Below are positions 1 to 64,000 of a stretch of 64,000 bases of DNA, one piece after another. The translations under genes were made by a program, and so were the position numbers. The stretch is taken from positions 72,912-136,911 of the forward strand of contig CAWEMY010000011.1 in NCBI GenBank assembly GCA_963810305.1, read 5' to 3'. The stretch is from an uncultured Acidobacteriota bacterium. Lineage in GTDB: Bacteria; Acidobacteriota; Vicinamibacteria; Vicinamibacterales; 2-12-FULL-66-21. Position 1 is the first letter of the stretch. Every line of letters begins with the position of its first letter. The notes beneath the pieces were generated by a model that made no database searches, was not told where the DNA came from, and worked only from the letters and a program-made list of their open reading frames with translations.

Positions 1-110
1 CCTCGCGCCGTCATAGCATCCGCGAACGAGGCGGAGCATCGCCCGATGTGGTTAGTGCTCCATCCCTCACGACATCGAACAACTTGCGTGCGAGTTCGGG
101 AGAAATAGCA

Positions 111-3100
111 ATGCTCCATCGAAGTCTGGTTTTCCTGGTGATGTTACTGATGGCTCCGGCCGGCGCATGGGCGCAGCTGACGACGGGAACCATCACCGGA
201 GTAGTCAAGGACAGCAGCGGCGGTTTCGTGCCTGGTGTCACGGTCGTCGTCCAGAACGTCGAGACGGGCGCGGCGCGCACCATCGTGACCGGCGCTGACG
301 GCCGCTACGAGGCGCCAAATCTGCCGGTTGGTAATTACGCCGTCAAGGCGGAGCTGACGGGCTTCCAGACCACCAACCGCAGCGGGATCAACCTGACGGT
401 CGGGCGAACGGCCGTCGTCGACCTGGAACTGAAGGTCGGAAACATGACCGAGGCGGTTGAGGTGAAAGGCGAAGCCGCCCTCCTGGAAACCACGTCGGCC
501 ACCGTGTCCAACCTCGTTGACGCCAAGAGGGTGGTCGAGCTGCCGTTGATCAACCGTGACCTGACGCAGTTGACGTTCCTGCAGCCCGGCGTGTTGAAAA
601 TGCCGACACCCGGCGCCGGCAACTCCGGATCCTTCAGCGGCATGGGTGACAAGCTGAGCGTCGCCGGCGCGCGCGGCAATCAGAACATCTTCATGCTCGA
701 CGGCGTCTCGAACAGCGATCTGTCAGGCAATCCGCAGGGCGCGACGGGCGGCTACGCGGGCGCGGAGACGATCCAGGAGTTCCAGATCATCACCAACAAC
801 TACTCTGCGGAATACCGGAGCCAGGCCGGCGCGATCATCAGCGCCGTGACCAAGTCAGGCACGAACCGGTTCCGTGGGTCGATGTTCGAATTCCACCGCA
901 ACGACGCCCTGGACGCCTCGAACTTCTTCGACAAGAAATTCGGCGTGGAAAAACCCCAATTCGATCGCAACCAGTTTGGCGGGTCGGTCGGCGGACCGAT
1001 CGCCCGCAACCGTACCTTCTTCTTCACCGCCTACGAAGGGCTGCGGCAGGATCAGGGGCAGACGTCCACGATCAACGTTCCCACCATGGCGGCGCGTCAG
1101 GGGATCCTGCCAACCGGCAATGTGACGGTCAATCCGATCGTGGTCCCGTATCTGAACCTGTATCCCGTGCCCGGCGACGGCAACACGGTGGTGAGGGATC
1201 TGAACAACGGTACCGTTCAGCTCGCATATGCAGCGAACGAGAAGATCGATGGCGATCTGTTTACTCTGAAGCTCGATCATCGGTTGAGCGACGGCAAGAA
1301 GGGGATGTTGAGCGGGACCTACAATTACGATGACTCGTCCCGCCAGAATTTTGGCATCCTGCGCAGTGACGCGCTCCTGAACAACAAGCATGCGCTCGCG
1401 ATCAAGCACACCAGCGTGCTGGCGGCGACGACGCTGCTCGACTCCAGCTTCAACTTCAGCGATACCCAGCCGGAAGGGGACGTACCTTTGATGCCGCCGG
1501 ACGACCCGGCGCTGGTGTTCACCCCTGGAAAACCACGCATCGGCGAGCTCATTATTTCCAGCCCGAGCATCAGCATGCTCGGTACCTCCAGGGATCGGGA
1601 CGCGTATTTCCAGCGAAGCTATTCCCTCGGTCAGAATCTGACCTTCCAGCGCGGCCGCCACTCGATGCGAGTCGGCTACGACGCGAGTTTTTACCGCTAC
1701 ATCCAGGACACCTGCTCGAACGGCTGCTTCGGAAGTTACACGTTCCGCACGCTGACAACCTTCCTTCAGAACGTGCCACGGCGGTTCGATGCCCGCCTGC
1801 CGGACGCTGTCAACGTCAAGACGCTGGACCAGGCAATGATCGGCACCTATGTCCAGGACAACTTCAGGATTTCGCCGTCGTTCACGCTGAACTTGGGACT
1901 GCGCTACGAGTACTCGAGCGTTCCGGAAGAACGCAACGGCGCGACATCCCACGTGACGGATCTGACGCTCGAGACCCCGCTGGCGCAACTCAACGAGCCT
2001 GGCGCTCTCTACAAGAATCCGATGGGGAAGGCGTTCAGTCCGCGGGTCGGGTTCGCGTGGGCGCCGGGAGACGCGAAGACCTCCATTCGGGGAGGCTTCG
2101 GCATGTATTACGAGCACCCCGGGTTCTACCACATCCGTACCGCCCTGCAGGAACAACTGCCGTTCAATCAGTTGGGACGCATCGACGACGTCGACGCGAA
2201 CCGGCTGGGGCGTCCGCTCCGCTTCCCGGATGCGTACACCACGCAGGCCGACATGCTCGCCGGCCGGGCGAGCATGCGCGGGTTCCAGTACGACCTCGAC
2301 ACCTCGTACGGCTACCGCTGGAGTCTGACCGCTCAGCGCCAGTTCGGAGCGAACTGGGTCGCGACCGCGGGCTACACGGGATCGCAGTTCATGAATCTCT
2401 GGTGGCAGGGTCTTCCCAATATCAAACAGTGGGAGGGGTACCCCGCGCAGCCGTCAGGTCCGAAGTTCTTCCCGGCAGGCGCGCCGCTGATCAACCCGGA
2501 ACTGGCAGACGCGCGAATTCAGTACTCGAACGCTGATGCCAACTATCACGGCGGATCGTTCAGCCTGCAGAAGCGGTTCAGCGCCGGCCTGCATTTCCAG
2601 GCCTCGTACACCCTGTCAAAGACGGTTGACGACGGGTCCGGGGTCACGAGCGGCGGCGATCGGTTCCCGCAGGGACAGCGCTTCATGTATGCGTGGGACC
2701 TGGAAAAGAGGCACGGGTTGTCGGCGTACGACATCCGCAACAACTTCACTTCGAATTTCACCTATCAGCTGCCATGGGGGCAGACCCTCACGGGAATCAC
2801 GGGGGCGCTCGTCAAAGGATGGCAGGTCAACGGAATCCTGACGCTGATGGACGGCTCGCCGCTCACGGTGTTCGACAGCAACACCGCGCAGGCGGACCGG
2901 ATCGGCCCGACCGAGGGGTTGACCGTGGACCTGGTCCCCGGAGGAAATCCGAACCCGGTGCTGGGCGGATCGGACCGTTATTACGATGTCACCCAGTTCG
3001 CACCGTCGAAGGTGGGTTTCTTCGGAACCCTTCCACGCAACACCTTGATCGGGCCAGGCTTCGCCAGCTTCGATACCTCGGTGTTCAAGACCTTTACGCT

Positions 3101-3281
3101 GAACCAGGGTCGAGAGCTGTCGCTGCGCTTCGAAGTGTTCAACGTGTTCAATCGGGTGAATCTCGGCACGCCTGACATGACCGCGTTCATCGACGGCGTC
3201 GTGAATCCCCAGGCCGGCGAGATTGACAGTACGCGCGGCCCCGCGCGCCAGATGCAAGTGGGCGTGCGGTTCGTTTTCTAG
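111..3281 (+). CDS. TonB-dependent outer-membrane receptor with N-terminal carboxypeptidase-regulatory-like domain
   Basis: ORF 48..3281. The internal ATG at 111 gives signal peptide MLHRSLVFLVMLLMAPAGAWAQ. TGTITGVVKDSSGGFVPGVTVVVQNVETG...GRYEAPNLPVGNY is a CarboxypepD_reg-type signature. The >1000 aa barrel ends in aromatic ...GVRFVF. Confidence 0.85.
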   Translation: MLHRSLVFLVMLLMAPAGAWAQLTTGTITGVVKDSSGGFVPGVTVVVQNVETGAARTIVTGADGRYEAPNLPVGNYAVKAELTGFQTTNRSGINLTVGRTAVVDLELKVGNMTEAVEVKGEAALLETTSATVSNLVDAKRVVELPLINRDLTQLTFLQPGVLKMPTPGAGNSGSFSGMGDKLSVAGARGNQNIFMLDGVSNSDLSGNPQGATGGYAGAETIQEFQIITNNYSAEYRSQAGAIISAVTKSGTNRFRGSMFEFHRNDALDASNFFDKKFGVEKPQFDRNQFGGSVGGPIARNRTFFFTAYEGLRQDQGQTSTINVPTMAARQGILPTGNVTVNPIVVPYLNLYPVPGDGNTVVRDLNNGTVQLAYAANEKIDGDLFTLKLDHRLSDGKKGMLSGTYNYDDSSRQNFGILRSDALLNNKHALAIKHTSVLAATTLLDSSFNFSDTQPEGDVPLMPPDDPALVFTPGKPRIGELIISSPSISMLGTSRDRDAYFQRSYSLGQNLTFQRGRHSMRVGYDASFYRYIQDTCSNGCFGSYTFRTLTTFLQNVPRRFDARLPDAVNVKTLDQAMIGTYVQDNFRISPSFTLNLGLRYEYSSVPEERNGATSHVTDLTLETPLAQLNEPGALYKNPMGKAFSPRVGFAWAPGDAKTSIRGGFGMYYEHPGFYHIRTALQEQLPFNQLGRIDDVDANRLGRPLRFPDAYTTQADMLAGRASMRGFQYDLDTSYGYRWSLTAQRQFGANWVATAGYTGSQFMNLWWQGLPNIKQWEGYPAQPSGPKFFPAGAPLINPELADARIQYSNADANYHGGSFSLQKRFSAGLHFQASYTLSKTVDDGSGVTSGGDRFPQGQRFMYAWDLEKRHGLSAYDIRNNFTSNFTYQLPWGQTLTGITGALVKGWQVNGILTLMDGSPLTVFDSNTAQADRIGPTEGLTVDLVPGGNPNPVLGGSDRYYDVTQFAPSKVGFFGTLPRNTLIGPGFASFDTSVFKTFTLNQGRELSLRFEVFNVFNRVNLGTPDMTAFIDGVVNPQAGEIDSTRGPARQMQVGVRFVF

Positions 3282-3319
3282 AGACGTTTACTTCTTTCAT
3301 TCGGACGCGAGGTAGCTGG

Positions 3320-4663
3320 ATGTCGCCTCCCTTGTCACGTTTGCGCCGGCTCGCACCGGCCATCATCGCTGGTTCGCTGGTTTTGGCTGGCGGGTCGCCG
3401 CGATGGCTATCGGGCACCGATGCCACGAGCCAGCGCGCTGGAACGCTGGTCGCGTTCGAGCCGATGCCGAATCTCTGCGTGATGCCGGCGGCCGAGCAGC
3501 GCGCCGCGATGCGGCAGGAGTATGCGGCGATCCAGGCGGGCCGAGTGGTCAGCGGCGCGGCGACTCCGGAGCGGACGATCAAGGATCCCTATCCCTCCTT
3601 CGCCGGTGTGTCGGTTGATCCGGTTCGGAACGAAGTCGTCTTTACCGACGAGAGCCTGTTTCAGGTCCTGGTCTACGACCGCACGGCGAATACGCCTGCG
3701 GGTGTGACCCCTCCGAAGCGGGTGATCGTCGGCGAGAAGACGAATATCGAGTTTCAGTCCAGTGCCTGGGTGGACCCGAAGACCGGCGAAATCTACGCCG
3801 TGAACAACGACACTCGCGACACCACCGTCGTGTTCGGGGCCGGCGCCACCGGCAATGCGGCACCGGTGCGCAGCATCGCCACGCCGCACGGTTCCTTCGG
3901 GATCGCGGCCGCTGAAGCGCACGACGAAGTGCTGATGACGATTCAGCATGATTCGGCGATCGTCGCCTACAAGAAGAGTGCTGGAGAGGGGGATGCGCCG
4001 GTCCGAATGCTCCAGGGGCTTGCGACCAAGCTGGCCGACCCGCACGGGATCGCGTATGACCCGCAGGAGGACGTGATCTACGTCGCCAATTTCGGCGCGA
4101 CGCACGATGTCAGCGCCAAGGAGGGTGGCGGCCGGGACCGGCGCGGCCGGGGACGGACAAACTGGCCGCTCGGGCGCGACCAGGCAGTGCCGGGTTCCGG
4201 CACGATCAACAAGCCATCGATCAGCGTCCACCGCCGTCTCGCAACCGCCAACGAACCGCCGGTTCGCGTCATCGAGGGACCCGCGGCGCAACTGAACTGG
4301 CCCACTGGGCTGGCCTTCGATCCGGGCAGCCGCGAGCTGTATGTCGCGAACGACATGGGCCCGTCGATTGTGGTGTTCGACGCCGCCGCGAAGGGCGACG
4401 TCGCCCCGAAGAGGGTGCTCAAGGGATCCAGGACCGGTCTGGCGAATCCGACGGCGGTCTCACTCGATCTGAAGAACAACGAGCTGTGGGTGGCGAACTT
4501 CGGCGGTCACTCGGGCGTGGCGTTCGACCTGAAAGCCTCTGGCAACATTGCGCCCAAGAGAATTATCCGCAACGCTCCGCCGAACACGCCGTCGCTGATG
4601 ATCGGCAATCCCGGAGCGGTCGGCTACGACACGAAACGGGAGAACATCCTCGTCCCTAATTGA
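3320..4663 (+). CDS. Secreted beta-propeller repeat protein, portion upstream of an in-frame TGA (candidate selenoprotein, N-part)
   Basis: ORF 3320..4663. Hydrophobic N-terminal leader. Reiterated blade motif (..E[IL]xVAN..[IV]xVF....G[DN]xAPxRxI.G..T.L..P.G[IV]A.D). Ends ..ENILVPN-TGA. Paralog of 37774..39102. Confidence 0.8.
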   Translation: MSPPLSRLRRLAPAIIAGSLVLAGGSPRWLSGTDATSQRAGTLVAFEPMPNLCVMPAAEQRAAMRQEYAAIQAGRVVSGAATPERTIKDPYPSFAGVSVDPVRNEVVFTDESLFQVLVYDRTANTPAGVTPPKRVIVGEKTNIEFQSSAWVDPKTGEIYAVNNDTRDTTVVFGAGATGNAAPVRSIATPHGSFGIAAAEAHDEVLMTIQHDSAIVAYKKSAGEGDAPVRMLQGLATKLADPHGIAYDPQEDVIYVANFGATHDVSAKEGGGRDRRGRGRTNWPLGRDQAVPGSGTINKPSISVHRRLATANEPPVRVIEGPAAQLNWPTGLAFDPGSRELYVANDMGPSIVVFDAAAKGDVAPKRVLKGSRTGLANPTAVSLDLKNNELWVANFGGHSGVAFDLKASGNIAPKRIIRNAPPNTPSLMIGNPGAVGYDTKRENILVPN

Positions 4664-5488
4664 GTCGCTCATCCGCAGATTGCGGTGTTCGCCAGGCTGG
4701 CGGACGGAGGGGCGCAGAGACTGAGGGCAATTGAAGGACAGGCGACGTTGCTTGGCCGGACGATGCACGCGATTGCGTATGACGCGATTCACGACGAGAT
4801 CGTCGTGCCGCAGCAGTTCGGCCAGGCGATTTTGACCTATGCGGGAGACGCGGCCGGGGAGGCCCCCCCCAAGCGGGTGATCATCGGGTCGAAGACGCAA
4901 CTTAGCCGGCCGGACAGGGTGGGGATCGATGCCGTGAACAACGAGATCCTGGTGCCGGAAGACGACAAGGTGCTGGTGTTCCCTCGTGAGGGGCAGGGCA
5001 ACGTCGCGCCGATCCGCATCGTCGGAGGGGCCGAAGCAGGCGTGATGGGGACCGAGGCGGTGGTCGTTGATGCGAAACGCGATCTCATGATCGTCGCGGG
5101 CAACTATCGGCAGGGGGAACGAGCCTCGAATTCACTGATGATCTTCGATCGCACCGCCTCGGGGAACACCAAACCGAAGCGTGTTATTACCGGGATCCCG
5201 GACAACCGTAACATCGCGATCGAGCCGGAAGGAGGATGGATTTTCGTGGCGCTGCCGGGCACTATCGCGCATCCCTACGGACATGTCGGCGTCTGGCACA
5301 TCGACGACAACGGCGAGGTGCCTCCCAAGTTCCGTATCGGCGGCCCGAATGGGTCGCTGCGCATGCCGCGGGGAGTGGTGCTCGACCCGAAGAACCAGTC
5401 GGTGATCGTGTCTGACAAGAAGCTGAACGCCATTCTTACGTTCAGAATTCCGGAGATCTTTACGGCGACGGCCGCGCAACGGCGATGA
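4664..5488 (+). CDS. Continuation of the same beta-propeller protein downstream of the in-frame TGA (the ORF track starts it at GTG 4685)
   Basis: Same reading frame as 3320..4663, with 7 sense codons (VAHPQIA) between the TGA and GTG 4685. The blade motif QIAVFARLADGGAQRLRAIEGQATLL..HAIAYD..DEIVV begins before the GTG. No Shine-Dalgarno ahead of 4685. Paralog of 36850..37752. Confidence 0.7.
   Translation, partial: VAHPQIAVFARLADGGAQRLRAIEGQATLLGRTMHAIAYDAIHDEIVVPQQFGQAILTYAGDAAGEAPPKRVIIGSKTQLSRPDRVGIDAVNNEILVPEDDKVLVFPREGQGNVAPIRIVGGAEAGVMGTEAVVVDAKRDLMIVAGNYRQGERASNSLMIFDRTASGNTKPKRVITGIPDNRNIAIEPEGGWIFVALPGTIAHPYGHVGVWHIDDNGEVPPKFRIGGPNGSLRMPRGVVLDPKNQSVIVSDKKLNAILTFRIPEIFTATAAQRR
4673..4705 (+). 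promoter_or_regulatory. Putative SECIS-like tandem hairpins after TGA 4661-4663
   Basis: Hairpin 1: CCGCA-GAU-UGCGG (4673-4685). Hairpin 2: GUUCGCC-AGGCU-GGCGGAC (4687-4705), a 7 bp stem including one G-U pair. The loop resembles AGGUU of the CUAEP radical SAM hairpin in this window. Covaries with the paralog at 37732-37764. Confidence 0.55.
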
Positions 5489-5553
5489 ACCCGGCGGGCG
5501 AACACAGCAGAGGCTTGGTGGAGCCGCACATGGCGGAAGAGGACGAGAGACAT

Positions 5554-7430
5554 ATGCATAAGAAAATCCTGAGTTGGATCACTATCGCGGCGTTTAGTTT
5601 CAGCAGTCTCGGCACGACCGCGTTTGCGCAGCAGGTGCCGCCGGAGCTGATCACGTATCCGGAGCTCATCGTGCACAACGCGAACGTCCTGACCTTGGAC
5701 GCCAAGGACACCGTTGCCCAGGCCGTCGCTATTCGCGATGGAAAATTCCTGGCAGTCGGCACCAATGCCGCGATCATGCGACTCGCGGGCCCGAAAACGC
5801 AGAAGATCGACGCGAAGGGGCAGACGGTGATGCCGGGCATCGTCAACACGCACATCCATCCGAATCGTTCGGTGATGAGCCAGTACTTCGAGCAGTTCCC
5901 GCCGGAAGTGCAGACCATGCTTCGAGCGAGCGGCCGACTCACGAAGCCGCGCGACAAGGCGGATGCGCTGGCGCAGATCGCCAACGCCGCTCGGGCCGAG
6001 AAGGGTGCGTGGGTCAAGATCGGCGGGCAACGAACCGATCTGGTCCTGCACGAGCTCCGCATTGCGGATCTCGACGCAGGCCGTTCCCGATAAGCCGCTC
6101 CTCATCACGCTCTCCGGCTGGTGGGGCATCATCAACAGCAAGGCGCTCGCCGAGCTGAAGAAGCGCTACCCGGAACCGACCGGCCTGGTGACGATGGCCC
6201 CGGATGATGCCGCCGTCCCCAAGCACGCTGCCAAAACCGCCCGCCAGGGCAAGTCGAGCGACGAGGGCAAGTTCACGGGTCACATCATGGGGACTCCCGT
6301 TCTGGCTCGTGCGCGAAGAGTTGATCCCGAAACCGACGGCGGAATTCCTCGCGCCTTACTTTGCGAAGTTCCTGAAGGAACAGCTCGTCCCGGCCGGCAT
6401 GACGACGATGTCGTCGCGATTCTCGGCGCTCGAGATCCGCGCCTATCGCCTGGCGGAAAAAGACGGCAAGCTGCCGATGCGGATTGCCTTCGGCCACGAA
6501 GTGGGCCGCTGGAATCCGATTTTCGAGCGCGACATGCAGCGGGTCATGACCGACGTCATGAACTACGGGACCGACATGATGTGGCTCAGTTCGATCTCCA
6601 TCGGCATCCCGGACTCCAATCCGCTGCAGGGCGCCGGGGCGATCTGCTCGACGTTCCCGAAGCTGCAGCTCCGGGAGGGTGAAGGGTTCCCCGATGGCGT
6701 CTGCCTGTGGGACATCGAGGGAGATCCCACCAAAGAGACCATCAAAACGATCAATCGCCTCGGCTATCGTGTGGGCAACACACACACCTACGGCGATCTT
6801 GGCCTGCAGATGGCCATCGACACTCTGGAAGAGGCGAAGAAGGAACGGCCGCTCCAGCCGCTGACGGCGCTCGATCACAGCCAGTTGTTCAATCCCAACG
6901 TCATCAAGCGATCCGGCGAACTGGGGATGATCTGGAGTCTGAACCCCGGCATGTTCGCGGGCGCGCGCAGCGGCGCGATCGAAGGGACCTACGGCAAGGA
7001 GGTTGCGAACCGGATGCTGTCGCCGGTCAAGAGCCTGCTGGATGCCGGCGCGCTGGTCTCCTATGAAGGAGAAGAAGGGACTGAGAACCCGTTCAATTCA
7101 CTCGAGACGCTGGTCCGCCGTCAGACGGCGCGCGGCCACGTCCTCGGTGAGCGTGAGAAGGTCGACCGCCGGACCGCGCTGCGCATCATGACCGAGAACG
7201 GCGCCAAGTACGTCCTCAAGGAAAAGGAAATCGGCTCGATCGAAGTCGGCAAGTGGGGCGACTTGATCGTCATCGACCGGAACCCGCTCGATCCGAAAGC
7301 GGTTCCCGACGACCAGCTCGCCGACATGATCGTGATGTATACGGTCGTCGGCGGCAAAGTGATGTTCGACCACACGAGGGATCCGCGGCCGAAGCTGAGC
7401 AAGTCGGTCGGGTCCGATAACGAAAGATAG
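5554..7430 (+). pseudogene. Amidohydrolase-3 family metal-dependent hydrolase, secreted, interrupted by two frame changes (pseudogene or assembly indels)
   Basis: Signal peptide MHKKILSWITIAAFSFSSLGTTAFAQQ and HxH motif NTHIHP in the frame of 5485..6093. The middle piece AVPDKPLLITLSGWWGIINSKAL is in the frame of 5963..6682. The C-terminal GKWGDLIVIDRNPL..VVGGKVMFD is in 6204..7430. Shifts lie near 6079-6080 (GG) and 6289-6292 (G4 run). Confidence 0.7.
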
Positions 7431-7443
7431 GATCGGCGAGCAC

Positions 7444-7480
7444 GTCAAGACCGCCGGGATGCATTCCTGGCGGTCTTGAC
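7444..7480 (+). terminator. Perfect 12-bp stem hairpin after the amidohydrolase gene
   Basis: GTCAAGACCGCC (7444-7455) and GGCGGTCTTGAC (7469-7480) with a 13-nt loop, 14 nt after the stop at 7430. No T-tract follows, so intrinsic-terminator function is inferred only. Confidence 0.5.
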
Positions 7481-7520
7481 GAATCGCACATCATCCACGA
7501 TCATCGAGGGGTTGGGCCCA

Positions 7521-8132
7521 GTGCGGACTTCTATTTCGATTCAGGCGGCGTTTCTCTCAATTGCGCTGGCGGCGGCAATCAGCGTCGGCATGCCTCAACC
7601 GGTCCAGGCGCAGCAGGCCGAGTCCAAAGCCCAGGTGGAATCCAAAGTGATGCTCGACATCGGCAACGCCGATGGCCCGCCCGGGCGAACGCTTCCGTTG
7701 CCGCTCAACATCTCGGTGCCGGAAGGGATGAAGATCGCTGAGTTCGAATTGGATGTACGTTTCGAAAAAGACGTGGTGTCCTTCACCCGCGCCGACCTCG
7801 CGCCTCAGGGCACGGCCGACGAGATCAAGTTGACGAGCACGGTCGAACCCGATCCCAAGAGCGAGAAGCACTCAATTCTCAAGCTCAAAGGGGTCACCAC
7901 GAAATCACTCAGCAGCGGCGCGGTCGCCGATCTCTTTTTCCGCATCAACCCCAAAGCCAAACCGCCGGGCGGGAGCACCGGTCACAAGGCTGCGAAGTTC
8001 ACGACGATCCTCAAGAAGGACGCCAGGGTGAAAGTCGCGGAAGGGCAGCTGGCGGCTGCCGGCGGCAGGGACGGCGAGATCGACATTACGTCCGGAACCG
8101 CAATCTTCGGGTGCTTCTTCTACATGCATTAG
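7521..8132 (+). CDS. Secreted cohesin-domain-like protein with unusual aromatic/Cys C-terminus
   Basis: ORF 7476..8132. GTG at 7521 follows GAGGGG and gives signal peptide VRTSISIQAAFLSIALAAAISVGMPQPVQAQQ. LPLPLNISVPEGMKIAEFELDVRFEKDVVSF resembles cohesin-fold proteins. Ends ..AIFGCFFYMH. Confidence 0.5.
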   Translation: MRTSISIQAAFLSIALAAAISVGMPQPVQAQQAESKAQVESKVMLDIGNADGPPGRTLPLPLNISVPEGMKIAEFELDVRFEKDVVSFTRADLAPQGTADEIKLTSTVEPDPKSEKHSILKLKGVTTKSLSSGAVADLFFRINPKAKPPGGSTGHKAAKFTTILKKDARVKVAEGQLAAAGGRDGEIDITSGTAIFGCFFYMH

Positions 8133-8400
8133 CGAGCGCCGCGCGGCGCGGCGCGTCGAACGCGGCGGAGCGGGCTGCCGGCATCGCGCCAGGGAGCTGA
8201 CGTGACTCCACCGCATGGCGTCGCGCCTGCCGGGAGAAGGCAGGAACGAGGAGGTCGGCTTGCATCCACACCGCTTGGCCGTTGGGCTCGCGCTCCCCTT
8301 CTAGCTTCGCGGGGCATCTGCGAAGCGATCTTCGCAGCAGGTCGCCAAGCACACTACCGGGCCGCTTCGGTTTAGAATTCCGCGGCATCCGATCTGTCAG

Positions 8401-9067
8401 TCACGGCATTACTGTAAAGCACGGCACAAGCGAGTCGTTCGGAACCACCGTCAGTCTCGTCGAACCGATCTGAAGGACTCCCGTCCGACAGACACGCGTC
8501 CCGCCTGCCGGTATGGTGAACGCGGTCGAGATGATGTACCTGTCGCCACCGCGCGGAACTGTCAGTGGCGCGCTTGTGCTGACGGTCGCACCAGTTTGAT
8601 CCGTAACAACGAGCGTCAGCGTGCCGGAATCCGCAGACGCCACGCCATAGCCGCCTTGCAACCACACAGTTGCGGTGGTGCCAACTTTGAAGCTGCCTTG
8701 ATACGCCGCCGCTGACACACGAAGCCCGTCTTGCAGATGTACCGTCAACAGCGCCGACGCGCTCTGGCCGGAGTAGGTCGTAGTCAGTGTCGCCTGGCCC
8801 CCTGACTTCGCTACGAAGGCACCGGTCCCCAGCGAGGTAACGATGTTCGGATCGCTCGACATCCATACCGCGTCTATGCTCACGTTGACCGAACCCGCCC
8901 TGACCAGGCAGACCACGATGTCACCGGCGAGTACCTGTTGGCGCATTGCACGTGAGTACGAGTCCCGACCCCGGCGAAGGGGCGCCCGGAGCCGTGGGCA
9001 CGACACTCCCGCACGCAGCCGCCATCGATAGGGCCGCGCTGAGGGCGCCGATGCGACTCATTGGCAT
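8401..9067 (-). CDS. Big_2 (bacterial Ig-like) domain lipoprotein, N-terminus one frame off
   Basis: ORF 8401..9006 contains VSIDAVWMSSDPNIVTSLGTGAFVAKSGGQATLTTTYSGQSASALLTV (Big_2-like). A lipoprotein-type leader MPMSRIGALSAALSMAAAC starts at ATG 9067 in another frame, implying a frame change near 8925-8945. Confidence 0.5.
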
Positions 9068-9287
9068 GGCCCACACATGATAATCATAGTGTCGCTGGGG
9101 CGCGCGTTTGCTGCGTCGGGAAGGCCATGATAGCCGACGAATCGGAGGCTACTCGCGAGCCCAGCTTCAACTATCCGCTTCGTATCGATCAGTCGCGAAG
9201 GTATTTCGACCGGCCGACGGTGGATCAAAAAGCCGCTACTTCGAAGGCCGGATGCCCGGCTAACGGCCTCTATAACGACGCGGAGCG

Positions 9288-10256
9288 TCAGGTGACGTCG
9301 ACGAAGTACGGCACGGCGCGCAAGGCGAATACCATGCAGAGCAGGACGACCGCCGGGACCGCGAAATAGTGGAACACCGGCCGGTTGCGGATATACCGCG
9401 TCTGCACGAGCGACCCTTTCTCCAGCGAATCGATTGACGAGGATGCTGCCTGCAGCTGCGCTGCGGACGTGGCATCGTAATAACGCCCGCCGTACCCCCT
9501 GACGGCATTGGCGAGCTGCACGACGGCAGGACGAGTCTTGGCGACTTCCGTCAGGTCGATGCCGACCATGTGCACGCGCGTCCCCGCTTCATTCGCCTTT
9601 GCCAGGGTCACGAGCGGGTCCTCACCGAAGTTGTGTTCGCCGTCGGTAAAAACCACCATGACCTGGCGACCGGATCCGCGTTCGAGCTTCATGCGCGCGA
9701 GCAGCGCGCTGCCGGTCGATATGCCGTCGCCGATCGCCGTCAGTCCCTCTTCTGCAAGCGTCTTGTCGTCGATCATTCCGACGTAGTCGCGGAGATATTG
9801 ATGATCGAACGTCAGCGGGCTGACCACGTAGGGGTAGTCCGAGAAGACGATCAACCCGATGCGGTCGTCGGGCCGTCGCCCGATGAAGTCGATCAGCGCT
9901 TTCTTCGTCGTTTCCAGGCGGGTGGCGGCGCCGGCCCGGCCGCCCATCAGCTCCTGCATGCTCGATGACAGATCGAGCACGATGGCGATGTCCACGCCTC
10001 GCGAAGTCACCTGGCGTTCAGAATAGGGGACGACCGGCTCGCACAGCGCCAGCGCGATCAACGGTAACACCGCGGCCGCGGCGATCGTCGGCGCCTGCCG
10101 CAGGCGGGAGGCCCGGTACCGATGAGCGTTGAGCAATGAAGTCAGGGGAAAACTGACGAACCGTGGCCGCCGCAACATCCGCCACACGACGATCAACGCC
10201 AGCGCCGCGGGGATGGCCCAGAGATACGCCGGGTGCTGCAGGACGAACGTCTTCAT
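9288..10256 (-). CDS. VWA domain-containing membrane protein (BatA-like)
   Basis: N-terminal TM helices, then the MIDAS-type motif DIAIVLDLSSSM. Last gene of the MoxR/DUF58 operon. Confidence 0.8.
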   Translation of the reverse strand: MKTFVLQHPAYLWAIPAALALIVVWRMLRRPRFVSFPLTSLLNAHRYRASRLRQAPTIAAAAVLPLIALALCEPVVPYSERQVTSRGVDIAIVLDLSSSMQELMGGRAGAATRLETTKKALIDFIGRRPDDRIGLIVFSDYPYVVSPLTFDHQYLRDYVGMIDDKTLAEEGLTAIGDGISTGSALLARMKLERGSGRQVMVVFTDGEHNFGEDPLVTLAKANEAGTRVHMVGIDLTEVAKTRPAVVQLANAVRGYGGRYYDATSAAQLQAASSSIDSLEKGSLVQTRYIRNRPVFHYFAVPAVVLLCMVFALRAVPYFVDVT

Positions 10257-11240
10257 CGCGCATCAGCGCCCAGGGAGTTTTCCGCCTCGAGCAACACCGT
10301 CTGCCAGTCATCCGCCGAAGGATTCTCGGGCGCATATTTCGCCCGTTCGCATTGCTGCAGGACGTGCTGAACGTGCTCCAGCTTCATCGGACGGCGTTTG
10401 TGGGTCGCGACGGCGCCGATCTCCGCCGGCGTCAGCGCCAGCGCAGGGACGCCGGTGGCCTGCTGCAGGTTGGTCCGCACCCAGGTATCGAGTTGCGCGT
10501 ACGCTCCGCGCAGCGAGTCCGGTGAGCTGACGTCCAGGGCCTTGATTTCCCGCAACGCCGCGAGCCGCTGTCGCCGCGACTGGCGTCTGGGCCCGCCGGC
10601 CGTCCGGCGCCGGGCGCGAAGCACCAGGTTGGCCACCCACAGAACGACCGGCACGACCGACAGCGCGACGAGACCGAATCCGACGGGCCGCGCCCATTGG
10701 ACCCATCGCGGGAGCGGATACACGCTGCGATCGTCCCGCAGTGCCGCGGTCACACCCTCAGGGATGGTGCTGCGCAATGAGAGTGCGAGCGGTGGCACTT
10801 TCACTTCGCCGGCCGGGACGACGTCTTCCGCTTTTTTTCCGGCTTGCTGCATGAAGTAGCGCACGGGAATCGCGCCAATCCCCAATGACGCCGCGTCGGG
10901 TTCGTAGGCGACCACCCGGTAGCGCATCCGGTGGATCACCCGGTCGGGGACGGACGCGTCTCGCTCGACTTCTGCGCCCAGCAGCTCGAGGCCCGTCAGT
11001 GGCAGCCGTTCCGCCGCCAGGTCGTCCGCCAGGATGTCCACCTTCGGCGCACAGGTCAGTTCGACGGTGTAGGTGATCGGGTCGCCGACCCACACGGCGG
11101 TTCGGGTCACAGTGGTACTGATCTGAACCGGCGCCGGCGGCGCCGCGGCAGCGCCGCTCGGAGGCTTCGCCGTACTTCTGCGCGCCCACCGTGGCGGTGA
11201 GCATGCACAACAGCGGGTATACCAGCCTTCTCACCTTCAT
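10253..11240 (-). CDS. BatD/DUF4381-like membrane protein, leader one frame off
   Basis: ORF 10253..11110 (TAVWVGDPITYTVELTC.., central TM helix, C-terminal LTPAEI.. segment). Signal peptide MKVRRLVYPLLCMLTATVGAQ starts at ATG 11240 in another frame. The main frame is open upstream to 11238 but has no start codon there. Confidence 0.55.
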
Positions 11241-12118
11241 CCTAGTCTCCTTCGGGCGAACAGATTGAGCAGCGGTTCCATCACCACTTCATCGGTTCGG
11301 ACGAACAGGTAATCGATTGGAATCCGATAGCAGGCGTCGACGATGGTTCGGCGACGCTCCGCCACGGCTTCCGTGTATGCCTCCCGGGTCGCCGAACTGA
11401 GGCCGACCCGCAGGCTGCGGCCGTTTTCGGGATCCCGCATCCGCACCGCGCCATGGCCACGTGGCAGCGCGACCTCGGCGGGATCTTCCGGAACGATTGC
11501 GATCACATCGTGCCGCGAGGCGAGCATCCGGAGCTCGGCGCTGCCGAAGACGTCCTCCTCGGTGATGAAGTCCGACACCAGACACACGACGCTCATGGTC
11601 CGCAGACTCCTCACGAGATGCCCGATCGCGGGAACGACCGCCGTGTGCGTCCCGGTCTCCTTGATCGACCACAGCTCCTCGAGCAGCTGCCACCCGCGGG
11701 CGCCGGCGCGCCGGGGAGCCGACCAGTGGAGAAGCCGGTCCGAAAAGGCGAGAAATCCAAGATTGATTTGATCGCTCGATGCCGAGAAGAGGATCGAAGC
11801 GGCGATGAAAGTCATCGCCTCCTTCTTCGAGTACCTGGTCGATCCGAACGTCATCGACGGCGACATGTCCAGCGCCACCACCACGTTCAACTCGCGCTCG
11901 GCGTGGGTCTGGCGCAGGTAGGGCGCGTTGAGCCTGGCGGTGACGTTCCAGTCGATCCGCCGAACGTCGTCCCGCTCGCGATACGGCCGGTGCTCGTCGA
12001 AATCGAAGCCGGTGCCGCGCAGCGGACTGGTGTACGGACCGATCCGCAGGTTGCGAATCTTCTTTGCGGTGTACACCTCGAGGTACCGCAGCTCGCGCAT
12101 GACGTCGGGAGGGATCAT
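11237..12118 (-). CDS. DUF58 domain-containing protein
   Basis: GTGFDFDEHRPYRERDDVRRIDWNVTARLNAPYLRQ is the DUF58 core. Immediately downstream of the MoxR ATPase. Confidence 0.85.
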   Translation of the reverse strand: MIPPDVMRELRYLEVYTAKKIRNLRIGPYTSPLRGTGFDFDEHRPYRERDDVRRIDWNVTARLNAPYLRQTHAERELNVVVALDMSPSMTFGSTRYSKKEAMTFIAASILFSASSDQINLGFLAFSDRLLHWSAPRRAGARGWQLLEELWSIKETGTHTAVVPAIGHLVRSLRTMSVVCLVSDFITEEDVFGSAELRMLASRHDVIAIVPEDPAEVALPRGHGAVRMRDPENGRSLRVGLSSATREAYTEAVAERRRTIVDACYRIPIDYLFVRTDEVVMEPLLNLFARRRLG

Positions 12119-12130
12119 CGGGGCACCGCG

Positions 12131-13165
12131 TTACGGGATCGGCACCGCCGAGAGCACTTCGCGCAGGAGGGCATCGGGGGGGACGTTCTCCGTCTGAGCC
12201 CTGATGCTGCGCACGATGCGGTGCCGGTTGGCGTCGTAATAGATTTCCTTGACGTCCTGCGGCAGGACGTAGGCGCGGCCGTGGAAGAACGCCGTCACGC
12301 GGACGAGGGCCAGGATGTGCTGGTACGACCGGGGCGAAACGCCGAGGAGAAGCAGCTCCTTCAGGTTCGGCAGGCCGACATCACCCGGATCGCGCGTCGC
12401 GCGTCCGATCCGCACGATGTATTCCCTGACGCGGTCGCTGATGTGGACATGAGCCCGGATCAGGTCGCGCATCTGCGCGACGTCCGAGGGGGAGACCTGG
12501 CGTTCGAGTTCCAGCCGCTGGAAGTTCGCCTGCAGCATGTGCAGCTCGTGCTCGGCTGCGGGATAGTCGACCGACAGCATCATCGAGAAGCGATCGAGCT
12601 GCGCCTCGGGCAGCGGGTAGACCCCCTCGTGTTCGACCGGGTTCTGCGTCGCCAGCACCCAGAATGGATCGTCGAGGCGGAAGGTCGTGTCCGCGAGCGT
12701 GACCTGACGCTCCTGCATCGCTTCGAGCAGACCGCTCTGCGTTTTCGGGGTAGCGCGGTTGATCTCGTCGGCGAGCAGGATGTTGGTGAAGATCGGACCT
12801 TTCTCGATTCTGAATCGCGCCGTGGAGGCGTCGTAGATGCGCGTGCCGACGATGTCGGCGGGCAGCATGTCGGGGGTCAGCTGGATACGCTGGAAGCGCG
12901 CCGAAATGGCGTGCGCCAGTGTCGTGATGGTCAGGGTCTTGGCGACACCGGGAACCCCTTCCAGAAGGACGTGTCCGCACCCGGAGCGGGTTTCGCTGCG
13001 AGTGGCGGCATACGGGATGGCCGCAAACAGGCCCGTCAACAGCCGACGAATCAAGATCGGCTGGCCGACGATGACACGCGCAGTCTCTCGCTCGAGAACC
13101 TGGAGTGTCTCAAAAGCCTCTTCGGGAGTAATCGCTGGTCTGTCGGCGGTCTCGGTCAGGTTCAT
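12131..13165 (-). CDS. MoxR-family AAA+ ATPase
   Basis: Walker A GHVLLEGVPGVAKT, Walker B ILLADEINRA and the VLATQNP motif. Confidence 0.9.
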   Translation of the reverse strand: MNLTETADRPAITPEEAFETLQVLERETARVIVGQPILIRRLLTGLFAAIPYAATRSETRSGCGHVLLEGVPGVAKTLTITTLAHAISARFQRIQLTPDMLPADIVGTRIYDASTARFRIEKGPIFTNILLADEINRATPKTQSGLLEAMQERQVTLADTTFRLDDPFWVLATQNPVEHEGVYPLPEAQLDRFSMMLSVDYPAAEHELHMLQANFQRLELERQVSPSDVAQMRDLIRAHVHISDRVREYIVRIGRATRDPGDVGLPNLKELLLLGVSPRSYQHILALVRVTAFFHGRAYVLPQDVKEIYYDANRHRIVRSIRAQTENVPPDALLREVLSAVPIP

Positions 13166-14157
13166 AGTAGGGCTACCAACGCCGCGGCGGCGATCCCGGC
13201 GGCCGCGAGCAGATACACATATACGTCGCGATACTCCGTGGTCGTGCGCCAGCCGGTCTGAACCCGATTGGCGTTGGCGATCTCCTCGAACGCGGCGCGC
13301 AGTTCGCTGCCTGTCGCCGAGCGGATGTATTGGCCGCCGGTGGCGGCGGCAACCGCCCGGAGTGACGATTCGTTGAATCGCGTCGTCATCGTCCGGCCCC
13401 CCTCGTCCTTGAGCAGGGATTCGCGTTCGCCGGGGAAAGTCACCGGGATCACCGACTGCTGTGCCGAGCCGATGCCGATGGTGTGGACGCGCAGGCGCTT
13501 GGTTCTCACTGCCGTGAGGGCCTGGTCGAGCGTACTGCCCTGATCTTCACCGTCCGAGATGATGAGCAGCAGTTTACGGGTCGTCTGCTTGTCCTTGCGT
13601 ACTACTTCCAGCGCACTTGTGAGCGCGGCGCCGATATCCGTGCCGTAGAGGACGGCTGGGTCATCACGGATCCAGTCGAGATAAAAGAGAATGCTGTCGA
13701 CGTCGCTGGTGAGATACGACAGCACGAGCGGCGTGCCGGCGAAACCGACCAGTCCGACGCGATCGATGGCTTCGGGCTTCCGCCGGAGGAAGTTCTCGAT
13801 TTCCGTGAGCGCACGCTCGGCACGCGACGGGCGAACGTCACGCGCCTGCATCGACACGGAGCGGTCGAGAATGAGAATCAGATCCTGACGCTCGAACTCC
13901 GCCGTGCGGCGCTCGAGCAGGACCTGCGGCCGCATCAACGTCAGCGCGAGAAGAGCCGCCGCTGATGAGGCGAGGACCAGGACGACGGCATCGCGGCGCC
14001 ACGTGCTGCGGCGGGAGAGCCCGCGGAATCGAGGCTGCACCTTCGTCCGCTGGCGAGCGTTCCAGCGGTAAAGAAAATGCGCCAGCCAGAGGGCAACCAC
14101 CACCGGGACGGCCGCCAGCCACTCCGCCATTTCCGGCTGCTCGAACTGCACCATCAT
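13162..14157 (-). CDS. VWA domain-containing membrane protein (BatB-like)
   Basis: TM helices then DLILILDRSVSM MIDAS motif. 4-nt overlaps with both neighbouring genes. Confidence 0.8.
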   Translation of the reverse strand: MMVQFEQPEMAEWLAAVPVVVALWLAHFLYRWNARQRTKVQPRFRGLSRRSTWRRDAVVLVLASSAAALLALTLMRPQVLLERRTAEFERQDLILILDRSVSMQARDVRPSRAERALTEIENFLRRKPEAIDRVGLVGFAGTPLVLSYLTSDVDSILFYLDWIRDDPAVLYGTDIGAALTSALEVVRKDKQTTRKLLLIISDGEDQGSTLDQALTAVRTKRLRVHTIGIGSAQQSVIPVTFPGERESLLKDEGGRTMTTRFNESSLRAVAAATGGQYIRSATGSELRAAFEEIANANRVQTGWRTTTEYRDVYVYLLAAAGIAAAALVALL

Positions 14158-14750
14158 CCAGTCTTCTTCACGGGTTCGCGCATCGGCCCCTCCTTGGAGG
14201 GTCGAAGCAGCTGTATGAGCGACGGCGGCACCTGTTTGGGCTTGCTGCGCAGGGCCGAGACCAGGCGGGCGGACAGCTCGTAGTTGTATTTCGTATCCCA
14301 GTCATCGGGATCGGCAGCGAGCGCCATCTTGAACGTGTCCTTGGCGCGATTGAGCCATGCCAGCCGTTCTTCCGCCTTCTGTTCCAGTTCCCCTTTCGCA
14401 AAGAGCGCACACCCCGCCCAGAAATGGGGCGAAGCCGCTGGCGGTGCCGTATCGGCGGCCTCGAGGACTGCGTCGTAGTCTCCCTTCTTGTAGAGCAGCG
14501 CGAGCTGGTTGTGGGTGGATCGCGCGTAGTCGCGCGCCAGGATCTGCTGGGTGATCGGCATCTCCGCGAAGCGCGCCGTGCTGCCCTGATATACCTGCAG
14601 GGCACGGGCGGAGTCGCCCGCCGCCGTAGCGGAGGCGGCCTCGATGAACGGCTCCGTCCAGCGGGCGTAGAGGAGGAGAGCCACGCCGGCGATCAACGCC
14701 AGAACCGCGATCACGACGATGAATGAACGCACACGAGGAAGCATCATCAC
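14154..14750 (-). CDS. TPR-repeat membrane-anchored protein (BatC-like)
   Basis: N-terminal TM helix, then TPR-like helices (ALQVYQG.., LALLYKKGDYDAVLEAA.., WAGCALFAKGE..). First gene of the operon. Confidence 0.65.
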   Translation of the reverse strand: MMMLPRVRSFIVVIAVLALIAGVALLLYARWTEPFIEAASATAAGDSARALQVYQGSTARFAEMPITQQILARDYARSTHNQLALLYKKGDYDAVLEAADTAPPAASPHFWAGCALFAKGELEQKAEERLAWLNRAKDTFKMALAADPDDWDTKYNYELSARLVSALRSKPKQVPPSLIQLLRPSKEGPMREPVKKTG

Positions 14751-14772
14751 ACCTGCAAATCAGGAAGCATTC

Positions 14773-17700
14773 TCAGCCGAGCGACTCCGGCGTCGGCCGA
14801 CGCAGTAATTTGGTCCATCGCGCCGCCACCGCGCCGATCCTCGCCCCCTGCAGCCGCGTCCGTGCGTCCTCGACCAGCGAGTAGGCGACCGGCACCAGCA
14901 GCAGGGTGAGAAACAGACAGAGCGTTTGACCACCGATGATGGTCACGGCGATGTCGCCGCGCTGCCGCGCCCCGGCACCGGCGCCGAAGGCGGTCGGGAT
15001 CAATCCCGCGATAATCGCGGTGGTGGTCATCAGGATAGGCCGCAGCCGCGTGCGCGAGGCCTCCAGCAGCGCGGCATCGAGCGGCATGCCGCGCTTCCGC
15101 AGCACGTTGGTGTAGTCGACCTGCAGGATCGAGTTCTTCTTCACGATCCCCAGCAGGAGAAGAATGCCGAGCGTGCTCCACAGGTTGAGCGCGCGCCCCG
15201 TCATCGCCAGCGTCAGCAGCGCAAACGGGACCGACAGCGGCAGCGCGGTCATGATGATGAGCGGCTGCACGAAGCTCTCGAACTGCGCCACCAGGACCAT
15301 GTAGACGAAGATACTGGCAAGAGCGATCGCCAGCATCATGTTGGCGGCGGTCTCGTCCAGGACCTGCGCCTGCCCGGCAAATCGACTCCGGTAATCAGCC
15401 GGCAGCTCGAGCGCGCGAACTTCGGTCTGGACCTTCGGCAGCGTCGCGTCGAGCGCATTCCCTGGGCGGAGATCAGCCGACACACCCACCGAAAACTGGC
15501 GATCGAGGCGCGTAATCGAGGTCGGCCCCTCACCGCGCTCGAGCCTGGCGACGTTGTCGATGCGAACCAGTGCTCCGCTGTGTGAGGCGACCATCAGTCC
15601 GCCGACCGCGCTGACGTCGTTGCGCTGATCCTCACGGACGCGCATCTTGACGGGGTAGCGTTCACCGCCCTCGCGGTAACTGGTGATCTCATCTTCGCCG
15701 CTCACCATCAGGCGCAGAGAGCCGGCCAGCTCGGCCACCCGGACACCAAGGTCGGCAGCTCGCTGTCGGTCCACGGCGACGCGAATTTCCGGGTTGCCGA
15801 GATTGACCCGGGCCTTGATGTCGATCAGCTCCGGCAGCGCGTGCAGCCGCTCGTTCAGTTGGACGGCATAGCCGCTGAGCCTGACCAGATCGGGCCCGTA
15901 GAGATTGACCAGCACCGGCCAGTTCGTGCTCTCACCACCGCCGATGGCGGATCTGAACAGCACGGTCGGGCGGTAGGTCTGATACGCGGACATGGCCTCG
16001 CGCGCGACCATCGCGATCTCTTCCTGGCTCTGCGAACGCTCCTCGATCGGCTGCAGCTTCACGATGACATGCGAGTGGTTGACCCGCTCCAGGATCGTCG
16101 GCATGACATTGGCGACGCCAGGGACGTCCTTGAGCTTGGCGCCCATCTCCAGGACGAGCTTTTCCATTCCGGCAAGCGACGTCCCCTCCGGAGCATCGAG
16201 GGTGATCTCGAATTCCCCCTGATCTTCGTTCGGCAGGAACGAGCGGCCCACCAGTTGCGCGAGCGGAACGGTGGCGGCGAAGGTCAGGATGCTGATCGCC
16301 ACGACAGCGGCGCGATGGTCGAGCGCCCATCGCAGGCTCCGGGTGTAGCCCCGCTCGATCCATCGATAGATCCGCTGCCCGTTTTCCGTGTGCCGTCCCG
16401 CGGCCGGCCGGAGCATTCGGGCGGCGAGCATCGGTGTCAGGGTGAGGCTCACGAGCAGCGAAACCATGATCGCGAACGCCATGGTCATGCCGAACGGATA
16501 AATGAACCGCTGGGCGTAACCGGTCATGAACGCAACCGGCATGAAGATCACCACGAGCGAGAGTGACGTTGCCGCCACCGCGAGCAGAACTTCGCCGGTG
16601 CCCTCGACCGCGGCGCGGAATGGCGGGAGCCCTTCCTGCTCGATCTTCCGGAAGATATTCTCGAGCACCACAATTGCGTCGTCGATGACGATCCCGACGG
16701 CGAGCGTGAGACCGAGCAGCGTCATGGTGTTCAGCGTGAAATCCATGACCCGCATGAGCGTGAACGTCGCGATCAACGACGCGGGGATGGCCAGCGCGCT
16801 GATGATCATGGCTGGCACATTGCGGATGAATGCCAGGACGACGAGGCTCGCCAGCAGGCTGCCGAGTATCAAATGCTCTTCCAGCGAGGCAATCGATGCG
16901 TAGATGAATGACGATTCGTCGCGGGTGTAGACCAGCTTCAGGTCCGGGGGTAACCCCGCCCGGATCCCGTTCAACGCCTGCTTGATCTCCTTGATGACCG
17001 CGATGGTGTTCTGGCCCGATTGCCGTCGGACGTCGATAACCACCGCTCGTTCGCCATCGAGAAACGCCGCCGACCGGGCTTCTTCCTGCGTATCGCTGAC
17101 TTCGGCGACGTCCGATACGCGGATCGGCGTCCCGCCTTGAGTGGCGACCACGATCCTGCCGAACTCCTCGACGCGCTCGAGACGTCCCGGCGTTCGCAGC
17201 ATCACTTCGGCGTCGCCCTGATCGATACGTCCGCCGGGGATTTCGACGTTCTCGGCTGCGAGCGCCGCGCGGACCTGGCCGGCGCTCAACCCGTGGGCGG
17301 AGAGCTTCTCGATATCGAGCGTGACGTGGATCTCGCGAGCCCGGCCGCCCGCAACCGTCACTTCGCCGACACCGTTGACCGCTTCGAGGGCGCGGCGGAT
17401 GCTCTTGTCGGAGATCTCCGAGAGCGTGCGCAGATCGTACGGCCCGCCGACCGCGATCGTGAAGATCGGTTGTGATTCGGGATCTGTTTTCGCGATGACC
17501 GGGGGATGAACCTGAGGTGGCAGGTTGCCGAGCGCTCCGGCGACCTTTTCCCGAACATCCTGCGCCGCTTCGTTGATGTCCCGCTCGAGGACGAACCGGA
17601 TGGTGATCCGTGCCGAGCCAACGGTCAGCCGCGACTGGATCTGATCGATGCCAGCGATACCGCTCAGCGCCTGCTCCAGCGGCTCGGCCACCGCGGAGCT

Positions 17701-17878
17701 CATTTCGTCCGGGCTCGCACCCGGCAGCGCCACCGCCACGGTGACTGTCGCCGGGTCCGCCTTCGGCAGCAGGTCGACGCTGAGATCGCGGAAGGAGAAC
17801 AGGCCCGTCACGACCAGTGACATCACCAGCACGGTCGTGAATGCCGGACGGCGTACACGAAAAATCGGCCAGACTCAT
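14773..17878 (-). CDS. RND efflux transporter permease (AcrB/CusA superfamily)
   Basis: ORF 14773..17832 with 12-TM RND architecture. The conserved N-terminus RVRRPAFTTVLVMSLVV continues upstream without a start codon. ATG 17878 (MSLADF) is one frame off across an A5 run at 17860-17864. Confidence 0.85.
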
Positions 17879-19104
17879 CGGCCGGCTTCCCCTGGATCGC
17901 GTTTGCCGGAGGCGGCTCGTGGCGCAACGGTCTGCCCTGCGGTCAAGCCCTCGACACCGTCAGCCACGATGACGGTGCCGGCGGTGATGCCCTCGAGGAT
18001 TTCCACGCGCTGGCCGAGGCGGTCCCCTAATTTCACTTCGGCCGCCGCCAGTGTCCCGTCACGGACGACGAACACGACGGTACGGCCGTAACGGGTCTGC
18101 AGTGCGGTGACCGGCACGGCGACGGTCTTGTCGACCTGGTCGGTCACGAGCCGGACGCGCGCAAACGTGCCTGGCTTCAGGGCGCCGTCAAGATTGGGGA
18201 CCGCGGCCTCAATGGCGAATGCCCGCGATCGCTGATCGACGTCCGGGCTGATGCGAGTGACACGCCCCTCGACCGGACGATCGGGGTAGGCATCGACGCG
18301 GACGCCGATGGTTTGACCGACGCGAATGGCCGGCGCGAACCGCTCGGGGATCTGCGCCGTCAGCCGCAGCGGATGCAGACGGACGATACGCATCACCGGC
18401 GTCTGGACGCGGACGAACTGGCCGGCCGAGACGAGCCGTTCGGCGACCACCCCCTCGAAGGGTGCGCGGATGACGGTGTCCTGAAGCTCCCGGCTGGCGC
18501 CCTTGAGCGCCGCGCTGCGGGCGCTGACTTCTGCCAGGAGGTTCCGGGCGGAGGCGAGCGCGGCATCGTAGGCCGCTTTGGCCGTCTGGAGCTGGGTTTC
18601 GGCGCGTTCCAGGTCCTGGGCCGGCAGGAGGTTTCTGGCGGCGAGTTGCCGAGACCGTGCCACCGCTTGTTCTGCTTCCGTGCGGCGGGCGATCGCGCTG
18701 ATCACCTCCGGCGTCTGCTCTGGCGCCGGCAGTTCTTCTCCGCGTGCGCCAAGCCGGGCTCGCGTCTGGTTCAGGGCCGCACGCTGCTCGTCGGCTCGGT
18801 ATTGCAGTTTTTCAGCGTCCAGAATGACCAGCGGGGCGCCTTTGGCGACGCGATCGCCCATGTCCGCCGCCAGCCGCGCCACGCGCGCTTCGACCTCCGC
18901 GCTGACGATCGCCTCGTCGTGAGCCGCCAGGGTTCCCACCGCCTCGACGTCGCGCCGGACTTCCACCAGACTCACCTGAAGCACGTTGACCGGCAGCGCG
19001 GCGGCGCCGTTCTCGGTCCGGCCCTTTGCCGCGCCGCCGCAGCCACCGACCGCGAGGATCGCGGTCAGAGTCAGCCACCGGCATGAAGTGGACCAGTCCG
19101 TCAC
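17875..19104 (-). CDS. RND efflux periplasmic adaptor (membrane fusion protein, HlyD family)
   Basis: Lipoprotein-like leader ..LAVGGCGG, a coiled-coil hairpin region and beta-barrel domains. 4-nt overlap with the RND permease. Confidence 0.85.
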   Translation of the reverse strand: MTDWSTSCRWLTLTAILAVGGCGGAAKGRTENGAAALPVNVLQVSLVEVRRDVEAVGTLAAHDEAIVSAEVEARVARLAADMGDRVAKGAPLVILDAEKLQYRADEQRAALNQTRARLGARGEELPAPEQTPEVISAIARRTEAEQAVARSRQLAARNLLPAQDLERAETQLQTAKAAYDAALASARNLLAEVSARSAALKGASRELQDTVIRAPFEGVVAERLVSAGQFVRVQTPVMRIVRLHPLRLTAQIPERFAPAIRVGQTIGVRVDAYPDRPVEGRVTRISPDVDQRSRAFAIEAAVPNLDGALKPGTFARVRLVTDQVDKTVAVPVTALQTRYGRTVVFVVRDGTLAAAEVKLGDRLGQRVEILEGITAGTVIVADGVEGLTAGQTVAPRAASGKRDPGEAGR

Positions 19105-19767
19105 CTATTTTTCCGCCGTCTTTCCGTAGATCACGAACCACTTGTCTTCGAACATCGAGATCTCTTCGATCTTACGCAGGCCGGCCGCTTTCATCCAGGT
19201 GTCCAGCTCTTCTCTCGTGACCTGCAGTTCCTTCTGGTCGCGGTGCGACGCCTCCGGTTTGGTGGCATCGAGCTCGATGACCGCGATGCGCCCGGACGGT
19301 TTCACGTAGGACGCCACTTTCTGCAGGTATGCCGGCCGCTTGTCGACGTGGTGCAGCACATCGTGAAAGAACGCCAGGTCCACCTTTTCGGGGATCATCG
19401 GATCCTCGAATTTGCCCAGGACCGGGTGAACGTTGGTGAGCTGCTGTGCGGTGGTGCGCTGCTGCAGATGATCGATGAAGCGCTGATCGACTTCGACCGC
19501 GTAGACCTTGCCTGGTGCGACTGCCCGGGCAAGCGGCCAGGAAAAGACGCCCGCGCCGGCGCCGATATCCGCGACCACCAGACCCGGCTTGAGGCCAAGC
19601 TTCGAGATGATCTCGTCGACCTTCAAGCCGGCGACGCGCTCCGGCCGTTCAAGTCTCGCGATCCAGTCCTCGGCGGGCCGCCCGCCGAGCTGCGGGCCGG
19701 CGGCCAGCGAAACCAGCGCAAGCCCCAGAATGGCTACAGTCATCGACACGATCAGGCGTTTCATCAT
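19105..19767 (-). CDS. Class I SAM-dependent methyltransferase with signal peptide
   Basis: MMKRLIVSMTVAILGLALVSLAAG leader. SAM motif I VVADIGAGAGVFS. Abuts the adaptor gene start (19104/19105). Confidence 0.7.
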   Translation of the reverse strand: MMKRLIVSMTVAILGLALVSLAAGPQLGGRPAEDWIARLERPERVAGLKVDEIISKLGLKPGLVVADIGAGAGVFSWPLARAVAPGKVYAVEVDQRFIDHLQQRTTAQQLTNVHPVLGKFEDPMIPEKVDLAFFHDVLHHVDKRPAYLQKVASYVKPSGRIAVIELDATKPEASHRDQKELQVTREELDTWMKAAGLRKIEEISMFEDKWFVIYGKTAEK

Positions 19768-19809
19768 TCGATCCTTGGTCTTTGGTCTGCCGAGTATCGC
19801 CGCGATCCC

Positions 19810-20895
19810 TCACGACTGCGGCGGCAGACTCTGAAGTGCGTGCCTCATCCCCCGCGGCGTCGTTCTAACTGCCCCAACGGCATCGACGCCCCCGCCGGAG
19901 GCCGCTTCGGCTCGGACGGTGAACACCGCCGTGGCGACTTCTCCATGCCGTTTGATCTGCGTCCAGATCCGGTAGGTCCCTGCTTCCGGCAGCGCCGCCT
20001 TGAAGGTCAGCGTTGGTCCCCCTCGGGCAGTCGGGCGTCCGGCAGGGACGAGTTCCACCGGGTGCGCGTGAACCACTCTCGACATGTTCTCACTGACCGC
20101 CAGCGAGTGTCCCCACGCTCCGAGATACGGTTCGACATCCTCGACTGGCTTGCCGGTTTTGGCGTCCGCAAGCCTGTAGAGGAATTTCTCCTCGCGGCCG
20201 GCGAGCAAGCCTCCTGCGGGAAGCTCCAGGGTCACCGACAGGTCGCCGACGACGTGATTGAGCAGCCCGTCGGGCACGAGGCGTCCTTCGGCGGCCGCGA
20301 TGTCGCCGGCCTCGACGTCCGAAGTGACCAGTGGCTGGTTATCCACCTGCGGCGTGCCGCCGGACGGCAGAAAGTCGGAATAAAGCCGGTAGCGGCCCGA
20401 GCGTGGCAGTGTCAGATCGAGTGCCCACGACCCGTCTGGCTGCTGTTCCGGGTGAACATGATCGTAGTGGGCGAGGTCGGCGCCGATCACGAACATATGA
20501 AAGCGCTTCTCATGAACGACCGCGAAGTCGCGGATCATCGCGCGGCTGTCGGGGTGGCGAACGGTCAATCGTAGTCGGAACGGATGCCCGGCAACGATCC
20601 CGCGGGGTGTCTCGATTTCGACGTTGTATTCGACCTCGTCTGGGGAACCGGTGGGCACCAGCGTCATGCCGCAGATCGAGCACGTCCCCGCCGCCTTCGA
20701 GCGGACATTTGGATGCATCTGGCAGGCGTACGGCGCGCTCTGCGGCGCCGCTGCCGGGGCTTGCGCCACCTGATCCGGCTTTCTCGGCGCCGCCCACGCC
20801 GGGGCCAGGCAGACGACCGCCACGATGCTCGCGGCTACCGCCACCCGACCTGATCGGCCGGTCCGGAGCGCGCGCTCGAGGTGTATCATGGGCAT
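19810..20895 (-). CDS. Heavy-metal-binding-domain (HMBD) protein with periplasmic Ig-like domains
   Basis: YACQMHPNVRSKAAGTCSICGMTLVP matches the HMBD motif seen at the N-terminus of Cus/Cop accessory proteins. His-rich beta-sandwich-like segments follow. Confidence 0.65.
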   Translation of the reverse strand: MPMIHLERALRTGRSGRVAVAASIVAVVCLAPAWAAPRKPDQVAQAPAAAPQSAPYACQMHPNVRSKAAGTCSICGMTLVPTGSPDEVEYNVEIETPRGIVAGHPFRLRLTVRHPDSRAMIRDFAVVHEKRFHMFVIGADLAHYDHVHPEQQPDGSWALDLTLPRSGRYRLYSDFLPSGGTPQVDNQPLVTSDVEAGDIAAAEGRLVPDGLLNHVVGDLSVTLELPAGGLLAGREEKFLYRLADAKTGKPVEDVEPYLGAWGHSLAVSENMSRVVHAHPVELVPAGRPTARGGPTLTFKAALPEAGTYRIWTQIKRHGEVATAVFTVRAEAASGGGVDAVGAVRTTPRGMRHALQSLPPQS

Positions 20896-20985
20896 TCCGC
20901 TGATCCCGTATTGGTCGGACCTTTCGTGCGAGTGAGTATACCCCGTTAGCCTGATGGGTCAAGACGTGACAACGGCGCCCTCCCG

Positions 20986-21741
20986 GTGTCTTCAGAGGGG
21001 CGAATGCCGCCCTTGAAGCAAGCGCTCGACGAACTCGTCACTGCCAACCGGATCCTTGCCCATGAGCAGGTCGTCGATGCCTTCGGCCATGTCAGCATCC
21101 GCCATCCCGAAGCGCCCGACCGCTACCTGATGTCGCGTGCGCGGGCTCCTGAATGCATCGAGCTCGCGGACGTGATGGAGTTCACCCTCGACGGAACGCC
21201 GATCGAATCCTCCGCTCGAAAAGCTTACGCCGAACGGCATATCCACGGCGCCATTTACGAAACGAACCCGGGGGTCCTGGCGGTCGTCCACAACCACAGC
21301 CCGGGTATCATTCCGTTCGGCATCACCGGCACGCCGCTGCGCCCGGTGATGCACATGTGCGCATCGATGGGCGCCTACGTCCCTGTCTGGGATTCGCGCA
21401 CGGTCTTCGGCGACACCAATCTCCTCGTGACGAACATGGTGATGGGCCGCGACCTCGCAGCGGCTCTCGGCCACGGCTCCGTGGCGCTCATGCGCGGCCA
21501 CGGTTGCGTCGTCGCCGGCGGTTCGCTGCGCGAAGTCGTCTTCAACTCCGTCTACCTCGAGCTGAACGCCGGGCTGCAGCTGAAGGCCGCCGCCCTCGGT
21601 CCCATCACGTTTCTCAGCGACGGCGAAATCGAGGCGGTGCGCGCCACCCGCAGTTCGTTTACCTACGAGCGCGCCTGGGAATACTGGTGCCGGCGAGCCG
21701 GGCGCGAGTACGACTACCGTCCGATGGAAGGCCCGCTGTGA
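20986..21741 (+). CDS. Class II aldolase/adducin family protein
   Basis: LVTANRILAHEQVVDAFGHVSIRHP.., HNHSPG.., LMRGHGCVVAG are typical class II aldolase motifs. Confidence 0.8.
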   Translation: MSSEGRMPPLKQALDELVTANRILAHEQVVDAFGHVSIRHPEAPDRYLMSRARAPECIELADVMEFTLDGTPIESSARKAYAERHIHGAIYETNPGVLAVVHNHSPGIIPFGITGTPLRPVMHMCASMGAYVPVWDSRTVFGDTNLLVTNMVMGRDLAAALGHGSVALMRGHGCVVAGGSLREVVFNSVYLELNAGLQLKAAALGPITFLSDGEIEAVRATRSSFTYERAWEYWCRRAGREYDYRPMEGPL

Positions 21742-21806
21742 AGCTGCGCCTCAAACCGTCGAGTGAAGAACGGGAGCGCCGGTGTGAGGCGCAGCGTCAC
21801 TGGGAA

Positions 21807-22617
21807 TCATAGGCGGCCCCGGTCAGGTGCTGCGTTTGGTTCGGCCGGAGGCTGTCTCCCGTGAGAGAAACTCGCTAACCAACGTGCGACAGGCAGGAGC
21901 GGTGTCGGCAGCCACGAGCGGACTCGTTCACGGAAGAGCCACCCCCTGATGGACTGTGAATGGGCCGAAAGGTAGGGATCCCGAATCGCCGTGCAGTCGC
22001 GGAGGAAGATACCGAATGTCGACCCCGGCAGCTTGCGGGCGGTGAACGGGATGCCCTTCCGACCGAGGTCAGACACGATAGCGCGGATTGCCCGAGCGAT
22101 GACGTCGTCGTCATGAAAACAGATCGCGGCGTTCGGTGCGCAGACCCTCAGGCAGAAGGCGAAGTCGGACAGCACGGCGGAGTATGTGTGCTCACCGTCG
22201 ATGAAGCAGAAGTCCGCGCCAGGGAGGCCACCATAGTCGATGTCACGCGCGTCCGCGTCGAAGCTGGTGATCTTATCCAGTTGGTCCGGCGACACACGAC
22301 GGAGGTTGTCCAGCATCCGGGCAGTGGAGTTACCTTCGTACGCGTAGTGCCTGGCCGCGGTCGTCGGGCTGGCTGAGGGGCCGTCTGTCGATAGAGACGA
22401 TCTTCCGGCACCGGGGGTCCACCAAGTGCTGCTGAATGCTGCCGCCGAGGTGAGAGCCAATCTCGAGGTAGACATACTCGGACTGCTGACGGAGTGATCG
22501 CTGAACGGCAAGCCAGGCCTGACGGTCGCCGATTGTGGACTGTGATGGAACTGCGTCGAACAAGCTCACGTCAAGCGACTCGATACGAACTGCGATATCA
22601 CCATCGGCCACGTTCAT
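21807..22617 (-). CDS. Class I SAM-dependent methyltransferase (Methyltransf_24-like), frame-disrupted
   Basis: N-part ORF 22330..22617 (YLEIGSHLGGSIQQHL..). C-part ORF 21807..22511 (..FCFIDGEHTYSAVLSDF..ICFHDD). The two frames join near 22340-22370. Confidence 0.6.
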
Positions 22618-22710
22618 ACCTAATCCCCTCTGCGGTCTGTAACGAAGTTCAGTTCGACGCAGTGCGTCGCGCTGTGTCTATCTGATCCACCAGGCACACG
22701 GAGTAGTACC

Positions 22711-22818
22711 GTGAAGATTCTCGCATTGGACCTCGGCAAGTTCAACAGCGCGAGCTGCTTTTACGACACGAAGACCAGTGACGATCAAACCTTTAGAAGG
22801 TGTCTAGCCTGGCCTTAG
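22711..22818 (+). mobile_element. Remnant of an IS110-family transposase N-terminus
   Basis: GTG 22711: VKILALDLGKFNSASCFYDTKTSDDQTF.. matches the start of the DEDD (RuvC-like) domain of IS110 transposases, but stops after 35 codons. Confidence 0.6.
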
Positions 22819-22819
22819 C

Positions 22820-23536
22820 CTAGACGGACATCAGCCGATCCCGCCGATCGGTGTGGTACTCCAGGAGCTGAAGGTTCGCGGCTTTGATCACCGCGGTCTC
22901 TTCGGCGATCCGCCCGAGATCCCGGCCGGGGACGATGGCATACATGTCCCCTGAATCGAGGCCCGTATAGACGCGATTTCCGACACAGCCGACGCTCGCC
23001 ACCATGCCCGACCTCATCGCCGCCGGCACCGACATGCATGTCGGCCGGCCAAACGTACTCAGCTGTGCAGCCACTCCGGCCCGAAGGGCCGACTCCTGCA
23101 GCAGCATCACCATTCCCGCGCGTCCGCAGAACACCACGACGTCAGGATCGACGGGTGTGTCGGCGAGCGGCGCGTAGACAATTGCGGAGGGGGGTGCGGG
23201 CAAACGCGGGATCCCGGGCACTTCCTCCATTCGAATGTATCCCGCGCTCGTCAGCATGGTCAGCGTTGCGGGTAACTCCTGCTCCCGATCGGGGGGGAGG
23301 GGGATATTGTGCGTATGCGCCCCGATCGCGCAATTGTAGTGATCGCTCGGCACGGTGTAGAACGTGCGGCCCTCGGATGCGAGCCGCCAGAACGTGCAGC
23401 CTGATGGCACGGTGCCACTGAACCTCAGGACGTTCCGGGGCGCGACGCCCATCGACGTAATCGCCACCGGGCGCCGTTCAAGCCGGAGGTTCATGAAGAA
23501 CCGCTCCTCGAGCTGCCGGTAATCTGTCATCGCCAT
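22820..23536 (-). CDS. DUF169 domain-containing protein
   Basis: LERRPVAI....SGCTFWRLASEGRTFYT...DHYNCAIGAHTHNI matches DUF169/COG2043. Confidence 0.75.
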   Translation of the reverse strand: MAMTDYRQLEERFFMNLRLERRPVAITSMGVAPRNVLRFSGTVPSGCTFWRLASEGRTFYTVPSDHYNCAIGAHTHNIPLPPDREQELPATLTMLTSAGYIRMEEVPGIPRLPAPPSAIVYAPLADTPVDPDVVVFCGRAGMVMLLQESALRAGVAAQLSTFGRPTCMSVPAAMRSGMVASVGCVGNRVYTGLDSGDMYAIVPGRDLGRIAEETAVIKAANLQLLEYHTDRRDRLMSV

Positions 23537-23668
23537 ACTCCTCTAAAAGACCGGAAGAAAGACCAATCGCCGTAGTCCAGCCCTTTAGGGCTGTCCATCG
23601 AAGGGACGTCCAACCCTATAGGGCTGTCATCCGACTCGCACGTCGAGCAGAAAAGCGAACGCCTGGGT

Positions 23669-24019
23669 TCAGGCTTTGGGTGGAGGAGTGTGGTGCGTCA
23701 GGATGGGCGCCAGGTAGGAATCGAAAACCTCGACGGTGCGATGCCGCAGTGTGAGGTCGTACGTGATCGCCGTCTGGTCCGGCAGGACCGCCACCGTCGA
23801 GACGCCAACCAGCAGCGAGCACTCCGCGAGGAGCATGCACTCGACTTTCCCGGATCGAGCCTCCGGTTTGGGCGCGTTCGAACGCAAGCAGAACTGATCG
23901 CAGTCCCCATTCGTAGCGCCCGCCGACGCCACCGGCGTGGGCGCTCTGGCGATGCACACCATTCGCACGCCGGTGAGCGGCACGAATGCAAGCAACAGCC
24001 AGATCAGGAGCTTGTACAT
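23669..24019 (-). CDS. Small secreted Cys-containing hypothetical protein
   Basis: The internal ATG 24019 of ORF 23669..24184 gives leader MYKLLIWLLLAFVPLTG. No recognisable family. Confidence 0.35.
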   Translation of the reverse strand: MYKLLIWLLLAFVPLTGVRMVCIARAPTPVASAGATNGDCDQFCLRSNAPKPEARSGKVECMLLAECSLLVGVSTVAVLPDQTAITYDLTLRHRTVEVFDSYLAPILTHHTPPPKA

Positions 24020-24074
24020 GGTGAGCGGCACACGACAATAACTGGGCCGGACGTGAGGTGTCAACGGTCGGACC

Positions 24075-25736
24075 ATGACGTGTCGGACCATGACGGCGCA
24101 GGCGGTAAGATGTCCGGACGCTACTCTGATGGACACCGAAGTGTTGATCGTCGGCGCCGGCCCGGTCGGCTTGACTCTGGCCATTGCCCTCGGTCAGCGC
24201 GGGATACGCTGCACGCTGATCGAAAAAAAGGGGGCGCCGGAATTCCTGCCGAAGATGGAGCGGTGCAACGCCCGCACGATGGAGATCTTTCGGCGGATGG
24301 GTCTCGCCGACAAGGTTCGTGCGGCGGGGCTCGATCGCCACGTCCCGATGGACGTGTATATAACGCTGGCGCTCAATCAGCCTGAGCTCCTTCGGTTGAA
24401 ATACCCTTCGGTCGCAGAGGCACGAACCGAGATCGCCGGCTGCGACGATGGCTCGATGCCGCTCGAGCCTTACCAGCTGATTTCCCAATACACGCTCGAG
24501 CCGCTGCTGAAGGCCGAATGCGAAGCCCTCCCGGCGATCAGCGTTCGATACGGCTGCGAGTTCGTTTCGCTGTCGCAGCATCCCGACAACGTGACAGCGA
24601 TCGTGCAAACGCATGGGGAAAGCCATCAGATCCGCGCGCAGTACGTTGTCGGGTGCGACGGCGGCGCCAGCGTGGTGCGCAAGCAGCTGGGGATTCAGCT
24701 GCGGGGCGAAGGCGACCTGCTGCGCCTGTATCAGGCGCTCTATTACAGTCCCACGCTCTACGACAGGATCCCGATCGACGGCGGGCCGGGACGGGGGCGC
24801 CACTACCACATCGCCGACGGCCAGTCGACGTTCCTGATCATGCAGGACTCGACGAAGCATTGGACGCTGCATGCCAACGTTGAAAGTCCGGAACAGATGG
24901 CCGCCCAGTTCGAACGGGCCATTGGCGTTCCGGTGCCATACGAGATGCTCTACGTCGGTGCCTGGAAGTTGAACTTGCTGCTCGCGGATCGGTACTGGAG
25001 CGGGCGCGTGTTTCTCGCCGGCGACGCCGCGCATCTGGTGATTCCGACCGGCGGCCTCGGCATGAACACCGGTGTCGGCGATGCCGTCGATCTGTCGTGG
25101 AAGCTGGCGGCGACGCTGCGCGGGTGGGGAGGACCGAACCTGCTCGCCTCGTACGAAGTCGAGCGGCGCCAGGTCGGAGACCGGAACATCGGCGCGTCGC
25201 GCTATGCGTGGCTCGGCCGGCGCAAGTGGCGGTCGGCGTATCGTCCCGATATTTGCGACCGAACCGCCGCCGGGCAGGCGACTCGCGATAACCTGACGCG
25301 GATTGCGGCAGTCGAACAACCCAAGAGCAATGAAATGATCGGCGCGGAACTGGGCTATCGCTACGTTGGTTCCCCAATCGTCTGGGATGAGCCCGGAGGG
25401 CCAGAGCATCTTTTCCGGGAGTACGTGCCGACCACGTGGCCGGGCGCCCGCGTGCCGCACGTGTGGGCGGCGGAACAGACGCCACTCCAGGACTTGATCG
25501 GCGACGGCTACACGCTGCTGCGTCTGGGCCGGACCACCGGCGATACGACCCCGCTCGAGACCGCCATGCGTTCGATCGGTGCGCCCTTCGAGACACTTAC
25601 GGTGGAGGCACCCGCGGCGCGTGATGTCTTAGGATATGACCTCCTTCTGCTTCGCCCGGACCTTCACGTCGCCTGGCGGGGGAACGCGCTGCCGAAGGAA
25701 CCCGCACTTCTGGCCTCTCTCGTGACCGGACACTGA
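24075..25736 (+). CDS. FAD-dependent aromatic-ring monooxygenase (PheA/TfdB-type hydroxylase)
   Basis: VLIVGAGPVGLTLAIALGQRGIRCTLIEKK dinucleotide fold. GDAAHLVIPTGGLGMNTGVGDAVDL FAD motif. C-terminal thioredoxin-like domain. Confidence 0.85.
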   Translation: MTCRTMTAQAVRCPDATLMDTEVLIVGAGPVGLTLAIALGQRGIRCTLIEKKGAPEFLPKMERCNARTMEIFRRMGLADKVRAAGLDRHVPMDVYITLALNQPELLRLKYPSVAEARTEIAGCDDGSMPLEPYQLISQYTLEPLLKAECEALPAISVRYGCEFVSLSQHPDNVTAIVQTHGESHQIRAQYVVGCDGGASVVRKQLGIQLRGEGDLLRLYQALYYSPTLYDRIPIDGGPGRGRHYHIADGQSTFLIMQDSTKHWTLHANVESPEQMAAQFERAIGVPVPYEMLYVGAWKLNLLLADRYWSGRVFLAGDAAHLVIPTGGLGMNTGVGDAVDLSWKLAATLRGWGGPNLLASYEVERRQVGDRNIGASRYAWLGRRKWRSAYRPDICDRTAAGQATRDNLTRIAAVEQPKSNEMIGAELGYRYVGSPIVWDEPGGPEHLFREYVPTTWPGARVPHVWAAEQTPLQDLIGDGYTLLRLGRTTGDTTPLETAMRSIGAPFETLTVEAPAARDVLGYDLLLLRPDLHVAWRGNALPKEPALLASLVTGH

Positions 25737-25772
25737 TCCGCTCGCCACCACCGAGTTCAAAGCGCCGCGCAC

Positions 25773-26792
25773 ATGAATCTGAAAATCGACGTCTTCAACC
25801 ACGTGTTCCCAAAGCCCTTTTTCGAACGCCTGCAGGAGGTGATCGTCAACAAGGGGGCGATCAAGCGCTGGCTCAACATCCCCTTTCTCCACGACACCGC
25901 CGTCCGGTTCCGGATGCTCGAGGAGTTCGGCGACGACTATCGCCAGGTGCTGTCGCTCTCGGCCCCGCCAATCGAGTCCATCAATCCCGACCGGCAGATC
26001 ACCATCGATCTGGCAGCCCTTGCCAACGATTCGATGGCTGATCTCGTCCGCCAGTACCCGCAGCGGTTCCCGGGCTTCATTGCCTCGCTCCCGCTCAACC
26101 ATCCGGACGAGAGCGTTGGGGAACTGGAGCGCTCAGTGAAGGAGCTCGGCGCCCTGGGAGTGCAGGTGTTTTCCAACGTCAACGGTCTTCCGCTGGACGA
26201 CGAGCGATTTTTCCCTCTTTTCGAGACCGCCGACCGCCTGCGATGCCCGATCTTTCTGCATCCCGCGCGCGGCGCGAAGTTCGCTGACTATCCCGGCGAA
26301 GAGAAGTCAAAGTACGAGATCTGGTGGACGTTCGGCTGGCCCTATGAAACCAGCGCCGCGATGCAGCGGCTGGTTTTCTCACGATTGTTCGATCGGCTGC
26401 CGACCGTCAAGATCGTGGCGCATCATCTCGGCGCGATGGTCCCGTATTTCGAAGGCCGGGTCGGGTACGGGCTCGATCAGTTCGGCAGCCGCACCGCGGA
26501 TGAGGACTATGAAGGTCTGCGCCGGTCGATGCCCCGGCGGCCGAAGGATTACTTCAAGATGTTCTGGGCCGACACGGCGGTGTTCGGAAGCCGGGCCGCC
26601 ACCGAGTGCGGGCTGCAGTTCTATGGCGCCGATCAGGTCATGTTTGCCTCGGATGCGCCATTCGATCCTGAGGGAGGATCGATGTACATCCGCGAAACCA
26701 TCAAAGTGATCGACAGCCTCGATATTTCAGCCGCAGACCGCGACAAGATCTACCGCGGCAACGCCGAGCGGCTCTTCAACCGCACGTTCTGA
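25773..26792 (+). CDS. Amidohydrolase-2 family enzyme (ACMSD/LigW-type non-oxidative decarboxylase or hydratase)
   Basis: MNLKIDVFNHVFP.. start, ..IFLHPA.., ..VAHHLG.., ..FASDAPFD metal-ligand pattern of the amidohydrolase_2 family. Confidence 0.75.
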   Translation: MNLKIDVFNHVFPKPFFERLQEVIVNKGAIKRWLNIPFLHDTAVRFRMLEEFGDDYRQVLSLSAPPIESINPDRQITIDLAALANDSMADLVRQYPQRFPGFIASLPLNHPDESVGELERSVKELGALGVQVFSNVNGLPLDDERFFPLFETADRLRCPIFLHPARGAKFADYPGEEKSKYEIWWTFGWPYETSAAMQRLVFSRLFDRLPTVKIVAHHLGAMVPYFEGRVGYGLDQFGSRTADEDYEGLRRSMPRRPKDYFKMFWADTAVFGSRAATECGLQFYGADQVMFASDAPFDPEGGSMYIRETIKVIDSLDISAADRDKIYRGNAERLFNRTF

Positions 26793-26919
26793 ACACACGC
26801 GCCGGGGGTCACCACAGAGACCAGAGGCACAGAGACTCTTACGTAAAGACAGAGAATTTCAGAACACAGAAGTTGTTTCTCTGCGCCTCTGTGCCTGCTG
26901 CGCGCTACAGCGCCGCGCG

Positions 26920-28500
26920 CTACAGCGCCGGACGGCGCTTGTGCCAATCGGTTGCCGACTCATACGCGTGCGCGAGCGAGAGCACCCGCGCATCCTGAAA
27001 CGGCCTGGCGCAGATCTGCAACCCGATAGGCAGGTTCGCCGGCTCCTTTGAGAAACCGCAGGGTAATGAAATGGCCGGGAACCCGCACACGTTCCACCAC
27101 GAGCGAAACGTCTCCGGCGGGTCGACCGCGACGAGTCCTGGCGATGGCATCGTCGGACTGAGCAAGGCGTCCAGCGGTTCGAACACCTTGTGCATGTCGT
27201 CGATGAACAACGCCCGCGCGCGCTGGGCCTGCTGGTACTGAGCCGCGGTCACCAGCGAGCCTCCCTCGACACTGGTTCGCACCCGTGACACCCCGGGCCC
27301 CGAGCGCCCGATCTCCGAGAGGTACTTGTCGGCGGCGTCAGTGGTGAGAAACTGCCGATGATAGGTGGCGGCGTCGCAGATCCGGATGATCCTCTGACAC
27401 CCGGCCGCTACTTTCATTCGCGCTGGAAAGGTGACTTCCCGAATTTCGGCACCGAGCCCCTGGAGCACCTTGACGGCATCAGCGAACGCTTGCTTGACCT
27501 CGGGATGAAACTGGTCGATCTCGGCGGCGGCGATCACACCGAGGCGCATCCCGCGGACGTTGCGTACCAGCCGCCGGTAGTCAGGCATCTGAACGCGGAC
27601 GCTCGAGCGGTCTCTGGCGTCGTATCCCGCGATGATGCCGAGGAGGATCGCCGTGTCTTCCACCGTCTTCGCCATCGGCCCCAGGTGGTCGAGGCTCCAG
27701 CTGATCGGCACGACCCCGTAGCGGCTCACGAGACCGAACGTCGGCTTGAGACCCACGACCCCGCAGGTGCTTGCGGGATTCCGGATCGAACCTGACGTAT
27801 CGCCTCCGGTCGCCCCGAGCAGCATCGACGCCGCGAGTGCCGCGCCGGCGCCGCCGCTCGACCCGCCCGCGTTGCGGGTGAGATCCCAGGGGTTGTTGCA
27901 GCCGGGTGTGTAACCGCCGAATGACCACTCGGGGAGGTTCAGCTTGCCGATCAGAATCCCGCCGGCACCGGTCAGGCGCTCGACGATGGCCGCGTCGAAG
28001 TCCGGGACGAAGTTCTCGAGCACCGGTGTCGCAGCTGTCGTCCGGATGCCCTTCGTGTAATACGTGTCCTTGACTCCGACCGGAATCCCGTGGAGAGGAC
28101 CGCGATAGTTACCCCGCTGGATCTCACGCTCGGCGGTCCGTGCCGCCGCCAGCGCCTGTTCGCCGGCGACCGTAATGAAGGCGCCGACCTTTGGATTCAG
28201 CGCCTCGACGCGCGCCAGCACGGCCTGCGTCAGCTCCACTGGTGATAGTTGCCGCTTCGAGATCTGTCGCGCCGCATCCACGATCGTGAGAGCGGGAAGA
28301 TCGATGCCCGCACCAGCTGCGGTTGCGCTCGCGGGCCGCTGCGGCCATTCCCCTTCGGTAGCGGCCCCGACCGGAGAGGTTGCGAGCCCGGTGAGAGCGG
28401 CCGTCGATAATTCGAGGAATCTGCGGCGGGTCGTTTCGGTAGAGGCCGGCTTCAGCCGGCCTGTCTTGTTGCCTGCGGAATGTGTGCGCACCGGAGTCAC
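26920..28500 (-). CDS. Amidase-signature family amidase with twin-arginine signal peptide
   Basis: TRRRFLELSTAALTGLATSPVGA Tat motif. GGSSGGAGAALAA amidase signature. GTG start overlaps the stop of the upstream small gene (GTGA). Confidence 0.85.
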   Translation of the reverse strand: MTPVRTHSAGNKTGRLKPASTETTRRRFLELSTAALTGLATSPVGAATEGEWPQRPASATAAGAGIDLPALTIVDAARQISKRQLSPVELTQAVLARVEALNPKVGAFITVAGEQALAAARTAEREIQRGNYRGPLHGIPVGVKDTYYTKGIRTTAATPVLENFVPDFDAAIVERLTGAGGILIGKLNLPEWSFGGYTPGCNNPWDLTRNAGGSSGGAGAALAASMLLGATGGDTSGSIRNPASTCGVVGLKPTFGLVSRYGVVPISWSLDHLGPMAKTVEDTAILLGIIAGYDARDRSSVRVQMPDYRRLVRNVRGMRLGVIAAAEIDQFHPEVKQAFADAVKVLQGLGAEIREVTFPARMKVAAGCQRIIRICDAATYHRQFLTTDAADKYLSEIGRSGPGVSRVRTSVEGGSLVTAAQYQQAQRARALFIDDMHKVFEPLDALLSPTMPSPGLVAVDPPETFRSWWNVCGFPAISLPCGFSKEPANLPIGLQICARPFQDARVLSLAHAYESATDWHKRRPAL

Positions 28501-28706
28501 TTCCCACCGTCCGCAGCAGATGGGACCGCCAGCGAGGAGAAGCTGGCCGGCTCCGCTTCTCTCGGAAGCGGCAGCGCATTGAGCTCCGCCAGGGAGCGCA
28601 TCAGGCTTTCGTACTCGCGGAGAAGCAGGTCCAGGCGTTCATCCGGCACTCGGAGGCCATTTGCTGTAGCAAGGATCCTCAGGGTCTCTCTCGTCATTTT
28701 CTGCAT
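28497..28706 (-). CDS. AtzG-like/DUF4089-like small protein (GatC-like partner of the amidase)
   Basis: 69 aa. LRILATANGLRVPDERLDLLLREYESLMRSLAELNALPLPREAEP follows the AtzG/GatC-like pattern. Translationally coupled to the amidase. Confidence 0.6.
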   Translation of the reverse strand: MQKMTRETLRILATANGLRVPDERLDLLLREYESLMRSLAELNALPLPREAEPASFSSLAVPSAADGGK

Positions 28707-28752
28707 CGCGCACTCCCGATCTCAAAGGTCCTGGATAGCAGTCTGGGGGAGG

Positions 28753-30123
28753 TCATGGCTGCGCCAGCCAGGTCAGGGCCGCTACCAGCCCCCCCGCCAC
28801 CTGACGCGGCTTTTCGACGTGCCCGTAATGGGTGATCGGGACGTCGAACAGCAGCACGCGGACGGGGATGCCGGGATTTGCCTTGCGGAACTGATCGGCG
28901 ACCTGAAGCTCACGCGCCTTGGCCGGGTCCTGATTCCAGTGCCCGTCGTCGAGCTTCGCCACCGTCCAGATCATCTTCTTGTAACCAGTCACAGGCGCGC
29001 GCATGGTGGTGAAGAGGTCGCCGATGACCTCGTCCGGCTTGATACCGAAGGTGTTCCCCTTCAACACCTGCCGGAGCTGTGACGCGACGTGCTCACGCAG
29101 ATTGTCGGCGCTGTTGTGCTCGATGTTCTGCAGCGTCTGCTTGAACTGTGGGCGTCTTGTGTTCTCGAGACCCATCCACTTGGTGGCAATCTCGACGCGC
29201 GTCTTGCCGTCTTCCCACAGAGGATTCAGCGGACCAAGGTATCCCCGCGAGTAGCTTGCCGCCGGCCTTGGATTCAGATCCCAGATTGCCGGGTAGTCGT
29301 CGGCCGTGCGCTCGCCGCGGAACTCCCGCATCGCGCTGAGCGACGCGGGCCCACCGGTCCCCCAGCCCAGTGACAGCCCCCGGAGTCGATCCTTCAGGGT
29401 CGAATCATTGAGGATGAACTGGATCTCACCGCCCGTCGAGTGTCCAACGATGACGATCGGACCATTGGTGGCGGTCTCGATGAGACGCTTGACCCCCTCG
29501 GTCACGACGCGAAAGGTGTAGACCGAGTGGCGAATCCTGGCTTCTTCTGGTGAGACGTCGCGATCCAGCAGGTAACCGGGAATGCGCTGCCCGAACTTGG
29601 CTTCGGTCCAGCCGCCATGCCGGTAGTTGCCGGGGATCGTAATCAGCACCACAGGCACGCGCTGCGCAAGGTACTGGCCGAGCCCTGGTCGGTTCAGCGG
29701 GTCGATGAAGAACTCATACCAGTTCGCCGATCCGCCGTTGATGATCGCGAGCGTCGGCATCCCCGGCAGCGGCTTGCTCGGCGTGAGGTGGAGGGCGGAA
29801 ATGTCCCAGTCGAGTCCGTAGACCTTGTAGCGCACCACGTGCCACTTTGCGCGGTAGCCCAGTTTCTCCGCCGGCGCTGCTTCGAGTTTCCGCGGATCGA
29901 AGGCACCGCCCGGCGCTGTATCGGCGAGCGCCTTGACTGTCGCGCCCCCGTCCGGCAAATCCCACCCGAGTTGATCGAACAGCTCCGGCGGCACGGCGTG
30001 ATACGCGCGATCCTGGCCGAGCGCCTGGAGCACCTGTCGTTCGGGCGTCCCTTGTGCGGCACGAACCACAACCACTGCAGCGGCAAGGACCACCGCAGTC
30101 AGCGTGGGTGTCAGTCTTTTCAT
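28753..30123 (-). CDS. Secreted alpha/beta hydrolase
   Basis: Signal peptide MKRLTPTLTAVVLAAAVVVVRAAQG. Nucleophile elbow VGHSTGGE. Confidence 0.65.
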   Translation of the reverse strand: MKRLTPTLTAVVLAAAVVVVRAAQGTPERQVLQALGQDRAYHAVPPELFDQLGWDLPDGGATVKALADTAPGGAFDPRKLEAAPAEKLGYRAKWHVVRYKVYGLDWDISALHLTPSKPLPGMPTLAIINGGSANWYEFFIDPLNRPGLGQYLAQRVPVVLITIPGNYRHGGWTEAKFGQRIPGYLLDRDVSPEEARIRHSVYTFRVVTEGVKRLIETATNGPIVIVGHSTGGEIQFILNDSTLKDRLRGLSLGWGTGGPASLSAMREFRGERTADDYPAIWDLNPRPAASYSRGYLGPLNPLWEDGKTRVEIATKWMGLENTRRPQFKQTLQNIEHNSADNLREHVASQLRQVLKGNTFGIKPDEVIGDLFTTMRAPVTGYKKMIWTVAKLDDGHWNQDPAKARELQVADQFRKANPGIPVRVLLFDVPITHYGHVEKPRQVAGGLVAALTWLAQP

Positions 30124-30238
30124 CTGAACCTCGTTCTCGATTGGTCAGACCTTACATCGGTTTGGGCGCTCATTGTCGTCGAAAATCGCCTAGAATCACA
30201 CGCCACGCCGCAGCGGCTACCATCGGGAGTAACACTTC

Positions 30239-30628
30239 ATGTCACGAACAGTGATCCAGCCCGACTCGCTGAAAGACCCGCGTCCCCGGTACTCCCAGGG
30301 CATCGTGACTGATGGCGGCCGGTTGCTGTTCATCGCTGGTCAGACCGCCGCCGACCGCGACGGCAACGTCGTCGGAAAAAACGACCCCGAAAAGCAGGCG
30401 GAGCAGGTGTTCGCGAATCTGGGCGCCGTTCTGGCAGCGGCGGGGGGGACGTTCGACAATCTGGTGAGTACCACCACGTACCTCACCGACATCAAGTACC
30501 GCGAGGCTTACAACAAGGTGCGTCTCGAGTACTACGCCAACAGCCAGCCGACCAGCACCCTCGTCGTCGTCAAGGCGCTCGGGGGAGAAGATTTCCTGAT
30601 CGAAATCGACGCGATCGCCGTTATTTGA
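30239..30628 (+). CDS. ridA: RidA/YjgF family reactive-intermediate deaminase
   Basis: 129 aa. ..LFIAGQTA.D..GNVVG.., ..TTTYLTDI.., ..PTSTLVVVKAL...FLIEIDAIAV typical of YjgF/RidA. Confidence 0.8.
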   Translation: MSRTVIQPDSLKDPRPRYSQGIVTDGGRLLFIAGQTAADRDGNVVGKNDPEKQAEQVFANLGAVLAAAGGTFDNLVSTTTYLTDIKYREAYNKVRLEYYANSQPTSTLVVVKALGGEDFLIEIDAIAVI

Positions 30629-31769
30629 GACGGTCGCGCTCTTCGGACGCGGCATGCAGGCCGGTGTTGCCTGCAGGCACGCCGGCGTAGATCGACGTCT
30701 GCAAGAGCACCTCTTCGATGTCGCACCATTCGAGCTCGTGTTCGAGACCGGTGCGCACGTGCAGCCGGAACTCTTCCCATCGTCCCATCGCCGCGGTCGT
30801 CGCGAGGACGAGCAGTCGCCGCGTCCGCACGTCCAGCCCGGGGCGCGTCCACACGGTGCCCCACGCGTAGCGCGTGATGAAGTCCTGGAACTCGGGAGTC
30901 GATGCCGTCGACTCGAGCGCTTTGTCCACGTGCGCGTCGCCGAGTACCGCGCGACGGACGCGCAAGCCGGACTCGCGGCCGTCGGTTCTATCCGTCGGCA
31001 GAAATGCGTGCAACGCAGCACTGAATGTCCGCGGCAGTTCCAGATTCGACAAGTGCGCCGTCGCCAGATGGACGACTCGTGGACGGCGGATGCGTGAGGC
31101 GAGGATTTCGCTGTGGCCATTCCACGGCAGAGAGACATCCAGGTCACCGGCGATCACCAGGGTGTGCGGTTTGATATGCCCAAGTTCCGCGGTGAAGTCG
31201 GTATCACGAACGGCGGCGCAGCACCCCGCATAGCCTGTCGGATCGGTTGCCAGCAACACGCGCTTCGCACCAGCGACAGCGGGGGCGCTCGACTGCAGGA
31301 GCCGGGGAGAAAAGAAGCGCCCCATCACCGTGTCGGCGACGGCCGCCATACCGGACTGGAGAACCGTCTGCCGGCGGGTCTCCATCGCATTCGCGTCGGG
31401 CCGGGGAGACGTATTGGCCAGAACGAGCGCAGTGATGCGGTCGGCAGCGTTGAGCGCGAGCCACTGGCCGATCATGCCTCCCAGGGACAGACCGCAGAAG
31501 GCGAAGTGCTCGATGTGCAGACCATCGGCGATCGCCAGCGCGTCGCGGCCAAGCTGCTCGACCGTGTACTCGCCCGCGGTTGCGTCGGACGCGCCGTGCC
31601 CGCGTATGTCGTACCGCAGCACCCGGAAGTGCTGACCGAGATCCGCCGCCTGCGGGTCCCACATCGAGTGGTCCTGCCCAAGTGAATGCGAGAGCATGAC
31701 GACAGGGCGATCATCGCGCCCGTCGAGACGGTAGTAGTGGCGGGCGCCGTCGCTGGTGAAAAATGGCAT
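30621..31769 (-). CDS. pcaL: Fused 3-oxoadipate enol-lactonase / 4-carboxymuconolactone decarboxylase
   Basis: The N-terminal alpha/beta hydrolase half (GLSLGG elbow) is PcaD-like. The C-terminal half ..ITRYAWGTVWTRPGLDVRTRRLLVLA..EEF..H is PcaC/CMD-like. Confidence 0.8.
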   Translation of the reverse strand: MPFFTSDGARHYYRLDGRDDRPVVMLSHSLGQDHSMWDPQAADLGQHFRVLRYDIRGHGASDATAGEYTVEQLGRDALAIADGLHIEHFAFCGLSLGGMIGQWLALNAADRITALVLANTSPRPDANAMETRRQTVLQSGMAAVADTVMGRFFSPRLLQSSAPAVAGAKRVLLATDPTGYAGCCAAVRDTDFTAELGHIKPHTLVIAGDLDVSLPWNGHSEILASRIRRPRVVHLATAHLSNLELPRTFSAALHAFLPTDRTDGRESGLRVRRAVLGDAHVDKALESTASTPEFQDFITRYAWGTVWTRPGLDVRTRRLLVLATTAAMGRWEEFRLHVRTGLEHELEWCDIEEVLLQTSIYAGVPAGNTGLHAASEERDRLK

Positions 31770-31784
31770 TGGTGTTGGCTGCGG

Positions 31785-33125
31785 TCAGTCCTTTTCGCCG
31801 ATGAGACGACGACGGAAGTACTCTGCCGATCCGAGGTACGCCTCGGGCGTGGCGAGAGCGGATAGCACGGCGGCGTCGACGACGGTGCGTGCCTCGGCGT
31901 TCGCGGCCAGCGACTCTGGAAACGTCGTGTGGCCCAGCGCCGCGTCTGCGAGTGCGTCGGAGATGAGGCGCGCAGCTCGCTGACGCCCAACCATCGGCGC
32001 GAGCAGTGTCATCGCACGCTCCGAGAACACCGCGCCACGCGTTGCGTCGATGTTGGCCTTCATCCGTTCAGGGTCGACCGTCAATCCTTCTACCGCGTCC
32101 GCCAGCGCGAGGACCGCTGAGCCGGTCGCCGTCACCGCGGCGACGATGGTTGCGCTCTCCGCGTGCCAGCCGCCCAGCCCACGCTCGTGTTCCTGCACCA
32201 TCCCGGAGAGGAACGCGGAGACCAGCCCCGGCAGTCGATTGGCGGCCGCGAGCACGGTCGCGCATCCGGCGGGGTTGCGTTTGTGCGGCATCGACGAGGA
32301 TCCACCGCCCGGTTCGGACGCCTCACCGACCTCATGCTGCATCAGCAGCGATACATCGCGCGCGATCTTCGCGAGCGTCCCCGCATAGACGCCGCTGGCG
32401 GCGACGAGGGCCGCCAGTCGATCTCTGTGGCCGTGCCACGGGGCCTCGGGTAACGGCAGTTCCAGTTCGGCCGCGAGCGACCTTGCCACATCGGGACCGG
32501 ACGCGCCGAGGGCGGCGAGCGTGCCTGAGGCGCCGCCGAACTGCACGACACAAGCCTCAGCGAAGGCAGCCTTCAATCGCGCATGGCCGCGCGCTGTCGC
32601 TGCGAACCACCCTGCCGCCTTGAGACCGAACGTGATTGGCGGCGCCGGTTGTAACAGCGTTCGACCCAGCATCACCGTCGACTTGTGCGTATCCGACAGC
32701 CGGCGGAGCGCGCGTGCGAGACGCTCGTGATCCGCGTCGATGACCCGCGCAGCCTCTCGAAGGCACAGCACGATCGCGGTGTCGCTCACGTCCTGGCTCG
32801 TCGTTCCCCAGTGGACGAAGCTCGCCGCCGCGGCATCCGTCCCGGCCACACGCGCCGTGAGCATCTCGACGAATGGGATAGCGATGGTGCCGGACGCACG
32901 GGCAGCGCTGGAGATGACCGCGGCATCGAAGTGGCCAGCCTCTGCCGCCCGGCCGATGATCTCTGCCGCATTCAGCGGCACGATCCCTGCCTTGGCCTGC
33001 GCGCGGACGAGCGCCGCTTCGAACCGGCCCATCGCGGCCAGCAGCGCGTCGTCTGAAAAAACGGCGGCGAGCGCTTCGGTCGTTCCCAGACTGTCGAATA
33101 ACCTCACCGCCCGATGCTCAGCCAT
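31785..33125 (-). CDS. pcaB: 3-carboxy-cis,cis-muconate cycloisomerase
   Basis: ORF 31785..33338. ATG 33125 (MAEHRAVRLFDSLGTT..) overlaps the pcaG stop. Fumarate-lyase superfamily signature GSSSMPHKRNP. Confidence 0.85.
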   Translation of the reverse strand: MAEHRAVRLFDSLGTTEALAAVFSDDALLAAMGRFEAALVRAQAKAGIVPLNAAEIIGRAAEAGHFDAAVISSAARASGTIAIPFVEMLTARVAGTDAAAASFVHWGTTSQDVSDTAIVLCLREAARVIDADHERLARALRRLSDTHKSTVMLGRTLLQPAPPITFGLKAAGWFAATARGHARLKAAFAEACVVQFGGASGTLAALGASGPDVARSLAAELELPLPEAPWHGHRDRLAALVAASGVYAGTLAKIARDVSLLMQHEVGEASEPGGGSSSMPHKRNPAGCATVLAAANRLPGLVSAFLSGMVQEHERGLGGWHAESATIVAAVTATGSAVLALADAVEGLTVDPERMKANIDATRGAVFSERAMTLLAPMVGRQRAARLISDALADAALGHTTFPESLAANAEARTVVDAAVLSALATPEAYLGSAEYFRRRLIGEKD

Positions 33126-33636
33126 CGAAGAACACCGTCTCGCGTTCACCCTGGAGCCGCAGCTCGAACACCCAGACCCCCGGCCGCGCGCCATCAGGGT
33201 GCGCGAGCAGCGTTTCGCGGCGATGCTGGGGGACGAGCGCGAGCACCGGATCCGCGTCGATCGCCGGATCGCCCGCGAAGTATATGCGCGTATGCAGGTG
33301 CCGCAGCAGGCCGCGGGCAAAGAGGCAGAGAGAAACATGTGCCGCCTGCCTGCTCGCCATATTCGTGGAGGCGTTCGAGGGTCGGACGGTTTCGAATGTG
33401 CACGTTCCGTCCTCGCGGGTCGGCATCCGTCCGAAGACGCCGTCCTGCGTGACTTCCACCGCCGCGTCGCCTACCGGCTCGCCATCGCCATCGGTCACGC
33501 GAACGACGAGCGTGATCGGATCCCCGTGTGAACGACGCTCGACGATACGGCCGTTCGGCTCGGGCTTGAGTCCCAGGTGAAAAAACGGCCCGACCGTTTG
33601 CGAGGCGGTCGCGATCAGCTCGCCGTTCCCGCTCAC
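33118..33636 (-). CDS. pcaG: Protocatechuate 3,4-dioxygenase alpha subunit
   Basis: GTG 33636 overlaps the pcaH stop (GTGA). TASQTVGPFFHLGL.. and the ..YFAGD.. pattern match the intradiol dioxygenase alpha chain. Confidence 0.8.
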   Translation of the reverse strand: MSGNGELIATASQTVGPFFHLGLKPEPNGRIVERRSHGDPITLVVRVTDGDGEPVGDAAVEVTQDGVFGRMPTREDGTCTFETVRPSNASTNMASRQAAHVSLCLFARGLLRHLHTRIYFAGDPAIDADPVLALVPQHRRETLLAHPDGARPGVWVFELRLQGERETVFFDG

Positions 33637-34328
33637 ACGCGCTCCTCGAAAGGCGTGGCATGCTCTCCACGGACGACGATGTCCCAGGCGAATCCGAGCG
33701 CCCACTCCGGTTGCGTCAGCGACAGATCGAATCGCGACACGAGGCGCTGGCGCGCGCGCTCGTCGTGAACCGACTGCAGCATCGGGTCATACGGGATCAA
33801 CGGATCCTCCGGGAAATACATCTGTGTGACCAGGCGCGTGCGAAAGCTGCTGCCGAAGATCGAGAAGTGAATGTGCGCCGGTCGCCAGGCGTTGTCGTGG
33901 TTGCGCCACGGATACGCCCCTGGCTTGATCGTCGTGAACTTGTAGCATCCTTCGGCGTCCGTGATCGTGCGGCCGGCTCCGGTAAAGTTCGGATCGAGCG
34001 GTGCGGGATGTGCGTCTTTGACGTGGTAGTAGCGTCCCGCGGCATTTGCCTGCCAGACCTCGATGAGCGCATCGCGCACGGGCCGTCCGTCTTCGTCCAC
34101 CACCCGCCCCGCCACCACAATCCGCTGCCCCTGTGGCTCTTCCCGATGCTGTCGCGTCAGGTCATTGTCGGTTTCGCCGATCGGCCACCAGCCATATACG
34201 GGCGCATTCAGATCGGACAAGGACTCCGGCAGGTGAATGGCGGGCTGCGACGGCGCGCGGCGGACGGTCGACTTGTATGCGGGAAAGAGCAGCGGAGGCT
34301 GCGTGCCCGCCAGCTCTGGTCGGATCAT
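33633..34328 (-). CDS. pcaH: Protocatechuate 3,4-dioxygenase beta subunit
   Basis: ATG 34328. ..EVWQANAAGRYYH...GAYPWRNHDNAWRPAHIHFSIFG.. carries the Fe ligands of intradiol dioxygenases. Confidence 0.85.
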   Translation of the reverse strand: MIRPELAGTQPPLLFPAYKSTVRRAPSQPAIHLPESLSDLNAPVYGWWPIGETDNDLTRQHREEPQGQRIVVAGRVVDEDGRPVRDALIEVWQANAAGRYYHVKDAHPAPLDPNFTGAGRTITDAEGCYKFTTIKPGAYPWRNHDNAWRPAHIHFSIFGSSFRTRLVTQMYFPEDPLIPYDPMLQSVHDERARQRLVSRFDLSLTQPEWALGFAWDIVVRGEHATPFEERV

Positions 34329-34338
34329 CGAATCTCCA

Positions 34339-35115
34339 TCAGCCCGCGCTGGCTGTCCCATGGGCGCGCGCCGTGCGGGTCAACAGGTCGCGCAGCGTCG
34401 CCAGCTCGCCGTCGGTCGGCGGCGGTGTTTCGCTGACGGTGCCGCGGAAGCGTACCGGCCAGCCGGTCTTCTCGCGCACCTGCGCCTCCGTGACGTTCGG
34501 GTGTAGCGTGGCCACTTCGAACTCGTTCGTCTCAGGATCCGGACGCATCGTGCAGAGATCGGTCACGATCAGCGTCGGCCCTTCGGTGCGCAGGCCGAGC
34601 GCCTTTCGCTCCCGGCCGGTTGGACCGTGACCGAGCGACGTCTGAAAATCGAGTCGCTCGACGAATGACCGCGCGCCGTGCGGCATGACGATGAACACGC
34701 GCCCGCAATGCACCGCGATCTCGGTGGCCCCGCCGCTGCCCGGCAACCGGACCGCCGGATGTGTGTAATCGCCTACGACGGTGCTGTTCAGATTTCCGTA
34801 CCGGTCCACCTGCGCGCCGCCAAGAAACCCTACGCTGATGCGTCCACCCTGAAGCCAGTACTGGAACATCTCGGGCACGGGCACGGTTGACAGCGCTGTC
34901 TCCGACAATTCTCCGTCGCCGATCGACAGCGGAAGTACGTGGGGCTTGGTCTCGATGGTCCCCGACTCGTAGACGAGCGTCAATCGCGGCGCGTGAGTCA
35001 GGCGAGCGAGGTTACACGCTGCAGATGGGAGCCCGATACCAACAAAACAAATGTCTTCGTTCCGCAATGCCCGCGCGGCCTCGACCGTCATCATTTCGGT
35101 GGCGGTGTAGCTCAC
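34339..35115 (-). CDS. pcaJ: 3-oxoadipate (3-oxoacid) CoA-transferase subunit B
   Basis: GTG 35115 overlaps the pcaI stop (GTGA). VSYTATEMMTVEAARAL..FVGIGLP..ESG.. is CoA-transferase beta-like. Confidence 0.7.
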   Translation of the reverse strand: MSYTATEMMTVEAARALRNEDICFVGIGLPSAACNLARLTHAPRLTLVYESGTIETKPHVLPLSIGDGELSETALSTVPVPEMFQYWLQGGRISVGFLGGAQVDRYGNLNSTVVGDYTHPAVRLPGSGGATEIAVHCGRVFIVMPHGARSFVERLDFQTSLGHGPTGRERKALGLRTEGPTLIVTDLCTMRPDPETNEFEVATLHPNVTEAQVREKTGWPVRFRGTVSETPPPTDGELATLRDLLTRTARAHGTASAG

Positions 35116-35948
35116 GAAGCGATTTCTCCTGCCGACGCACCGACTCGCCGCACGTTGTGGTCGATCCACTGCCGGAACGACTCCCGATCGCGAGAGATCG
35201 CATCCCACCGTGTGTAGAACGTGTTGTCGCGCTGGTAGTAACCATGGGCATACGACGGACGGGCTCCGCCGGGCGCATGGACGATCGCGTTGATCGTCCA
35301 CGACGGAAGCACCACGGCGTTGGTGCCCTCGGTCTGGAGGTCATCGACGATTTCCTCCACGGTTACGATGGCCGATCCGGCCGCGAGAACCGCTTCCTTC
35401 TGGACGCCGACGATGCCGCTGATGAGAACGTTACCGCGGCGATCCGCCTTTTGCGCGTGGATCACGGTGACATCGGGTTTCAGGGCAGGCACTGCGGCGA
35501 GCCGTTCACCCGTGAAGGGGCAGACGATGAACTGGATCCGTGGATTCGCCTGAACAAGGTCGGAGCCGAGATAGCCGCGGAAAACCGCGCACGGCATGCC
35601 CGAAGCGCCAGCCGCGTAGGCCAGGGCCATGGCGGCGTGACTGTGCTCCTCGATCTCCAGAGCGTTGGGCCAGCCATGCTCGACGGCATCGCGGAAACGA
35701 TGCAAGGAGCCAACTCCGGGATTGCCACCCCACGAGAAGACCAGTTTTCGCGCGCAGCCGCAGCCAATCATCTGATCGTAGACAAGATCCGGCGTCATCC
35801 GGATCAGCGTCAGGCCGGTAAGCTCCTGGCGGATGATTTCATGCCCGGCGGCAAACGGAATGAGGTGGGTGAAGCCCTCCAGCGCGACCGACGCACCAGG
35901 CACGACATACCGGGAGATGGCTGTCTGGAGACTGAGGAATTCAGCCAC
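35112..35948 (-). CDS. pcaI: 3-oxoadipate (3-oxoacid) CoA-transferase subunit A
   Basis: GASVALEGFTHLIPFAAGHEIIRQ.. family-I CoA-transferase alpha-like. Heads the pca operon. Confidence 0.7.
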   Translation of the reverse strand: MAEFLSLQTAISRYVVPGASVALEGFTHLIPFAAGHEIIRQELTGLTLIRMTPDLVYDQMIGCGCARKLVFSWGGNPGVGSLHRFRDAVEHGWPNALEIEEHSHAAMALAYAAGASGMPCAVFRGYLGSDLVQANPRIQFIVCPFTGERLAAVPALKPDVTVIHAQKADRRGNVLISGIVGVQKEAVLAAGSAIVTVEEIVDDLQTEGTNAVVLPSWTINAIVHAPGGARPSYAHGYYQRDNTFYTRWDAISRDRESFRQWIDHNVRRVGASAGEIAS

Positions 35949-35966
35949 GGACCCTGACGGCGGCGC

Positions 35967-36761
35967 TTAGAGGCAGGCGCTTGCCGGCACGCGCCGTCGG
36001 CTCACGGCAGGCTTGCGAGAGCGCATGTCGCCGTCTCCGTCGTCGCCGCTCTGCATCTGCTGAGCGAGGGTTTCGCCGATGCCGGTCTGGACCTTGCCAA
36101 TATGTTCCAGCATGAGCTGCTGCGCCGCGACCTCGTCATGACGTTCGATCGCTTCAAAAATCGCGCGATGGAATCGGCAGATGCCCTCCTTGACAGGTCG
36201 AGGGGTGTCGATCGCTGTGACGATCTCGAGGATCAGATCCGAGAGCGAATTCATCAGCGTTTGCAGCGGCAGGTTGCCCGCGCATTCGGCGACAGCGCGG
36301 TGGAACAGCAGGCTGTGCGGTCGGAAATGCCCGTTCCGTGCAAGCGCGGCTTCTTGACGTTCGAGCACCAGCCTCAGCTTGGTGATGTCTTCAGCCGTTG
36401 CCCGGCGTGCGGCGAGACGCGCGATCGGAGGCTCGATCAGGAGCCGTGCCTCCGTCAGTTCCTCGTGCGAGGTCCGGCCAAGCTTGAGGACGAGCGAGAG
36501 GGAACGCTGTACGGCGTCGTGCCCCATTTCGTTGATGAACGCCCCGCCGTCAGCGCCGCGGCGGATGGCCAGGAGTCCGAGTTCTTCGAGCGATCGGTAG
36601 GCTTCGCGGACAGAGACCCGGCTCGTCTTGTATCGACGCGCCATCTCCCGCTCAGCCGGCAGCTTTTCGCCGGCGTTGAGCTTACCGCTTGAAATCTGGC
36701 GCTTGATCCGGTCGGCCAGGTTGTCGGAAACGCGAGCAGTGCGCGGTGGTCGCTGCGGCAT
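35967..36761 (-). CDS. GntR/FadR-family transcriptional regulator
   Basis: wHTH KLPAEREMARRYKTSRVSVREAYRSLEELGLL plus a C-terminal FCD-type helical domain. Confidence 0.85.
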   Translation of the reverse strand: MPQRPPRTARVSDNLADRIKRQISSGKLNAGEKLPAEREMARRYKTSRVSVREAYRSLEELGLLAIRRGADGGAFINEMGHDAVQRSLSLVLKLGRTSHEELTEARLLIEPPIARLAARRATAEDITKLRLVLERQEAALARNGHFRPHSLLFHRAVAECAGNLPLQTLMNSLSDLILEIVTAIDTPRPVKEGICRFHRAIFEAIERHDEVAAQQLMLEHIGKVQTGIGETLAQQMQSGDDGDGDMRSRKPAVSRRRVPASACL

Positions 36762-36849
36762 CAGGCGCCATTGTGTAGAAGCAGCGCCCTGACGTCAACC
36801 GTCAACAGCGGCATAGACCGTTACCGCCAACCCCAGCCGATAGAGCCGC

Positions 36850-37773
36850 TTAGCGCGACCCTGACGACAGGGTTGCCCACGCGTCCTTAAATAACTGCGG
36901 CAGGTGATACGCGAAATAACCGCTGCTGCCGCCGTCAATTGCGTAGATCACGCCGCGTTTCGGGTCGAGCGCGATGCCGCCGGGCGAGATCAAACGGCTC
37001 GCGGGCCCCTGAATCAGTGCGCGGGGCGCGATGTCACCGTTGTCATTGATATCCCAGACGCCGACGAAGCCCGGGCCAACCCGGCCGCTCGACGACTCCT
37101 GTGCCTTGGTGAACTCTTCTTCCGGCCGCGGCTTATCGGCACGGTACGGCTCGAGCTGCTTCTCCTGCATGCTCTGCTGGGCCAGGAAGATCCTGCCGCT
37201 TTCGGGATCCACTGCCACCTGCCGGAAGTGGGCCAGCCCGGTGTTTCGGCCGGAGATGATCGTCCGCGGAACGGCATTTCCGTTGTCGGTTCTATTGAAC
37301 GTGATGATGCCGGTGGTCGAGGACGACCGGCTCGCCGCGATGATCACGTTGCGGACCGGGTCCACCGCGACGCCGACCACGTCGAGCAGCTTCGTGTTGT
37401 CGCCGTAGAGGACACGCTTCGGTGCGACGTCCCCTTGAGCCTTGCGGTCGAAGATGAGAATGGCGCGCGCCGTCGTGTCGCCGACCATGATCTCGTCGTG
37501 GATCGGATCGACAGCGATCGTCTGCGGTCGGATCAGCCGGGTCTTCGAGCCCTGGATGACGCGCAGCGGCGCTTCCGAGCCGTTCGCGCCGCCGCGGAAC
37601 ACCAGGATCGCGCCGCCGAGCGCGACCGGCATCGACATCTCATCGTTCACTTCGTCGTAGGCGACGCCGTGTATCGTGCGGCTCAGCGATGTGCGCTGTC
37701 CTTCAATGACCCGTTGCGGTGCGACCAATCCGTTTGCCAACCTGGCAAACACCGAGACTCTCGGTACGCTGAC
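36850..37773 (-). CDS. Beta-propeller repeat protein, portion downstream of the in-frame TGA (paralog of 4664..5488)
   Basis: ORF 36850..37752, plus 7 in-frame sense codons (VSVPRVS) back to TGA 37774-37776. MFARLANGLVAPQRVIEGQRTSL.. aligns with the locus 1 C-part. Confidence 0.7.
   Translation of the reverse strand, partial: VSVPRVSVFARLANGLVAPQRVIEGQRTSLSRTIHGVAYDEVNDEMSMPVALGGAILVFRGGANGSEAPLRVIQGSKTRLIRPQTIAVDPIHDEIMVGDTTARAILIFDRKAQGDVAPKRVLYGDNTKLLDVVGVAVDPVRNVIIAASRSSSTTGIITFNRTDNGNAVPRTIISGRNTGLAHFRQVAVDPESGRIFLAQQSMQEKQLEPYRADKPRPEEEFTKAQESSSGRVGPGFVGVWDINDNGDIAPRALIQGPASRLISPGGIALDPKRGVIYAIDGGSSGYFAYHLPQLFKDAWATLSSGSR
37732..37764 (-). promoter_or_regulatory. Putative SECIS-like tandem hairpins after TGA 37776-37774
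   Basis: Minus-strand RNA: CCGAG-AGU-CUCGG then GUUUGCC-AGGUU-GGCAAAC, at the same offsets from the TGA as in locus 1. Stem positions differ from locus 1 in a base-pair-preserving way. Confidence 0.55.
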
Positions 37774-39102
37774 TCAATTGGGGACGATCAGCGCGTCGCG
37801 CTTGGTGTCGTACGCCGCCGCGGCGGCGTTGGTGAAGGTCAGTGCGGGCGTGCCGGGCGGCGCGTTCCGGACGATGCGTTTCGGGCCTGCGTTGCCGCTG
37901 GCGTCACGATCGAAAATCAGCGCGGTGTGATCCGAGTAATTGGCCACCCAGATCTCGTTGCGCGTGGCGTCTACCTTGACGTCCACCGGACCGACGATTC
38001 CGGTCCGGTCACCTCGAAGAACGCGCTTCGGCGCGACATCGCCTTCCGCCGTGCGTTGGAAGATGTGGATTGAGTTGTCGCCGTAGTTGGCGACCAGGAT
38101 CTCGTCGCGCTGCGCATCGACGTCGAGGCCCATCGGCCAGTTCAGACCTGTGCGGCTGCCGCTGATCGAGCGGACGGGTTTCGTGTTGCCTTCGGCCGAC
38201 GCCGCGAAGATGCGGATAGACGGAGGCTCGAAGCGGCCCGGCTCATACACCTGTGGCGTCTTCGACAGAGGGTCGTAGGGGCTGTACGGACGAAGCTCGG
38301 TCCAGTTGCCATGGTTGGCGACGACCAGCTCTTTCCGGTTGTCGTCGTATGCAATGCCGTGCGGATCCGCCAGACCGGTGTCGTAACCGCGGAGCGACCG
38401 AACCGGCGGGTCCATGTTCTGCGCGCCACGGCGGTAGAAGACTATGCCGCTCAACTGCTGAACCGAGACCGCGATCTCGTCGCGCGCCATACTGAGCGCA
38501 ATGCCCCACGACTGGTGCGGGGTCTCGAGGCCTCGTACTGGACGCACGGCGCCGGTCTGGTCGTAGCCAAAGATGACCACGCCGCCGCCATCGTTGTTGG
38601 CGGTGTAGACTTCCTTCCGTTCCGGATCGACAGCGACGCCTGCGATGAAGCCGATCCCGGCGTCGGGTCCCATGATGTGTGTCTGTGGATCGGTGATCGC
38701 CGGGGTATTGCCCCCCGCCGTCGTGGAGTACGAGAGCACACCCGACAGGCTCGAGTCGCTGAAGAATGCCCGCCCGGCCGCCGGGTCGATCGCCAGGCCG
38801 CCAAACGTGGGGTACGGATCGAACACGGTGCGCGCCGGCATGACATCGACGACGGCAGACTCCTCCAGCGGCCATTCGTACTTACTCTTGCGTACGACCT
38901 TGTCCGTGAGCCGCCCGCCGGCGCCGCCACCGCGAGTTTGCCGGAAGGCCGATCCTTCCGGCGGCATCAGACACATCTCGGATTCCGCCGGCGAGCGCAG
39001 CAGCGCCTTCAACGCGTCCGCCTCGACGAGCTGCTGATGGCGTCCGCCAGTCATCACCAGCGTGATGACGGCGCCGGCACAAAATAGAAGTCGCTTTCGC
39101 AT
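37774..39102 (-). CDS. Secreted beta-propeller repeat protein, portion upstream of the in-frame TGA (paralog of 3320..4663)
   Basis: Signal-like MRKRLLFCAGAVITLVMTGG. Same blade motif (LVANYGDNSIHIFQRTAEGDVAPKRVL.., WVANYSDHTALIFDRDASGNAGPKRIV..). Ends ..DALIVPN-TGA. Confidence 0.8.
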   Translation of the reverse strand: MRKRLLFCAGAVITLVMTGGRHQQLVEADALKALLRSPAESEMCLMPPEGSAFRQTRGGGAGGRLTDKVVRKSKYEWPLEESAVVDVMPARTVFDPYPTFGGLAIDPAAGRAFFSDSSLSGVLSYSTTAGGNTPAITDPQTHIMGPDAGIGFIAGVAVDPERKEVYTANNDGGGVVIFGYDQTGAVRPVRGLETPHQSWGIALSMARDEIAVSVQQLSGIVFYRRGAQNMDPPVRSLRGYDTGLADPHGIAYDDNRKELVVANHGNWTELRPYSPYDPLSKTPQVYEPGRFEPPSIRIFAASAEGNTKPVRSISGSRTGLNWPMGLDVDAQRDEILVANYGDNSIHIFQRTAEGDVAPKRVLRGDRTGIVGPVDVKVDATRNEIWVANYSDHTALIFDRDASGNAGPKRIVRNAPPGTPALTFTNAAAAAYDTKRDALIVPN

Positions 39103-39243
39103 AGATCCTCAGCAGGTACCGGGCGCACACGCCCGTGGAAAGGTCATACCTTACTCGTCCAGCGTAACGATAACATGGGGTCCCGCACCCCGCCAACGGC
39201 CGGCAGCGGCGTTGCGCGCTCGCGCGGCATAAGATGAATCGTC

Positions 39244-40188
39244 ATGGCTGATCTGCCTCTCAAGACTGCGCTCGCTACCTACGGACAGACCAGGGCGCTC
39301 AAAGACCGAACTGTCCGGCCACCATCATTCACCTTCGAGTTCGAGGAGGTGCCGAAGATCATTCAGGCGTTCCGCCGGATGGTGCGCGGACTGGAGTTCG
39401 ATGTCGCCGAGATGGCGATCACCACTTACATCTGCGCGCGAGCGCACGGCAAGGCCTTCACCGCCATCCCCGTGTTCCCGATGCGCGCGTTCCATCACGG
39501 CGCGATCCTCTACAACACGCAATCGGGGATCAAGACCCCCAAGGACCTCGAGGGGAGAAGGGTAGGAGTCAATCGCGGCTACACCGTCACGACTGGACTG
39601 TGGGCCCGCAGCATCCTCCAGCACGAGTACGGCGTCGACCTGACGAAGGTGACATGGGTGCTTTCCGGCGACGAACACGTCAGCGAGTACCGGCCGCCGT
39701 CCAACGTAGTGTCCCTCGAAGCCGGGAGCACCCTGGAAGATCAGCTTGCCTCGGGAGGGGTCGTGGCGGCCATCGGTGTGCCCATCGACTCGCCTGACGT
39801 CAGGCCGCTCATCCCGGACGCGCCGGAAGCGGGCTTCCGCGCCATGCGCGAGCGCGGACTCTATCCGATCAACCATACGGTGGTCATCAAGAACGCGGTT
39901 CTCGACGCCCATCCAGGACTGGCGCGAGAGGTCTTTGCAGCTTTTTCCGAAGCGAAGCGGCTGTATGTGGAACCGCTTCAGGCGGACCGGATCGAGGCTC
40001 CATCCCCGAGCGACAAGGTATTCCGGCGGGTCGCCGCACTGATCGGTGACCCGCTGCCTTACGGTATCGAGCCGAACCGTCGCGTCCTCGAAGCGATTAT
40101 TCAGTACAGCGTTGAGCAGAAAATCATCGAGCGGGCCGTGGCAGTCGACGACCTGTTTGCGGCCGGCACCCACGGACTCCTCGGGTGA
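39244..40188 (+). CDS. 4,5-dihydroxyphthalate decarboxylase-like protein (periplasmic-binding-protein fold, PhtD family)
   Basis: ..FDVAEMAITTYI....G..FTAIPVFPMRAFHHGAILY.. resembles the PhtD/NMT1-like family. The assignment comes from motif memory only. Confidence 0.5.
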   Translation: MADLPLKTALATYGQTRALKDRTVRPPSFTFEFEEVPKIIQAFRRMVRGLEFDVAEMAITTYICARAHGKAFTAIPVFPMRAFHHGAILYNTQSGIKTPKDLEGRRVGVNRGYTVTTGLWARSILQHEYGVDLTKVTWVLSGDEHVSEYRPPSNVVSLEAGSTLEDQLASGGVVAAIGVPIDSPDVRPLIPDAPEAGFRAMRERGLYPINHTVVIKNAVLDAHPGLAREVFAAFSEAKRLYVEPLQADRIEAPSPSDKVFRRVAALIGDPLPYGIEPNRRVLEAIIQYSVEQKIIERAVAVDDLFAAGTHGLLG

Positions 40189-40194
40189 ACCCCA

Positions 40195-40767
40195 CTAGCG
40201 GTTCCCGAAGTTGACCTTCGGCGCCTGCTGCGCGTCCGCCGGAGCGGCGAAGTAGGGATACTCGCCGAACCCGAAGATCTTGGCCGTCACGTTCGAGGGG
40301 AACCGCCGGCGCGTCGTGTTGTACTCCTGGATTTTTTCGTTGTAGCGGCCGCGTGCGACCGCGATCCGGTTCTCGGTGCCCGACAACTCGTCCATCAACC
40401 GCTGGAAGTTCACGTCGGACTTGAGGTTCGGATAGTTCTCCACAACGACGAGCAGGCGCGCGAGCGCGGAGGACTGTTCATTGGCCGCCGCGATCGTCTC
40501 TTCCGGCGTCTTGGCACCGGCGAGGCGCGCGCGGGAGTCGGCAATCCGCGTGAATATCTCTTTCTCCTGCGCCGCATAACCCTTGACCGTCTCGACGAGA
40601 TTCGGGATCAGATCGTTGCGTCGCAGCAGCTGGTTCTGCACCTCCCCCCACGACGCCTTGATCGCCTCTTCCTGCGTGGTGAACTTGTTGTACGAACAAC
40701 CCGACAACCCTGTCACCACGAGCGCGGCAACGACGAAATTCAGAATCACTCCTGCACGTTTCATCAT
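40195..40767 (-). CDS. lemA: LemA family protein
   Basis: ATGATG at 40767 preceded by AAGGAGA. Lipoprotein-like leader ..VVTGLSGCSYN. WGEVQNQLLRRNDLIPNLVETVKGYA.. is the LemA core. Confidence 0.85.
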   Translation of the reverse strand: MMKRAGVILNFVVAALVVTGLSGCSYNKFTTQEEAIKASWGEVQNQLLRRNDLIPNLVETVKGYAAQEKEIFTRIADSRARLAGAKTPEETIAAANEQSSALARLLVVVENYPNLKSDVNFQRLMDELSGTENRIAVARGRYNEKIQEYNTTRRRFPSNVTAKIFGFGEYPYFAAPADAQQAPKVNFGNR

Positions 40768-40776
40768 CGTCTCCTT

Positions 40777-40846
40777 AGCACGTAGCACGTAGCACGTAGC
40801 ACGTAGCACGTAGCACGTAGCACGTCGCACGTCGCACGTGGCACGT
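40777..40846. repeat. Tandem heptamer array (AGCACGT x7, CGCACGT x2, GGCACGT x1)
   Basis: Counted directly. Lies between the TPM gene stop and the lemA RBS. Reverse complement of the array at 43372-43430. Confidence 0.95.
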
Positions 40847-40852
40847 GGTTTG

Positions 40853-41665
40853 TCACCATCCGCCAGAGGCGCCGCCACCACCAGACCGGCCACCGCCAAA
40901 TCCGCCGAACCCGCCACCGCCGCCGCCGCCGAATCCACCTCCGCCGAAGCCACCGAAGCCGCCGCCATAGCCGCCACCGAAGCCCCCGCCGAACGGCCCG
41001 ACCCCGCTCGACCAGCCGAACGGCCCGCCCCAGCGCCGGCGCCGCCGCCGGCCTCCGCCACGGCTCATCAGGATGAAGATGATGATCATCATCACGATCA
41101 TCCCGAGCGGGGGCCCCCGCCGCGTGCGGCGCTGCACCGGCGCGGTCTCACGCGGCACGTCCTGGAGGCGCACGCCGCGGCCCTCGGCGATGCGATTGAT
41201 GATGGCGGTGGTGCCGCTGACGAGTCCCGGACCGTAGCGCCCGTCGCGGAAGTGGGGCGCCATTCGCTCGCGGATGATCTGCCCGGCGAAGCCATCGGTG
41301 ACGAACCCTTCGAGATCGTAGCCAACCTCGATGCCGATCTTCCGTTCGGCCGCGGCGACAGCGATCAGAAGTCCGTTGTCTTTGCCCTTCTTGCCGATGC
41401 CGCGCCCGGCATTCTCGAACATCTTCACTTTGAACTCGTCCATGTCGGCGAATCCTTCGATGTTCGGGACGGTGACGACCGCGACGACGTCGCCAGTGGC
41501 GGACATCAAGGTGTGGATCCGGCGTTCGAGCTCCGCCTTGCTTGCCGGATCGATGATGTTCGCGACATCGTTGACCGCGCCGGTCAGCTGCGGCGTCGGC
41601 GGTTGCGCGAAGATCTCACCGGCGCCCGCGATGAGACAGCAGGCAAGAACAAGGCTTCGGGTCAT
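40853..41665 (-). CDS. TPM-domain protein (YgcG-like) with Gly-rich C-terminal tail
   Basis: LTGAVNDVANIIDP..., ..GLLIAVAAAERKIGIEVGYDLEG is the TPM_phosphatase core. A TM helix is followed by a GGGFGG-rich tail. Classic pairing with lemA. Confidence 0.8.
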   Translation of the reverse strand: MTRSLVLACCLIAGAGEIFAQPPTPQLTGAVNDVANIIDPASKAELERRIHTLMSATGDVVAVVTVPNIEGFADMDEFKVKMFENAGRGIGKKGKDNGLLIAVAAAERKIGIEVGYDLEGFVTDGFAGQIIRERMAPHFRDGRYGPGLVSGTTAIINRIAEGRGVRLQDVPRETAPVQRRTRRGPPLGMIVMMIIIFILMSRGGGRRRRRRWGGPFGWSSGVGPFGGGFGGGYGGGFGGFGGGGFGGGGGGGFGGFGGGRSGGGGASGGW

Positions 41666-42390
41666 GTGCGCTTCCACTCGTCCACGAACTCCCAGATGCG
41701 ATCGACCGCGGCGATGTACTGTTCGAGAAGGGCGGTCGGCTCTGCGATTGTGGACGATCGTCCGGCCCTTCCTTTGGCGAATACTTCCCGCGTCAATTCC
41801 GCCGGGACGCCGAGAAGCGTTTGCGCCTCTTCGGCGACGTCATGGTGCGCGCCGGCCGCTGGCGCCTGACGCACCAGCCAGACCAGGTTTTCCAGAAGCC
41901 GGCGGAATCCTTCGGCGGAGGCGCCGATCAGCCGGGACACCGCTCGAGGATCTCCTCCAGACTCGAGAAACCCTTCCCGCAGGTGAATGAGGTGGCTCTT
42001 CGCCTGAAGCTCGCAGGCGCGCCGGAGGTCGGCCTCGGAGACCGTCAAGCCTTCGAACGGGTCGCTGCCCTCTATCACGACGTGATGCGCGAGGATGTCG
42101 CCGTATTCGAGGGGGAAGACGTCCAGCGTTCGGATGAACTCGTGCTCTTCCAGCAGCAGGGGAACTTCGAGGCCCCGCACGTTCCACCCGGTCGCCAACG
42201 GCACGCACGCTGCCAGGTCCTCGAAGGTCAGCCGGTCGACCAGCACGAGCGTGTGGGTGTCGCCATCAGGATCGTGTTCGAGGCCGTAGGCGCAGATCGA
42301 CAGCAGCCGATGGCCGAAGACGCGCCGGAGATCCGCGGCCAGCACTGCGAGAGACCGCCGCTTCTCCGAGGAAAGCGTCGCTGAAGACAT
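41662..42390 (-). CDS. Hypothetical protein (possible nucleotidyltransferase-fold)
   Basis: ATG 42390 within ORF 41662..42507 (MSSATLSSEKRR..). No confident family assignment. Confidence 0.4.
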   Translation of the reverse strand: MSSATLSSEKRRSLAVLAADLRRVFGHRLLSICAYGLEHDPDGDTHTLVLVDRLTFEDLAACVPLATGWNVRGLEVPLLLEEHEFIRTLDVFPLEYGDILAHHVVIEGSDPFEGLTVSEADLRRACELQAKSHLIHLREGFLESGGDPRAVSRLIGASAEGFRRLLENLVWLVRQAPAAGAHHDVAEEAQTLLGVPAELTREVFAKGRAGRSSTIAEPTALLEQYIAAVDRIWEFVDEWKRT

Positions 42391-42409
42391 CAATCTATTA
42401 TTAACCGCG

Positions 42410-43372
42410 ATGCAATTACGCAGCCTGAACGTCGGCTGCTTCGGCGGCGGCACGGGCCTGCCGAGTCTGCTCGGGGGGCTCAAGAGCAATCCGTGGCTCA
42501 CCGTCAACGCCGTGGTGACGATGTTCGACAGCGGCGGGAGCTCGGGTCAGTTACGCGACGAACTTGGCGTCCTGCCGCCGGGCGATGTTCTGAAGTGCGC
42601 GCTCGCACTCGCGCGCAACGAGCGCGAAGCGCGGCGCGTTCTCCTGTCGCGGATGCCGCTGCCCGAGCACGTGCGATTGCGTGGTCATACCAGCGGCAAT
42701 CTGCTGCTGTCGATGATGGAGCGGTACAGCGGGGACTTCGTCGCCGCGGTCAATGGTCTGTGCGCGCTGCTCGGCTGCCGTGGACGGGTGTGGCCGGTGA
42801 GCACCGAGCAGGCGACAATCTGCGCCGAGTATGGCGACGGGTCGAGCACGCGAGGCGAAGTGGAGGTCGATGCCGGGCAGTCCGCCGGCCACGCGGTCGA
42901 GCGACTCTGGCTCGAGCCTGAGGTCACCCTCCATGAATCGGCCGCACGCGCGATCGCGTCATTTGACGCGATCGTGATCGGTCCCGGCAGCTTTTATACC
43001 AGCCTGTTGCCGATCTTTCTCGTGAAGGGATCAGCGGCCGCGATTCGGGAAGTCAAGGGCCCGGTGATTCTCGTGACGAATCTGCTGACCGAGGGCAGCG
43101 GCATGGCGAAGTTCACAGCCGGCGAAGCAGTCCGTAAGATCAGCGACGCCATCGGTCGCCAGGTCGATGTCGCGCTGGTCAACACGTCGACGCCCGGCGA
43201 GGAAACCCTCGCGCAGTACCGGCAGGAGCACAAGACACCCCTCCCGATCGGCGATATCCCATCGTCGTGCGAGGTCGTGCTCGGTGAGTTCTGGTGCCGC
43301 GACATCGCGCGCCACGATCGGAGGCGGCTCGCGACGGCGGTCTGGGCGGTGTTAGCGAGGCGGATGCTGTAA
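42410..43372 (+). CDS. YvcK/CofD-family protein (gluconeogenesis factor-like)
   Basis: NVGCFGGGTGLPSLLGGLK..VVTMFDSGGSSG.. is the YvcK/CofD signature. Confidence 0.8.
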   Translation: MQLRSLNVGCFGGGTGLPSLLGGLKSNPWLTVNAVVTMFDSGGSSGQLRDELGVLPPGDVLKCALALARNEREARRVLLSRMPLPEHVRLRGHTSGNLLLSMMERYSGDFVAAVNGLCALLGCRGRVWPVSTEQATICAEYGDGSSTRGEVEVDAGQSAGHAVERLWLEPEVTLHESAARAIASFDAIVIGPGSFYTSLLPIFLVKGSAAAIREVKGPVILVTNLLTEGSGMAKFTAGEAVRKISDAIGRQVDVALVNTSTPGEETLAQYRQEHKTPLPIGDIPSSCEVVLGEFWCRDIARHDRRRLATAVWAVLARRML

Positions 43373-43430
43373 CGTGCGACGTGCGACGTGCGACGTGCGG
43401 ACGTGCGACGTGCGGACGTGCGGACGTGGG
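43372..43430. repeat. Tandem heptamer/octamer array ACGTGCG(G) x8
   Basis: Counted directly. Starts at the last base of the yvcK-like stop codon. Confidence 0.95.
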
Positions 43431-43486
43431 TGGTCTTGAGCCACTGAACGGATTCCTCCTGCGCGGCGTCTTGCCTGTATTACCGA

Positions 43487-44038
43487 ATGAATGACCTGGC
43501 GGGCGGCTTTCCCGGGACGTTCGTGAGCGCCGATCACGGCCTGGCGCGGGAGTTCGAAGAACGGCTACGGGACTCCGGAACGCTGGCTTTCCGGGTCGCG
43601 TACAGCGTCCTGCGGCATCGCGAAGATGCTGAAGACGTCGCCCAGGAATCACTCGCCAAGGCCTACCGCAGCTTCGCCCAACTGCGCGATCGCGAGCGTT
43701 TTCGCGCCTGGCTCGTGCGGACGACCTGGCGGATGGCCCTGGACCGCCGACGGGGTGATCGCCGGCGCCTCGGCCGGGAGCAGGTGGTGATCGGTTCCGA
43801 GTCCGTGTCCACCGAGGACGTAGTCGCGGAACGCGAGCGCGCGGCCCTGCTCTGGACCGCCATCGACTCGCTTCCGGAAAAGCTTCGTCTGGTCACTGTT
43901 CTCTCCGGGATCGAGGGGCACGACACTCGCGACGTGGCCTCGATGCTCGGGATTCCTGAAGGGACCGTACGCTCTCGTCTGTTTCTGGCCCGGAAGAGCC
44001 TGGCGGAGAAACTGCAATGGCTGTCGACAAACACATAG
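43487..44038 (+). CDS. ECF-type RNA polymerase sigma-70 factor
   Basis: Region 2 ..AEDVAQESLAKAYRSF..FRAWL..T.R.ALD. Region 4 ..EGHDTRDVASMLGIPEGTVRSRLFLARKSL. Confidence 0.85.
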   Translation: MNDLAGGFPGTFVSADHGLAREFEERLRDSGTLAFRVAYSVLRHREDAEDVAQESLAKAYRSFAQLRDRERFRAWLVRTTWRMALDRRRGDRRRLGREQVVIGSESVSTEDVVAERERAALLWTAIDSLPEKLRLVTVLSGIEGHDTRDVASMLGIPEGTVRSRLFLARKSLAEKLQWLSTNT

Positions 44039-44608
44039 ACGTCCCGGACGAGTTCGATGCGCTCCTGCGGAAGGCGCTGTCGGTCGAACCCTCTTCTGCC
44101 TTTCTGCCACGGGTGCGCGAACGAATCAGTGAGCAGCCGCATGGGCTGCATCGGAACTGGCGTCTCTGGCTCACCGGCGCCGCAGCGGCGGTCGTCTGCG
44201 TAGCCGCGGTAGTCGTCGGCACGAGGAGGGATGGTGCGTCCGGCTCCGGCTGCGGTGCCTCAGTCACCGGTAGTCCAGCAGGCGCGGCCGATCGCAGGAC
44301 CCTCGGTGCCGAAGACTGCGGCTCCGGCCGTTCCGAAGCCGTCGCATCGGCGTACTGCCGCACCCCGGACGGTTCCCTTTGCCGCGCGGTCATTGGACCA
44401 GCCTGTCGTCATCGTCGACGACCGGCAGCGTGCGGCGTTGACCGTGGTCATGCGGATGGTGAGTGAGGGACGGCTCACCGAAGACACCTTCAAGCAAACG
44501 ACGCCCCCTTCGATGCAGCCGATCCGCGACTTCGTGGTGCCGATTGGTGTGAAGCCGGTGGAACTGAGTCCGATAGCGGTCGGCGGCGTCTTGCAGTCTG
44601 AGAAGTGA
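44017..44608 (+). CDS. Putative anti-sigma factor (single TM), frame change after the TM helix
   Basis: ORF 44017..44466 gives the N-part with TM helix WLTGAAAAVVCVAAVVVG and overlaps the sigma gene. A protein-like Pro-rich/C-terminal part is in ORF 44231..44608. Junction near 44222-44232. Confidence 0.5.
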
Positions 44609-44644
44609 TCGACATTGGGCTGAAAGGCCCGTGAGGAGTCCATC

Positions 44645-45232
44645 GTGAAGAAGATCATCGCCGTTCTGGTACTTCCCCTCATCGCTGCGACAGCGTTGAC
44701 CGCGAGCGCGCAGGACTCGACGAAACCTGGCGGATCCCAGAGCGCGAGTACGCAGGTGCCGCTGAAGGTACAGCTGGTGGTCTCGCGCTACTCCGGCGAG
44801 AAGAAGATCAGCAGCGTCCCCTACATTCTGTCGGTCGTTGCCAACGACAACGACAAGACGAGCCTGAGGATGGGCGTGGACGTACCGGTGCCGGCAGAGC
44901 TGTTTTCAGCTGGTCCGAAAGCGGACAACGCCACCATTCCGACGACCAGCTACAGCTACCGCTCGGTCGGCACGAACATCGACTGTGCCGCGCGGACGAT
45001 CGACGGCATCCTGTTCAAGCTGGATCTCGGCGTGTCGGATACGTCCGTGTTCATCCCCGAGAAGGCAGCCACCGGGGCCGGTGGCCTCGCCGGAATTCCG
45101 GCATTTCGATCGTTCACATCGACCTTCAACGTTCTGCTGAAGGACGGCCAGACCACGCAGCACACCTCCGCGACTGATTCGGTCAGCGGGGAAGTCCTGC
45201 GCGTCGACGTGACGTTAACGGTGCTGAAGTAG
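44645..45232 (+). CDS. Secreted hypothetical beta-rich protein
   Basis: GTG start, signal peptide MKKIIAVLVLPLIAATALTASAQ. Third gene of the ECF module. No family recognised. Confidence 0.5.
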   Translation: MKKIIAVLVLPLIAATALTASAQDSTKPGGSQSASTQVPLKVQLVVSRYSGEKKISSVPYILSVVANDNDKTSLRMGVDVPVPAELFSAGPKADNATIPTTSYSYRSVGTNIDCAARTIDGILFKLDLGVSDTSVFIPEKAATGAGGLAGIPAFRSFTSTFNVLLKDGQTTQHTSATDSVSGEVLRVDVTLTVLK

Positions 45233-45243
45233 GTGGTTGTTCC

Positions 45244-45353
45244 GCGGAGCGGGATGCGGGATGCGGATGCGGATGCGAAATAGCGACAACTAACGGTCGC
45301 GCCGCCCCGCGCCCCGCGCCCGACACCCCGCGAACTGCGCCCCGCGCCCCGCG
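45244..45353. terminator. Composite repeat/hairpin region between convergent genes
   Basis: GGGATGC/GGATGC array (45244-45276), central hairpin GCGAC-N8-GTCGC (45283-45300), CCCCGCG array (45305-45353). The arms are only partly complementary. Confidence 0.5.
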
Positions 45354-45792
45354 CTACTTGATGATCGCGCCCGTCGCCTTGATCTGGTACTTTTTCGACG
45401 CCTTGGCGTCGTGCGTCGCATGTTCGCTCGCTGCTTCGGCGCCGTGCTCGTCCTTCGGCGCGATCTCTTCGAACACGCCTTCGGCGGAGACCTTCTTGCC
45501 CTTCGCCGACACCGGGAACACGATCACGCCGTCTTCTACTTTCAACCGGACGGTCGGCGCATCCTTGTGCATCGCTGTCGCCAACCGCAAGCCAGCAGCC
45601 CATGCTCTGGCAGACGGCGGTGGCGACGCCGTCCACACGGATGGTCTTGCCGACGTAGTCGCCTGGCTTTTCGATCAGCGCCTTGATCGGCGTTGCGTCC
45701 TTCAGAGTCACGCCCGCGCCGAGCCTGGTGTCTTCCGCCGAAACCGCTACCGTTGCAGCCGCGAGCACGCACGCGGCAACTAGTGCTTTCAT
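45354..45792 (-). CDS. DUF4920 domain-containing secreted protein, frame-disrupted
   Basis: The N-part (MKALVAACVLAAATVAVSAED..VCQSMGCWLAV) is in the frame of 44956..45792. The C-part (..KDAPTVRLKVEDGVIVFPVSAKGKKV..) is in ORF 45354..45638. Junction near 45563-45573. Confidence 0.6.
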
Positions 45793-45862
45793 CCTGCCTC
45801 CCTGTATTCTTGAATTGTAGCCTTCAACCCTTCAACCTTACTTCAGCCTTCGACCTTCAGCA

Positions 45863-47788
45863 GTGCCTTTGCTCACTCTCGACTCCGTTTCCCTGGCGCT
45901 CGGGCACCTGCCGCTGTTCGACCACGCATCGCTGCGCATCGACGCCGGTGAGCGGATCGCGTTGATCGGCCGGAACGGTTCGGGAAAATCGAGCCTGCTG
46001 AAGGCCATCGCCGGAGATCTGCCACTGGACGGAGGCAGCATCTGGCGCGCGCCCGCACTTCGCGTCGCGCGTCTGGACCAGGATGTCCCCCTCACCGGGA
46101 CGCGCACCGTTTTCGAGGAGGTGTCGATGGGACTCGGCGAGCTGGGCGCGCTTGCGGCCGCGTACCATCGGGCCGCAGCGGCGCTCAGCACGGCGAGTGT
46201 CGCCGACCATGACGCGGCGCTCGAGCGGCTGGGGGACCTGCAGCACCAGCTCGAGGAGCGTGATGGCTGGAGTCTCGAGCAGAAGGCGGAGCTGGTGATC
46301 TCGCGCCTGTCGCTGCCGGCGGACCGCCCGGTTGGAGAGCTGTCGGGCGGCTGGCGCAGACGCGCACTTCTCGGGAAGGCGCTGGTCTCGGAGCCGGATC
46401 TGCTCCTGCTCGACGAGCCAACCAATCATCTCGACATCGACGCCATCCTCTGGCTCGAGGAGTATCTGTCGGCCTTCCAGGGAGCGTTGCTTTTCGTCAC
46501 GCACGATCGCGCGTTCCTCTCGCGGCTTGCGACACGCATCGTGGAGCTCGATCGCGGGACGTTGTCGTCGTGGCCCGGAACCTATCCGTCGTACCTGGAA
46601 AAGAAAGCCGCGGCTCTCGAGAACGAGGCGAGAGATCTTGCCCGTCTGGATAAGAAGCTGGCGCAGGAAGAGGCGTGGATCCGACAAGGCGTCAAGGCCC
46701 GGCGGACGCGAAATGAGGGGCGCGTCAAGGACCTCCTGGCTCTGCGCGCAACCCGGGCGGCGCACCGGCAGCAGCCGGGCAGCGTGCGGATGTCGATCGA
46801 CTCAGCCGCGAGCTCCGGTCGGATCGTTTTCGAGGCGGAGAACGTCAGCAGAAGCTTTGGCGGCGAGCCGGTCATCAGCGGTTTCTCCCAGCGCATCATG
46901 CGTGGCGACCGGATCGGATTGATCGGACCCAATGGATCCGGGAAGACAACCTTGCTGCGGCTTCTGGTCGGAGAACTCGAACCGGACGCCGGTACGATTC
47001 GCCGAGGCACGCGGCTGCAGGTCGCCTACTACGACCAGCAACGCGAGCAACTCGATCCGGATGCGACCGTGGCCGACAGTGTGAACGAGGGCAACAACAC
47101 GGTCACGGTAAATGGGCAGCCGCGCCACATCATCGGCTACCTCGCCGACTTCCTCTTTCCACGGGAACGCGCACTGTCACCGGTGAAGTCGCTGTCGGGC
47201 GGAGAGCGCAATCGCCTGCTGCTCGCGCGGCTGTTCGCGAGACCCGCCAACGTCCTGATACTCGACGAGCCCACCAACGACCTCGACATCGAAACGCTTG
47301 AACTTCTGGAGGAATTGATCGGCGATTTCGAGGGCACCGTTCTGCTGGTCAGTCACGACCGCGTCTTTCTCGATCGCATTGTCACGAGCACGCTGGCGTT
47401 TGAAGGCAATGGACGCGTGACGGAGTATGTCGGGGGCTGGGAGGATTATCTGCGGCAGGCATCCTCAACTCCAAACTCGCAATTCCAAAGTCCCAAAGTC
47501 TCCGAGCCCCGAGCCCCGAGCCCCGAGTCCCGAGCCCCACGTCCCGAGCCCCGGCCCTCCGACAGACGCAAGCTCACGTTCAAGGAACAGCGGGAGCTGG
47601 ACGCGTTGCCCGAGCGGATCGCGACACTGGAGGGGGAGCTGACGGCTCTTCGCGCCGAGTCGGAATCCGCCGATTTTTACAAGGCCGGAGGAGATCGCAT
47701 ACGTGCGGTGCTGGCGCGGATCGAGCATGCCGGGCAGGAGCTGGAGTCGGCAATCGCCAGGTGGATGGAACTGGAAGAGCGGCGCTAG
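45863..47788 (+). CDS. uup: ABC-F family ATPase (Uup-like) with C-terminal coiled coil
   Basis: Two ABC cassettes (GRNGSGKSSLL, GPNGSGKTTLL; LSGGWRRR, LSGGERNRL). GTG start. Length and domain order as in Uup. Confidence 0.8.
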   Translation: MPLLTLDSVSLALGHLPLFDHASLRIDAGERIALIGRNGSGKSSLLKAIAGDLPLDGGSIWRAPALRVARLDQDVPLTGTRTVFEEVSMGLGELGALAAAYHRAAAALSTASVADHDAALERLGDLQHQLEERDGWSLEQKAELVISRLSLPADRPVGELSGGWRRRALLGKALVSEPDLLLLDEPTNHLDIDAILWLEEYLSAFQGALLFVTHDRAFLSRLATRIVELDRGTLSSWPGTYPSYLEKKAAALENEARDLARLDKKLAQEEAWIRQGVKARRTRNEGRVKDLLALRATRAAHRQQPGSVRMSIDSAASSGRIVFEAENVSRSFGGEPVISGFSQRIMRGDRIGLIGPNGSGKTTLLRLLVGELEPDAGTIRRGTRLQVAYYDQQREQLDPDATVADSVNEGNNTVTVNGQPRHIIGYLADFLFPRERALSPVKSLSGGERNRLLLARLFARPANVLILDEPTNDLDIETLELLEELIGDFEGTVLLVSHDRVFLDRIVTSTLAFEGNGRVTEYVGGWEDYLRQASSTPNSQFQSPKVSEPRAPSPESRAPRPEPRPSDRRKLTFKEQRELDALPERIATLEGELTALRAESESADFYKAGGDRIRAVLARIEHAGQELESAIARWMELEERR

Positions 47789-48258
47789 CGAGGTTTCCGC
47801 GTACCGGCGAGGAACTCCGACGGCGTCTCTACCCTGAGGCCATGCCTGAGGGCGGCGAGAAAGTGGCGGCGGTTGTCGGTCACGATGACACGCGCGCCGG
47901 CGGCGCGGGCGATTTCCGCGATATGGACGTCGTAGATCCGCCCGCCGGAAACCGCATCCTCAGCGATCAGCCGAAGCATCGATTTCCGGTCGGCGGCGGG
48001 AAGATCATGAACGGTCATCCGGCCGCTGACTTCTTCCTCCAGCAGACGGATCGCGTCGTCCGGCGGCAGCCTGAACTCGGGAGGCAGGCGCGTCGCAACT
48101 GAGAGGAACTCGAGACAGCAATGCCAGGCCGTGCCGGGGGACGGAACGTTCTTCTCGGCGACGGCGTGGAGCAGCGACTGGGCCGGCGCGCTCTGCGGTC
48201 CCAGATCGATCAGCCCGGCCAGCAGGACACTGGTGTCGAGAAAGACGCTCACGGCCAT
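47785..48258 (-). CDS. vapC: PIN-domain toxin (VapC family)
   Basis: VFLDTSVLLAG.. N-terminal acidic motif and ..VIVTDNRRHF. Overlaps the antitoxin gene by 10 nt. Confidence 0.8.
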   Translation of the reverse strand: MAVSVFLDTSVLLAGLIDLGPQSAPAQSLLHAVAEKNVPSPGTAWHCCLEFLSVATRLPPEFRLPPDDAIRLLEEEVSGRMTVHDLPAADRKSMLRLIAEDAVSGGRIYDVHIAEIARAAGARVIVTDNRRHFLAALRHGLRVETPSEFLAGTRKPR

Positions 48259-48503
48259 CGGTTACGCTCGTCTTCGATCAGCGACGCGATGTCGAGCACC
48301 GGACGCGAGTCGGCGGGAGCGGTCGGCCGCGCGACCAGGCGGCGGCCTACTTTCACCAGCTTCGGCCCGGGGGCCACCCGCTCGATCCTGATCCCGGTCT
48401 CGTCCACCGTGATTTCCAGCTCGGTGCCGGCAGTCAGTCCGGCGCGATCGCGAACGACCGCTGGAATCACCACGCGTCCTGCCTTGTCAATGGTAGTTCG
48501 CAT
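48249..48503 (-). CDS. vapB: AbrB/SpoVT-fold antitoxin (VapB family)
   Basis: ATG 48503: MRTTIDKAGRVVIPAVVRDRAGL.. is a swapped-hairpin AbrB-type DNA-binding motif. Confidence 0.75.
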   Translation of the reverse strand: MRTTIDKAGRVVIPAVVRDRAGLTAGTELEITVDETGIRIERVAPGPKLVKVGRRLVARPTAPADSRPVLDIASLIEDERNRWP

Positions 48504-48575
48504 GGCAATAGAATACCATGTGTCAAACCATAGATTCTCGGCGATGGAATCCACTGGCGATTCTTGACCGACATG

Positions 48576-50228
48576 TCAGCGCGGGGCTGCTCCCGGTGGA
48601 CCCACCGAATCCGGCGCCAATCTGAAGAACGTCACGCGGCTTCCGGCATCCGTATCCTGTGCCCAGACCATGATTCTAGGATCGAGCGCCAGGCGTTCGA
48701 TCGCGTATTCATACGACGGTTGGCTCCCTTTAACTTCGTGGACGACGAGCACTGTCGCCCCTGCACGCTGCAGATGCCGCAGTGATCCGTCGTCTGGGAA
48801 TGGCCGGACATTGAGCAAGAGCTCGAGATACGACGAAGGATAGTGGCCGCTATAGCCGTTGAGCAGCGGGCGCCAGTGTAACGTCGAGCGATACATGTAC
48901 TGGACATCCACCATCTGCTCGAGCCGCCACGGAACCGTCACCGGCCATTCGAAAATCACCGCGTCTGGCTCCGAGCGAAGCGTTCGGTACCACGCCGAGA
49001 TCCCCTGATCCACGTTCCGCAGGGCTGGTCGGGAGAGATATTCGAGGCAGGCGAGAGCGACGACCGCGAAAGCAATGAGATTCGCTCGTGAGCGCTGTTT
49101 CATCGGTGCGGTTACACGACCGAGCGCAAGGCCGGCGAGAACCGAGGTACTCAGCAGGACCAGGACTGTCGCTCGCGCAGGCACGCGCAATCCTCGGTAC
49201 GGCAGGACCCATTCATGAAGCAGCGGGTAGATCACGCCGTTGAATCCGAGTGCGAGTTGAAGCGCGACGGCGAGACCCGCGATGTGCAGCAGGCGCAGAC
49301 GGTCCCACGGCGGCCAGAGAGCAATCACCACCAAAGCCGTGGCCACCACTCCCGGGAACAGATACCGCTCCGGCACACTGAGCCTGTTGGTCCAGCCGTA
49401 GAGGGTATTGGCCGGCGGGGCGCTTCGAAAATCGCTGATCTTCGCGCTCCAGGCCTTGATGTCCCCCAGATTCCGGTCGCCAAGATGGTCGCGGTTGCGA
49501 AGGTAGGGCATCGAATAGAGCGCGAGCACCAGTAGTGGCGGCAGCAGCATCCATCCGCACGCCTTCAACGTCTTGAGAGGCGTTTTGACGAACCACACGA
49601 CCGTGATCAGCGGCAACCACGTCAGGAGAAAGATCCCGTAGTAAATACAGCTCAGAACCTGACACGCCGCCAACGCCGCGACGAAGAGGTATCCCCTGAC
49701 TGCCTCGGACATGACTGCGTGATGCCATGCGAGTACCGCAAGCGGCAACCAGAACGAGAACTGCATCTCGAGATGATCGAAGTGATCGAAACGAAAAGGG
49801 GCGAAGCCATAGATGACGCCAGCCAGAATGCCGGCCGGGACAGACCCGCTCAGTCGGTGCACCAGCGCGTACGAAGCCAATGCGTTGAGCACGAACGCGG
49901 CGAGCAGCGCCAGGTTGTAAATGGCCACCGGTGGGATGCCGAGCCAGTGAAAAGGGGCCAGTGCCACGGCGGGCAGCAGGACGGCGTCCGAATACGCGAG
50001 CGTTTGACCTCGCGGGTAGAAGATATTCGCGTCGAAGAGGTGACGGGGGTCCGTACGCAGCTGGTGCCCCACCCACGCGAGCCGCCAGACCGAGAACAGC
50101 GCGTCGCCGTGGTGTCCGATTCGCGACGCCGGGTTGAGCGCCAGAGGATAGGAGTTGGCGACCGCGAGGCCGGCGAAGAACGCCGCGATCAGCGCTGTTC
50201 GAATCCACGCCTGCGAGCGCGACGCCAT
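48576..50228 (-). CDS. Polytopic membrane protein (GT-C/ArnT-like fold suspected)
   Basis: ATG 50228 within ORF 48576..50495 (MASRSQAWIRTALIAAFFAGL..). Many TM helices followed by a soluble C-terminal domain. Family assignment tentative. Confidence 0.5.
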   Translation of the reverse strand: MASRSQAWIRTALIAAFFAGLAVANSYPLALNPASRIGHHGDALFSVWRLAWVGHQLRTDPRHLFDANIFYPRGQTLAYSDAVLLPAVALAPFHWLGIPPVAIYNLALLAAFVLNALASYALVHRLSGSVPAGILAGVIYGFAPFRFDHFDHLEMQFSFWLPLAVLAWHHAVMSEAVRGYLFVAALAACQVLSCIYYGIFLLTWLPLITVVWFVKTPLKTLKACGWMLLPPLLVLALYSMPYLRNRDHLGDRNLGDIKAWSAKISDFRSAPPANTLYGWTNRLSVPERYLFPGVVATALVVIALWPPWDRLRLLHIAGLAVALQLALGFNGVIYPLLHEWVLPYRGLRVPARATVLVLLSTSVLAGLALGRVTAPMKQRSRANLIAFAVVALACLEYLSRPALRNVDQGISAWYRTLRSEPDAVIFEWPVTVPWRLEQMVDVQYMYRSTLHWRPLLNGYSGHYPSSYLELLLNVRPFPDDGSLRHLQRAGATVLVVHEVKGSQPSYEYAIERLALDPRIMVWAQDTDAGSRVTFFRLAPDSVGPPGAAPR

Positions 50229-50241
50229 TGAACGGAGTGCG

Positions 50242-50793
50242 TTACTCGAACGACCTCGTGAACAGCTCCTCGACTGCGTTCTTGCCGTTGTCGTTGATCG
50301 ACCGTGTGCCCGTGCCGGTGAAATGCGGGTGGGTGACCCGTGGTGTATCCGCGAGCTTGTTCCAGTCGCTGCCGGTCCATTCGAACCAGTCGTTCTTCTC
50401 CTGATCGAAGACGAACAGCGGCTTGTTGCACAGTTTGGCGAACTCGGCGCCCCAACCGGTACCGCCACGCACCGTCCCGTCCTCGAGGATCGCACCGACG
50501 ACGTAGATTTCCTGGCCGTGGTTGACCTGGTACCACAGGGTCTGAAGGATCTTTCGCAGGGTCGGGCTGTCGGTGTAGCGGCGATGCATCAACCGCGAGA
50601 CGTACTCGAGACTGACGTCGCCCGCCTGCAGTTCTTCGTGATTGAGTACTCGGATCCCGCGACGCCTCGCCTCGTTGTGCCCCTCGAAAGTAAAGTTCAC
50701 TTCCTCGATCCCGTGACGTTCGGCGCAGGCGCCGAACTCCGCCTCGGCGCCAGGCGCCGCGCCGCTAAAAAGAATGAAGTCCTCTCGATTCAT
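50242..50793 (-). CDS. Hypothetical protein (possible Rossmann/SLOG-like fold)
   Basis: ILFSGAAPGAEAEFG.. glycine-rich N-terminal motif. Start overlaps the stop of the LigD-phosphoesterase gene (ATGA). Confidence 0.4.
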   Translation of the reverse strand: MNREDFILFSGAAPGAEAEFGACAERHGIEEVNFTFEGHNEARRRGIRVLNHEELQAGDVSLEYVSRLMHRRYTDSPTLRKILQTLWYQVNHGQEIYVVGAILEDGTVRGGTGWGAEFAKLCNKPLFVFDQEKNDWFEWTGSDWNKLADTPRVTHPHFTGTGTRSINDNGKNAVEELFTRSFE

Positions 50794-51578
50794 CGTTTCG
50801 CGCTCGTTTTCCTTTTAGTCGATGTGGCCTTGGTCTTTGGTGTCTTGGTAGGCTTTGTGGCTTTTGTCCGTGAAGCCGCAGGCGGTTTCTCCGACGATCC
50901 ACCGGCTTTGAGCGCAGCCGCTCGCTCGATGATTTTCGCCAGCATGGCGCCCGCTTCACCGCCTTTGGCGGGGCGATGCGATTCCCACACGTCGGGTTTG
51001 TCGGCTGCGAGGATGTCTTCGAAGTCTCCTTCGCTCTTCACGCTCTTCGGCGCGAACTCGGTGATGTCGAGCTCGCCGGCCCATTCGTCTTTGTGCTTGA
51101 TCAGCAGCCAGCTTCGTCCGCCACCTCCGGCCCAGCTGCCGCCAGTGCGCACGAGCACCCAGGAGCCTTTGAGCTTGTAGCCGTCCAGCGTGAACTTCAG
51201 GTCGCCCTTCCGCAGGGAGGCGCCCACATCCTCGGCTTCGGGCGACCAGGTCCCCTGATCCCACAGCATGACGATCCCGGCGCCGTAGCCCGATGGGATC
51301 ACTCCCTCGAACGTGCCGTACTCGATCGGGTGATCCTCGACGTGCATCGCCAGCCGCTTCGTTTTGGGATCGAGCGACGGACCCTTCGGCACCGCCCACG
51401 AGAGCAGCACGCCGTCGTGCTCCAGCCGGAAGTCGTAGTGCAGGTGGCTGGCGAGATGTTTCTGGACGCAGAAGAACCGTGGCTTGCCCTTGCGCTGCGC
51501 GCGGTCTTTTTGTGCGTCGCCGACCGGTTCCGGGGATTTCGTGAAATCGCGCTTGCGCCGATAGTCCTCCAGAGCCAT
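50790..51578 (-). CDS. Stand-alone DNA ligase D 3'-phosphoesterase-domain protein with Lys/Thr-rich tail
   Basis: YRRKRDF..SPEP.., FCVQKHLASHLHYDFRLE..GVLLSWAVPKGPS..H..DHP.EY is the LigD PE domain. The tail reads ..KATKPTKTPKTKATSTKRKTSAKR. Confidence 0.8.
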   Translation of the reverse strand: MALEDYRRKRDFTKSPEPVGDAQKDRAQRKGKPRFFCVQKHLASHLHYDFRLEHDGVLLSWAVPKGPSLDPKTKRLAMHVEDHPIEYGTFEGVIPSGYGAGIVMLWDQGTWSPEAEDVGASLRKGDLKFTLDGYKLKGSWVLVRTGGSWAGGGGRSWLLIKHKDEWAGELDITEFAPKSVKSEGDFEDILAADKPDVWESHRPAKGGEAGAMLAKIIERAAALKAGGSSEKPPAASRTKATKPTKTPKTKATSTKRKTSAKR

Positions 51579-51620
51579 GCGCTAAAGATACCGGGAGTTC
51601 GCTCGCCTCGACGACAATTC

Positions 51621-53159
<1,539 letters not shown>

Positions 53160-53222
53160 GGAGGGAAGAATACCCGAAGTGCGCAGGGCGCAGGGCGCGG
53201 TGCGCGGTGCCGGCGTGTCAGA

Positions 53223-54652
53223 ATGGAGGGGTTGTCCGTTCTTCTGATTTCCACCTATGACATGGGGCGCCAGCCGTTCGGGTTGGCGTCGCCGGCGGCG
53301 TGGCTCCGCGAGGCCGGGGTGGAGGTTGTCTGCGTCGACCTGACCAGGGAGCGGCTGCCGCAGGACGCGGTAAAGGCGGCGACGATGGTCGCCTTTTTCC
53401 TGCCGATGCATACGGCGACGAGGCTGGCGTTGCCCGTGATCGACCGCGTCCGCCGGAGCAATCCGGCGGCAAGAGTCGTCGCCTACGGCCTCTACGCGCC
53501 GCTCAACGATGCCCTGTTGCGGGAACGAGGCGTGGACGTCGTCCTCGGCGGTGAATTCGAAGAGGACCTCGTGCGGGTGGCGGTCGAGGGCGACGAGGGT
53601 GCGAGGGTGCGGAGTGCGACGGGTGCGGGGAGTGCGAGGAGTGCGGACGGTGCGAGGGTGCGACGGGTGCGATAGCGCGGCTGAAGTTTCGAGTGCCGGT
53701 TCGGGACGGTCTTCCGCCCCTGTCGAAATACGCGACGCTGCAGCTCCACGACGAGCGGCGGACGGTCGGGTATACGGAGGCGAGCCGCGGGTGCAAGCAC
53801 CGGTGCCGGCATTGCCCGATCGTGCCGGTCTACGACGGCCGCTTCCGGATCGTTCAACCGGAGATCGTGATCGCCGATGCGCGTGCGCAGGTGGCCGCGG
53901 GGGCGCGGCACATTACGTTCGGCGATCCGGATTTCTTCAACGGCATCCGCCACGCGCGGGAAGTCGTCGAGCGCCTCGCGCGCGAGTGCCCGGGTGTCAC
54001 CTATGACGTGACCATCAAGGTCGAGCACCTGTTGAAGCACGCGGACGCGCTGCCGCTGCTCCGCGCGACCGGCTGCGCCTTCGTCACCAGCGCCGTCGAA
54101 TCACTGGATGACGCCGTGCTCGCCCGGCTCGAGAAGGGGCACACGCGGCGCGACTTCGAGCACGTCGTCTCGCTGTGCCGCGAGGTTGGGCTGCCGCTGT
54201 CGCCGACCTTCGTCGCGTTTACGCCATGGACGACGATCGAGAGCTACCTCGAGTTGCTGCAGGAGATCGAGCGGCTCGATCTCGTCGAACACGTGGCCCC
54301 GATTCAATACGCCATCCGGCTGCTCATCCCGCAGGGGTCGCGGATGCTGGAGTTGCCGGAGGTCGCCGGCCTCGCCGGCGCGTTCGATCCGCTCTCGCTG
54401 ACACACCCCTGGCGGCATCCCGATCCCGAGGTGGACCGCCTGCAGGAGCTCGCGGCACGTCTGGTGGGCGTTCGCATGAACGCACCCCGGAGCGAAACGT
54501 TCGACCGCGTCTGGAGCGCCGCGCATACCTTCGCGTCCATCGCCGCTCCGGTCCGCACCAAGCCGGCCATCGCGCGCGCCACCGTCCCCTACCTCAATGA
54601 GCCCTGGTACTGTTGAGCGGAACCCAATGCAGAGCAGGTTGCTCTCTTGTGA
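53223..54652 (+). CDS. CUAEP-tail radical SAM selenoprotein (B12-binding-like N-domain plus radical SAM core), Sec at TGA 54614-54616, frame break in interdomain repeat
   Basis: The N-domain (MEGLSVLLISTYDMGRQPFGLASPAAWL..) starts at ATG 53223. The core ORF 53693..54616 has EASRGCKHRCRHCP (CxxxCxxC). After ..NEPWYC comes TGA GCG GAA CCC = U-A-E-P, with a true stop at TGA 54650-54652. The two halves are in different frames across the repeat at 53586-53672. Confidence 0.75.
54626..54649 (+). promoter_or_regulatory. SECIS-like hairpin of the radical SAM selenoprotein gene
   Basis: AGAGC (54631-54635), loop AGGUU (54636-54640), GCUCU (54641-54645). Extendable with bulges by G54629-C54646 and AA(54626-54627)-UU(54647-54648), and C54625-G54649 just 5' of the listed start. 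The loop begins 20 nt after the UGA. Confidence 0.6.
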
Positions 54653-54664
54653 TTCTTCGATCGT

Positions 54665-54747
54665 CAACGCCTAACGCCTAACTCCTAACTTCTAAGGCCG
54701 CGCAGATTGACTCGCGCAGTTAGCAGTTAGAAGTTAGAAGTTAGGAA
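54665..54747 (+). repeat. Long imperfect hairpin built from heptamer arrays (CTAACNC-type x5 / TTAGNAG x4)
   Basis: About 26 positions of each arm align with 4 mismatches. The loop contains CGCGCAG-ATTGACT-CGCGCAG. Sits between the radical SAM stop and ATP-grasp GTG 54757. Confidence 0.85.
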
Positions 54748-54756
54748 GTTGTCTGC

Positions 54757-56022
54757 GTGAGAATCCTCCTGCTGTCGACGACGACCGGCTATCAACTCCG
54801 ATCTTTCGGGGAATCGGCGGCGCGTCTCGGCATCCAGTTGATGCTGGCGACCGACCGTTGTCACCTTCTGGCTGATCCCTGGCGCGATGGTGCGGTCGCG
54901 GTCCGGTTTCATGAGGAGGAAGAGTCGCTCGGGGCCATCCTCGAGGCTGCTCGGGAGCGGCCACTGTCTGGGGTGCTGGCCGTTGGTGACCGGCCGGCGG
55001 TGCTCGCCGCGCGCGTCGCCGAGGCATTGTCACTGCCAGGAAATCCCCGGGAGGCGGCAGACGCCAGCCGGAACAAGAAATTGATGCGTCAGCGATTCGC
55101 GGCCGGCGGCCTCGCCGGCCCCTGGGTGATGACGCTCTCCGCAAACACCGACGTCACCAGCCTCGCTTCGTCGCTCGCATATCCCGCGGTCGTCAAGCCT
55201 CTCGGTCTCTCGGGCAGCCGTGGCGTCATTCGCGCCGACACACCGCAGCAGCTGGCGGCCGCCGTTGACCGGGTTCGCGCGCTGCTCACCCGTCCCGCCG
55301 TCCGCGCGCTGCGAACGGGGCTCGAGAACGAGTTGCTGATCGAGGGCTACATCGAGGGGCGTGAATACGCAATCGAGGGTGTGATGACCGACGGGGCGCT
55401 CCGGATCCTGGCCATCTTCGACAAGCCCGATCCTCTGGAAGGACCGTTCTTCGAGGAGACCATCTATGTCACGCCATCGACGGCGTCACCTGAGGTCCAG
55501 TCGTCGATCGCGTCCGAGCTTCACCGTGCCGTCGCCGCACTCGGCCTCGTGCACGGCCCCGTCCATGCGGAGTGTCGCGTCGGCGCCAGCGGCGTTGTGA
55601 TGCTTGAAGTCGCGGCGCGCCCAATCGGTGGCCTGTGTTCGAAGGTGCTGCGTTTCGAGGACGGCAAGACCCAAGTGCCCCTCGAGGAGCTGCTGCTGAT
55701 GCACGCGTCAGGCGCTGACATTTCGACGTGGGTTCGCGAGCGCCAGGCGGCAGCGGTGATGATGATTCCGATCCCGACGCGGAGTGTCTTCAAAGGGGTC
55801 GCCGGGAACGACGAGGCCCTGGCGGTTGCGGGGGTCGAGGAGGTTCGGATCACTGCGAAGCTGGACCAGCTGCTGGAGCCGCTTCCGGAGGGAGACAGCT
55901 ACCTTGGCTTCATCTTCGCGCGCGCGGAGAACGCGGCGGAAGCGGTCTCGGCACTCCGAGCGGCGCACGCGCGGCTGACGTTTCGGATCGAGCGTGAAGT
56001 GAGACTTGCGACGTCGGGCTGA
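54757..56022 (+). CDS. ATP-grasp domain enzyme
   Basis: GTG start. ..NKKLMRQRFAAGGL.., YPAVVKPLGLSGSRGVIRAD.., ..LIEGYIEGREYAIEG.. is typical of the ATP-grasp fold. Confidence 0.75.
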   Translation: MRILLLSTTTGYQLRSFGESAARLGIQLMLATDRCHLLADPWRDGAVAVRFHEEEESLGAILEAARERPLSGVLAVGDRPAVLAARVAEALSLPGNPREAADASRNKKLMRQRFAAGGLAGPWVMTLSANTDVTSLASSLAYPAVVKPLGLSGSRGVIRADTPQQLAAAVDRVRALLTRPAVRALRTGLENELLIEGYIEGREYAIEGVMTDGALRILAIFDKPDPLEGPFFEETIYVTPSTASPEVQSSIASELHRAVAALGLVHGPVHAECRVGASGVVMLEVAARPIGGLCSKVLRFEDGKTQVPLEELLLMHASGADISTWVRERQAAAVMMIPIPTRSVFKGVAGNDEALAVAGVEEVRITAKLDQLLEPLPEGDSYLGFIFARAENAAEAVSALRAAHARLTFRIEREVRLATSG

Positions 56023-56046
56023 CCCGACTGACGACTCCCGACCGTC

Positions 56047-56373
56047 TTATTTGCTCTGCTGCGGCACGTAGCCGGGGGGAAGCGGCGCTTCCTCACCGAA
56101 GAAGAAATCCTCCATCTGCTTGCGAACGAGCTCCTGCGCCTCCTTCTGCCAGGGCATCAGGCGGTACTCGTTGAGGATCATCTTCATCCGTTCTTCCCAC
56201 ATCTTCCACGCTTCGGCGGAGACGTTTTCGAACACGCGCTGACCGAGCTCGCCGGGCCACGGCGGGGCGTCGAGGCCGGGCATTTCCTTCTGGAACTTCT
56301 GACAAAAAACGGTGCGCCCGGGGGCGTTGCTCGCCGGAGTATTCGGTTGGGTGGGGCCGCCGCAGGTTGCCAT
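56047..56373 (-). CDS. yggX: Fe(2+)-trafficking / oxidative-damage protection protein YggX
   Basis: ATG 56373. RTVFCQKFQKEMPGLDAPPWPGELGQRVFENVSAEAWKMW...ILNEYRL aligns with YggX. Confidence 0.8.
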   Translation of the reverse strand: MATCGGPTQPNTPASNAPGRTVFCQKFQKEMPGLDAPPWPGELGQRVFENVSAEAWKMWEERMKMILNEYRLMPWQKEAQELVRKQMEDFFFGEEAPLPPGYVPQQSK

Positions 56374-56576
56374 GACCAGCCATCTTACCAGACCGGTCTC
56401 CGCTTCACGCGGTGTAGGGTTTTGCTCCAGGGTATGAAGAACGATGGACGCTTTGGCCGCTATCTTGACGAAATTCAGCACTTTAACGGCTAACTCAGCC
56501 TTGAAATGGCAAGTTCACCGTGGCATACCGTTTGATAACAGGCCCATCGGTAGGAAGCCGTTTGGGAGGCGCATTA

Positions 56577-57023
56577 GTGACGAAACGAACAGAATTACCC
56601 CCGCGCCCCCAGGAACGGGATACGCCGAAAGAGGCGCCAGAAACCCCGGCGGACGAGCCGAAACCCGCGCCCGTCCAGGATCCGCCGGTCGAACCCGACC
56701 CCGCACCCTACGTGGTGCGCGGAGGTCAGACGGGACAGTTCAATGAGAGTCGCATCATGAATGAAGCTGTGAAGGTACCGGGAGAACGGAAGGAACGCCG
56801 CGGCTTTGCCTCGATGTCGCCTGAGAAACAGCGTGAAATTGCGAGCAAGGGCGGGCGCGCCGCTCACCAGAAGGGGACGGCGCATGAATGGACTGCCGAG
56901 GAAGCGCGATCGGCCGGACGCAAGGGCGGCCAGATCAGCCGCGGAGGCCGCGGCCGGCTGATGGAGCCGGTCAGTCCCCTGCCTCAGCCTGCGCCGGACG
57001 AAAGCACGCGCGATGGGCAGTAG
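56577..57023 (+). CDS. KGG-repeat general stress protein
   Basis: GTG 56577 follows GGGAGG. GFASMSPEKQREIASKGGRAAH and SAGRKGGQIS are KGG stress-protein repeats. Confidence 0.7.
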   Translation: MTKRTELPPRPQERDTPKEAPETPADEPKPAPVQDPPVEPDPAPYVVRGGQTGQFNESRIMNEAVKVPGERKERRGFASMSPEKQREIASKGGRAAHQKGTAHEWTAEEARSAGRKGGQISRGGRGRLMEPVSPLPQPAPDESTRDGQ

Positions 57024-57062
57024 ACGTGCGAAAATGGGTGGGAGTTACGGAGGCGTGTGCGT

Positions 57063-58792
57063 ATGTTGAAACGTGGAACGATGGCGGTGGTGGTCTCGCT
57101 GACCTGCTTCTCGGCGGCGTCGGCCCAGACAACGCCGCCCAGCCAGCAGCCGGCGACGTCGTCGCAGCAGCCGGCACCGACGATGAACGGCGATACCCGG
57201 AAGGCCACGACAACGGCCGATGGGGACACCGGGCTATGGTTCGTGCCGACCGGGGAGATTCTGCCGGCAAAGAGGTGGTCCTTCAGCGTCTACCGGGTGA
57301 ACTTCGACTACGAGGAAGGGTTCACGGACGTGTCGAACTGGCCGGTCACCTTCGGCGTCGGCCTCGGCGATCGCGCCGAGCTGTTCGGCGCGTTCCATGT
57401 GGTGCGGCGCATCGACCGCGACGTCCGGCCGGTCTTCACCAGTAACCCGGAGTCGGGCGGCATGGTGAACGAATACCCGTTTGTCCGCCAGGGGTGGTCG
57501 GGGGATACCGGCTCGGCGACCTGTGGATCGGCGCGAAGATCAACCTGATCGCGCCGTGGCGCAATCAGAACGCCGGGCCGGCCTTCGCGCTGCGCGGGAT
57601 GGTCAAGATCCCGACCGCGAAGGATGATGACGACAACAACGAACCCGGCCTCGGCACCGGCAAGACGGACTTCGCCGTTGATGCGATCCTGAGCAAGGAG
57701 GTCAACGAGCGCGTCGAGCTGTCCGGCTTCGCCGGATTCATCGTCCGCGGCGATCCCGATGGCGTGGATCTGACCAACGGGATCCGGTGGGGCTTCGGCG
57801 CGGGCTTCCCGACGCGCGCGAACCTGCGGCTGACGGCGGAACTGCACGGCGAGAAGTATCTCGACGATGAGATCATCAACTCGCGGATCCTGATCGGGCA
57901 CGAGGACGGGTCGATTGCGCCGCCGCTGACCAGCCTCGATTCGCCGATCAACGCGTCGCTGGGCCTGACGTGGATGCCGGGCAACTGGTTCCTCGGCGCC
58001 GGGCTGAACTACCGCTGGGCGCTCGACGGCCGCAGCGAGTTCGGCGCCTACGACGACGAGACGGGGGATTCGCTCGGCTTCCAGTTCCGCCTCGGGTATC
58101 ACCCGGGCGTGCGGATCTATGTCCCACCGCCGCCTCCGCCACCGCCGCCGCCACCAGTAGCGGCGGCCGTCCATGACCTGTCGGTGAAGGCGCAGTGCAA
58201 CCCGTGCACGGTGGAAGTCGGCAAGACGTCAACCGTCACTGCCTTCCCGCAGTCGTCCATCGGCTGCACCGTGACCTACTCCTGGTCCGCTCCGACCGGC
58301 ACGCTCGCCGACCGGACGGCGAAGGAAACGGTCTGGACCGCGCCGATGCAGACCGGCACCGTGCCGGTGACTGTCACGGTGACCTGTCCGCAGGACGGCA
58401 AGACGGCCAGCGACACGGTGAACATCAACGTGATCGCCGCGCCGGTCAAGGAGTTCGTCTTCGAGGACGTGCACTTCGACTTCGACCGCTACTCGCTGCG
58501 GCCGGAAGCGACGCGCGCGCTCGACGAGGCGATCCGCACGATGCAGGCGAACCCCGAGCTCCGCGTCGAGATCGAGGGTCACACCTGCAACATCGGGACG
58601 GCGGAGTACAACCTCGCCCTCGGCGAGCGCCGTGCCCACTCGGTTCGCGACTACCTCACCGGGCGCGGCGTCGGCGCCGACCGGCTGCGGACCGTGAGCT
58701 ACGGTGAAGAGCGTCCGAAACACGACAACGCGCGCGAAGAGACCCGTCGTCTCAACCGCCGCGCCGCGCTCGTCGTTCGGATTCAGAGGTAA
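57063..58792 (+). CDS. OmpA-family outer-membrane protein (barrel, poly-Pro linker, Ig-like domain, OmpA_C), one frame break
   Basis: ATG 57063 after ACGGAGG. The frame changes at the G5 run 57500-57504, and one extra G would restore ..QGWSGGYRLGDLWIGAK.. The C-terminal part NLALGERRAHSVRDYL..NRRAALV is the peptidoglycan-binding OmpA_C motif. Confidence 0.8.
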
Positions 58793-58856
58793 CCGATGTA
58801 GGCGGTCCGGCTTCCGCTACGAACGGCGGCCCGACTGCTCAACAGGAGCCGGCACG

Positions 58857-59048
58857 ATGCGTTTTGTAAACATCTACCTGATCGGCTATTTCCTGCTCGT
58901 CGTCGGCGCCCTCGGGGCGCTGTGGTACGGCGGCGTGCTGCGACAGATCTCGCCGGTATGGATCATCATCGGACTGGTGATCGCATTCGGCCTCGGGATC
59001 ATGCTCTCAGTCTCCGCAGGGAAACCGGAGATCACGCGGGAATCCTGA
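58857..59048 (+). CDS. Small two-TM membrane protein
   Basis: ATG 58857 after AGGAG. 63 aa: MRFVNIYLIGYFLLVVGALGALWYGG..WIIIGLVIAFGLGIMLSV. Confidence 0.5.
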   Translation: MRFVNIYLIGYFLLVVGALGALWYGGVLRQISPVWIIIGLVIAFGLGIMLSVSAGKPEITRES

Positions 59049-59215
59049 CTTCGATGAGGGTGCGAGGGGTACTTCGATGAGGGTGCGAGGAGTGCGACGG
59101 GTGCGAAACGGGCTTTAAGCCGACTCACCGCGCTCCTCGCACCCTCCGCACCCCTCGCACCCTGGCACTCCGCGCACCCCCCGCACTCCTTCGCACCCCC
59201 CGCACCCTCGTCGTC
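59048..59215. repeat. Composite repeat: 20-nt direct repeat x2 plus GTGCGAGG-type arm, central mini-hairpin, long CGCACCC-type arm
   Basis: ACTTCGATGAGGGTGCGAGG occurs at 59048-59067 and 59071-59090. GGCTT-T-AAGCC lies at 59111-59121. The right arm 59123-59215 carries about 8 GCAC-containing units complementary to the left arm. Confidence 0.9.
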
Positions 59216-59259
59216 AGCCCCCCGTTGGCACATCTTGTGAACACTGCTGGGTCGCCACG

Positions 59260-61167
59260 ATGACGCCGTTAGTTTTCCGTTCGATTCTGGTGACTTTTTT
59301 CCTCGTGAGTGTCATCGCGTGCAAAGAAGACACAGGGATTCAAGTCAAGGGCTTCAAGTTCACGGGAAACAACGCGGTGACCACGGGGCAGCTCAGAAGC
59401 GTCCTCGCGACAGCGCCGAGCGCGTGGCTGCCGTGGGGGACGAAGCGCTACTTTTCACGCGATCAGTTCGAGGCTGATCTGAAACGGATCGTGGCGTTCT
59501 ACACCGACCGCGGCTACCCCGACGCGCGAGTGACGTCCTTCGACGCAAAACTGAGCCAGGATCAGACCTCGGTCGATCTCACGGTCAACATCTCGGAAGG
59601 TGAACCGGTGGTGGTTGAGCGGATGGTGTTCGAGGGGTTCGAAGCGCTGCCGGAGGACCATCGGCGGTCGCTCGACACCCGGCTGCCGCTGAAGATGGGC
59701 CAGCCGCTGGACCGCGCGCTCCTGAGCGCGAGCCGCGAGGCGGCGCTCGACGAACTGCGCGATCACGGGCATCCCTACGCCTCCGTGCGCCTGGCCGAGA
59801 ATCCGGGCAGCGGCGAGCGGCAGCGCACCATCACCCTCAGTGCCGATCCCGGTCCAATTGCGCACCACGGCGAGATCCAGATCTCGGGCAATACCACCGT
59901 CAGCGAGAAAGTGATCCGCCGCCAGCTCACGTTCAAACCCGGCGACCTGTTTCGCCAGAGCGAACTGCAGGAAAGTCAGCGCAGACTGTATCGCCTCGAG
60001 CTGTTCGAGTTCGCGAACATTGAACCGATCGGCGTCGAGGCCAGGCCTGAGACGGTTCCGACTCGCGTGACCGTCACCAAGAGTAAGCATCGGAAGGTGA
60101 CATTCGGCGTGGGTTACGGCAGCGAAGAAAAAGCGCGTGCGCAAATTGACTGGCGGCATGTGAACGCGTTCGGCGGCGCCCAGACGGTTGGCGTGCTCGC
60201 GCGGTACTCCGGCCTCGATCGCGGCGTGAGGCTCAGTTATCGGGAGCCCTACATCTTCAGTCCGCACTGGTCGCTCGGCGTCAACGGTCAGGCGTGGCAC
60301 TCGGACGAACCCGCGTTCACGCTCGATACGACCGGTGGTCGTGTGACCATCACCCGCGAGTTCGCGCGTGGCGGGGGGTTCGTGCTCACGCGCCGGCCGC
60401 GGATGGCGCTCTCACTGACCTACGCGAACGAGCATGAGAGCTCGACGATCACGCAGGAGGCGCTCGACGACCCGAGCTTCCACGATGACCTCATCGCCCT
60501 GGGGCTCGATCCGCGAACCGGAGAGACGTCGGGGCAGCGATCGGCTCTGAGCGTCGACGCCACCCGCAACACCACCGACAACCTGCTCGACGCGAAGCGA
60601 GGCTACGTCGCCAGCGTGCACCTCGAAAAGGCAGGCGGCTTCCTCGGGGGTACCTACGAGTACCGCGAGGCGACGGGCGAAGGCCGCGTCTATCAAAAAC
60701 TCGGCAACTTCGCGGTGATTGCGATTCAAGCGCGCGCGGGCACGATCGAGGCGTCAGGGTCACCCGACGTGCTGGTGCCGTTTCACAAACGGTACTTTCT
60801 CGGCGGCTCGACAACCCTTCGCGGATGGGGACGTTTCGAAATGGCGCCGCTCGACGACGAGGGGCTTCCGATCGGGGGCACGAAATTCACGAACTTCTCC
60901 GCGGAGCTGCGTGCGCCGATCTGGCGGCAGCTCTCGGGTGTCGTCTTCGTGGATGGCGGCGTCGTCTGGGCCGATCGCAGCAGTCAAGTGCAGAACGATA
61001 CGGGGTGGCGGTATGACGTCGGCCCCGGGTTGCGTTACCAGACGCCGATCGGACCGATCCGGGTCGACTTCGGATATCAGCTCAATCCCCTTCCCGGCCT
61101 GATCGTGAATGGCGAGCCCCAGCCGCGCCGATACCGCTTTCACTTCAGCATCGGTCAGGCCTTCTAA
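59260..61167 (+). CDS. Omp85-family outer-membrane assembly protein (TamA/BamA-like, POTRA domains plus barrel)
   Basis: POTRA-like ..IQVKGFKFTGNNAVTTGQLRSVL... The C-terminal barrel ends ..RYRFHFSIGQAF. Followed by a TamB-like gene. Confidence 0.8.
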   Translation: MTPLVFRSILVTFFLVSVIACKEDTGIQVKGFKFTGNNAVTTGQLRSVLATAPSAWLPWGTKRYFSRDQFEADLKRIVAFYTDRGYPDARVTSFDAKLSQDQTSVDLTVNISEGEPVVVERMVFEGFEALPEDHRRSLDTRLPLKMGQPLDRALLSASREAALDELRDHGHPYASVRLAENPGSGERQRTITLSADPGPIAHHGEIQISGNTTVSEKVIRRQLTFKPGDLFRQSELQESQRRLYRLELFEFANIEPIGVEARPETVPTRVTVTKSKHRKVTFGVGYGSEEKARAQIDWRHVNAFGGAQTVGVLARYSGLDRGVRLSYREPYIFSPHWSLGVNGQAWHSDEPAFTLDTTGGRVTITREFARGGGFVLTRRPRMALSLTYANEHESSTITQEALDDPSFHDDLIALGLDPRTGETSGQRSALSVDATRNTTDNLLDAKRGYVASVHLEKAGGFLGGTYEYREATGEGRVYQKLGNFAVIAIQARAGTIEASGSPDVLVPFHKRYFLGGSTTLRGWGRFEMAPLDDEGLPIGGTKFTNFSAELRAPIWRQLSGVVFVDGGVVWADRSSQVQNDTGWRYDVGPGLRYQTPIGPIRVDFGYQLNPLPGLIVNGEPQPRRYRFHFSIGQAF

Positions 61168-61219
61168 ACTATGAACTCTGAACTACGAACGGTGAACCGT
61201 GAACGGTAACTGGTCACGC
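61164..61219. repeat. Tandem degenerate heptamer array (NNGAACN x7-8)
   Basis: CTAAACT ATGAACT CTGAACT ACGAACG GTGAACC GTGAACG GTAACTG. Spans the tamA-like stop and the tamB-like start. Confidence 0.85.
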
Positions 61220-61221
61220 AG

Positions 61222-64000
61222 ATGAGGGCTCTGAGGCGTCTTCTTCAGGCGATCGCCATCGTCGGCACCCTCTTCGTCGGGGTCGATGGCGGTTGCGCTG
61301 ATCGTCTCGCAGACGCCCTGGTTCAAAGACTGGCTCCGCCGCTACATCGTCCGCGAGTCGAAGCAGTATCTGAATGGCGAGCTGTCGATCGGCACCCTCG
61401 GTGGCAATCTGTTCTTCGGCGTGCAGCTCGCCGACGTGGCGGTGGACGTGTCCGGCGAGCGCGTGATTGCCGTCAAGGCGCTCGAACTCGATTACAACGC
61501 GCTGCAATTGATCTCGCGCGGCATCGTCCTCGATCAGATCAAGCTGGACCAGCCGCAGCTGAAGATCGAGCACGATGCTCAGGGCTGGAACCTCGCACGG
61601 CTGGTCCGCAAGCAGGAAAAAGAAGCGGACCGAGAGGGACCCGGTCGTAGCGTGTCGATGCCGCTGATCCAGATCACTGACGCCACGGTGTCAATACGTG
61701 ATGCGGTAGGGACGAGCGGATTCGAACTTCCTCGGCAAGTGCAGGACGTCGACATCAAGGCCGGTTTTCGAGTACGAGCCCGTGCACTACTCGATCGACC
61801 TCGAGCATCTCAGCTTCAGCGGCACGGCACCGGAATTCGCGCTCGGCCAGGCGAACGGAAAGATCGCGGTGCGCGACGACAACATCTATCTCGACGGGCT
61901 GGCGATCAACACCGCTGAAACGGCCGTCCGCTTCGACGGAGTCATCGAACAGTATTTGCGCACGCCGGTCGTGAAGATCACGACGACCGGGAAGTTGTCA
62001 CTGCCGGAAATCGGCCGCGTCGTTCCGGCACTCGCCGGATATCAGTTGCACCCTGACATCAGTGTCAAGGCGGACGGTCCGCTCGAACGCGTGGCGCTCG
62101 AACTCGACGTCCGCTCGGAAGCCGGCAGCGTGAAGGGACAGATTACCGGCGACTTCGAGGGTCCGGTGTTCGGCGTCGAAGGCGAGGTCGATCTCAACAA
62201 GCTGAATCTCGGTCCGATTCTGAAGAATCCTGCGCAGCGAAGCGACATCACCGGGCATGCGCGGGTCGATGTCGAGTTCCCGGACACACCCGCCGGCGAC
62301 GCCGTTGAACGAGCGCGGCAAGGCACGTTCGCGTTTTCAGGACCACGCGTCGTGGCCTACGGGCTACGACGTCAGCAACGTGCAGGTCACCGGAACGCTG
62401 GCTGGCCGTCGCATCGATGTGAACGGACGAGGGGCGGCGTATGGCGGCACTGCCACCGCGCGCGGCTTCATCGTCGACTCCGTCGGGAGCAATCCCGCTT
62501 TCGTACGACCTGCGCGGCACGGCCGCCGGAGTCAATCTCCGGAACCTGCCCCCAGCAGTCGCGGCGCCGGACGTGACGACGAACCTGTCGCTGTCGCAGT
62601 ATCACGTCCGCGGGCAGGGCAGCACGCTCTCGGGCGACGTCGTGCTGAACCAGTCGACCGTCGAAGGGGCGACGCTCGGCGACGGTACGGTTGCGCGGTT
62701 CGACGTCCGGCCTCGGGCGGTGAGCTACACGGCGCGCGGAAGCGATCGCGGACCTGGATCGTCGAGCGCATCGGCCGCGCATTCGAACGTGACCGCCGTT
62801 GCGAAGCCGGAGTACGCGAGCCGTCTGAGCGGCACGTTCGACGTGAAGGGCAGTGTGCCCCGGTCGCCCGCGGCGCGCCGGCCAGCAGGACTCGACGATC
62901 GCGACGATGACCCTCGACGCGTCGGGGACGCTGAAGAACTCGGAGATCCTCGGCGGCCGTCTGCCGGAGCTCGGGTACGAGGCGCATATCGCGAACGGGA
63001 CGCTCTCGGCGAAAGTGAATGGCCAGGTGGAGGGATTCGATCCCGCTCGGGTGTTCGAGCGTCCCGGGCTCGAGGGAACTATCACCGGCACGGTCAGTGC
63101 GGACATCACGATCGCGAATCTCGGCGCAGAACGCGTGTCGGCGTTCGACGGGCTCACGCTGAATGCGAGAGGCACGCTGCGCGACTCGACCATCATGGGC
63201 GGGCGGCTGCCGTCGCTGGGCTACGAAACCCGCATCGCCAACGGCACTCTATCCGGAAAGGTGAACGGCCCGTTCGAGCACTTCGATCCTGCGCGACTGG
63301 CGTCGCGGCCTGATCTCAAAGGGGACGTCAGTGGGACCGTGAACGCCACGTTTGGTGTCGCGAAGCTTGGAGAACCGTGACCCCGGATGCGATCACGGCG
63401 AGCGGTCAGCTCGACCTTGTCGCCGTCCACGGTCGGTGGTCTGCAGATCGACAGCTGCGACGGTCGACGGCAGCTATGCGAACGAGATTGCGGATGTAAA
63501 GCAGTTGACCCTCACGGGGCCGGACGTCAAAGCGACCGCGTCGGGCCGCGTCGCGCTGAATGCGACGGCCGTGTCGAACCTCAAGTATCACGTGGAAGCC
63601 ATCAACGTCGCCGAGCTGGCACGGCTTGCCGGACAGCAGGAAGTGGGCGGCAGCGCCGTCCTCGACGGGACGATCACGGGGAACCGGGCAGCGTTGACGA
63701 CGACCGGCACGCTCGACGGCAGCAAGTTGTCGTACAAGACCGGCAGTGCACTCGATCTCGACAGCACCTATACGGTAACGATCCCCGACTTCCAGGTCGC
63801 GCGTGCGCGTGTCGACGCAACGACCTCGGGCACGTTCCTGAAGATTGGCGCCGTTGAGATCAACGAGCTGACGGCCAAGACCACCTATGCCGACCACCGA
63901 GTGGACTTCACGACAAACGTCAAGGAGAAGACGCGCGAGCTGGACGCCACCGGACAACTCATCCTGCACGCCGATCACCAGGAACTCCACCTGCCGACGC
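61222..64000 (+). pseudogene. TamB-like (DUF490/AsmA-type) translocation-assembly protein, partial at window end, at least 8 frame changes
   Basis: The N-terminal anchor RRLLQAIAIVGTLFVGV then continues through ORFs 61286.., 61782.., 62257.., 62441.., 62853.. and unlisted frames after 63377. The repetitive ..G.L.G.V.G... beta-rich sequence stays protein-like only if the frame is switched near 61280, 61765, 62335, 62500, 62870, 63376, 63433 and 63456. Confidence 0.6.

Follow-up and report, generated by a model that had tools for sequence, protein, structure and literature searches.

A tandem beta-propeller gene from an uncultured Acidobacteriota bacterium with an in-frame TGA very likely read as selenocysteine

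Two adjacent ORFs in a 64-kb stretch of DNA from an uncultured Acidobacteriota bacterium (the whole stretch analyzed, hereafter the window) constitute one gene, and the UGA that separates them (4661-4663) is very likely read as selenocysteine (Sec), giving one tandem-propeller selenoprotein of 722 residues; evidence at the protein level is lacking. The complete gene (locus 1; 3320..5488, plus strand) places Sec at residue 448 and ends with a TGA stop at 5486-5488. As far as could be checked, its product belongs to a large, undescribed family of Sec beta-propellers of soil Acidobacteriota.

One gene across an in-frame TGA

The upstream ORF of locus 1 (3320..4663, plus strand) has an ATG start and encodes 447 aa, and the downstream ORF (4685..5488, plus strand) has a GTG start and encodes 267 aa. 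Both lie in the same frame, with only the TGA and 7 sense codons between them, and the through-translation yields 722 residues followed by the stop. Translation shows the blade motif to be continuous over the TGA, reading ..ENILVPN before it and VAHPQIAVFARLADGGAQRLRAIEG after it. GCGAGGT is found 7 nt upstream of the ATG at 3320; no purine-rich Shine-Dalgarno run was found by inspection before the GTG at 4685, which sits within hairpins. GC3 is 0.81 on the 5' side of the TGA and 0.78 on the 3' side. Compared with a 97%-identical relative (L118), substitutions 3' of the TGA number 25, 5 and 1 at codon positions 3, 1 and 2, respectively, and the only indel in the propeller gene is a single in-frame one of 3 nt. 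An earlier note, made from sequence alone, had claimed two ORFs in one frame split by a TGA and 7 sense codons, a fusion protein of ~720 aa, a blade repeat that crosses the TGA, the absence of a Shine-Dalgarno sequence ahead of 4685, and a TGA outside any CxxU-type motif (the context is VPN-U-VAHP). All of these held at the coordinates given here, while its word "secreted" rests on an N-terminal hydrophobic segment and is an inference. The interpretation of the locus as a candidate new selenoprotein is supported, and every refutation test proposed with it that was run favored the Sec reading.

The TGA codon occupies a position that is homologous to Cys. All full-length homologs (~735 aa), which span 93-99% of the locus 1 product, carry Cys at this site within the motif ILVPN-C-VAHPQIA; the column is invariant in an alignment of 43 full-length homologs, and TGC or TGT stands at the Sec site in 43 DNA sequences of Cys forms. 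The possibility that homologs end independently at this site was not borne out, since full-length homologs are single ORFs with an aligned Cys. The TGA itself is conserved across relatives far beyond chance: among the best 80 genomic relatives, the site is TGA in 76 and TGC in 4, and after second copies are added, the same TGA is seen in 91 sequences, no two of them identical, that derive from numerous metagenome-assembled genomes (MAGs) of Acidobacteriota, Binatia, Verrucomicrobiia and Gemmatimonadaceae. After the TGA, 72 complete TGA loci remain open in frame for a median of 272 codons. Database entries of ~450 aa stop exactly at ..ILVPN while their DNA runs on in frame, and are TGA-truncated gene calls.

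Acidobacteriota Cys proteins (P0001, P0023 and P0095) belong to the same family, with 45-72% identity over 88-99% of the length. The closest of them, P0001 (locus L119), is a syntenic ortholog that is 72% identical, shares the gene neighborhood, and has Cys at the Sec site. These proteins are annotated as "beta-propeller fold lactonase" or "YncE" and have the same 12-blade layout and invariant C53 as locus 1; they differ in having Cys at residue 448 and in having mostly lost the SECIS hairpin described below. The lactonase and YncE names are automatic; the true models score far under their cut-offs. Cys forms are nested at no fewer than four places in the family tree, some with fossil SECIS hairpins. 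Cys homologs are normally far more abundant than Sec forms (PMC13188914), whereas Sec forms of the propeller family outnumber Cys forms among close relatives.

Hairpins 3' of the TGA and other predicted selenoprotein genes in the window

Two hairpins follow the TGA. Hairpin 1 (CCGCA-GAU-UGCGG; 4673..4685, plus strand) is an accessory stem located 9 nt 3' of the TGA. Hairpin 2 (4686..4706, plus strand) is a predicted bacterial SECIS element, UGUUCGCC-AGGCU-GGCGGACG, with an 8-bp stem, a 5-nt apical loop AGGCU at 4694-4698, a UGA-to-loop spacing of 30 nt, and a computed folding energy (MFE) of -11.8 kcal/mol. The bacterial SECIS consensus is the Zhang and Gladyshev model, which, as summarized in PMC13188914, requires a loop of 3-9 nt that starts with G and then G or U, a stem of 4-16 bp, a distance of 16-37 nt from the UGA, and an MFE of -7.5 kcal/mol or lower. 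Hairpin 2 satisfies all of these criteria, and hairpin 1 falls outside the rules for loop and spacing. The earlier note had placed two hairpins after the TGA, which held, and its range of 4687-4705 is the core of the 4686-4706 hairpin; of the two hairpins within the region around 4655-4720 that it had singled out for SECIS prediction, only hairpin 2 fits the published model. No SECIS or other credible family was returned by Rfam, either for the whole window at the gathering threshold or for 4630-4770 at E values up to 10. Bacterial SECIS elements are poorly covered in Rfam.

Comparison of Sec and Cys forms showed an RNA structure that is specific to TGA forms. All 91 Sec forms carry a G and then a G or U in the loop; the full element (7 bp plus the G[G/U] loop) is preserved in 71 of them, compared with 11/43 Cys forms. 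Alignment pair 39-57, both members of which are third-codon positions, covaries (GC 28, AU 19, UA 13, CG 4), with a covariation score of 0.129 vs 0.054 in shuffles, none of the 500 of which scored as high. The Arg codon of the loop is the rare AGG in 73/78 Sec forms, compared with 11/37 Cys forms. More generally, synonymous sites are frozen in TGA forms (GCC in 75/78, AGG in 73/78 and GCG in 76/78), in contrast to the mixed codons of Cys forms. Hairpin 1 is paired in 84-99% of the 91 Sec forms, and its pairs 28-34 (CG to AU) and 29-33 (AU to GC) are compensated in a second paralog clade; it is gone from most Cys forms, with full pairing in 63/91 Sec forms vs 11/43 Cys forms. The paralog clade keeps both stems despite differing amino acids (PQIA vs PRIS/PRVS), and in the Cys forms of this second clade, both stems were lost together with the peptide (FARLANG to FARYASG). 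About a quarter of Cys forms retain the hairpin; these are read as recent Sec-to-Cys conversions, and another role for the hairpin remains possible.

The window contains two further genes with in-frame TGA codons. A paralogous selenoprotein gene (locus 2; 36850..39102, minus strand) encodes 750 residues that are 38% identical to locus 1, and its Sec codon TGA (37774..37776, minus strand) is at the same aligned position. Folding and sequence place its hairpin pair at 37731..37764 (minus strand), where CCGAGA-GUC-UCUCGG (37764-37752) is followed by UGUUUGCC-AGGUU-GGCAAACG (37751-37731), with the same register and 30-nt spacing as in locus 1 and with compensatory CG to UA stem changes. The other, to which the earlier note had pointed, is a CUAEP/CCAEP-tail radical SAM (seleno)protein gene (53693..54652, plus strand), which matches NCBIfam NF040546 with 459 bits at profile positions 147-467 of 468. 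This gene ends with ..PWYC-TGA(54614-54616)-AEPNAEQVALL-stop, and the TGA is followed by a hairpin, AGAGC-AGGUU-GCUCU (54631-54645, plus strand), whose AGGUU loop is the same as in locus 2 and lies 19 nt 3' of the TGA. Both strands of the window together contain only three hairpins in which an AGGYU loop is closed by 5 bp or more, one after each of the in-frame TGAs of locus 1, locus 2 and the CUAEP gene. Another AGGUU hairpin that follows a TGA (minus strand, 57567) was set aside as probably due to chance, having a 4-bp stem and lying antisense to a high-GC3 gene. TGA is the ordinary stop of ~32 other predicted genes in the window.

The CUAEP gene is independent evidence for UGA decoding as Sec in the source genome. 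The presence of Sec decoding rests on this gene because the window lacks selA, selB, selC and selD and the remainder of the genome was out of reach. A Pfam scan of 30 predicted genes found no selA, selB or selD in the 64-kb window, and ARAGORN detected no tRNA genes there, including tRNA-Sec, and no tRNA-Sec in 60 related loci; the search for this machinery suggested in the earlier note could thus cover only the window. Sec-using Acidobacteriota are on record (deep-Sep table), and a recent survey listed three known selenoprotein genes for Occallatibacter riparius, a cultured member of the phylum. With regard to prior description, no model of NCBIfam (June 2026 release) was matched, both paralogs giving only sub-threshold 6-phosphogluconolactonase and YncE scores. 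Propeller, NHL, lactonase and YncE are not mentioned in a 2026 review and its family table, BSepDB (without supplement), deep-Sep, or a 2022 review, and no description of a Sec beta-propeller family was found in the full-text literature searched. The claim that no selenoprotein family with a propeller fold has been described therefore held within the libraries and literature searched.

E. coli fdhF is the paradigm of selenoprotein genes with an intragenic SECIS element. Locus 1 resembles such classical bacterial genes in its in-frame UGA, its intragenic hairpin with a small loop, and its Cys homologs. It differs from them in that the fold is a tandem NHL propeller instead of a thioredoxin-like protein or molybdopterin enzyme, no CxxU/UxxC-type motif is present, and the family has a second conserved hairpin between the UGA and the SECIS element. 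The CUAEP radical SAM gene shares with the propeller family a UGA followed by a C-G-closed AGGUU apical loop, and the UGAs of both are presumably read by the same SelB. In contrast, the CUAEP protein is an unrelated cytoplasmic radical SAM enzyme, with Sec 12 residues before the C-terminus and with 19 nt between UGA and loop, vs 30 nt in the propeller genes.

Protein architecture, gene neighborhood and predicted function

Pfam matches of the locus 1 product are NHL (PF01436; three stretches, 45.1 bits with a cut-off of 20), SGL (PF08450; 35.6) and Lactonase (PF10282; 32), all above cut-offs, with the SGL and Lactonase matches spanning ~90 residues, or two blades. A full-length match to a lactonase-type enzyme is absent, as NCBIfam 6-phosphogluconolactonase (NF008258) scored 18 bits against a cut-off of 370, and the YncE model NF052280 was not met either (15.7 bits against 400). 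An AF2 model of residues 1-447 is a six-bladed NHL propeller that superposes on the TRIM2 NHL domain with a TM of 0.79 and an rmsd of 3.4 Å, on Brat with 0.71 and on PknD with 0.70, while seven-bladed targets gave at most 0.6 and E. coli YncE superposed poorly (TM 0.57). The full-length AF2 model was made on the 72%-identical Cys ortholog P0001 (pLDDT 87.9); in it, the Cys falls between strands 462-466 and 474-478. These models predict twelve NHL-type blades, likely arranged as two six-bladed propellers (6+6). An N-terminal strand (residues ~83-89), which forms only in the full-length model, is predicted to close the second propeller. A 7+5 topology derived from strand order was set aside, as six-bladed NHL domains gave the best superpositions for the N-terminal ORF. 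A Foldseek search with the full-length model was uninformative, its matches being generic double propellers alone (WD40 pairs, LRP6 and megalin; TM ~0.3), and a profile search of PDB sequences gave only weak NHL-repeat matches (TRIM3, Brat, NHLRC2 and SOQ1). In NHLRC2 and SOQ1, an NHL propeller is combined with a thioredoxin-like domain. Known NHL domains (TRIM2/TRIM3, Brat, and the sensor of M. tuberculosis PknD) resemble the N-terminal domain of locus 1 in Pfam repeat and fold, but their identity to it is only 12-18%, and they are single propellers without Sec that bind RNA, protein or ligand, in contrast to the two fused propellers of locus 1 with conserved polar or Sec residues in strand B-C loops.

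Sec448 comes directly after the conserved Asn that closes strand B of blade 7 and is therefore located in a strand B-C loop; at the equivalent spot, Asp is invariant in two other blades (NND and AND). By propeller convention, B-C loops lie on the face that holds ligand or active sites. The sole other Cys of the locus 1 protein, Cys53 (TGC at 3476..3478, plus strand), is invariant in three family alignments (A1, A2 and A5). The family has only two conserved Cys columns, and past residue 35 these two are the only Cys in 31 of the 44 Cys-form (or Cys-substituted) sequences. The C53 region of the model has a pLDDT of ~55-65. No known redox motif surrounds Sec448 in the sequence. Two candidates were rejected: selenium-binding protein/methanethiol oxidase (SBP56), which was raised by a literature match, has no Pfam match, and a CxxH metal motif (U-V-A-H) has Val in place of His in locus 2, so that the His is not a family-wide ligand.

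A signal-like segment, MSPPLSRLRRLAPAIIAGSLVLAGG.. (3320..3400, plus strand), combines in translation a basic n-region with ~15 hydrophobic residues after it, and in the models it is helical or disordered with pLDDT below 50. Export of the product to the periplasm or outer surface is inferred solely from this sequence. A twin-arginine signal (LRRLAP) was considered and is unlikely because close homologs do not conserve the RR pair. On the same strand, a gene for a TonB-dependent-receptor-like outer-membrane protein (CarboxypepD_reg plus OMP beta-barrel; 48..3281, plus strand; Pfam PF25183, 542 bits) lies 39 nt upstream of locus 1; homologs of it are present at 29 of 117 related loci, and its de novo neighbor cluster is found at 17 of 80 loci. 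Downstream, a periplasmic-type Amidohydro_3 gene (5485..7430, plus strand; Pfam) begins on the stop codon that ends locus 1. In the window, this gene is split among three frames and has indels relative to L118; it is a recurrent neighbor (17 loci) and adjoins the propeller gene in L118 and in the syntenic Cys ortholog locus L119. A role of the propeller linked to these recurrent TonB-dependent receptor and amidohydrolase neighbors is inferred.

In the proposed mechanism, the UGA at 4661-4663 would be read as Sec during translation of the single gene 3320..5488. The mRNA would fold 30 nt after the UGA into the SECIS hairpin 4686-4706, preceded by the small accessory hairpin, and this element would recruit SelB-GTP-Sec-tRNASec to the ribosome by the standard bacterial mechanism. 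Sec448 may then be the reactive center of an enzyme, for which activity data are absent. The most plausible form would be a redox-active selenylsulfide pair of Sec448 and C53, the proximity of which is not established; alternatively, Sec448 may serve as a metal or substrate ligand.

Alternative explanations and meaning of the family

The alternative that survives best, though it is unlikely, is dual output, in which inefficient or Se-supply-dependent Sec insertion would give both the 722-residue selenoprotein and a functional 447-aa termination product. Sec insertion competes with release factor 2 in bacterial selenoproteins, and the N-terminal ORF is predicted by model to form a closed six-bladed propeller even when the C-terminal half is absent; being a complete folded domain alone, such a termination product could also exist. 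Against this, no truncated Cys-free natural form without the downstream half was found, the downstream frame is present in 72/72 complete TGA loci, and the N-terminal velcro-like strand and invariant C53 are structurally relevant only in the full-length model.

A genuine stop, giving a 447-aa N-terminal six-bladed propeller and a C-terminal propeller translated from its own start or by re-initiation, is very unlikely. Gene callers annotate the locus in this way (P0002 and similar entries; L118 gene table), modeling of the N-terminal ORF by itself gives a complete NHL propeller, and GTG, a possible restart codon, comes right after the TGA in 69/78 TGA relatives. However, both window copies have GTC, which is no start codon, after the TGA, and the GTG at 4685 lacks a Shine-Dalgarno sequence and lies within the hairpins. 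Moreover, a stop would split blade 7 between strands B and C where conserved sequence continues across, the Cys homologs are covalently continuous, and the covarying TGA-specific RNA structure would be left without a role.

There is similarly little to recommend the view that the hairpins merely reflect conserved amino acids (HPQIAVFARLADG) without RNA function. The peptide is kept in Cys forms too, and some of these have the hairpin. Nevertheless, the synonymous sites are frozen in TGA forms only, two third-codon positions covary through GC, AU, UA and CG, the paralog clade keeps both stems via different amino acids, and the Cys forms of the second clade lose stems and peptide together.

Read-through without Sec, by near-cognate insertion of Trp, Cys or Arg or by a reassigned code, would also result in the fused protein, although nothing specific supports it, and it is just as improbable. 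TGA ends ~32 other predicted genes in the window and is therefore not reassigned; the aligned residue of homologs is always Cys, and the hairpin fits a SelB-type SECIS element common to the curated selenoprotein gene in the window. Finally, a nonsense mutation (pseudogene) or assembly error is all but excluded: single-base indels of the adjoining amidohydrolase gene vs a close relative show that the assembly is not error-free, but the TGA is present in 91 non-identical sequences and both window paralogs, purifying selection persists 3' of it, and the propeller gene has no frame-breaking indels vs L118.

On the Sec reading, hundreds of ~450-aa "YncE/lactonase" entries and orphan fragments of ~250 aa would be halves of one selenoprotein, and their reannotation would considerably raise the number of selenoprotein genes in a genome, with 11 loci counted in one MAG, 7 in a second, and 2 within the window. 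The recoding mechanism itself is standard, whereas the family departs from selenoprotein habits in its propeller fold, the lack of a CxxU motif, its probable extracytoplasmic location, and its Sec majority. Sec-to-Cys conversions are called rare in bacteria (2026 review). In this family, one stretch is constrained both as peptide (VFARLADG) and as RNA (SECIS), which provides a clean natural experiment. A bolder reading makes one joint claim, which could equally well prove right or wrong: that Sec is ancestral and dominant in an exported tandem NHL propeller that lacks a thioredoxin-like motif and contains only one Cys-Sec pair, that single genomes of soil Acidobacteriota hold up to at least 11 copies of it, and that it performs new Se-dependent extracytoplasmic chemistry linked to amidohydrolase genes and TonB-dependent uptake. 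If this bolder reading is true, soil Acidobacteriota would be far heavier users of Se than selenoproteome censuses indicate.

Reading frame and homologues of locus 1

Regarding the reading frame of locus 1, translation of 3320..5488 (+) gives 723 codons in which the TGA at 4661-4663 is the sole internal stop, in the context ..GAVGYDTKRENILVPN-TGA-VAHPQIAVFARLADGGAQRLRAIEG... The ORF listing divides this one frame into 3320..4663 (+; ATG start, 447 aa) and a separate entry at 4685..5488 (+; GTG start, 267 aa). The blade pattern '..ELWVAN FGGHS GVAFD....APKRIIR' continues uninterrupted across the TGA, and GC3 is 0.81 upstream and 0.78 downstream of it. GCGAGGT precedes ATG 3320; the local sequence contains no similar run ahead of GTG 4685, which sits within a hairpin. 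The earlier note, made from the sequence alone, had claimed that two ORFs share one frame with a propeller blade running through the TGA, and that no Shine-Dalgarno sequence lies ahead of 4685. On translation, GC3 and start-site sequence, the first claim held as written, and the second held with the addition of the hairpin.

When the fused sequence was searched against 5.8 billion proteins, two classes of homologues emerged. Full-length proteins (~725-750 aa) show 45-72% identity over 88-99% of the query, and closer homologues of ~450 aa (61-99% identity) cover just its first 62%. In the alignment, every full-length homologue carries Cys opposite the TGA (motif ILVPN-C-VAHPQIA), which answers affirmatively the question raised in the earlier note of whether single-ORF homologues have Cys at position 448; the short homologues all terminate precisely at ..ILVPN. 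The nearest full-length homologue, P0001, is a Cys form whose locus is syntenic (propeller, Amidohydro_3, VWA/DUF58/MoxR cluster). With the N-terminal ORF as query, HMMER returned 463 clusters (50% identity) at E <= 1e-30; by hand count from the table, ~39 listed clusters align through residue 447, ~27 of them stopping exactly there and ~12 continuing.

A genomic scan restricted to one genome per species provided 80 related loci, the best of 248 matches, mostly in Acidobacteriota MAGs (Vicinamibacterales, Terriglobia, Bryobacteraceae/Solibacteraceae) with a minority in Binatia, Verrucomicrobiia and Gemmatimonadaceae. The aligned codon is TGA in 76/80 and TGC in 4/80, and the frame remains open past the TGA in the 72 complete TGA loci (median 272 codons). 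Between locus 1 and its 97%-identical relative L118, substitutions at codon positions 3/1/2 of the TGA frame number 25/5/1 on the 3' side of the TGA and 13/2/2 on the 5' side.

RNA hairpins downstream of the TGA

A gap-free alignment of 78 TGA sequences (A4, 87 nt around the TGA) revealed two conserved hairpins 3' of the TGA. Hairpin 2 (4686-4706, +; A4 columns 38-45 with 51-58) has an 8-bp stem and a 5-nt AGGYU loop. Its outer pair 39-57 connects two third codon positions, one in a Val/Ala codon and one in an Asp/Glu/Asn codon, and occurs as GC (28 sequences), AU (19), UA (13) or CG (4), being unpaired in 14. The covariation score of this pair is 0.129, against 0.054 +/- 0.005 in shuffles (0/500 reach 0.129) and <=0.077 when the partners are slid. 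TGA forms hardly vary at synonymous sites of the stem and loop (GCC 75/78, AGG 73/78, GCG 76/78), whereas Cys forms, whose DNA was collected by a metagenome pattern scan, show mixed usage at the same codons (AGG 11/37). In an enlarged set of 91 Sec and 43 Cys sequences, including second copies from the same loci, 91/91 Sec forms versus 20/43 Cys forms have the G[G/U] loop, and 71/91 versus 11/43 combine it with an intact 7-bp stem.

The published bacterial SECIS model describes a loop of 3-9 nt starting with G then G/U, a stem of 4-16 bp, a UGA-to-loop distance of 16-37 nt and an MFE <= -7.5 kcal/mol (PMC13188914). Hairpin 2, with its 5-nt AGG.. loop, 8-bp stem, distance of 30 nt and MFE of -11.8 kcal/mol, fits this model, so that the SECIS check suggested in the earlier note for the region 4655-4720 held for this hairpin. 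Hairpin 1 (4673-4685, +), conserved between the UGA and hairpin 2, was also considered as a SECIS and ruled out: at 13 nt it is too near the UGA, and its loop is wrong. A divergent paralogue clade retains hairpin 1 through compensation (pair 28-34 from CG to AU, pair 29-33 from AU to GC), and its peptide reads PRIS/PRVS in place of PQIA; in the Cys forms of that clade the hairpin is gone and FARLANG becomes FARYASG. The compensation accompanied by peptide change, together with the loss in Cys forms, therefore makes it likely that part of the peptide conservation downstream of Sec is imposed by the RNA.

The codon immediately after the TGA (A4 columns 16-18, 4664-4666) is GTG in 69/78 TGA forms versus 18/37 Cys forms, and GTC in both locus 1 and locus 2; the GTG excess might mean that codon context influences Sec insertion, or might merely reflect phylogeny.

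The window contains further genes with the same RNA feature. Locus 2 (39102..36850, -), a paralogue with 38% identity to locus 1, has an aligned TGA at 37776-37774 (-) in the context ..ALIVPN-TGA-VSVPRVSVFARLANG.. and both hairpins in the same register as locus 1, the second being UGUUUGCC-AGGUU-GGCAAACG. An ORF at 53693..54616 (+) ends ..PWYC-TGA, followed by AEPNAEQVALL-stop, and matches NCBIfam NF040546, 'CUAEP/CCAEP-tail radical SAM (seleno)protein' (459 bits, profile positions 147-467), confirming the CUAEP-tail gene named in the earlier note. Among AGGYU-loop hairpins on both strands of the window, seven have stems >=4 bp, and the only three with stems >=5 bp follow the TGAs of locus 1, locus 2 and the CUAEP gene at distances of 30, 30 and 19 nt, respectively. 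The propeller family and a curated selenoprotein gene from this genome thus have an apical loop in common. Such sharing would be expected if both were read by a single SelB, whose role here is inferred.

In the CUAEP gene region (53412-54652, +), the N-terminal ~146 residues are absent from this frame and just ~280 nt separate the ORF from a divergent POT-family transporter gene (51621..53411, -); the gene may be frameshifted or truncated. A weak hairpin at 57530-57567 (-), GAUC-AGGUU-GAUC with a 4-bp stem, lies 18 nt past a TGA in a 147-codon frame antisense to an OmpA-like gene (57494..58792), and is probably due to chance.

Protein architecture, evolution and genomic context

Residues 1 to ~27 form a basic then hydrophobic, signal-like segment, from which export is inferred; a Tat signal was ruled out, as the RR pair is not conserved among relatives. 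A repeat, 'G[IV]a.D ... e[IL]yVaN ... i.vF ... aP.R.i.G', can be recognised twelve times in the sequence, and the Pfam models above cut-offs (NHL, SGL, Lactonase, Arylesterase) each span just one to three blades. The AlphaFold2 model of the Cys orthologue P0001 (pLDDT 87.9, pTM 0.85) places the Cys in a turn between strands 462-466 (..VLVPN) and 474-478 (QIAVF). Modelled alone, the N-terminal ORF superposes best on six-bladed NHL domains, namely those of TRIM2 (TM 0.79, rmsd 3.4 A), Brat (TM 0.71) and PknD (TM 0.70), whereas seven-bladed propellers reach TM <=0.6. These fits make 6+6 the probable layout, which would put Sec in the second propeller's first blade. An N-terminal strand (..PERTIKD, fitting the strand-D motif) is modelled as a strand in the full-length protein (pLDDT 95) and is unstructured in the truncated model (pLDDT ~59); blade 12 lacks a strand D of its own, and the N-terminal strand is predicted to close the second propeller beside blade 7.

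The family has only two conserved Cys columns, the residue-448 site and C53, which lies ~30 residues before the N-terminal strand; the translated mature locus 1 protein contains no Cys besides C53. Sec directly follows the conserved Asn ending strand B, and blades 2 and 5 carry an invariant Asp at the equivalent spot (N163-D164, N344-D345), which suggests that Sec belongs to a functional site, an inference resting on modelled structures. Invariant residues of the B-C loops, taken to form a ring, are N162/N163/D164, Q209/H210/D211, N344/D345, N393/H397 and N447/U448. A redox-active C53-U448 selenylsulfide is the reading of its role that we favour over others, without regarding it as probable, as it is inferred in the absence of distance data; a metal or substrate ligand would rank next.

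Regarding copy number, family loci number at least 11 in MAG JADFGZ01, 7 in CBDCTS01, 4 in CAYWWM01 and 3 in the 3.76-Mb chromosome record OZ240237, all lower bounds because just the best 80 of 248 matches were kept. In a neighbour-joining tree, Cys forms appear at >=4 separate places within Sec clades. One recent Cys clade (TGC/TGT; L089, L090, L093, L095, L105, L107, L108, L110, L115 and L117) retains the intact AGGUU hairpin and the AGG codon, probably as a 'fossil' SECIS left by recent Sec-to-Cys replacement. Within the limits of a tree that is not strictly rooted and has no support values, the nested Cys forms and the fossil hairpin suggest an early origin of Sec in this family and several later replacements by Cys; this direction is described as rare in bacteria (2026 review, PMC13188914).

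A gene for a TonB-dependent-receptor-like outer-membrane protein (48..3281, +) ends 39 nt upstream of locus 1, which itself overlaps the start of an Amidohydro_3 gene; receptor homologues accompany 29/117 related loci and amidohydrolase homologues 17. Locus 2 adjoins a GntR/FCD regulator (35967..36761, -) and a protocatechuate/beta-ketoadipate-type cluster composed of a CoA-transferase (35112..35948, -), a dioxygenase (33633..34361, -), a Lyase_1 protein (31785..33338, -) and a hydrolase-CMD fusion (30621..31769, -). This context, which is not uniform, suggests a possible envelope role in nutrient acquisition. GntR regulator homologues are found near family members in >=5 other loci.

Tandem second propeller copies occur in 15/80 related loci and place the window's two paralogue types (VAHPQIA and VSVPRIS) side by side; L002, L003 and L073 have TGA in both copies. 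In the window, the two types are 32 kb apart on opposite strands. The region 9288-19104 holds a MoxR-type AAA_3/DUF58/VWA cluster (9288..14157, -) and then an RND efflux pump (ACR_tran 14773..17832 and HlyD 17875..19104, both -); its MoxR-VWA part shows synteny with L118 and L119, which carry the nearest Sec and Cys orthologues, respectively. The Amidohydro_3 gene (5485-7430, +) is spread over three frames (5485..6093, ~5876..6680 and 6204..7430), with single-base indels relative to L118 at 5487, 5881, 6076 and 6295, and is continuous in L119 and L001; this may reflect either decay of the gene or indel errors in the assembly. A small gene whose product has two CxxCH haem-binding motifs occurs near the propeller in 7/80 loci (e.g., L057 3399-3866, -), always on the opposite strand, and could be a redox partner or a coincidence.

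Alternative explanations and standing of the family

Among the alternatives, dual output, in which a functional 447-aa termination product is made beside the selenoprotein, survives best; it is supported by the N-terminal ORF being a complete propeller in the model, and remains unlikely. That translation truly ends at the TGA and a second gene starts on its own is very unlikely, as a blade is split by the TGA, no start codon follows it (GTC in both window copies), Cys homologues are continuous and the RNA element is specific to TGA forms. Non-Sec read-through or code reassignment is likewise very unlikely: TGA terminates ~32 other predicted genes in the window, so the genetic code is not reassigned, and Cys is aligned at the site. 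The assembly has indels in the neighbouring amidohydrolase gene, yet the presence of the TGA in 91 independent sequences all but rules out a nonsense mutation or assembly error.

Locus 1 is thus very likely a genuine selenoprotein gene whose SECIS is of the canonical type, and the window carries two such copies; the assignment rests on comparative evidence, with no protein-level evidence and with the Sec machinery inferred. Regarding prior knowledge, NCBIfam (June 2026), the home of curated selenoprotein models, gave only sub-threshold matches for both paralogues. Source annotations read 'DNA-binding beta-propeller fold protein YncE', 'beta-propeller fold lactonase family protein' or nothing. 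Propeller, NHL, lactonase and YncE are absent from the 2026 review including its family table, BSepDB (111 families), deep-Sep and a 2022 review. Full-text literature searches returned nothing relevant, with incomplete coverage (Haft and Tolstoy 2025 and the BSepDB family table fell outside it). The earlier note's statement that no selenoprotein family with this fold is described therefore held within NCBIfam and the literature searched, and a description elsewhere is unlikely. Locus 1 is a member of a large, Sec-dominant and apparently undescribed beta-propeller family, and such a propeller selenoprotein family is of clear interest for selenium biology and Acidobacteriota research.

Follow-up and report, generated by a model that had tools for sequence, protein, structure and literature searches.

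A probable selenocysteine-containing double beta-propeller protein of Acidobacteriota with two covarying hairpins behind its UGA codon

Two paralogous genes in a stretch of DNA of 64,000 nucleotides from an uncultured Acidobacteriota bacterium (contig CAWEMY010000011.1; hereafter called the window) very likely each encode a single protein with selenocysteine (Sec). In both genes an in-frame UGA would be decoded by means of a SECIS element, namely the second of two hairpins that follow this codon. We suggest that the decoding proceeds in the following steps. The ribosome at the UGA of locus 2 would meet two adjacent mRNA hairpins just 3′ of this codon. Hairpin 2, with a stem of 7–9 bp and a G-G-Y apical loop which starts 30–31 nt after the UGA, would recruit SelB-GTP-Sec-tRNA(Sec), and Sec would be inserted in place of termination. 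The sequence, the covariation and the fit to the bacterial SECIS model all point in this direction. Hairpin 1 (5 bp) may serve as a co-evolving accessory element, probably by setting the spacing or by slowing the ribosome, and is the weaker part of the proposal. The mechanism of Sec insertion itself is ordinary and already known.

Gene structure of the two loci

Gene-calling programs cut locus 2 into the open reading frames 37774..39102 and 36850..37752. These frames, their coordinates and the TGA that separates them are all present in the sequence as given in a preliminary description of this DNA. In translation the frame stays open across the TGA, and GC3 is 0.80 on the 5′ side and 0.82 on the 3′ side. 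With an uninterrupted frame and a coding character 5′ as well as 3′ of the TGA, we consider locus 2 to be one gene (Table 1). A paralogous locus with an equivalent TGA had also been described, and this is borne out at the protein level: the products of locus 1 and locus 2 align over their full length with 38% identity, and the TGA falls into the identical column. The locus 1 subtype (VAHPQIAVFAR) has TGA-bearing orthologues in the homologous loci L011 and L013.

Counted from the U of the UGA, hairpin 1 spans +12 to +24 and hairpin 2 spans +26 to +44 in both loci. The identical offsets had been noticed before, and the pair changes between the loci had been read correctly: in hairpin 2 a C-G pair of locus 1 is U-A in locus 2 and a U-G pair is U-A, and hairpin 1 carries two double changes. 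Folded alone, hairpin 2 reaches –9.0 kcal/mol in locus 2 (z = –3.0; 1 of 200 shuffled sequences was equally good) and –11.8 kcal/mol in locus 1 (z = –3.6; 0 of 200). Another calculation gives –10.5 kcal/mol for hairpin 2 of locus 2. It is also present in the MFE fold of locus 2. The 57-nt contexts of the two loci fold less distinctly, with z-scores of –1.7 and –2.1. The strongest evidence against a chance structure comes from 99 distinct homologous sequences.

Table 1. Features of the two propeller loci and of further genes in the window
Feature	Position	Strand	Description
Locus 2	36850..39102	minus	One gene of 751 codons (750 residues and TAA stop); proposed exported tandem beta-propeller selenoprotein
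Signal-peptide-like segment, locus 2	39037..39102	minus	N-terminal, MRKRLLFCAGAVITLVMTGG..; read from the translation; helix 2-17 in the model
Cys44, locus 2	38971..38973	minus	Motif EM-C-LMP; in predicted disordered N-terminal arm; sole Cys of the mature protein besides Sec
Sec-UGA, locus 2	37774..37776	minus	Residue 443, motif IVPN-U-VSVPR
Hairpin 1, locus 2	37752..37764	minus	CCGAG-AGU-CUCGG, 5 bp; –6.5 kcal/mol folded alone
Hairpin 2, locus 2	37732..37750	minus	GUUUGCC-AGGUU-GGCAAAC; apical loop 37739-37743
Locus 1	3320..5488	plus	723 codons; proposed paralogous selenoprotein gene, directly 3′ of the TonB-dependent receptor-like gene
Sec-UGA, locus 1	4661..4663	plus	Motif LVPN-U-VAHPQ; context ..ENILVPN-TGA-VAHPQIA-VFARLADG
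Hairpin 1, locus 1	4673..4685	plus	CCGCA-GAU-UGCGG; –6.0 kcal/mol
Hairpin 2, locus 1	4687..4705	plus	GUUCGCC-AGGCU-GGCGGAC; SECIS-like stem-loop
TonB-dependent receptor-like outer membrane protein	48..3281	plus	CarboxypepD_reg and OMP beta-barrel; Pfam E 3e-162; 38 nt upstream of locus 1
CUAEP/CCAEP-tail radical SAM (seleno)protein	53693-54649		NCBIfam NF040546, E 1.7e-137; TGA exactly in the C-U-A-E-P tail

Fit to the bacterial SECIS model

The consensus model of bacterial SECIS elements (PMC13188914) has four criteria, with all of which hairpin 2 agrees: an apical loop of 3–9 nt on an upper stem of 4–16 bp, a G at loop position 1 or 2 that is usually followed by G or U, a distance of 16–37 nt between UGA and apical loop, and a minimum free energy of –7.5 kcal/mol or lower. 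Hairpin 2 consists of 7 bp and a 5-nt loop or, in the MFE fold, of 8 bp and a 3-nt loop; over the 99 sequences 98% of its stem cells are paired and the loop G is found in every one. The loops read AGGCU (38 sequences), AGGUU (30), AGGUC (14), AGGAU (7) and CG[UG]GN (10). The distance is 30 nt (31 nt with the 3-nt loop) and free of indels in all sequences, and the energies (–10.5 kcal/mol in locus 2, –11.8 kcal/mol in locus 1, –10.4 kcal/mol in the family mean) lie below the limit. Hairpin 2 is probably the SelB-binding SECIS stem-loop.

E. coli fdhF is the prototype of the bacterial genes that carry a SECIS within the coding region. The propeller genes share several features with this class: an in-frame UGA with a stem-loop just 3′ of it inside the coding sequence, a small apical loop at 16–37 nt from the UGA in which a G precedes G or U, and the existence of Cys-containing homologues. 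They differ in that the protein belongs to another family, its fold is not thioredoxin-like and Sec stands outside a CxxU or UxxC redox motif. Instead of one long bulged stem there are two adjacent covarying hairpins, which are both lost in the Cys forms. In the minimal element of E. coli fdhF the hairpin lies 11 nt after the UGA; hairpin 2 starts beyond this, at 23 nt, but does not leave the 16–37 nt of the model.

Codon at the proposed selenocysteine site and probable Sec decoding by the host

The TGA had been proposed to be part of a recoding signal and not a chance stop. A survey of 168 homologous sites from genomes and metagenomes supports this view, as the codon is TGA at 150 sites, TGC at 15, TGT at 2 and TCA at 1, and none of the 168 sites has TAA or TAG. 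In the full-length homologues Cys is invariant at this column (..LVPN-C-VS.P..), and it is still kept in homologues with less than 50% identity. Since every full-length homologue has Cys at the Sec site, we conclude that the recoding is almost certainly selenocysteine insertion. Twenty-three of the top 50%-identity cluster representatives stop exactly at ..VPN. Within the family Sec forms outnumber Cys forms by about 5–10 : 1, and next to the two paralogues of this window three or four are found in single MAGs.

We argue that the host decodes Sec because a known selenoprotein gene, the radical SAM gene of family NF040546, is located in the window at about 17 kb from locus 2. Its TGA-encoded Sec is likewise followed by a hairpin, here of 6 bp (AGAGCA-GGU-UGCUCU, 54631-54645), whose GGU loop is similar to A-GGU-U in locus 2. 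Unlike in the propeller genes, Sec is 12 residues away from the C-terminus of an unrelated protein, the loop follows at 20 nt after the UGA (31 nt in locus 2), and there is just one hairpin, whose surrounding sequence has a different MFE fold. Acidobacteriota are also among the Sec-utilising bacteria (PMC12013277). Neither the window nor the fetched loci showed selA, selB, selC or selD, and ARAGORN returned no tRNA-Sec from the window, which is devoid of any tRNA, or from the 155 fetched loci. Thus, the case for Sec competence is built on the radical SAM selenoprotein gene and the record of the phylum. A scan of the window for additional genes with an in-frame TGA brought up none beyond the two propeller genes and the radical SAM gene. 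A reassignment of TGA in the genetic code was rejected, as TGA is the normal stop of 15 of the 28 confident genes.

Could a near-cognate or suppressor tRNA for Trp, Cys or Arg instead cause read-through of the UGA, with the hairpins stimulating this process without SelB or Sec? Stable RNA structures just 3′ of stop codons can promote read-through in other systems, hairpin 1 sits where a ribosome-stalling structure would be expected, and Sec machinery was not seen in the window. Nevertheless we hold this to be very unlikely. In every case Cys is aligned with the UGA, a signature of Sec, and TGA is the only stop codon ever used at the site. In all 99 sequences the loop of hairpin 2 combines the G-[GU] motif with the spacing of a bacterial SECIS, and the catalogued selenoprotein gene nearby carries its TGA at the known Sec position.

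Probable continuity of the protein across the TGA

Even less probable in our opinion is that the TGA is a true stop, so that the halves are separate polypeptides, be it of a split gene with translational coupling or re-initiation or of a decaying pseudogene. It is true that gene callers and the GenBank records, which truncate the family members at this point, treat the 5′ half as a separate 'hypothetical protein' of 439–442 aa, and that about half of the related loci have GUG as the very next codon after the UGA. In both loci of the window, however, the next codon is GUC, which is no start codon, and the GTG from which the frame 36850..37752 mechanically starts is an ordinary Val codon. The seven codons between the TGA and this GTG had been taken for a spacer. 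This part of the preliminary description has to be given up: they are translated and keep the pattern V-[SAT]-x-P-[RQ]-[IV]-x throughout the family, and no homologous locus has a stop or an indel in them. Furthermore, the stop is found at the identical codon in 150 sites, and both paralogues have kept it despite their divergence. The full-length Cys homologues of locus 2 (720–770 aa) run contiguously across the Sec site. This site belongs to blade 7 in an unbroken array of propeller blades (see below), and a split at the TGA would thus cut a blade.

Covariation of the hairpins and contrast to the Cys forms

In the homologues 95.9% of the stem cells are paired, compared to 90.4% in shuffled alignments, and the covariation score is 0.174 compared to 0.102; none of 500 shuffles reached the observed pairing, whereby the shuffles ignore phylogeny. 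Slid controls give a pairing of only 34–49%. RNAalifold recovers both hairpins independently; in segments of 90 nt it finds no conserved lower stem or three-way junction around them. Rfam gave no meaningful match, neither with gathering thresholds over the whole window nor with permissive E-values over 37650-37850.

The stem changes had been interpreted as compensatory, and the variable positions indeed keep their pairing. For pair 16-22 of hairpin 1 we count 33 sequences with C-G and 26 with A-U, and pair 30-42 is U-A in 55, C-G in 10 and unpaired in none. In hairpin 1 the Arg codon family (AGR or CGN) covaries with the opposite codon, UCG for Ser or GCG for Ala. Hairpin 2 contains a purely synonymous pair between the third positions of a Phe and an Ala codon. 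Among the 99 distinct sequences it is U-A in 88, C-G in 11 and mismatched in none, with UUU or UUC for Phe matched to GCA or GCG for Ala, and the C-G variant is found in several sequence-distinct groups.

Both hairpins are kept in the TGA forms and lost in the Cys forms. The mean energy of hairpin 2 is –10.4 kcal/mol in the Sec forms versus –4.4 kcal/mol in the Cys forms, that of hairpin 1 is –7.1 versus –1.2 kcal/mol. The codon AGG is used by 90% of the Sec forms and by 12% of the Cys forms; for GCC these figures are 99% and 19%, for UUU 89% and 31%.

The conserved peptide F-A-R-x-A-N does force a part of the stem conservation. That the hairpins are a mere by-product of the peptide PR[IV][SA].FAR.AN and have no function as RNA is nevertheless hardly credible: 8 of the 12 stem pairs involve codon position 1 or 2 of conserved residues and two stem pairs never vary, but the pair made up of third positions only covaries perfectly, the choice of the Arg codon tracks the Ser or Ala codon opposite to it, the rare codons UUU, GCA, AGG and AGA are fixed in spite of a genome GC3 of about 0.8, and in Cys forms with a similar peptide the codons are different and the folds are gone.

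Fold and cysteines of the propeller protein

Locus 2 matches the Pfam families NHL (PF01436; 41–45 bits, cut-off 20), Lactonase (PF10282; 30–32 bits, cut-off 21.7) and SGL (PF08450) above the gathering scores. An AF2 model was made of P0001, a Cys homologue with 71% identity to the window protein, and shows 12 four-stranded blades (pLDDT 84.9, pTM 0.84). By its Pfam scores and four-stranded blades the protein belongs to the NHL-repeat beta-propeller superfamily, and according to the model the product of about 750 residues is built of two six-bladed NHL-type propellers. With the NHL and lactonase propellers, which JGI labels 'YncE' or '6-phosphogluconolactonase', it has the blade motifs and the fold in common; it differs from them by its 12 tandem blades, by the Sec or Cys of blade 7, which is invariant, and by the Cys of the N-terminal arm, which is conserved. 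None of the named proteins is an acceptable identity, since the scores are far below the NCBIfam cut-offs: 15.7 against 400 for the YncE equivalog, 14.5–18.1 against 370 for 6-phosphogluconolactonase (Pgl) and 12.3 bits against 650 (E 0.042) for methanethiol oxidase/selenium-binding protein (MtoX, SELENBP1; NF052453). The last match is generic propeller similarity only. Foldseek with the P0001 model against the PDB brought up no close solved structure; its matches are generic double propellers of the WD40, YWTD or NHL kind with a TM of about 0.3. A PDB sequence search gave TRIM-NHL repeats only, and no functional lead came from either comparison.

In the model Sec443 lies in the turn between strands 2 and 3 of blade 7, where the remaining blades carry Tyr, Phe or His in their VAN-[YFH]-G turns. 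The N-terminal arm (pLDDT below 50) has a Cys in 144 of 151 homologues. The propeller core is free of Cys in 105 of the 151, and the C-terminal half in 128 of 139. Cys44 is therewith a candidate partner of Sec. From the conservation we suggest that Sec is the functional residue and that, with the arm Cys as its partner, it most likely forms a centre for redox reactions or metal binding. The N-terminal segment suggests that the protein is exported.

Relation to known selenoproteins

To our knowledge, nearly all bacterial selenoproteins are oxidoreductases with a thioredoxin fold or a metal cofactor, and most of them come from anaerobes. A family of exported propellers that is dominated by Sec forms and present in multiple copies in abundant soil bacteria would broaden the structural and ecological range of selenoproteins and would raise the apparent selenium requirement of Acidobacteria. 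The 2026 catalogue of 119 prokaryotic selenoprotein families (PMC13188914, Table 1) contains neither a PNUV motif nor any family of the propeller, NHL or lactonase type, locus 2 matches no specific model of NCBIfam release 20.0 (best E-value 0.001), and a literature search for a propeller selenoprotein family found nothing. The double beta-propeller family of soil Acidobacteria appears to be new as a selenoprotein family.

We are inclined, with some reserve, towards a wider proposal: an unrecognised, Sec-dominated family of exported 12-blade proteins with multiple paralogues, a bipartite two-hairpin element and a centre of Sec and arm Cys that works with TonB-dependent uptake, perhaps of lignin-derived aromatics. 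It might be the most expanded selenoprotein family in soil Acidobacteriota. If this is true, present estimates of the acidobacterial selenoproteomes and of the selenium demand of soils are substantially too low, and truncated database entries number in the thousands. Acidobacteriota genes, hundreds to thousands of them, which are now split into a 440-aa 'hypothetical protein' and an orphan 300-aa ORF would be repaired by the Sec codon. With its covariation at synonymous sites and the Cys forms as natural negative controls, the two-hairpin element could also be a training and test case for predictors of bacterial SECIS elements.

Gene neighbourhood

The genomic context hints that the protein is periplasmic or located at the cell surface, alongside TonB-dependent uptake. 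The TonB-dependent receptor family is the commonest conserved neighbour and is adjacent at 31 of 77 genome loci, in about 14 cases immediately 5′ of the propeller gene and in the same orientation. As a separate observation, genes for the degradation of aromatic compounds adjoin the propeller genes in the window and in some other genomes.

A conserved in-frame TGA in two paralogous genes

The preliminary description held that the frame of locus 2 runs past its TGA as in locus 1, and that two hairpins follow at equal offsets in both genes. Both statements hold: locus 2, which encodes a tandem propeller protein, is continuous apart from this codon, the hairpins are present in the sequence as described, and the two TGA codons fall in a shared column when the proteins are aligned over their full length (38% identity). 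The context reads ..YDTKRDALIVPN-TGA-VSVPRVS-VFARLANG in locus 2 (minus-strand translation of 39102-36850) and ..YDTKRENILVPN-TGA-VAHPQIA-VFARLADG in locus 1. The GTG which opens an apparent second ORF (36850-37752) is merely the valine codon of VFARL.

Features of the window, in window coordinates
Feature	Position	Strand	Remark
TonB-dependent receptor-like gene	48-3281	+	Directly upstream of locus 1
Locus 1, paralogue	3320-5488	+	TGA 4661-4663; found via the hairpin pattern
Apparently split amidohydrolase, first ORF	5485-6093	+	Amidohydro_3 profile positions 3-77
Apparently split amidohydrolase, second ORF	6204-7430	+	Other frame; Amidohydro_3 profile positions 150-471
Aromatic catabolism cluster (protocatechuate/beta-ketoadipate type) with GntR/FCD regulator	30621-36761 and 24075-25736	- and +	Directly downstream of locus 2
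Locus 2, tandem propeller gene	36850-39102	-	Single open frame of 751 codons; sole interruption TGA 37776-37774
Tandem TAGCACG heptamer	40776-40846		About 10 copies, 96% matches
LemA-family ORF	40195-41061	-	
POT transporter ORF	51621-53411	opposite to radical SAM gene	5' end probably over-extended
Radical SAM N-terminal part	~53225-53700	+	Sequence MEGLSVLLISTYDMGRQPFG..
CUAEP-tail radical SAM selenoprotein gene	53693-54652	+	NCBIfam NF040546, E 1.7e-137; Sec-TGA 54614-54616
6-bp hairpin, GGU loop	54631-54645		Within radical SAM gene
19-nt inverted repeat	54677-54695 / 54727-54745		95% complementary, CCTAAC-like units

Relatives retrieved with the fused protein fall into two classes, proteins of about 440 aa which cover 59% of the query and end at the TGA, and full-length proteins of 720-770 aa. 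Every full-length relative has ..LVPN-C-VS.PR.. at the TGA site. Among 1.84 billion cluster representatives the cysteine is also retained in more distant relatives, and 23 of the top 150 representatives terminate exactly at ..VPN. We counted the codon at 168 homologous sites from 80 metagenome loci and 75 loci of GTDB species genomes, the latter almost all labelled Acidobacteriota (Vicinamibacterales, Terriglobia, Blastocatellia, Bryobacteraceae). TGA occupies 150 sites, TGC 15, TGT two and TCA one, and neither TAA nor TAG occurs at any of the 168. The predicted selenocysteine (Sec) forms dominate the family.

Tandem same-strand pairs of family members, both genes having a TGA and hairpins, occur at seven genome loci (L003, L011, L013, L042, L044, L045, L071); in L011 and L013 a gene of the locus 1 type (VAHPQIAVFAR) is paired with one of the VSVPRIS type. 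This makes the paralogy of the window an old and recurrent one.

The RNA element

Hairpins 1 and 2 span positions +12 to +24 and +26 to +44, counted from the U of the UGA. Folded alone, hairpin 2 of locus 2 has an energy of -9.0 kcal/mol (z = -3.0) and its counterpart in locus 1 one of -11.8 kcal/mol (z = -3.6); the hairpin also forms when the 57-nt contexts are folded to their MFE. The 99 distinct 50-nt sequences downstream of the TGA align without indels. In this set 98% of the stem cells of hairpin 2 are paired, and its loop is AGGCU, AGGUU, AGGUC or AGGAU in 89 sequences and CG[UG]GN in 10. Only one of its pairs joins two third codon positions, those of a Phe codon (UUU/UUC) and an Ala codon (GCA/GCG); it is U-A in 88 cases, C-G in 11 and never mismatched, and the C-G state is seen in several sequence-distinct groups. 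In hairpin 1 the arginine codon family (AGR or CGN) tracks the codon it faces in the stem (Ser UCG or Ala GCG); among 65 sequences the resulting pair is A-U 26 times and C-G 33 times.

For the two-hairpin structure as a whole, 95.9% of the cells are paired versus 90.4% in shuffles, with a covariation score of 0.174 versus 0.102. The observed value is reached by none of 500 shuffles, pairing in slid controls is 34-49%, and RNAalifold independently yields both hairpins. A conserved lower stem around the hairpins was not found, nor an Rfam family matching the region.

The published bacterial SECIS consensus has a loop of 3-9 nt on a stem of 4-16 bp, a G among the first two loop nucleotides, a distance of 16-37 nt from the UGA and an MFE of -7.5 or lower (PMC13188914). 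Hairpin 2 agrees with all four constraints and would be the SECIS-type element directing Sec insertion at the TGA. Hairpin 1 often lacks a loop G (AAU, CAU) and is therefore read as a candidate accessory element. Recoding of this kind is established in bacteria; the two-hairpin element is slightly unusual.

Could the hairpins be a by-product of coding? The Cys forms, with TGC or TGT at the site, serve as a natural negative control: they encode similar peptides with other synonymous codons (AGG 12% versus 90% in Sec forms, GCC 19% versus 99%, UUU 31% versus 89%). Both folds are lost, with mean energies of -4.4 versus -10.4 kcal/mol for hairpin 2 and -1.2 versus -7.1 kcal/mol for hairpin 1. A split gene or pseudogene and read-through without Sec are the other alternatives. 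The prevalence of TGA, never replaced by TAA or TAG, and the pairing kept at variable stem positions once homologues were added support the earlier claim of a recoding signal and not a chance stop; together these three alternatives are improbable. A reassigned code is ruled out, as TGA normally terminates 15 of the 28 confident genes in the window. We are highly confident that the TGA of locus 2 specifies selenocysteine, inserted under the direction of a SECIS-type hairpin that has an additional hairpin on its 5' side.

Two Cys loci look like recent Sec-to-Cys conversions. L004:5329 (TGT) has hairpin 1 intact and hairpin 2 partly degraded, and few stem-breaking changes separate L033:5074 (TGC) from its Sec-form neighbours. 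Both are useful natural intermediates for SECIS decay.

Selenocysteine decoding by the host

Sec decoding by the organism is independently supported by the radical SAM gene. Its ORF 53693-54616 reads on beyond the Sec-TGA as ..WYC-U-AEPNAEQVALL before a second TGA. Genes of the Sec machinery were not found within the 64-kb window. The small hairpin in this gene is absent from the MFE structure predicted for the surrounding 39 nt. The first, N-terminal 146 positions of the profile are encoded upstream in another frame, which implies a frameshift or an assembly error in the GC-rich repetitive stretch near 53650-53690. The inverted repeat occupies the gap that separates the radical SAM gene from an ATP-grasp gene and may act as a terminator or be REP-like.

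The propeller protein family

Pfam detects NHL, Lactonase and SGL propeller repeats in the locus 2 protein. The AlphaFold2 model of the Cys homologue P0001, 71% identical to locus 2 (pLDDT 84.9, pTM 0.84), starts with a helix and a disordered arm (residues 17-71), after which come 12 four-stranded blades. Judged from the alignment, the Sec or Cys would lie in a tight turn between strands 2 and 3 of blade 7, where it appears to replace the aromatic or histidine residue of the VAN-[YFH]-G turns of other blades. Foldseek and PDB sequence searches returned no close structure, only generic double propellers and TRIM-NHL repeats.

The family is almost free of cysteine: the first propeller core has none in 105 of 151 proteins, and 128 of 139 lack it beyond the Sec site. 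The N-terminal arm, in contrast, carries one cysteine in 144 of 151 (C44 in locus 2, motif EM-C-LMP). We therefore suggest that Sec and the arm cysteine may form a redox or metal-binding pair.

The propeller proteins appear to be a new selenoprotein family with an ordinary recoding mechanism. The family is absent from the May 2026 catalogue of prokaryotic selenoproteins (119 families), from the new families reported by deep-Sep and, as a specific model, from NCBIfam release 20.0; no description was found in the open-access full-text literature. Members in GenBank (MPY90019.1, HVL69716.1, MBA2305069.1) are truncated "hypothetical proteins". The JGI names "YncE" and "6-phosphogluconolactonase" were rejected, as the scores are below the corresponding NCBIfam equivalog cut-offs. 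The family is relevant to selenium biology as well as genome annotation.

Gene neighborhood

A CarboxypepD_reg/TonB-dependent receptor-like gene adjoins a family member in 31 of 77 genome loci, about 14 times directly upstream on the same strand. The aromatic cluster beside locus 2 comprises an enol-lactonase/CMD fusion, a Lyase_1 cycloisomerase, protocatechuate 3,4-dioxygenase beta, a CoA-transferase and an FAD aromatic-ring hydroxylase; neighbours at other loci include LigXa-like Rieske oxygenases, class II aldolases, amidohydrolase_2 and Zn-dependent dehydrogenases. These genes faintly hint at a role in the uptake or processing of aromatic compounds.

The apparent split of the amidohydrolase (5485-7430), which does not have the TGA recoding pattern, may result from a frameshift, from pseudogenization or from misassembly. 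The LemA-family ORF and the heptamer array overlap in the 5' part of the ORF.
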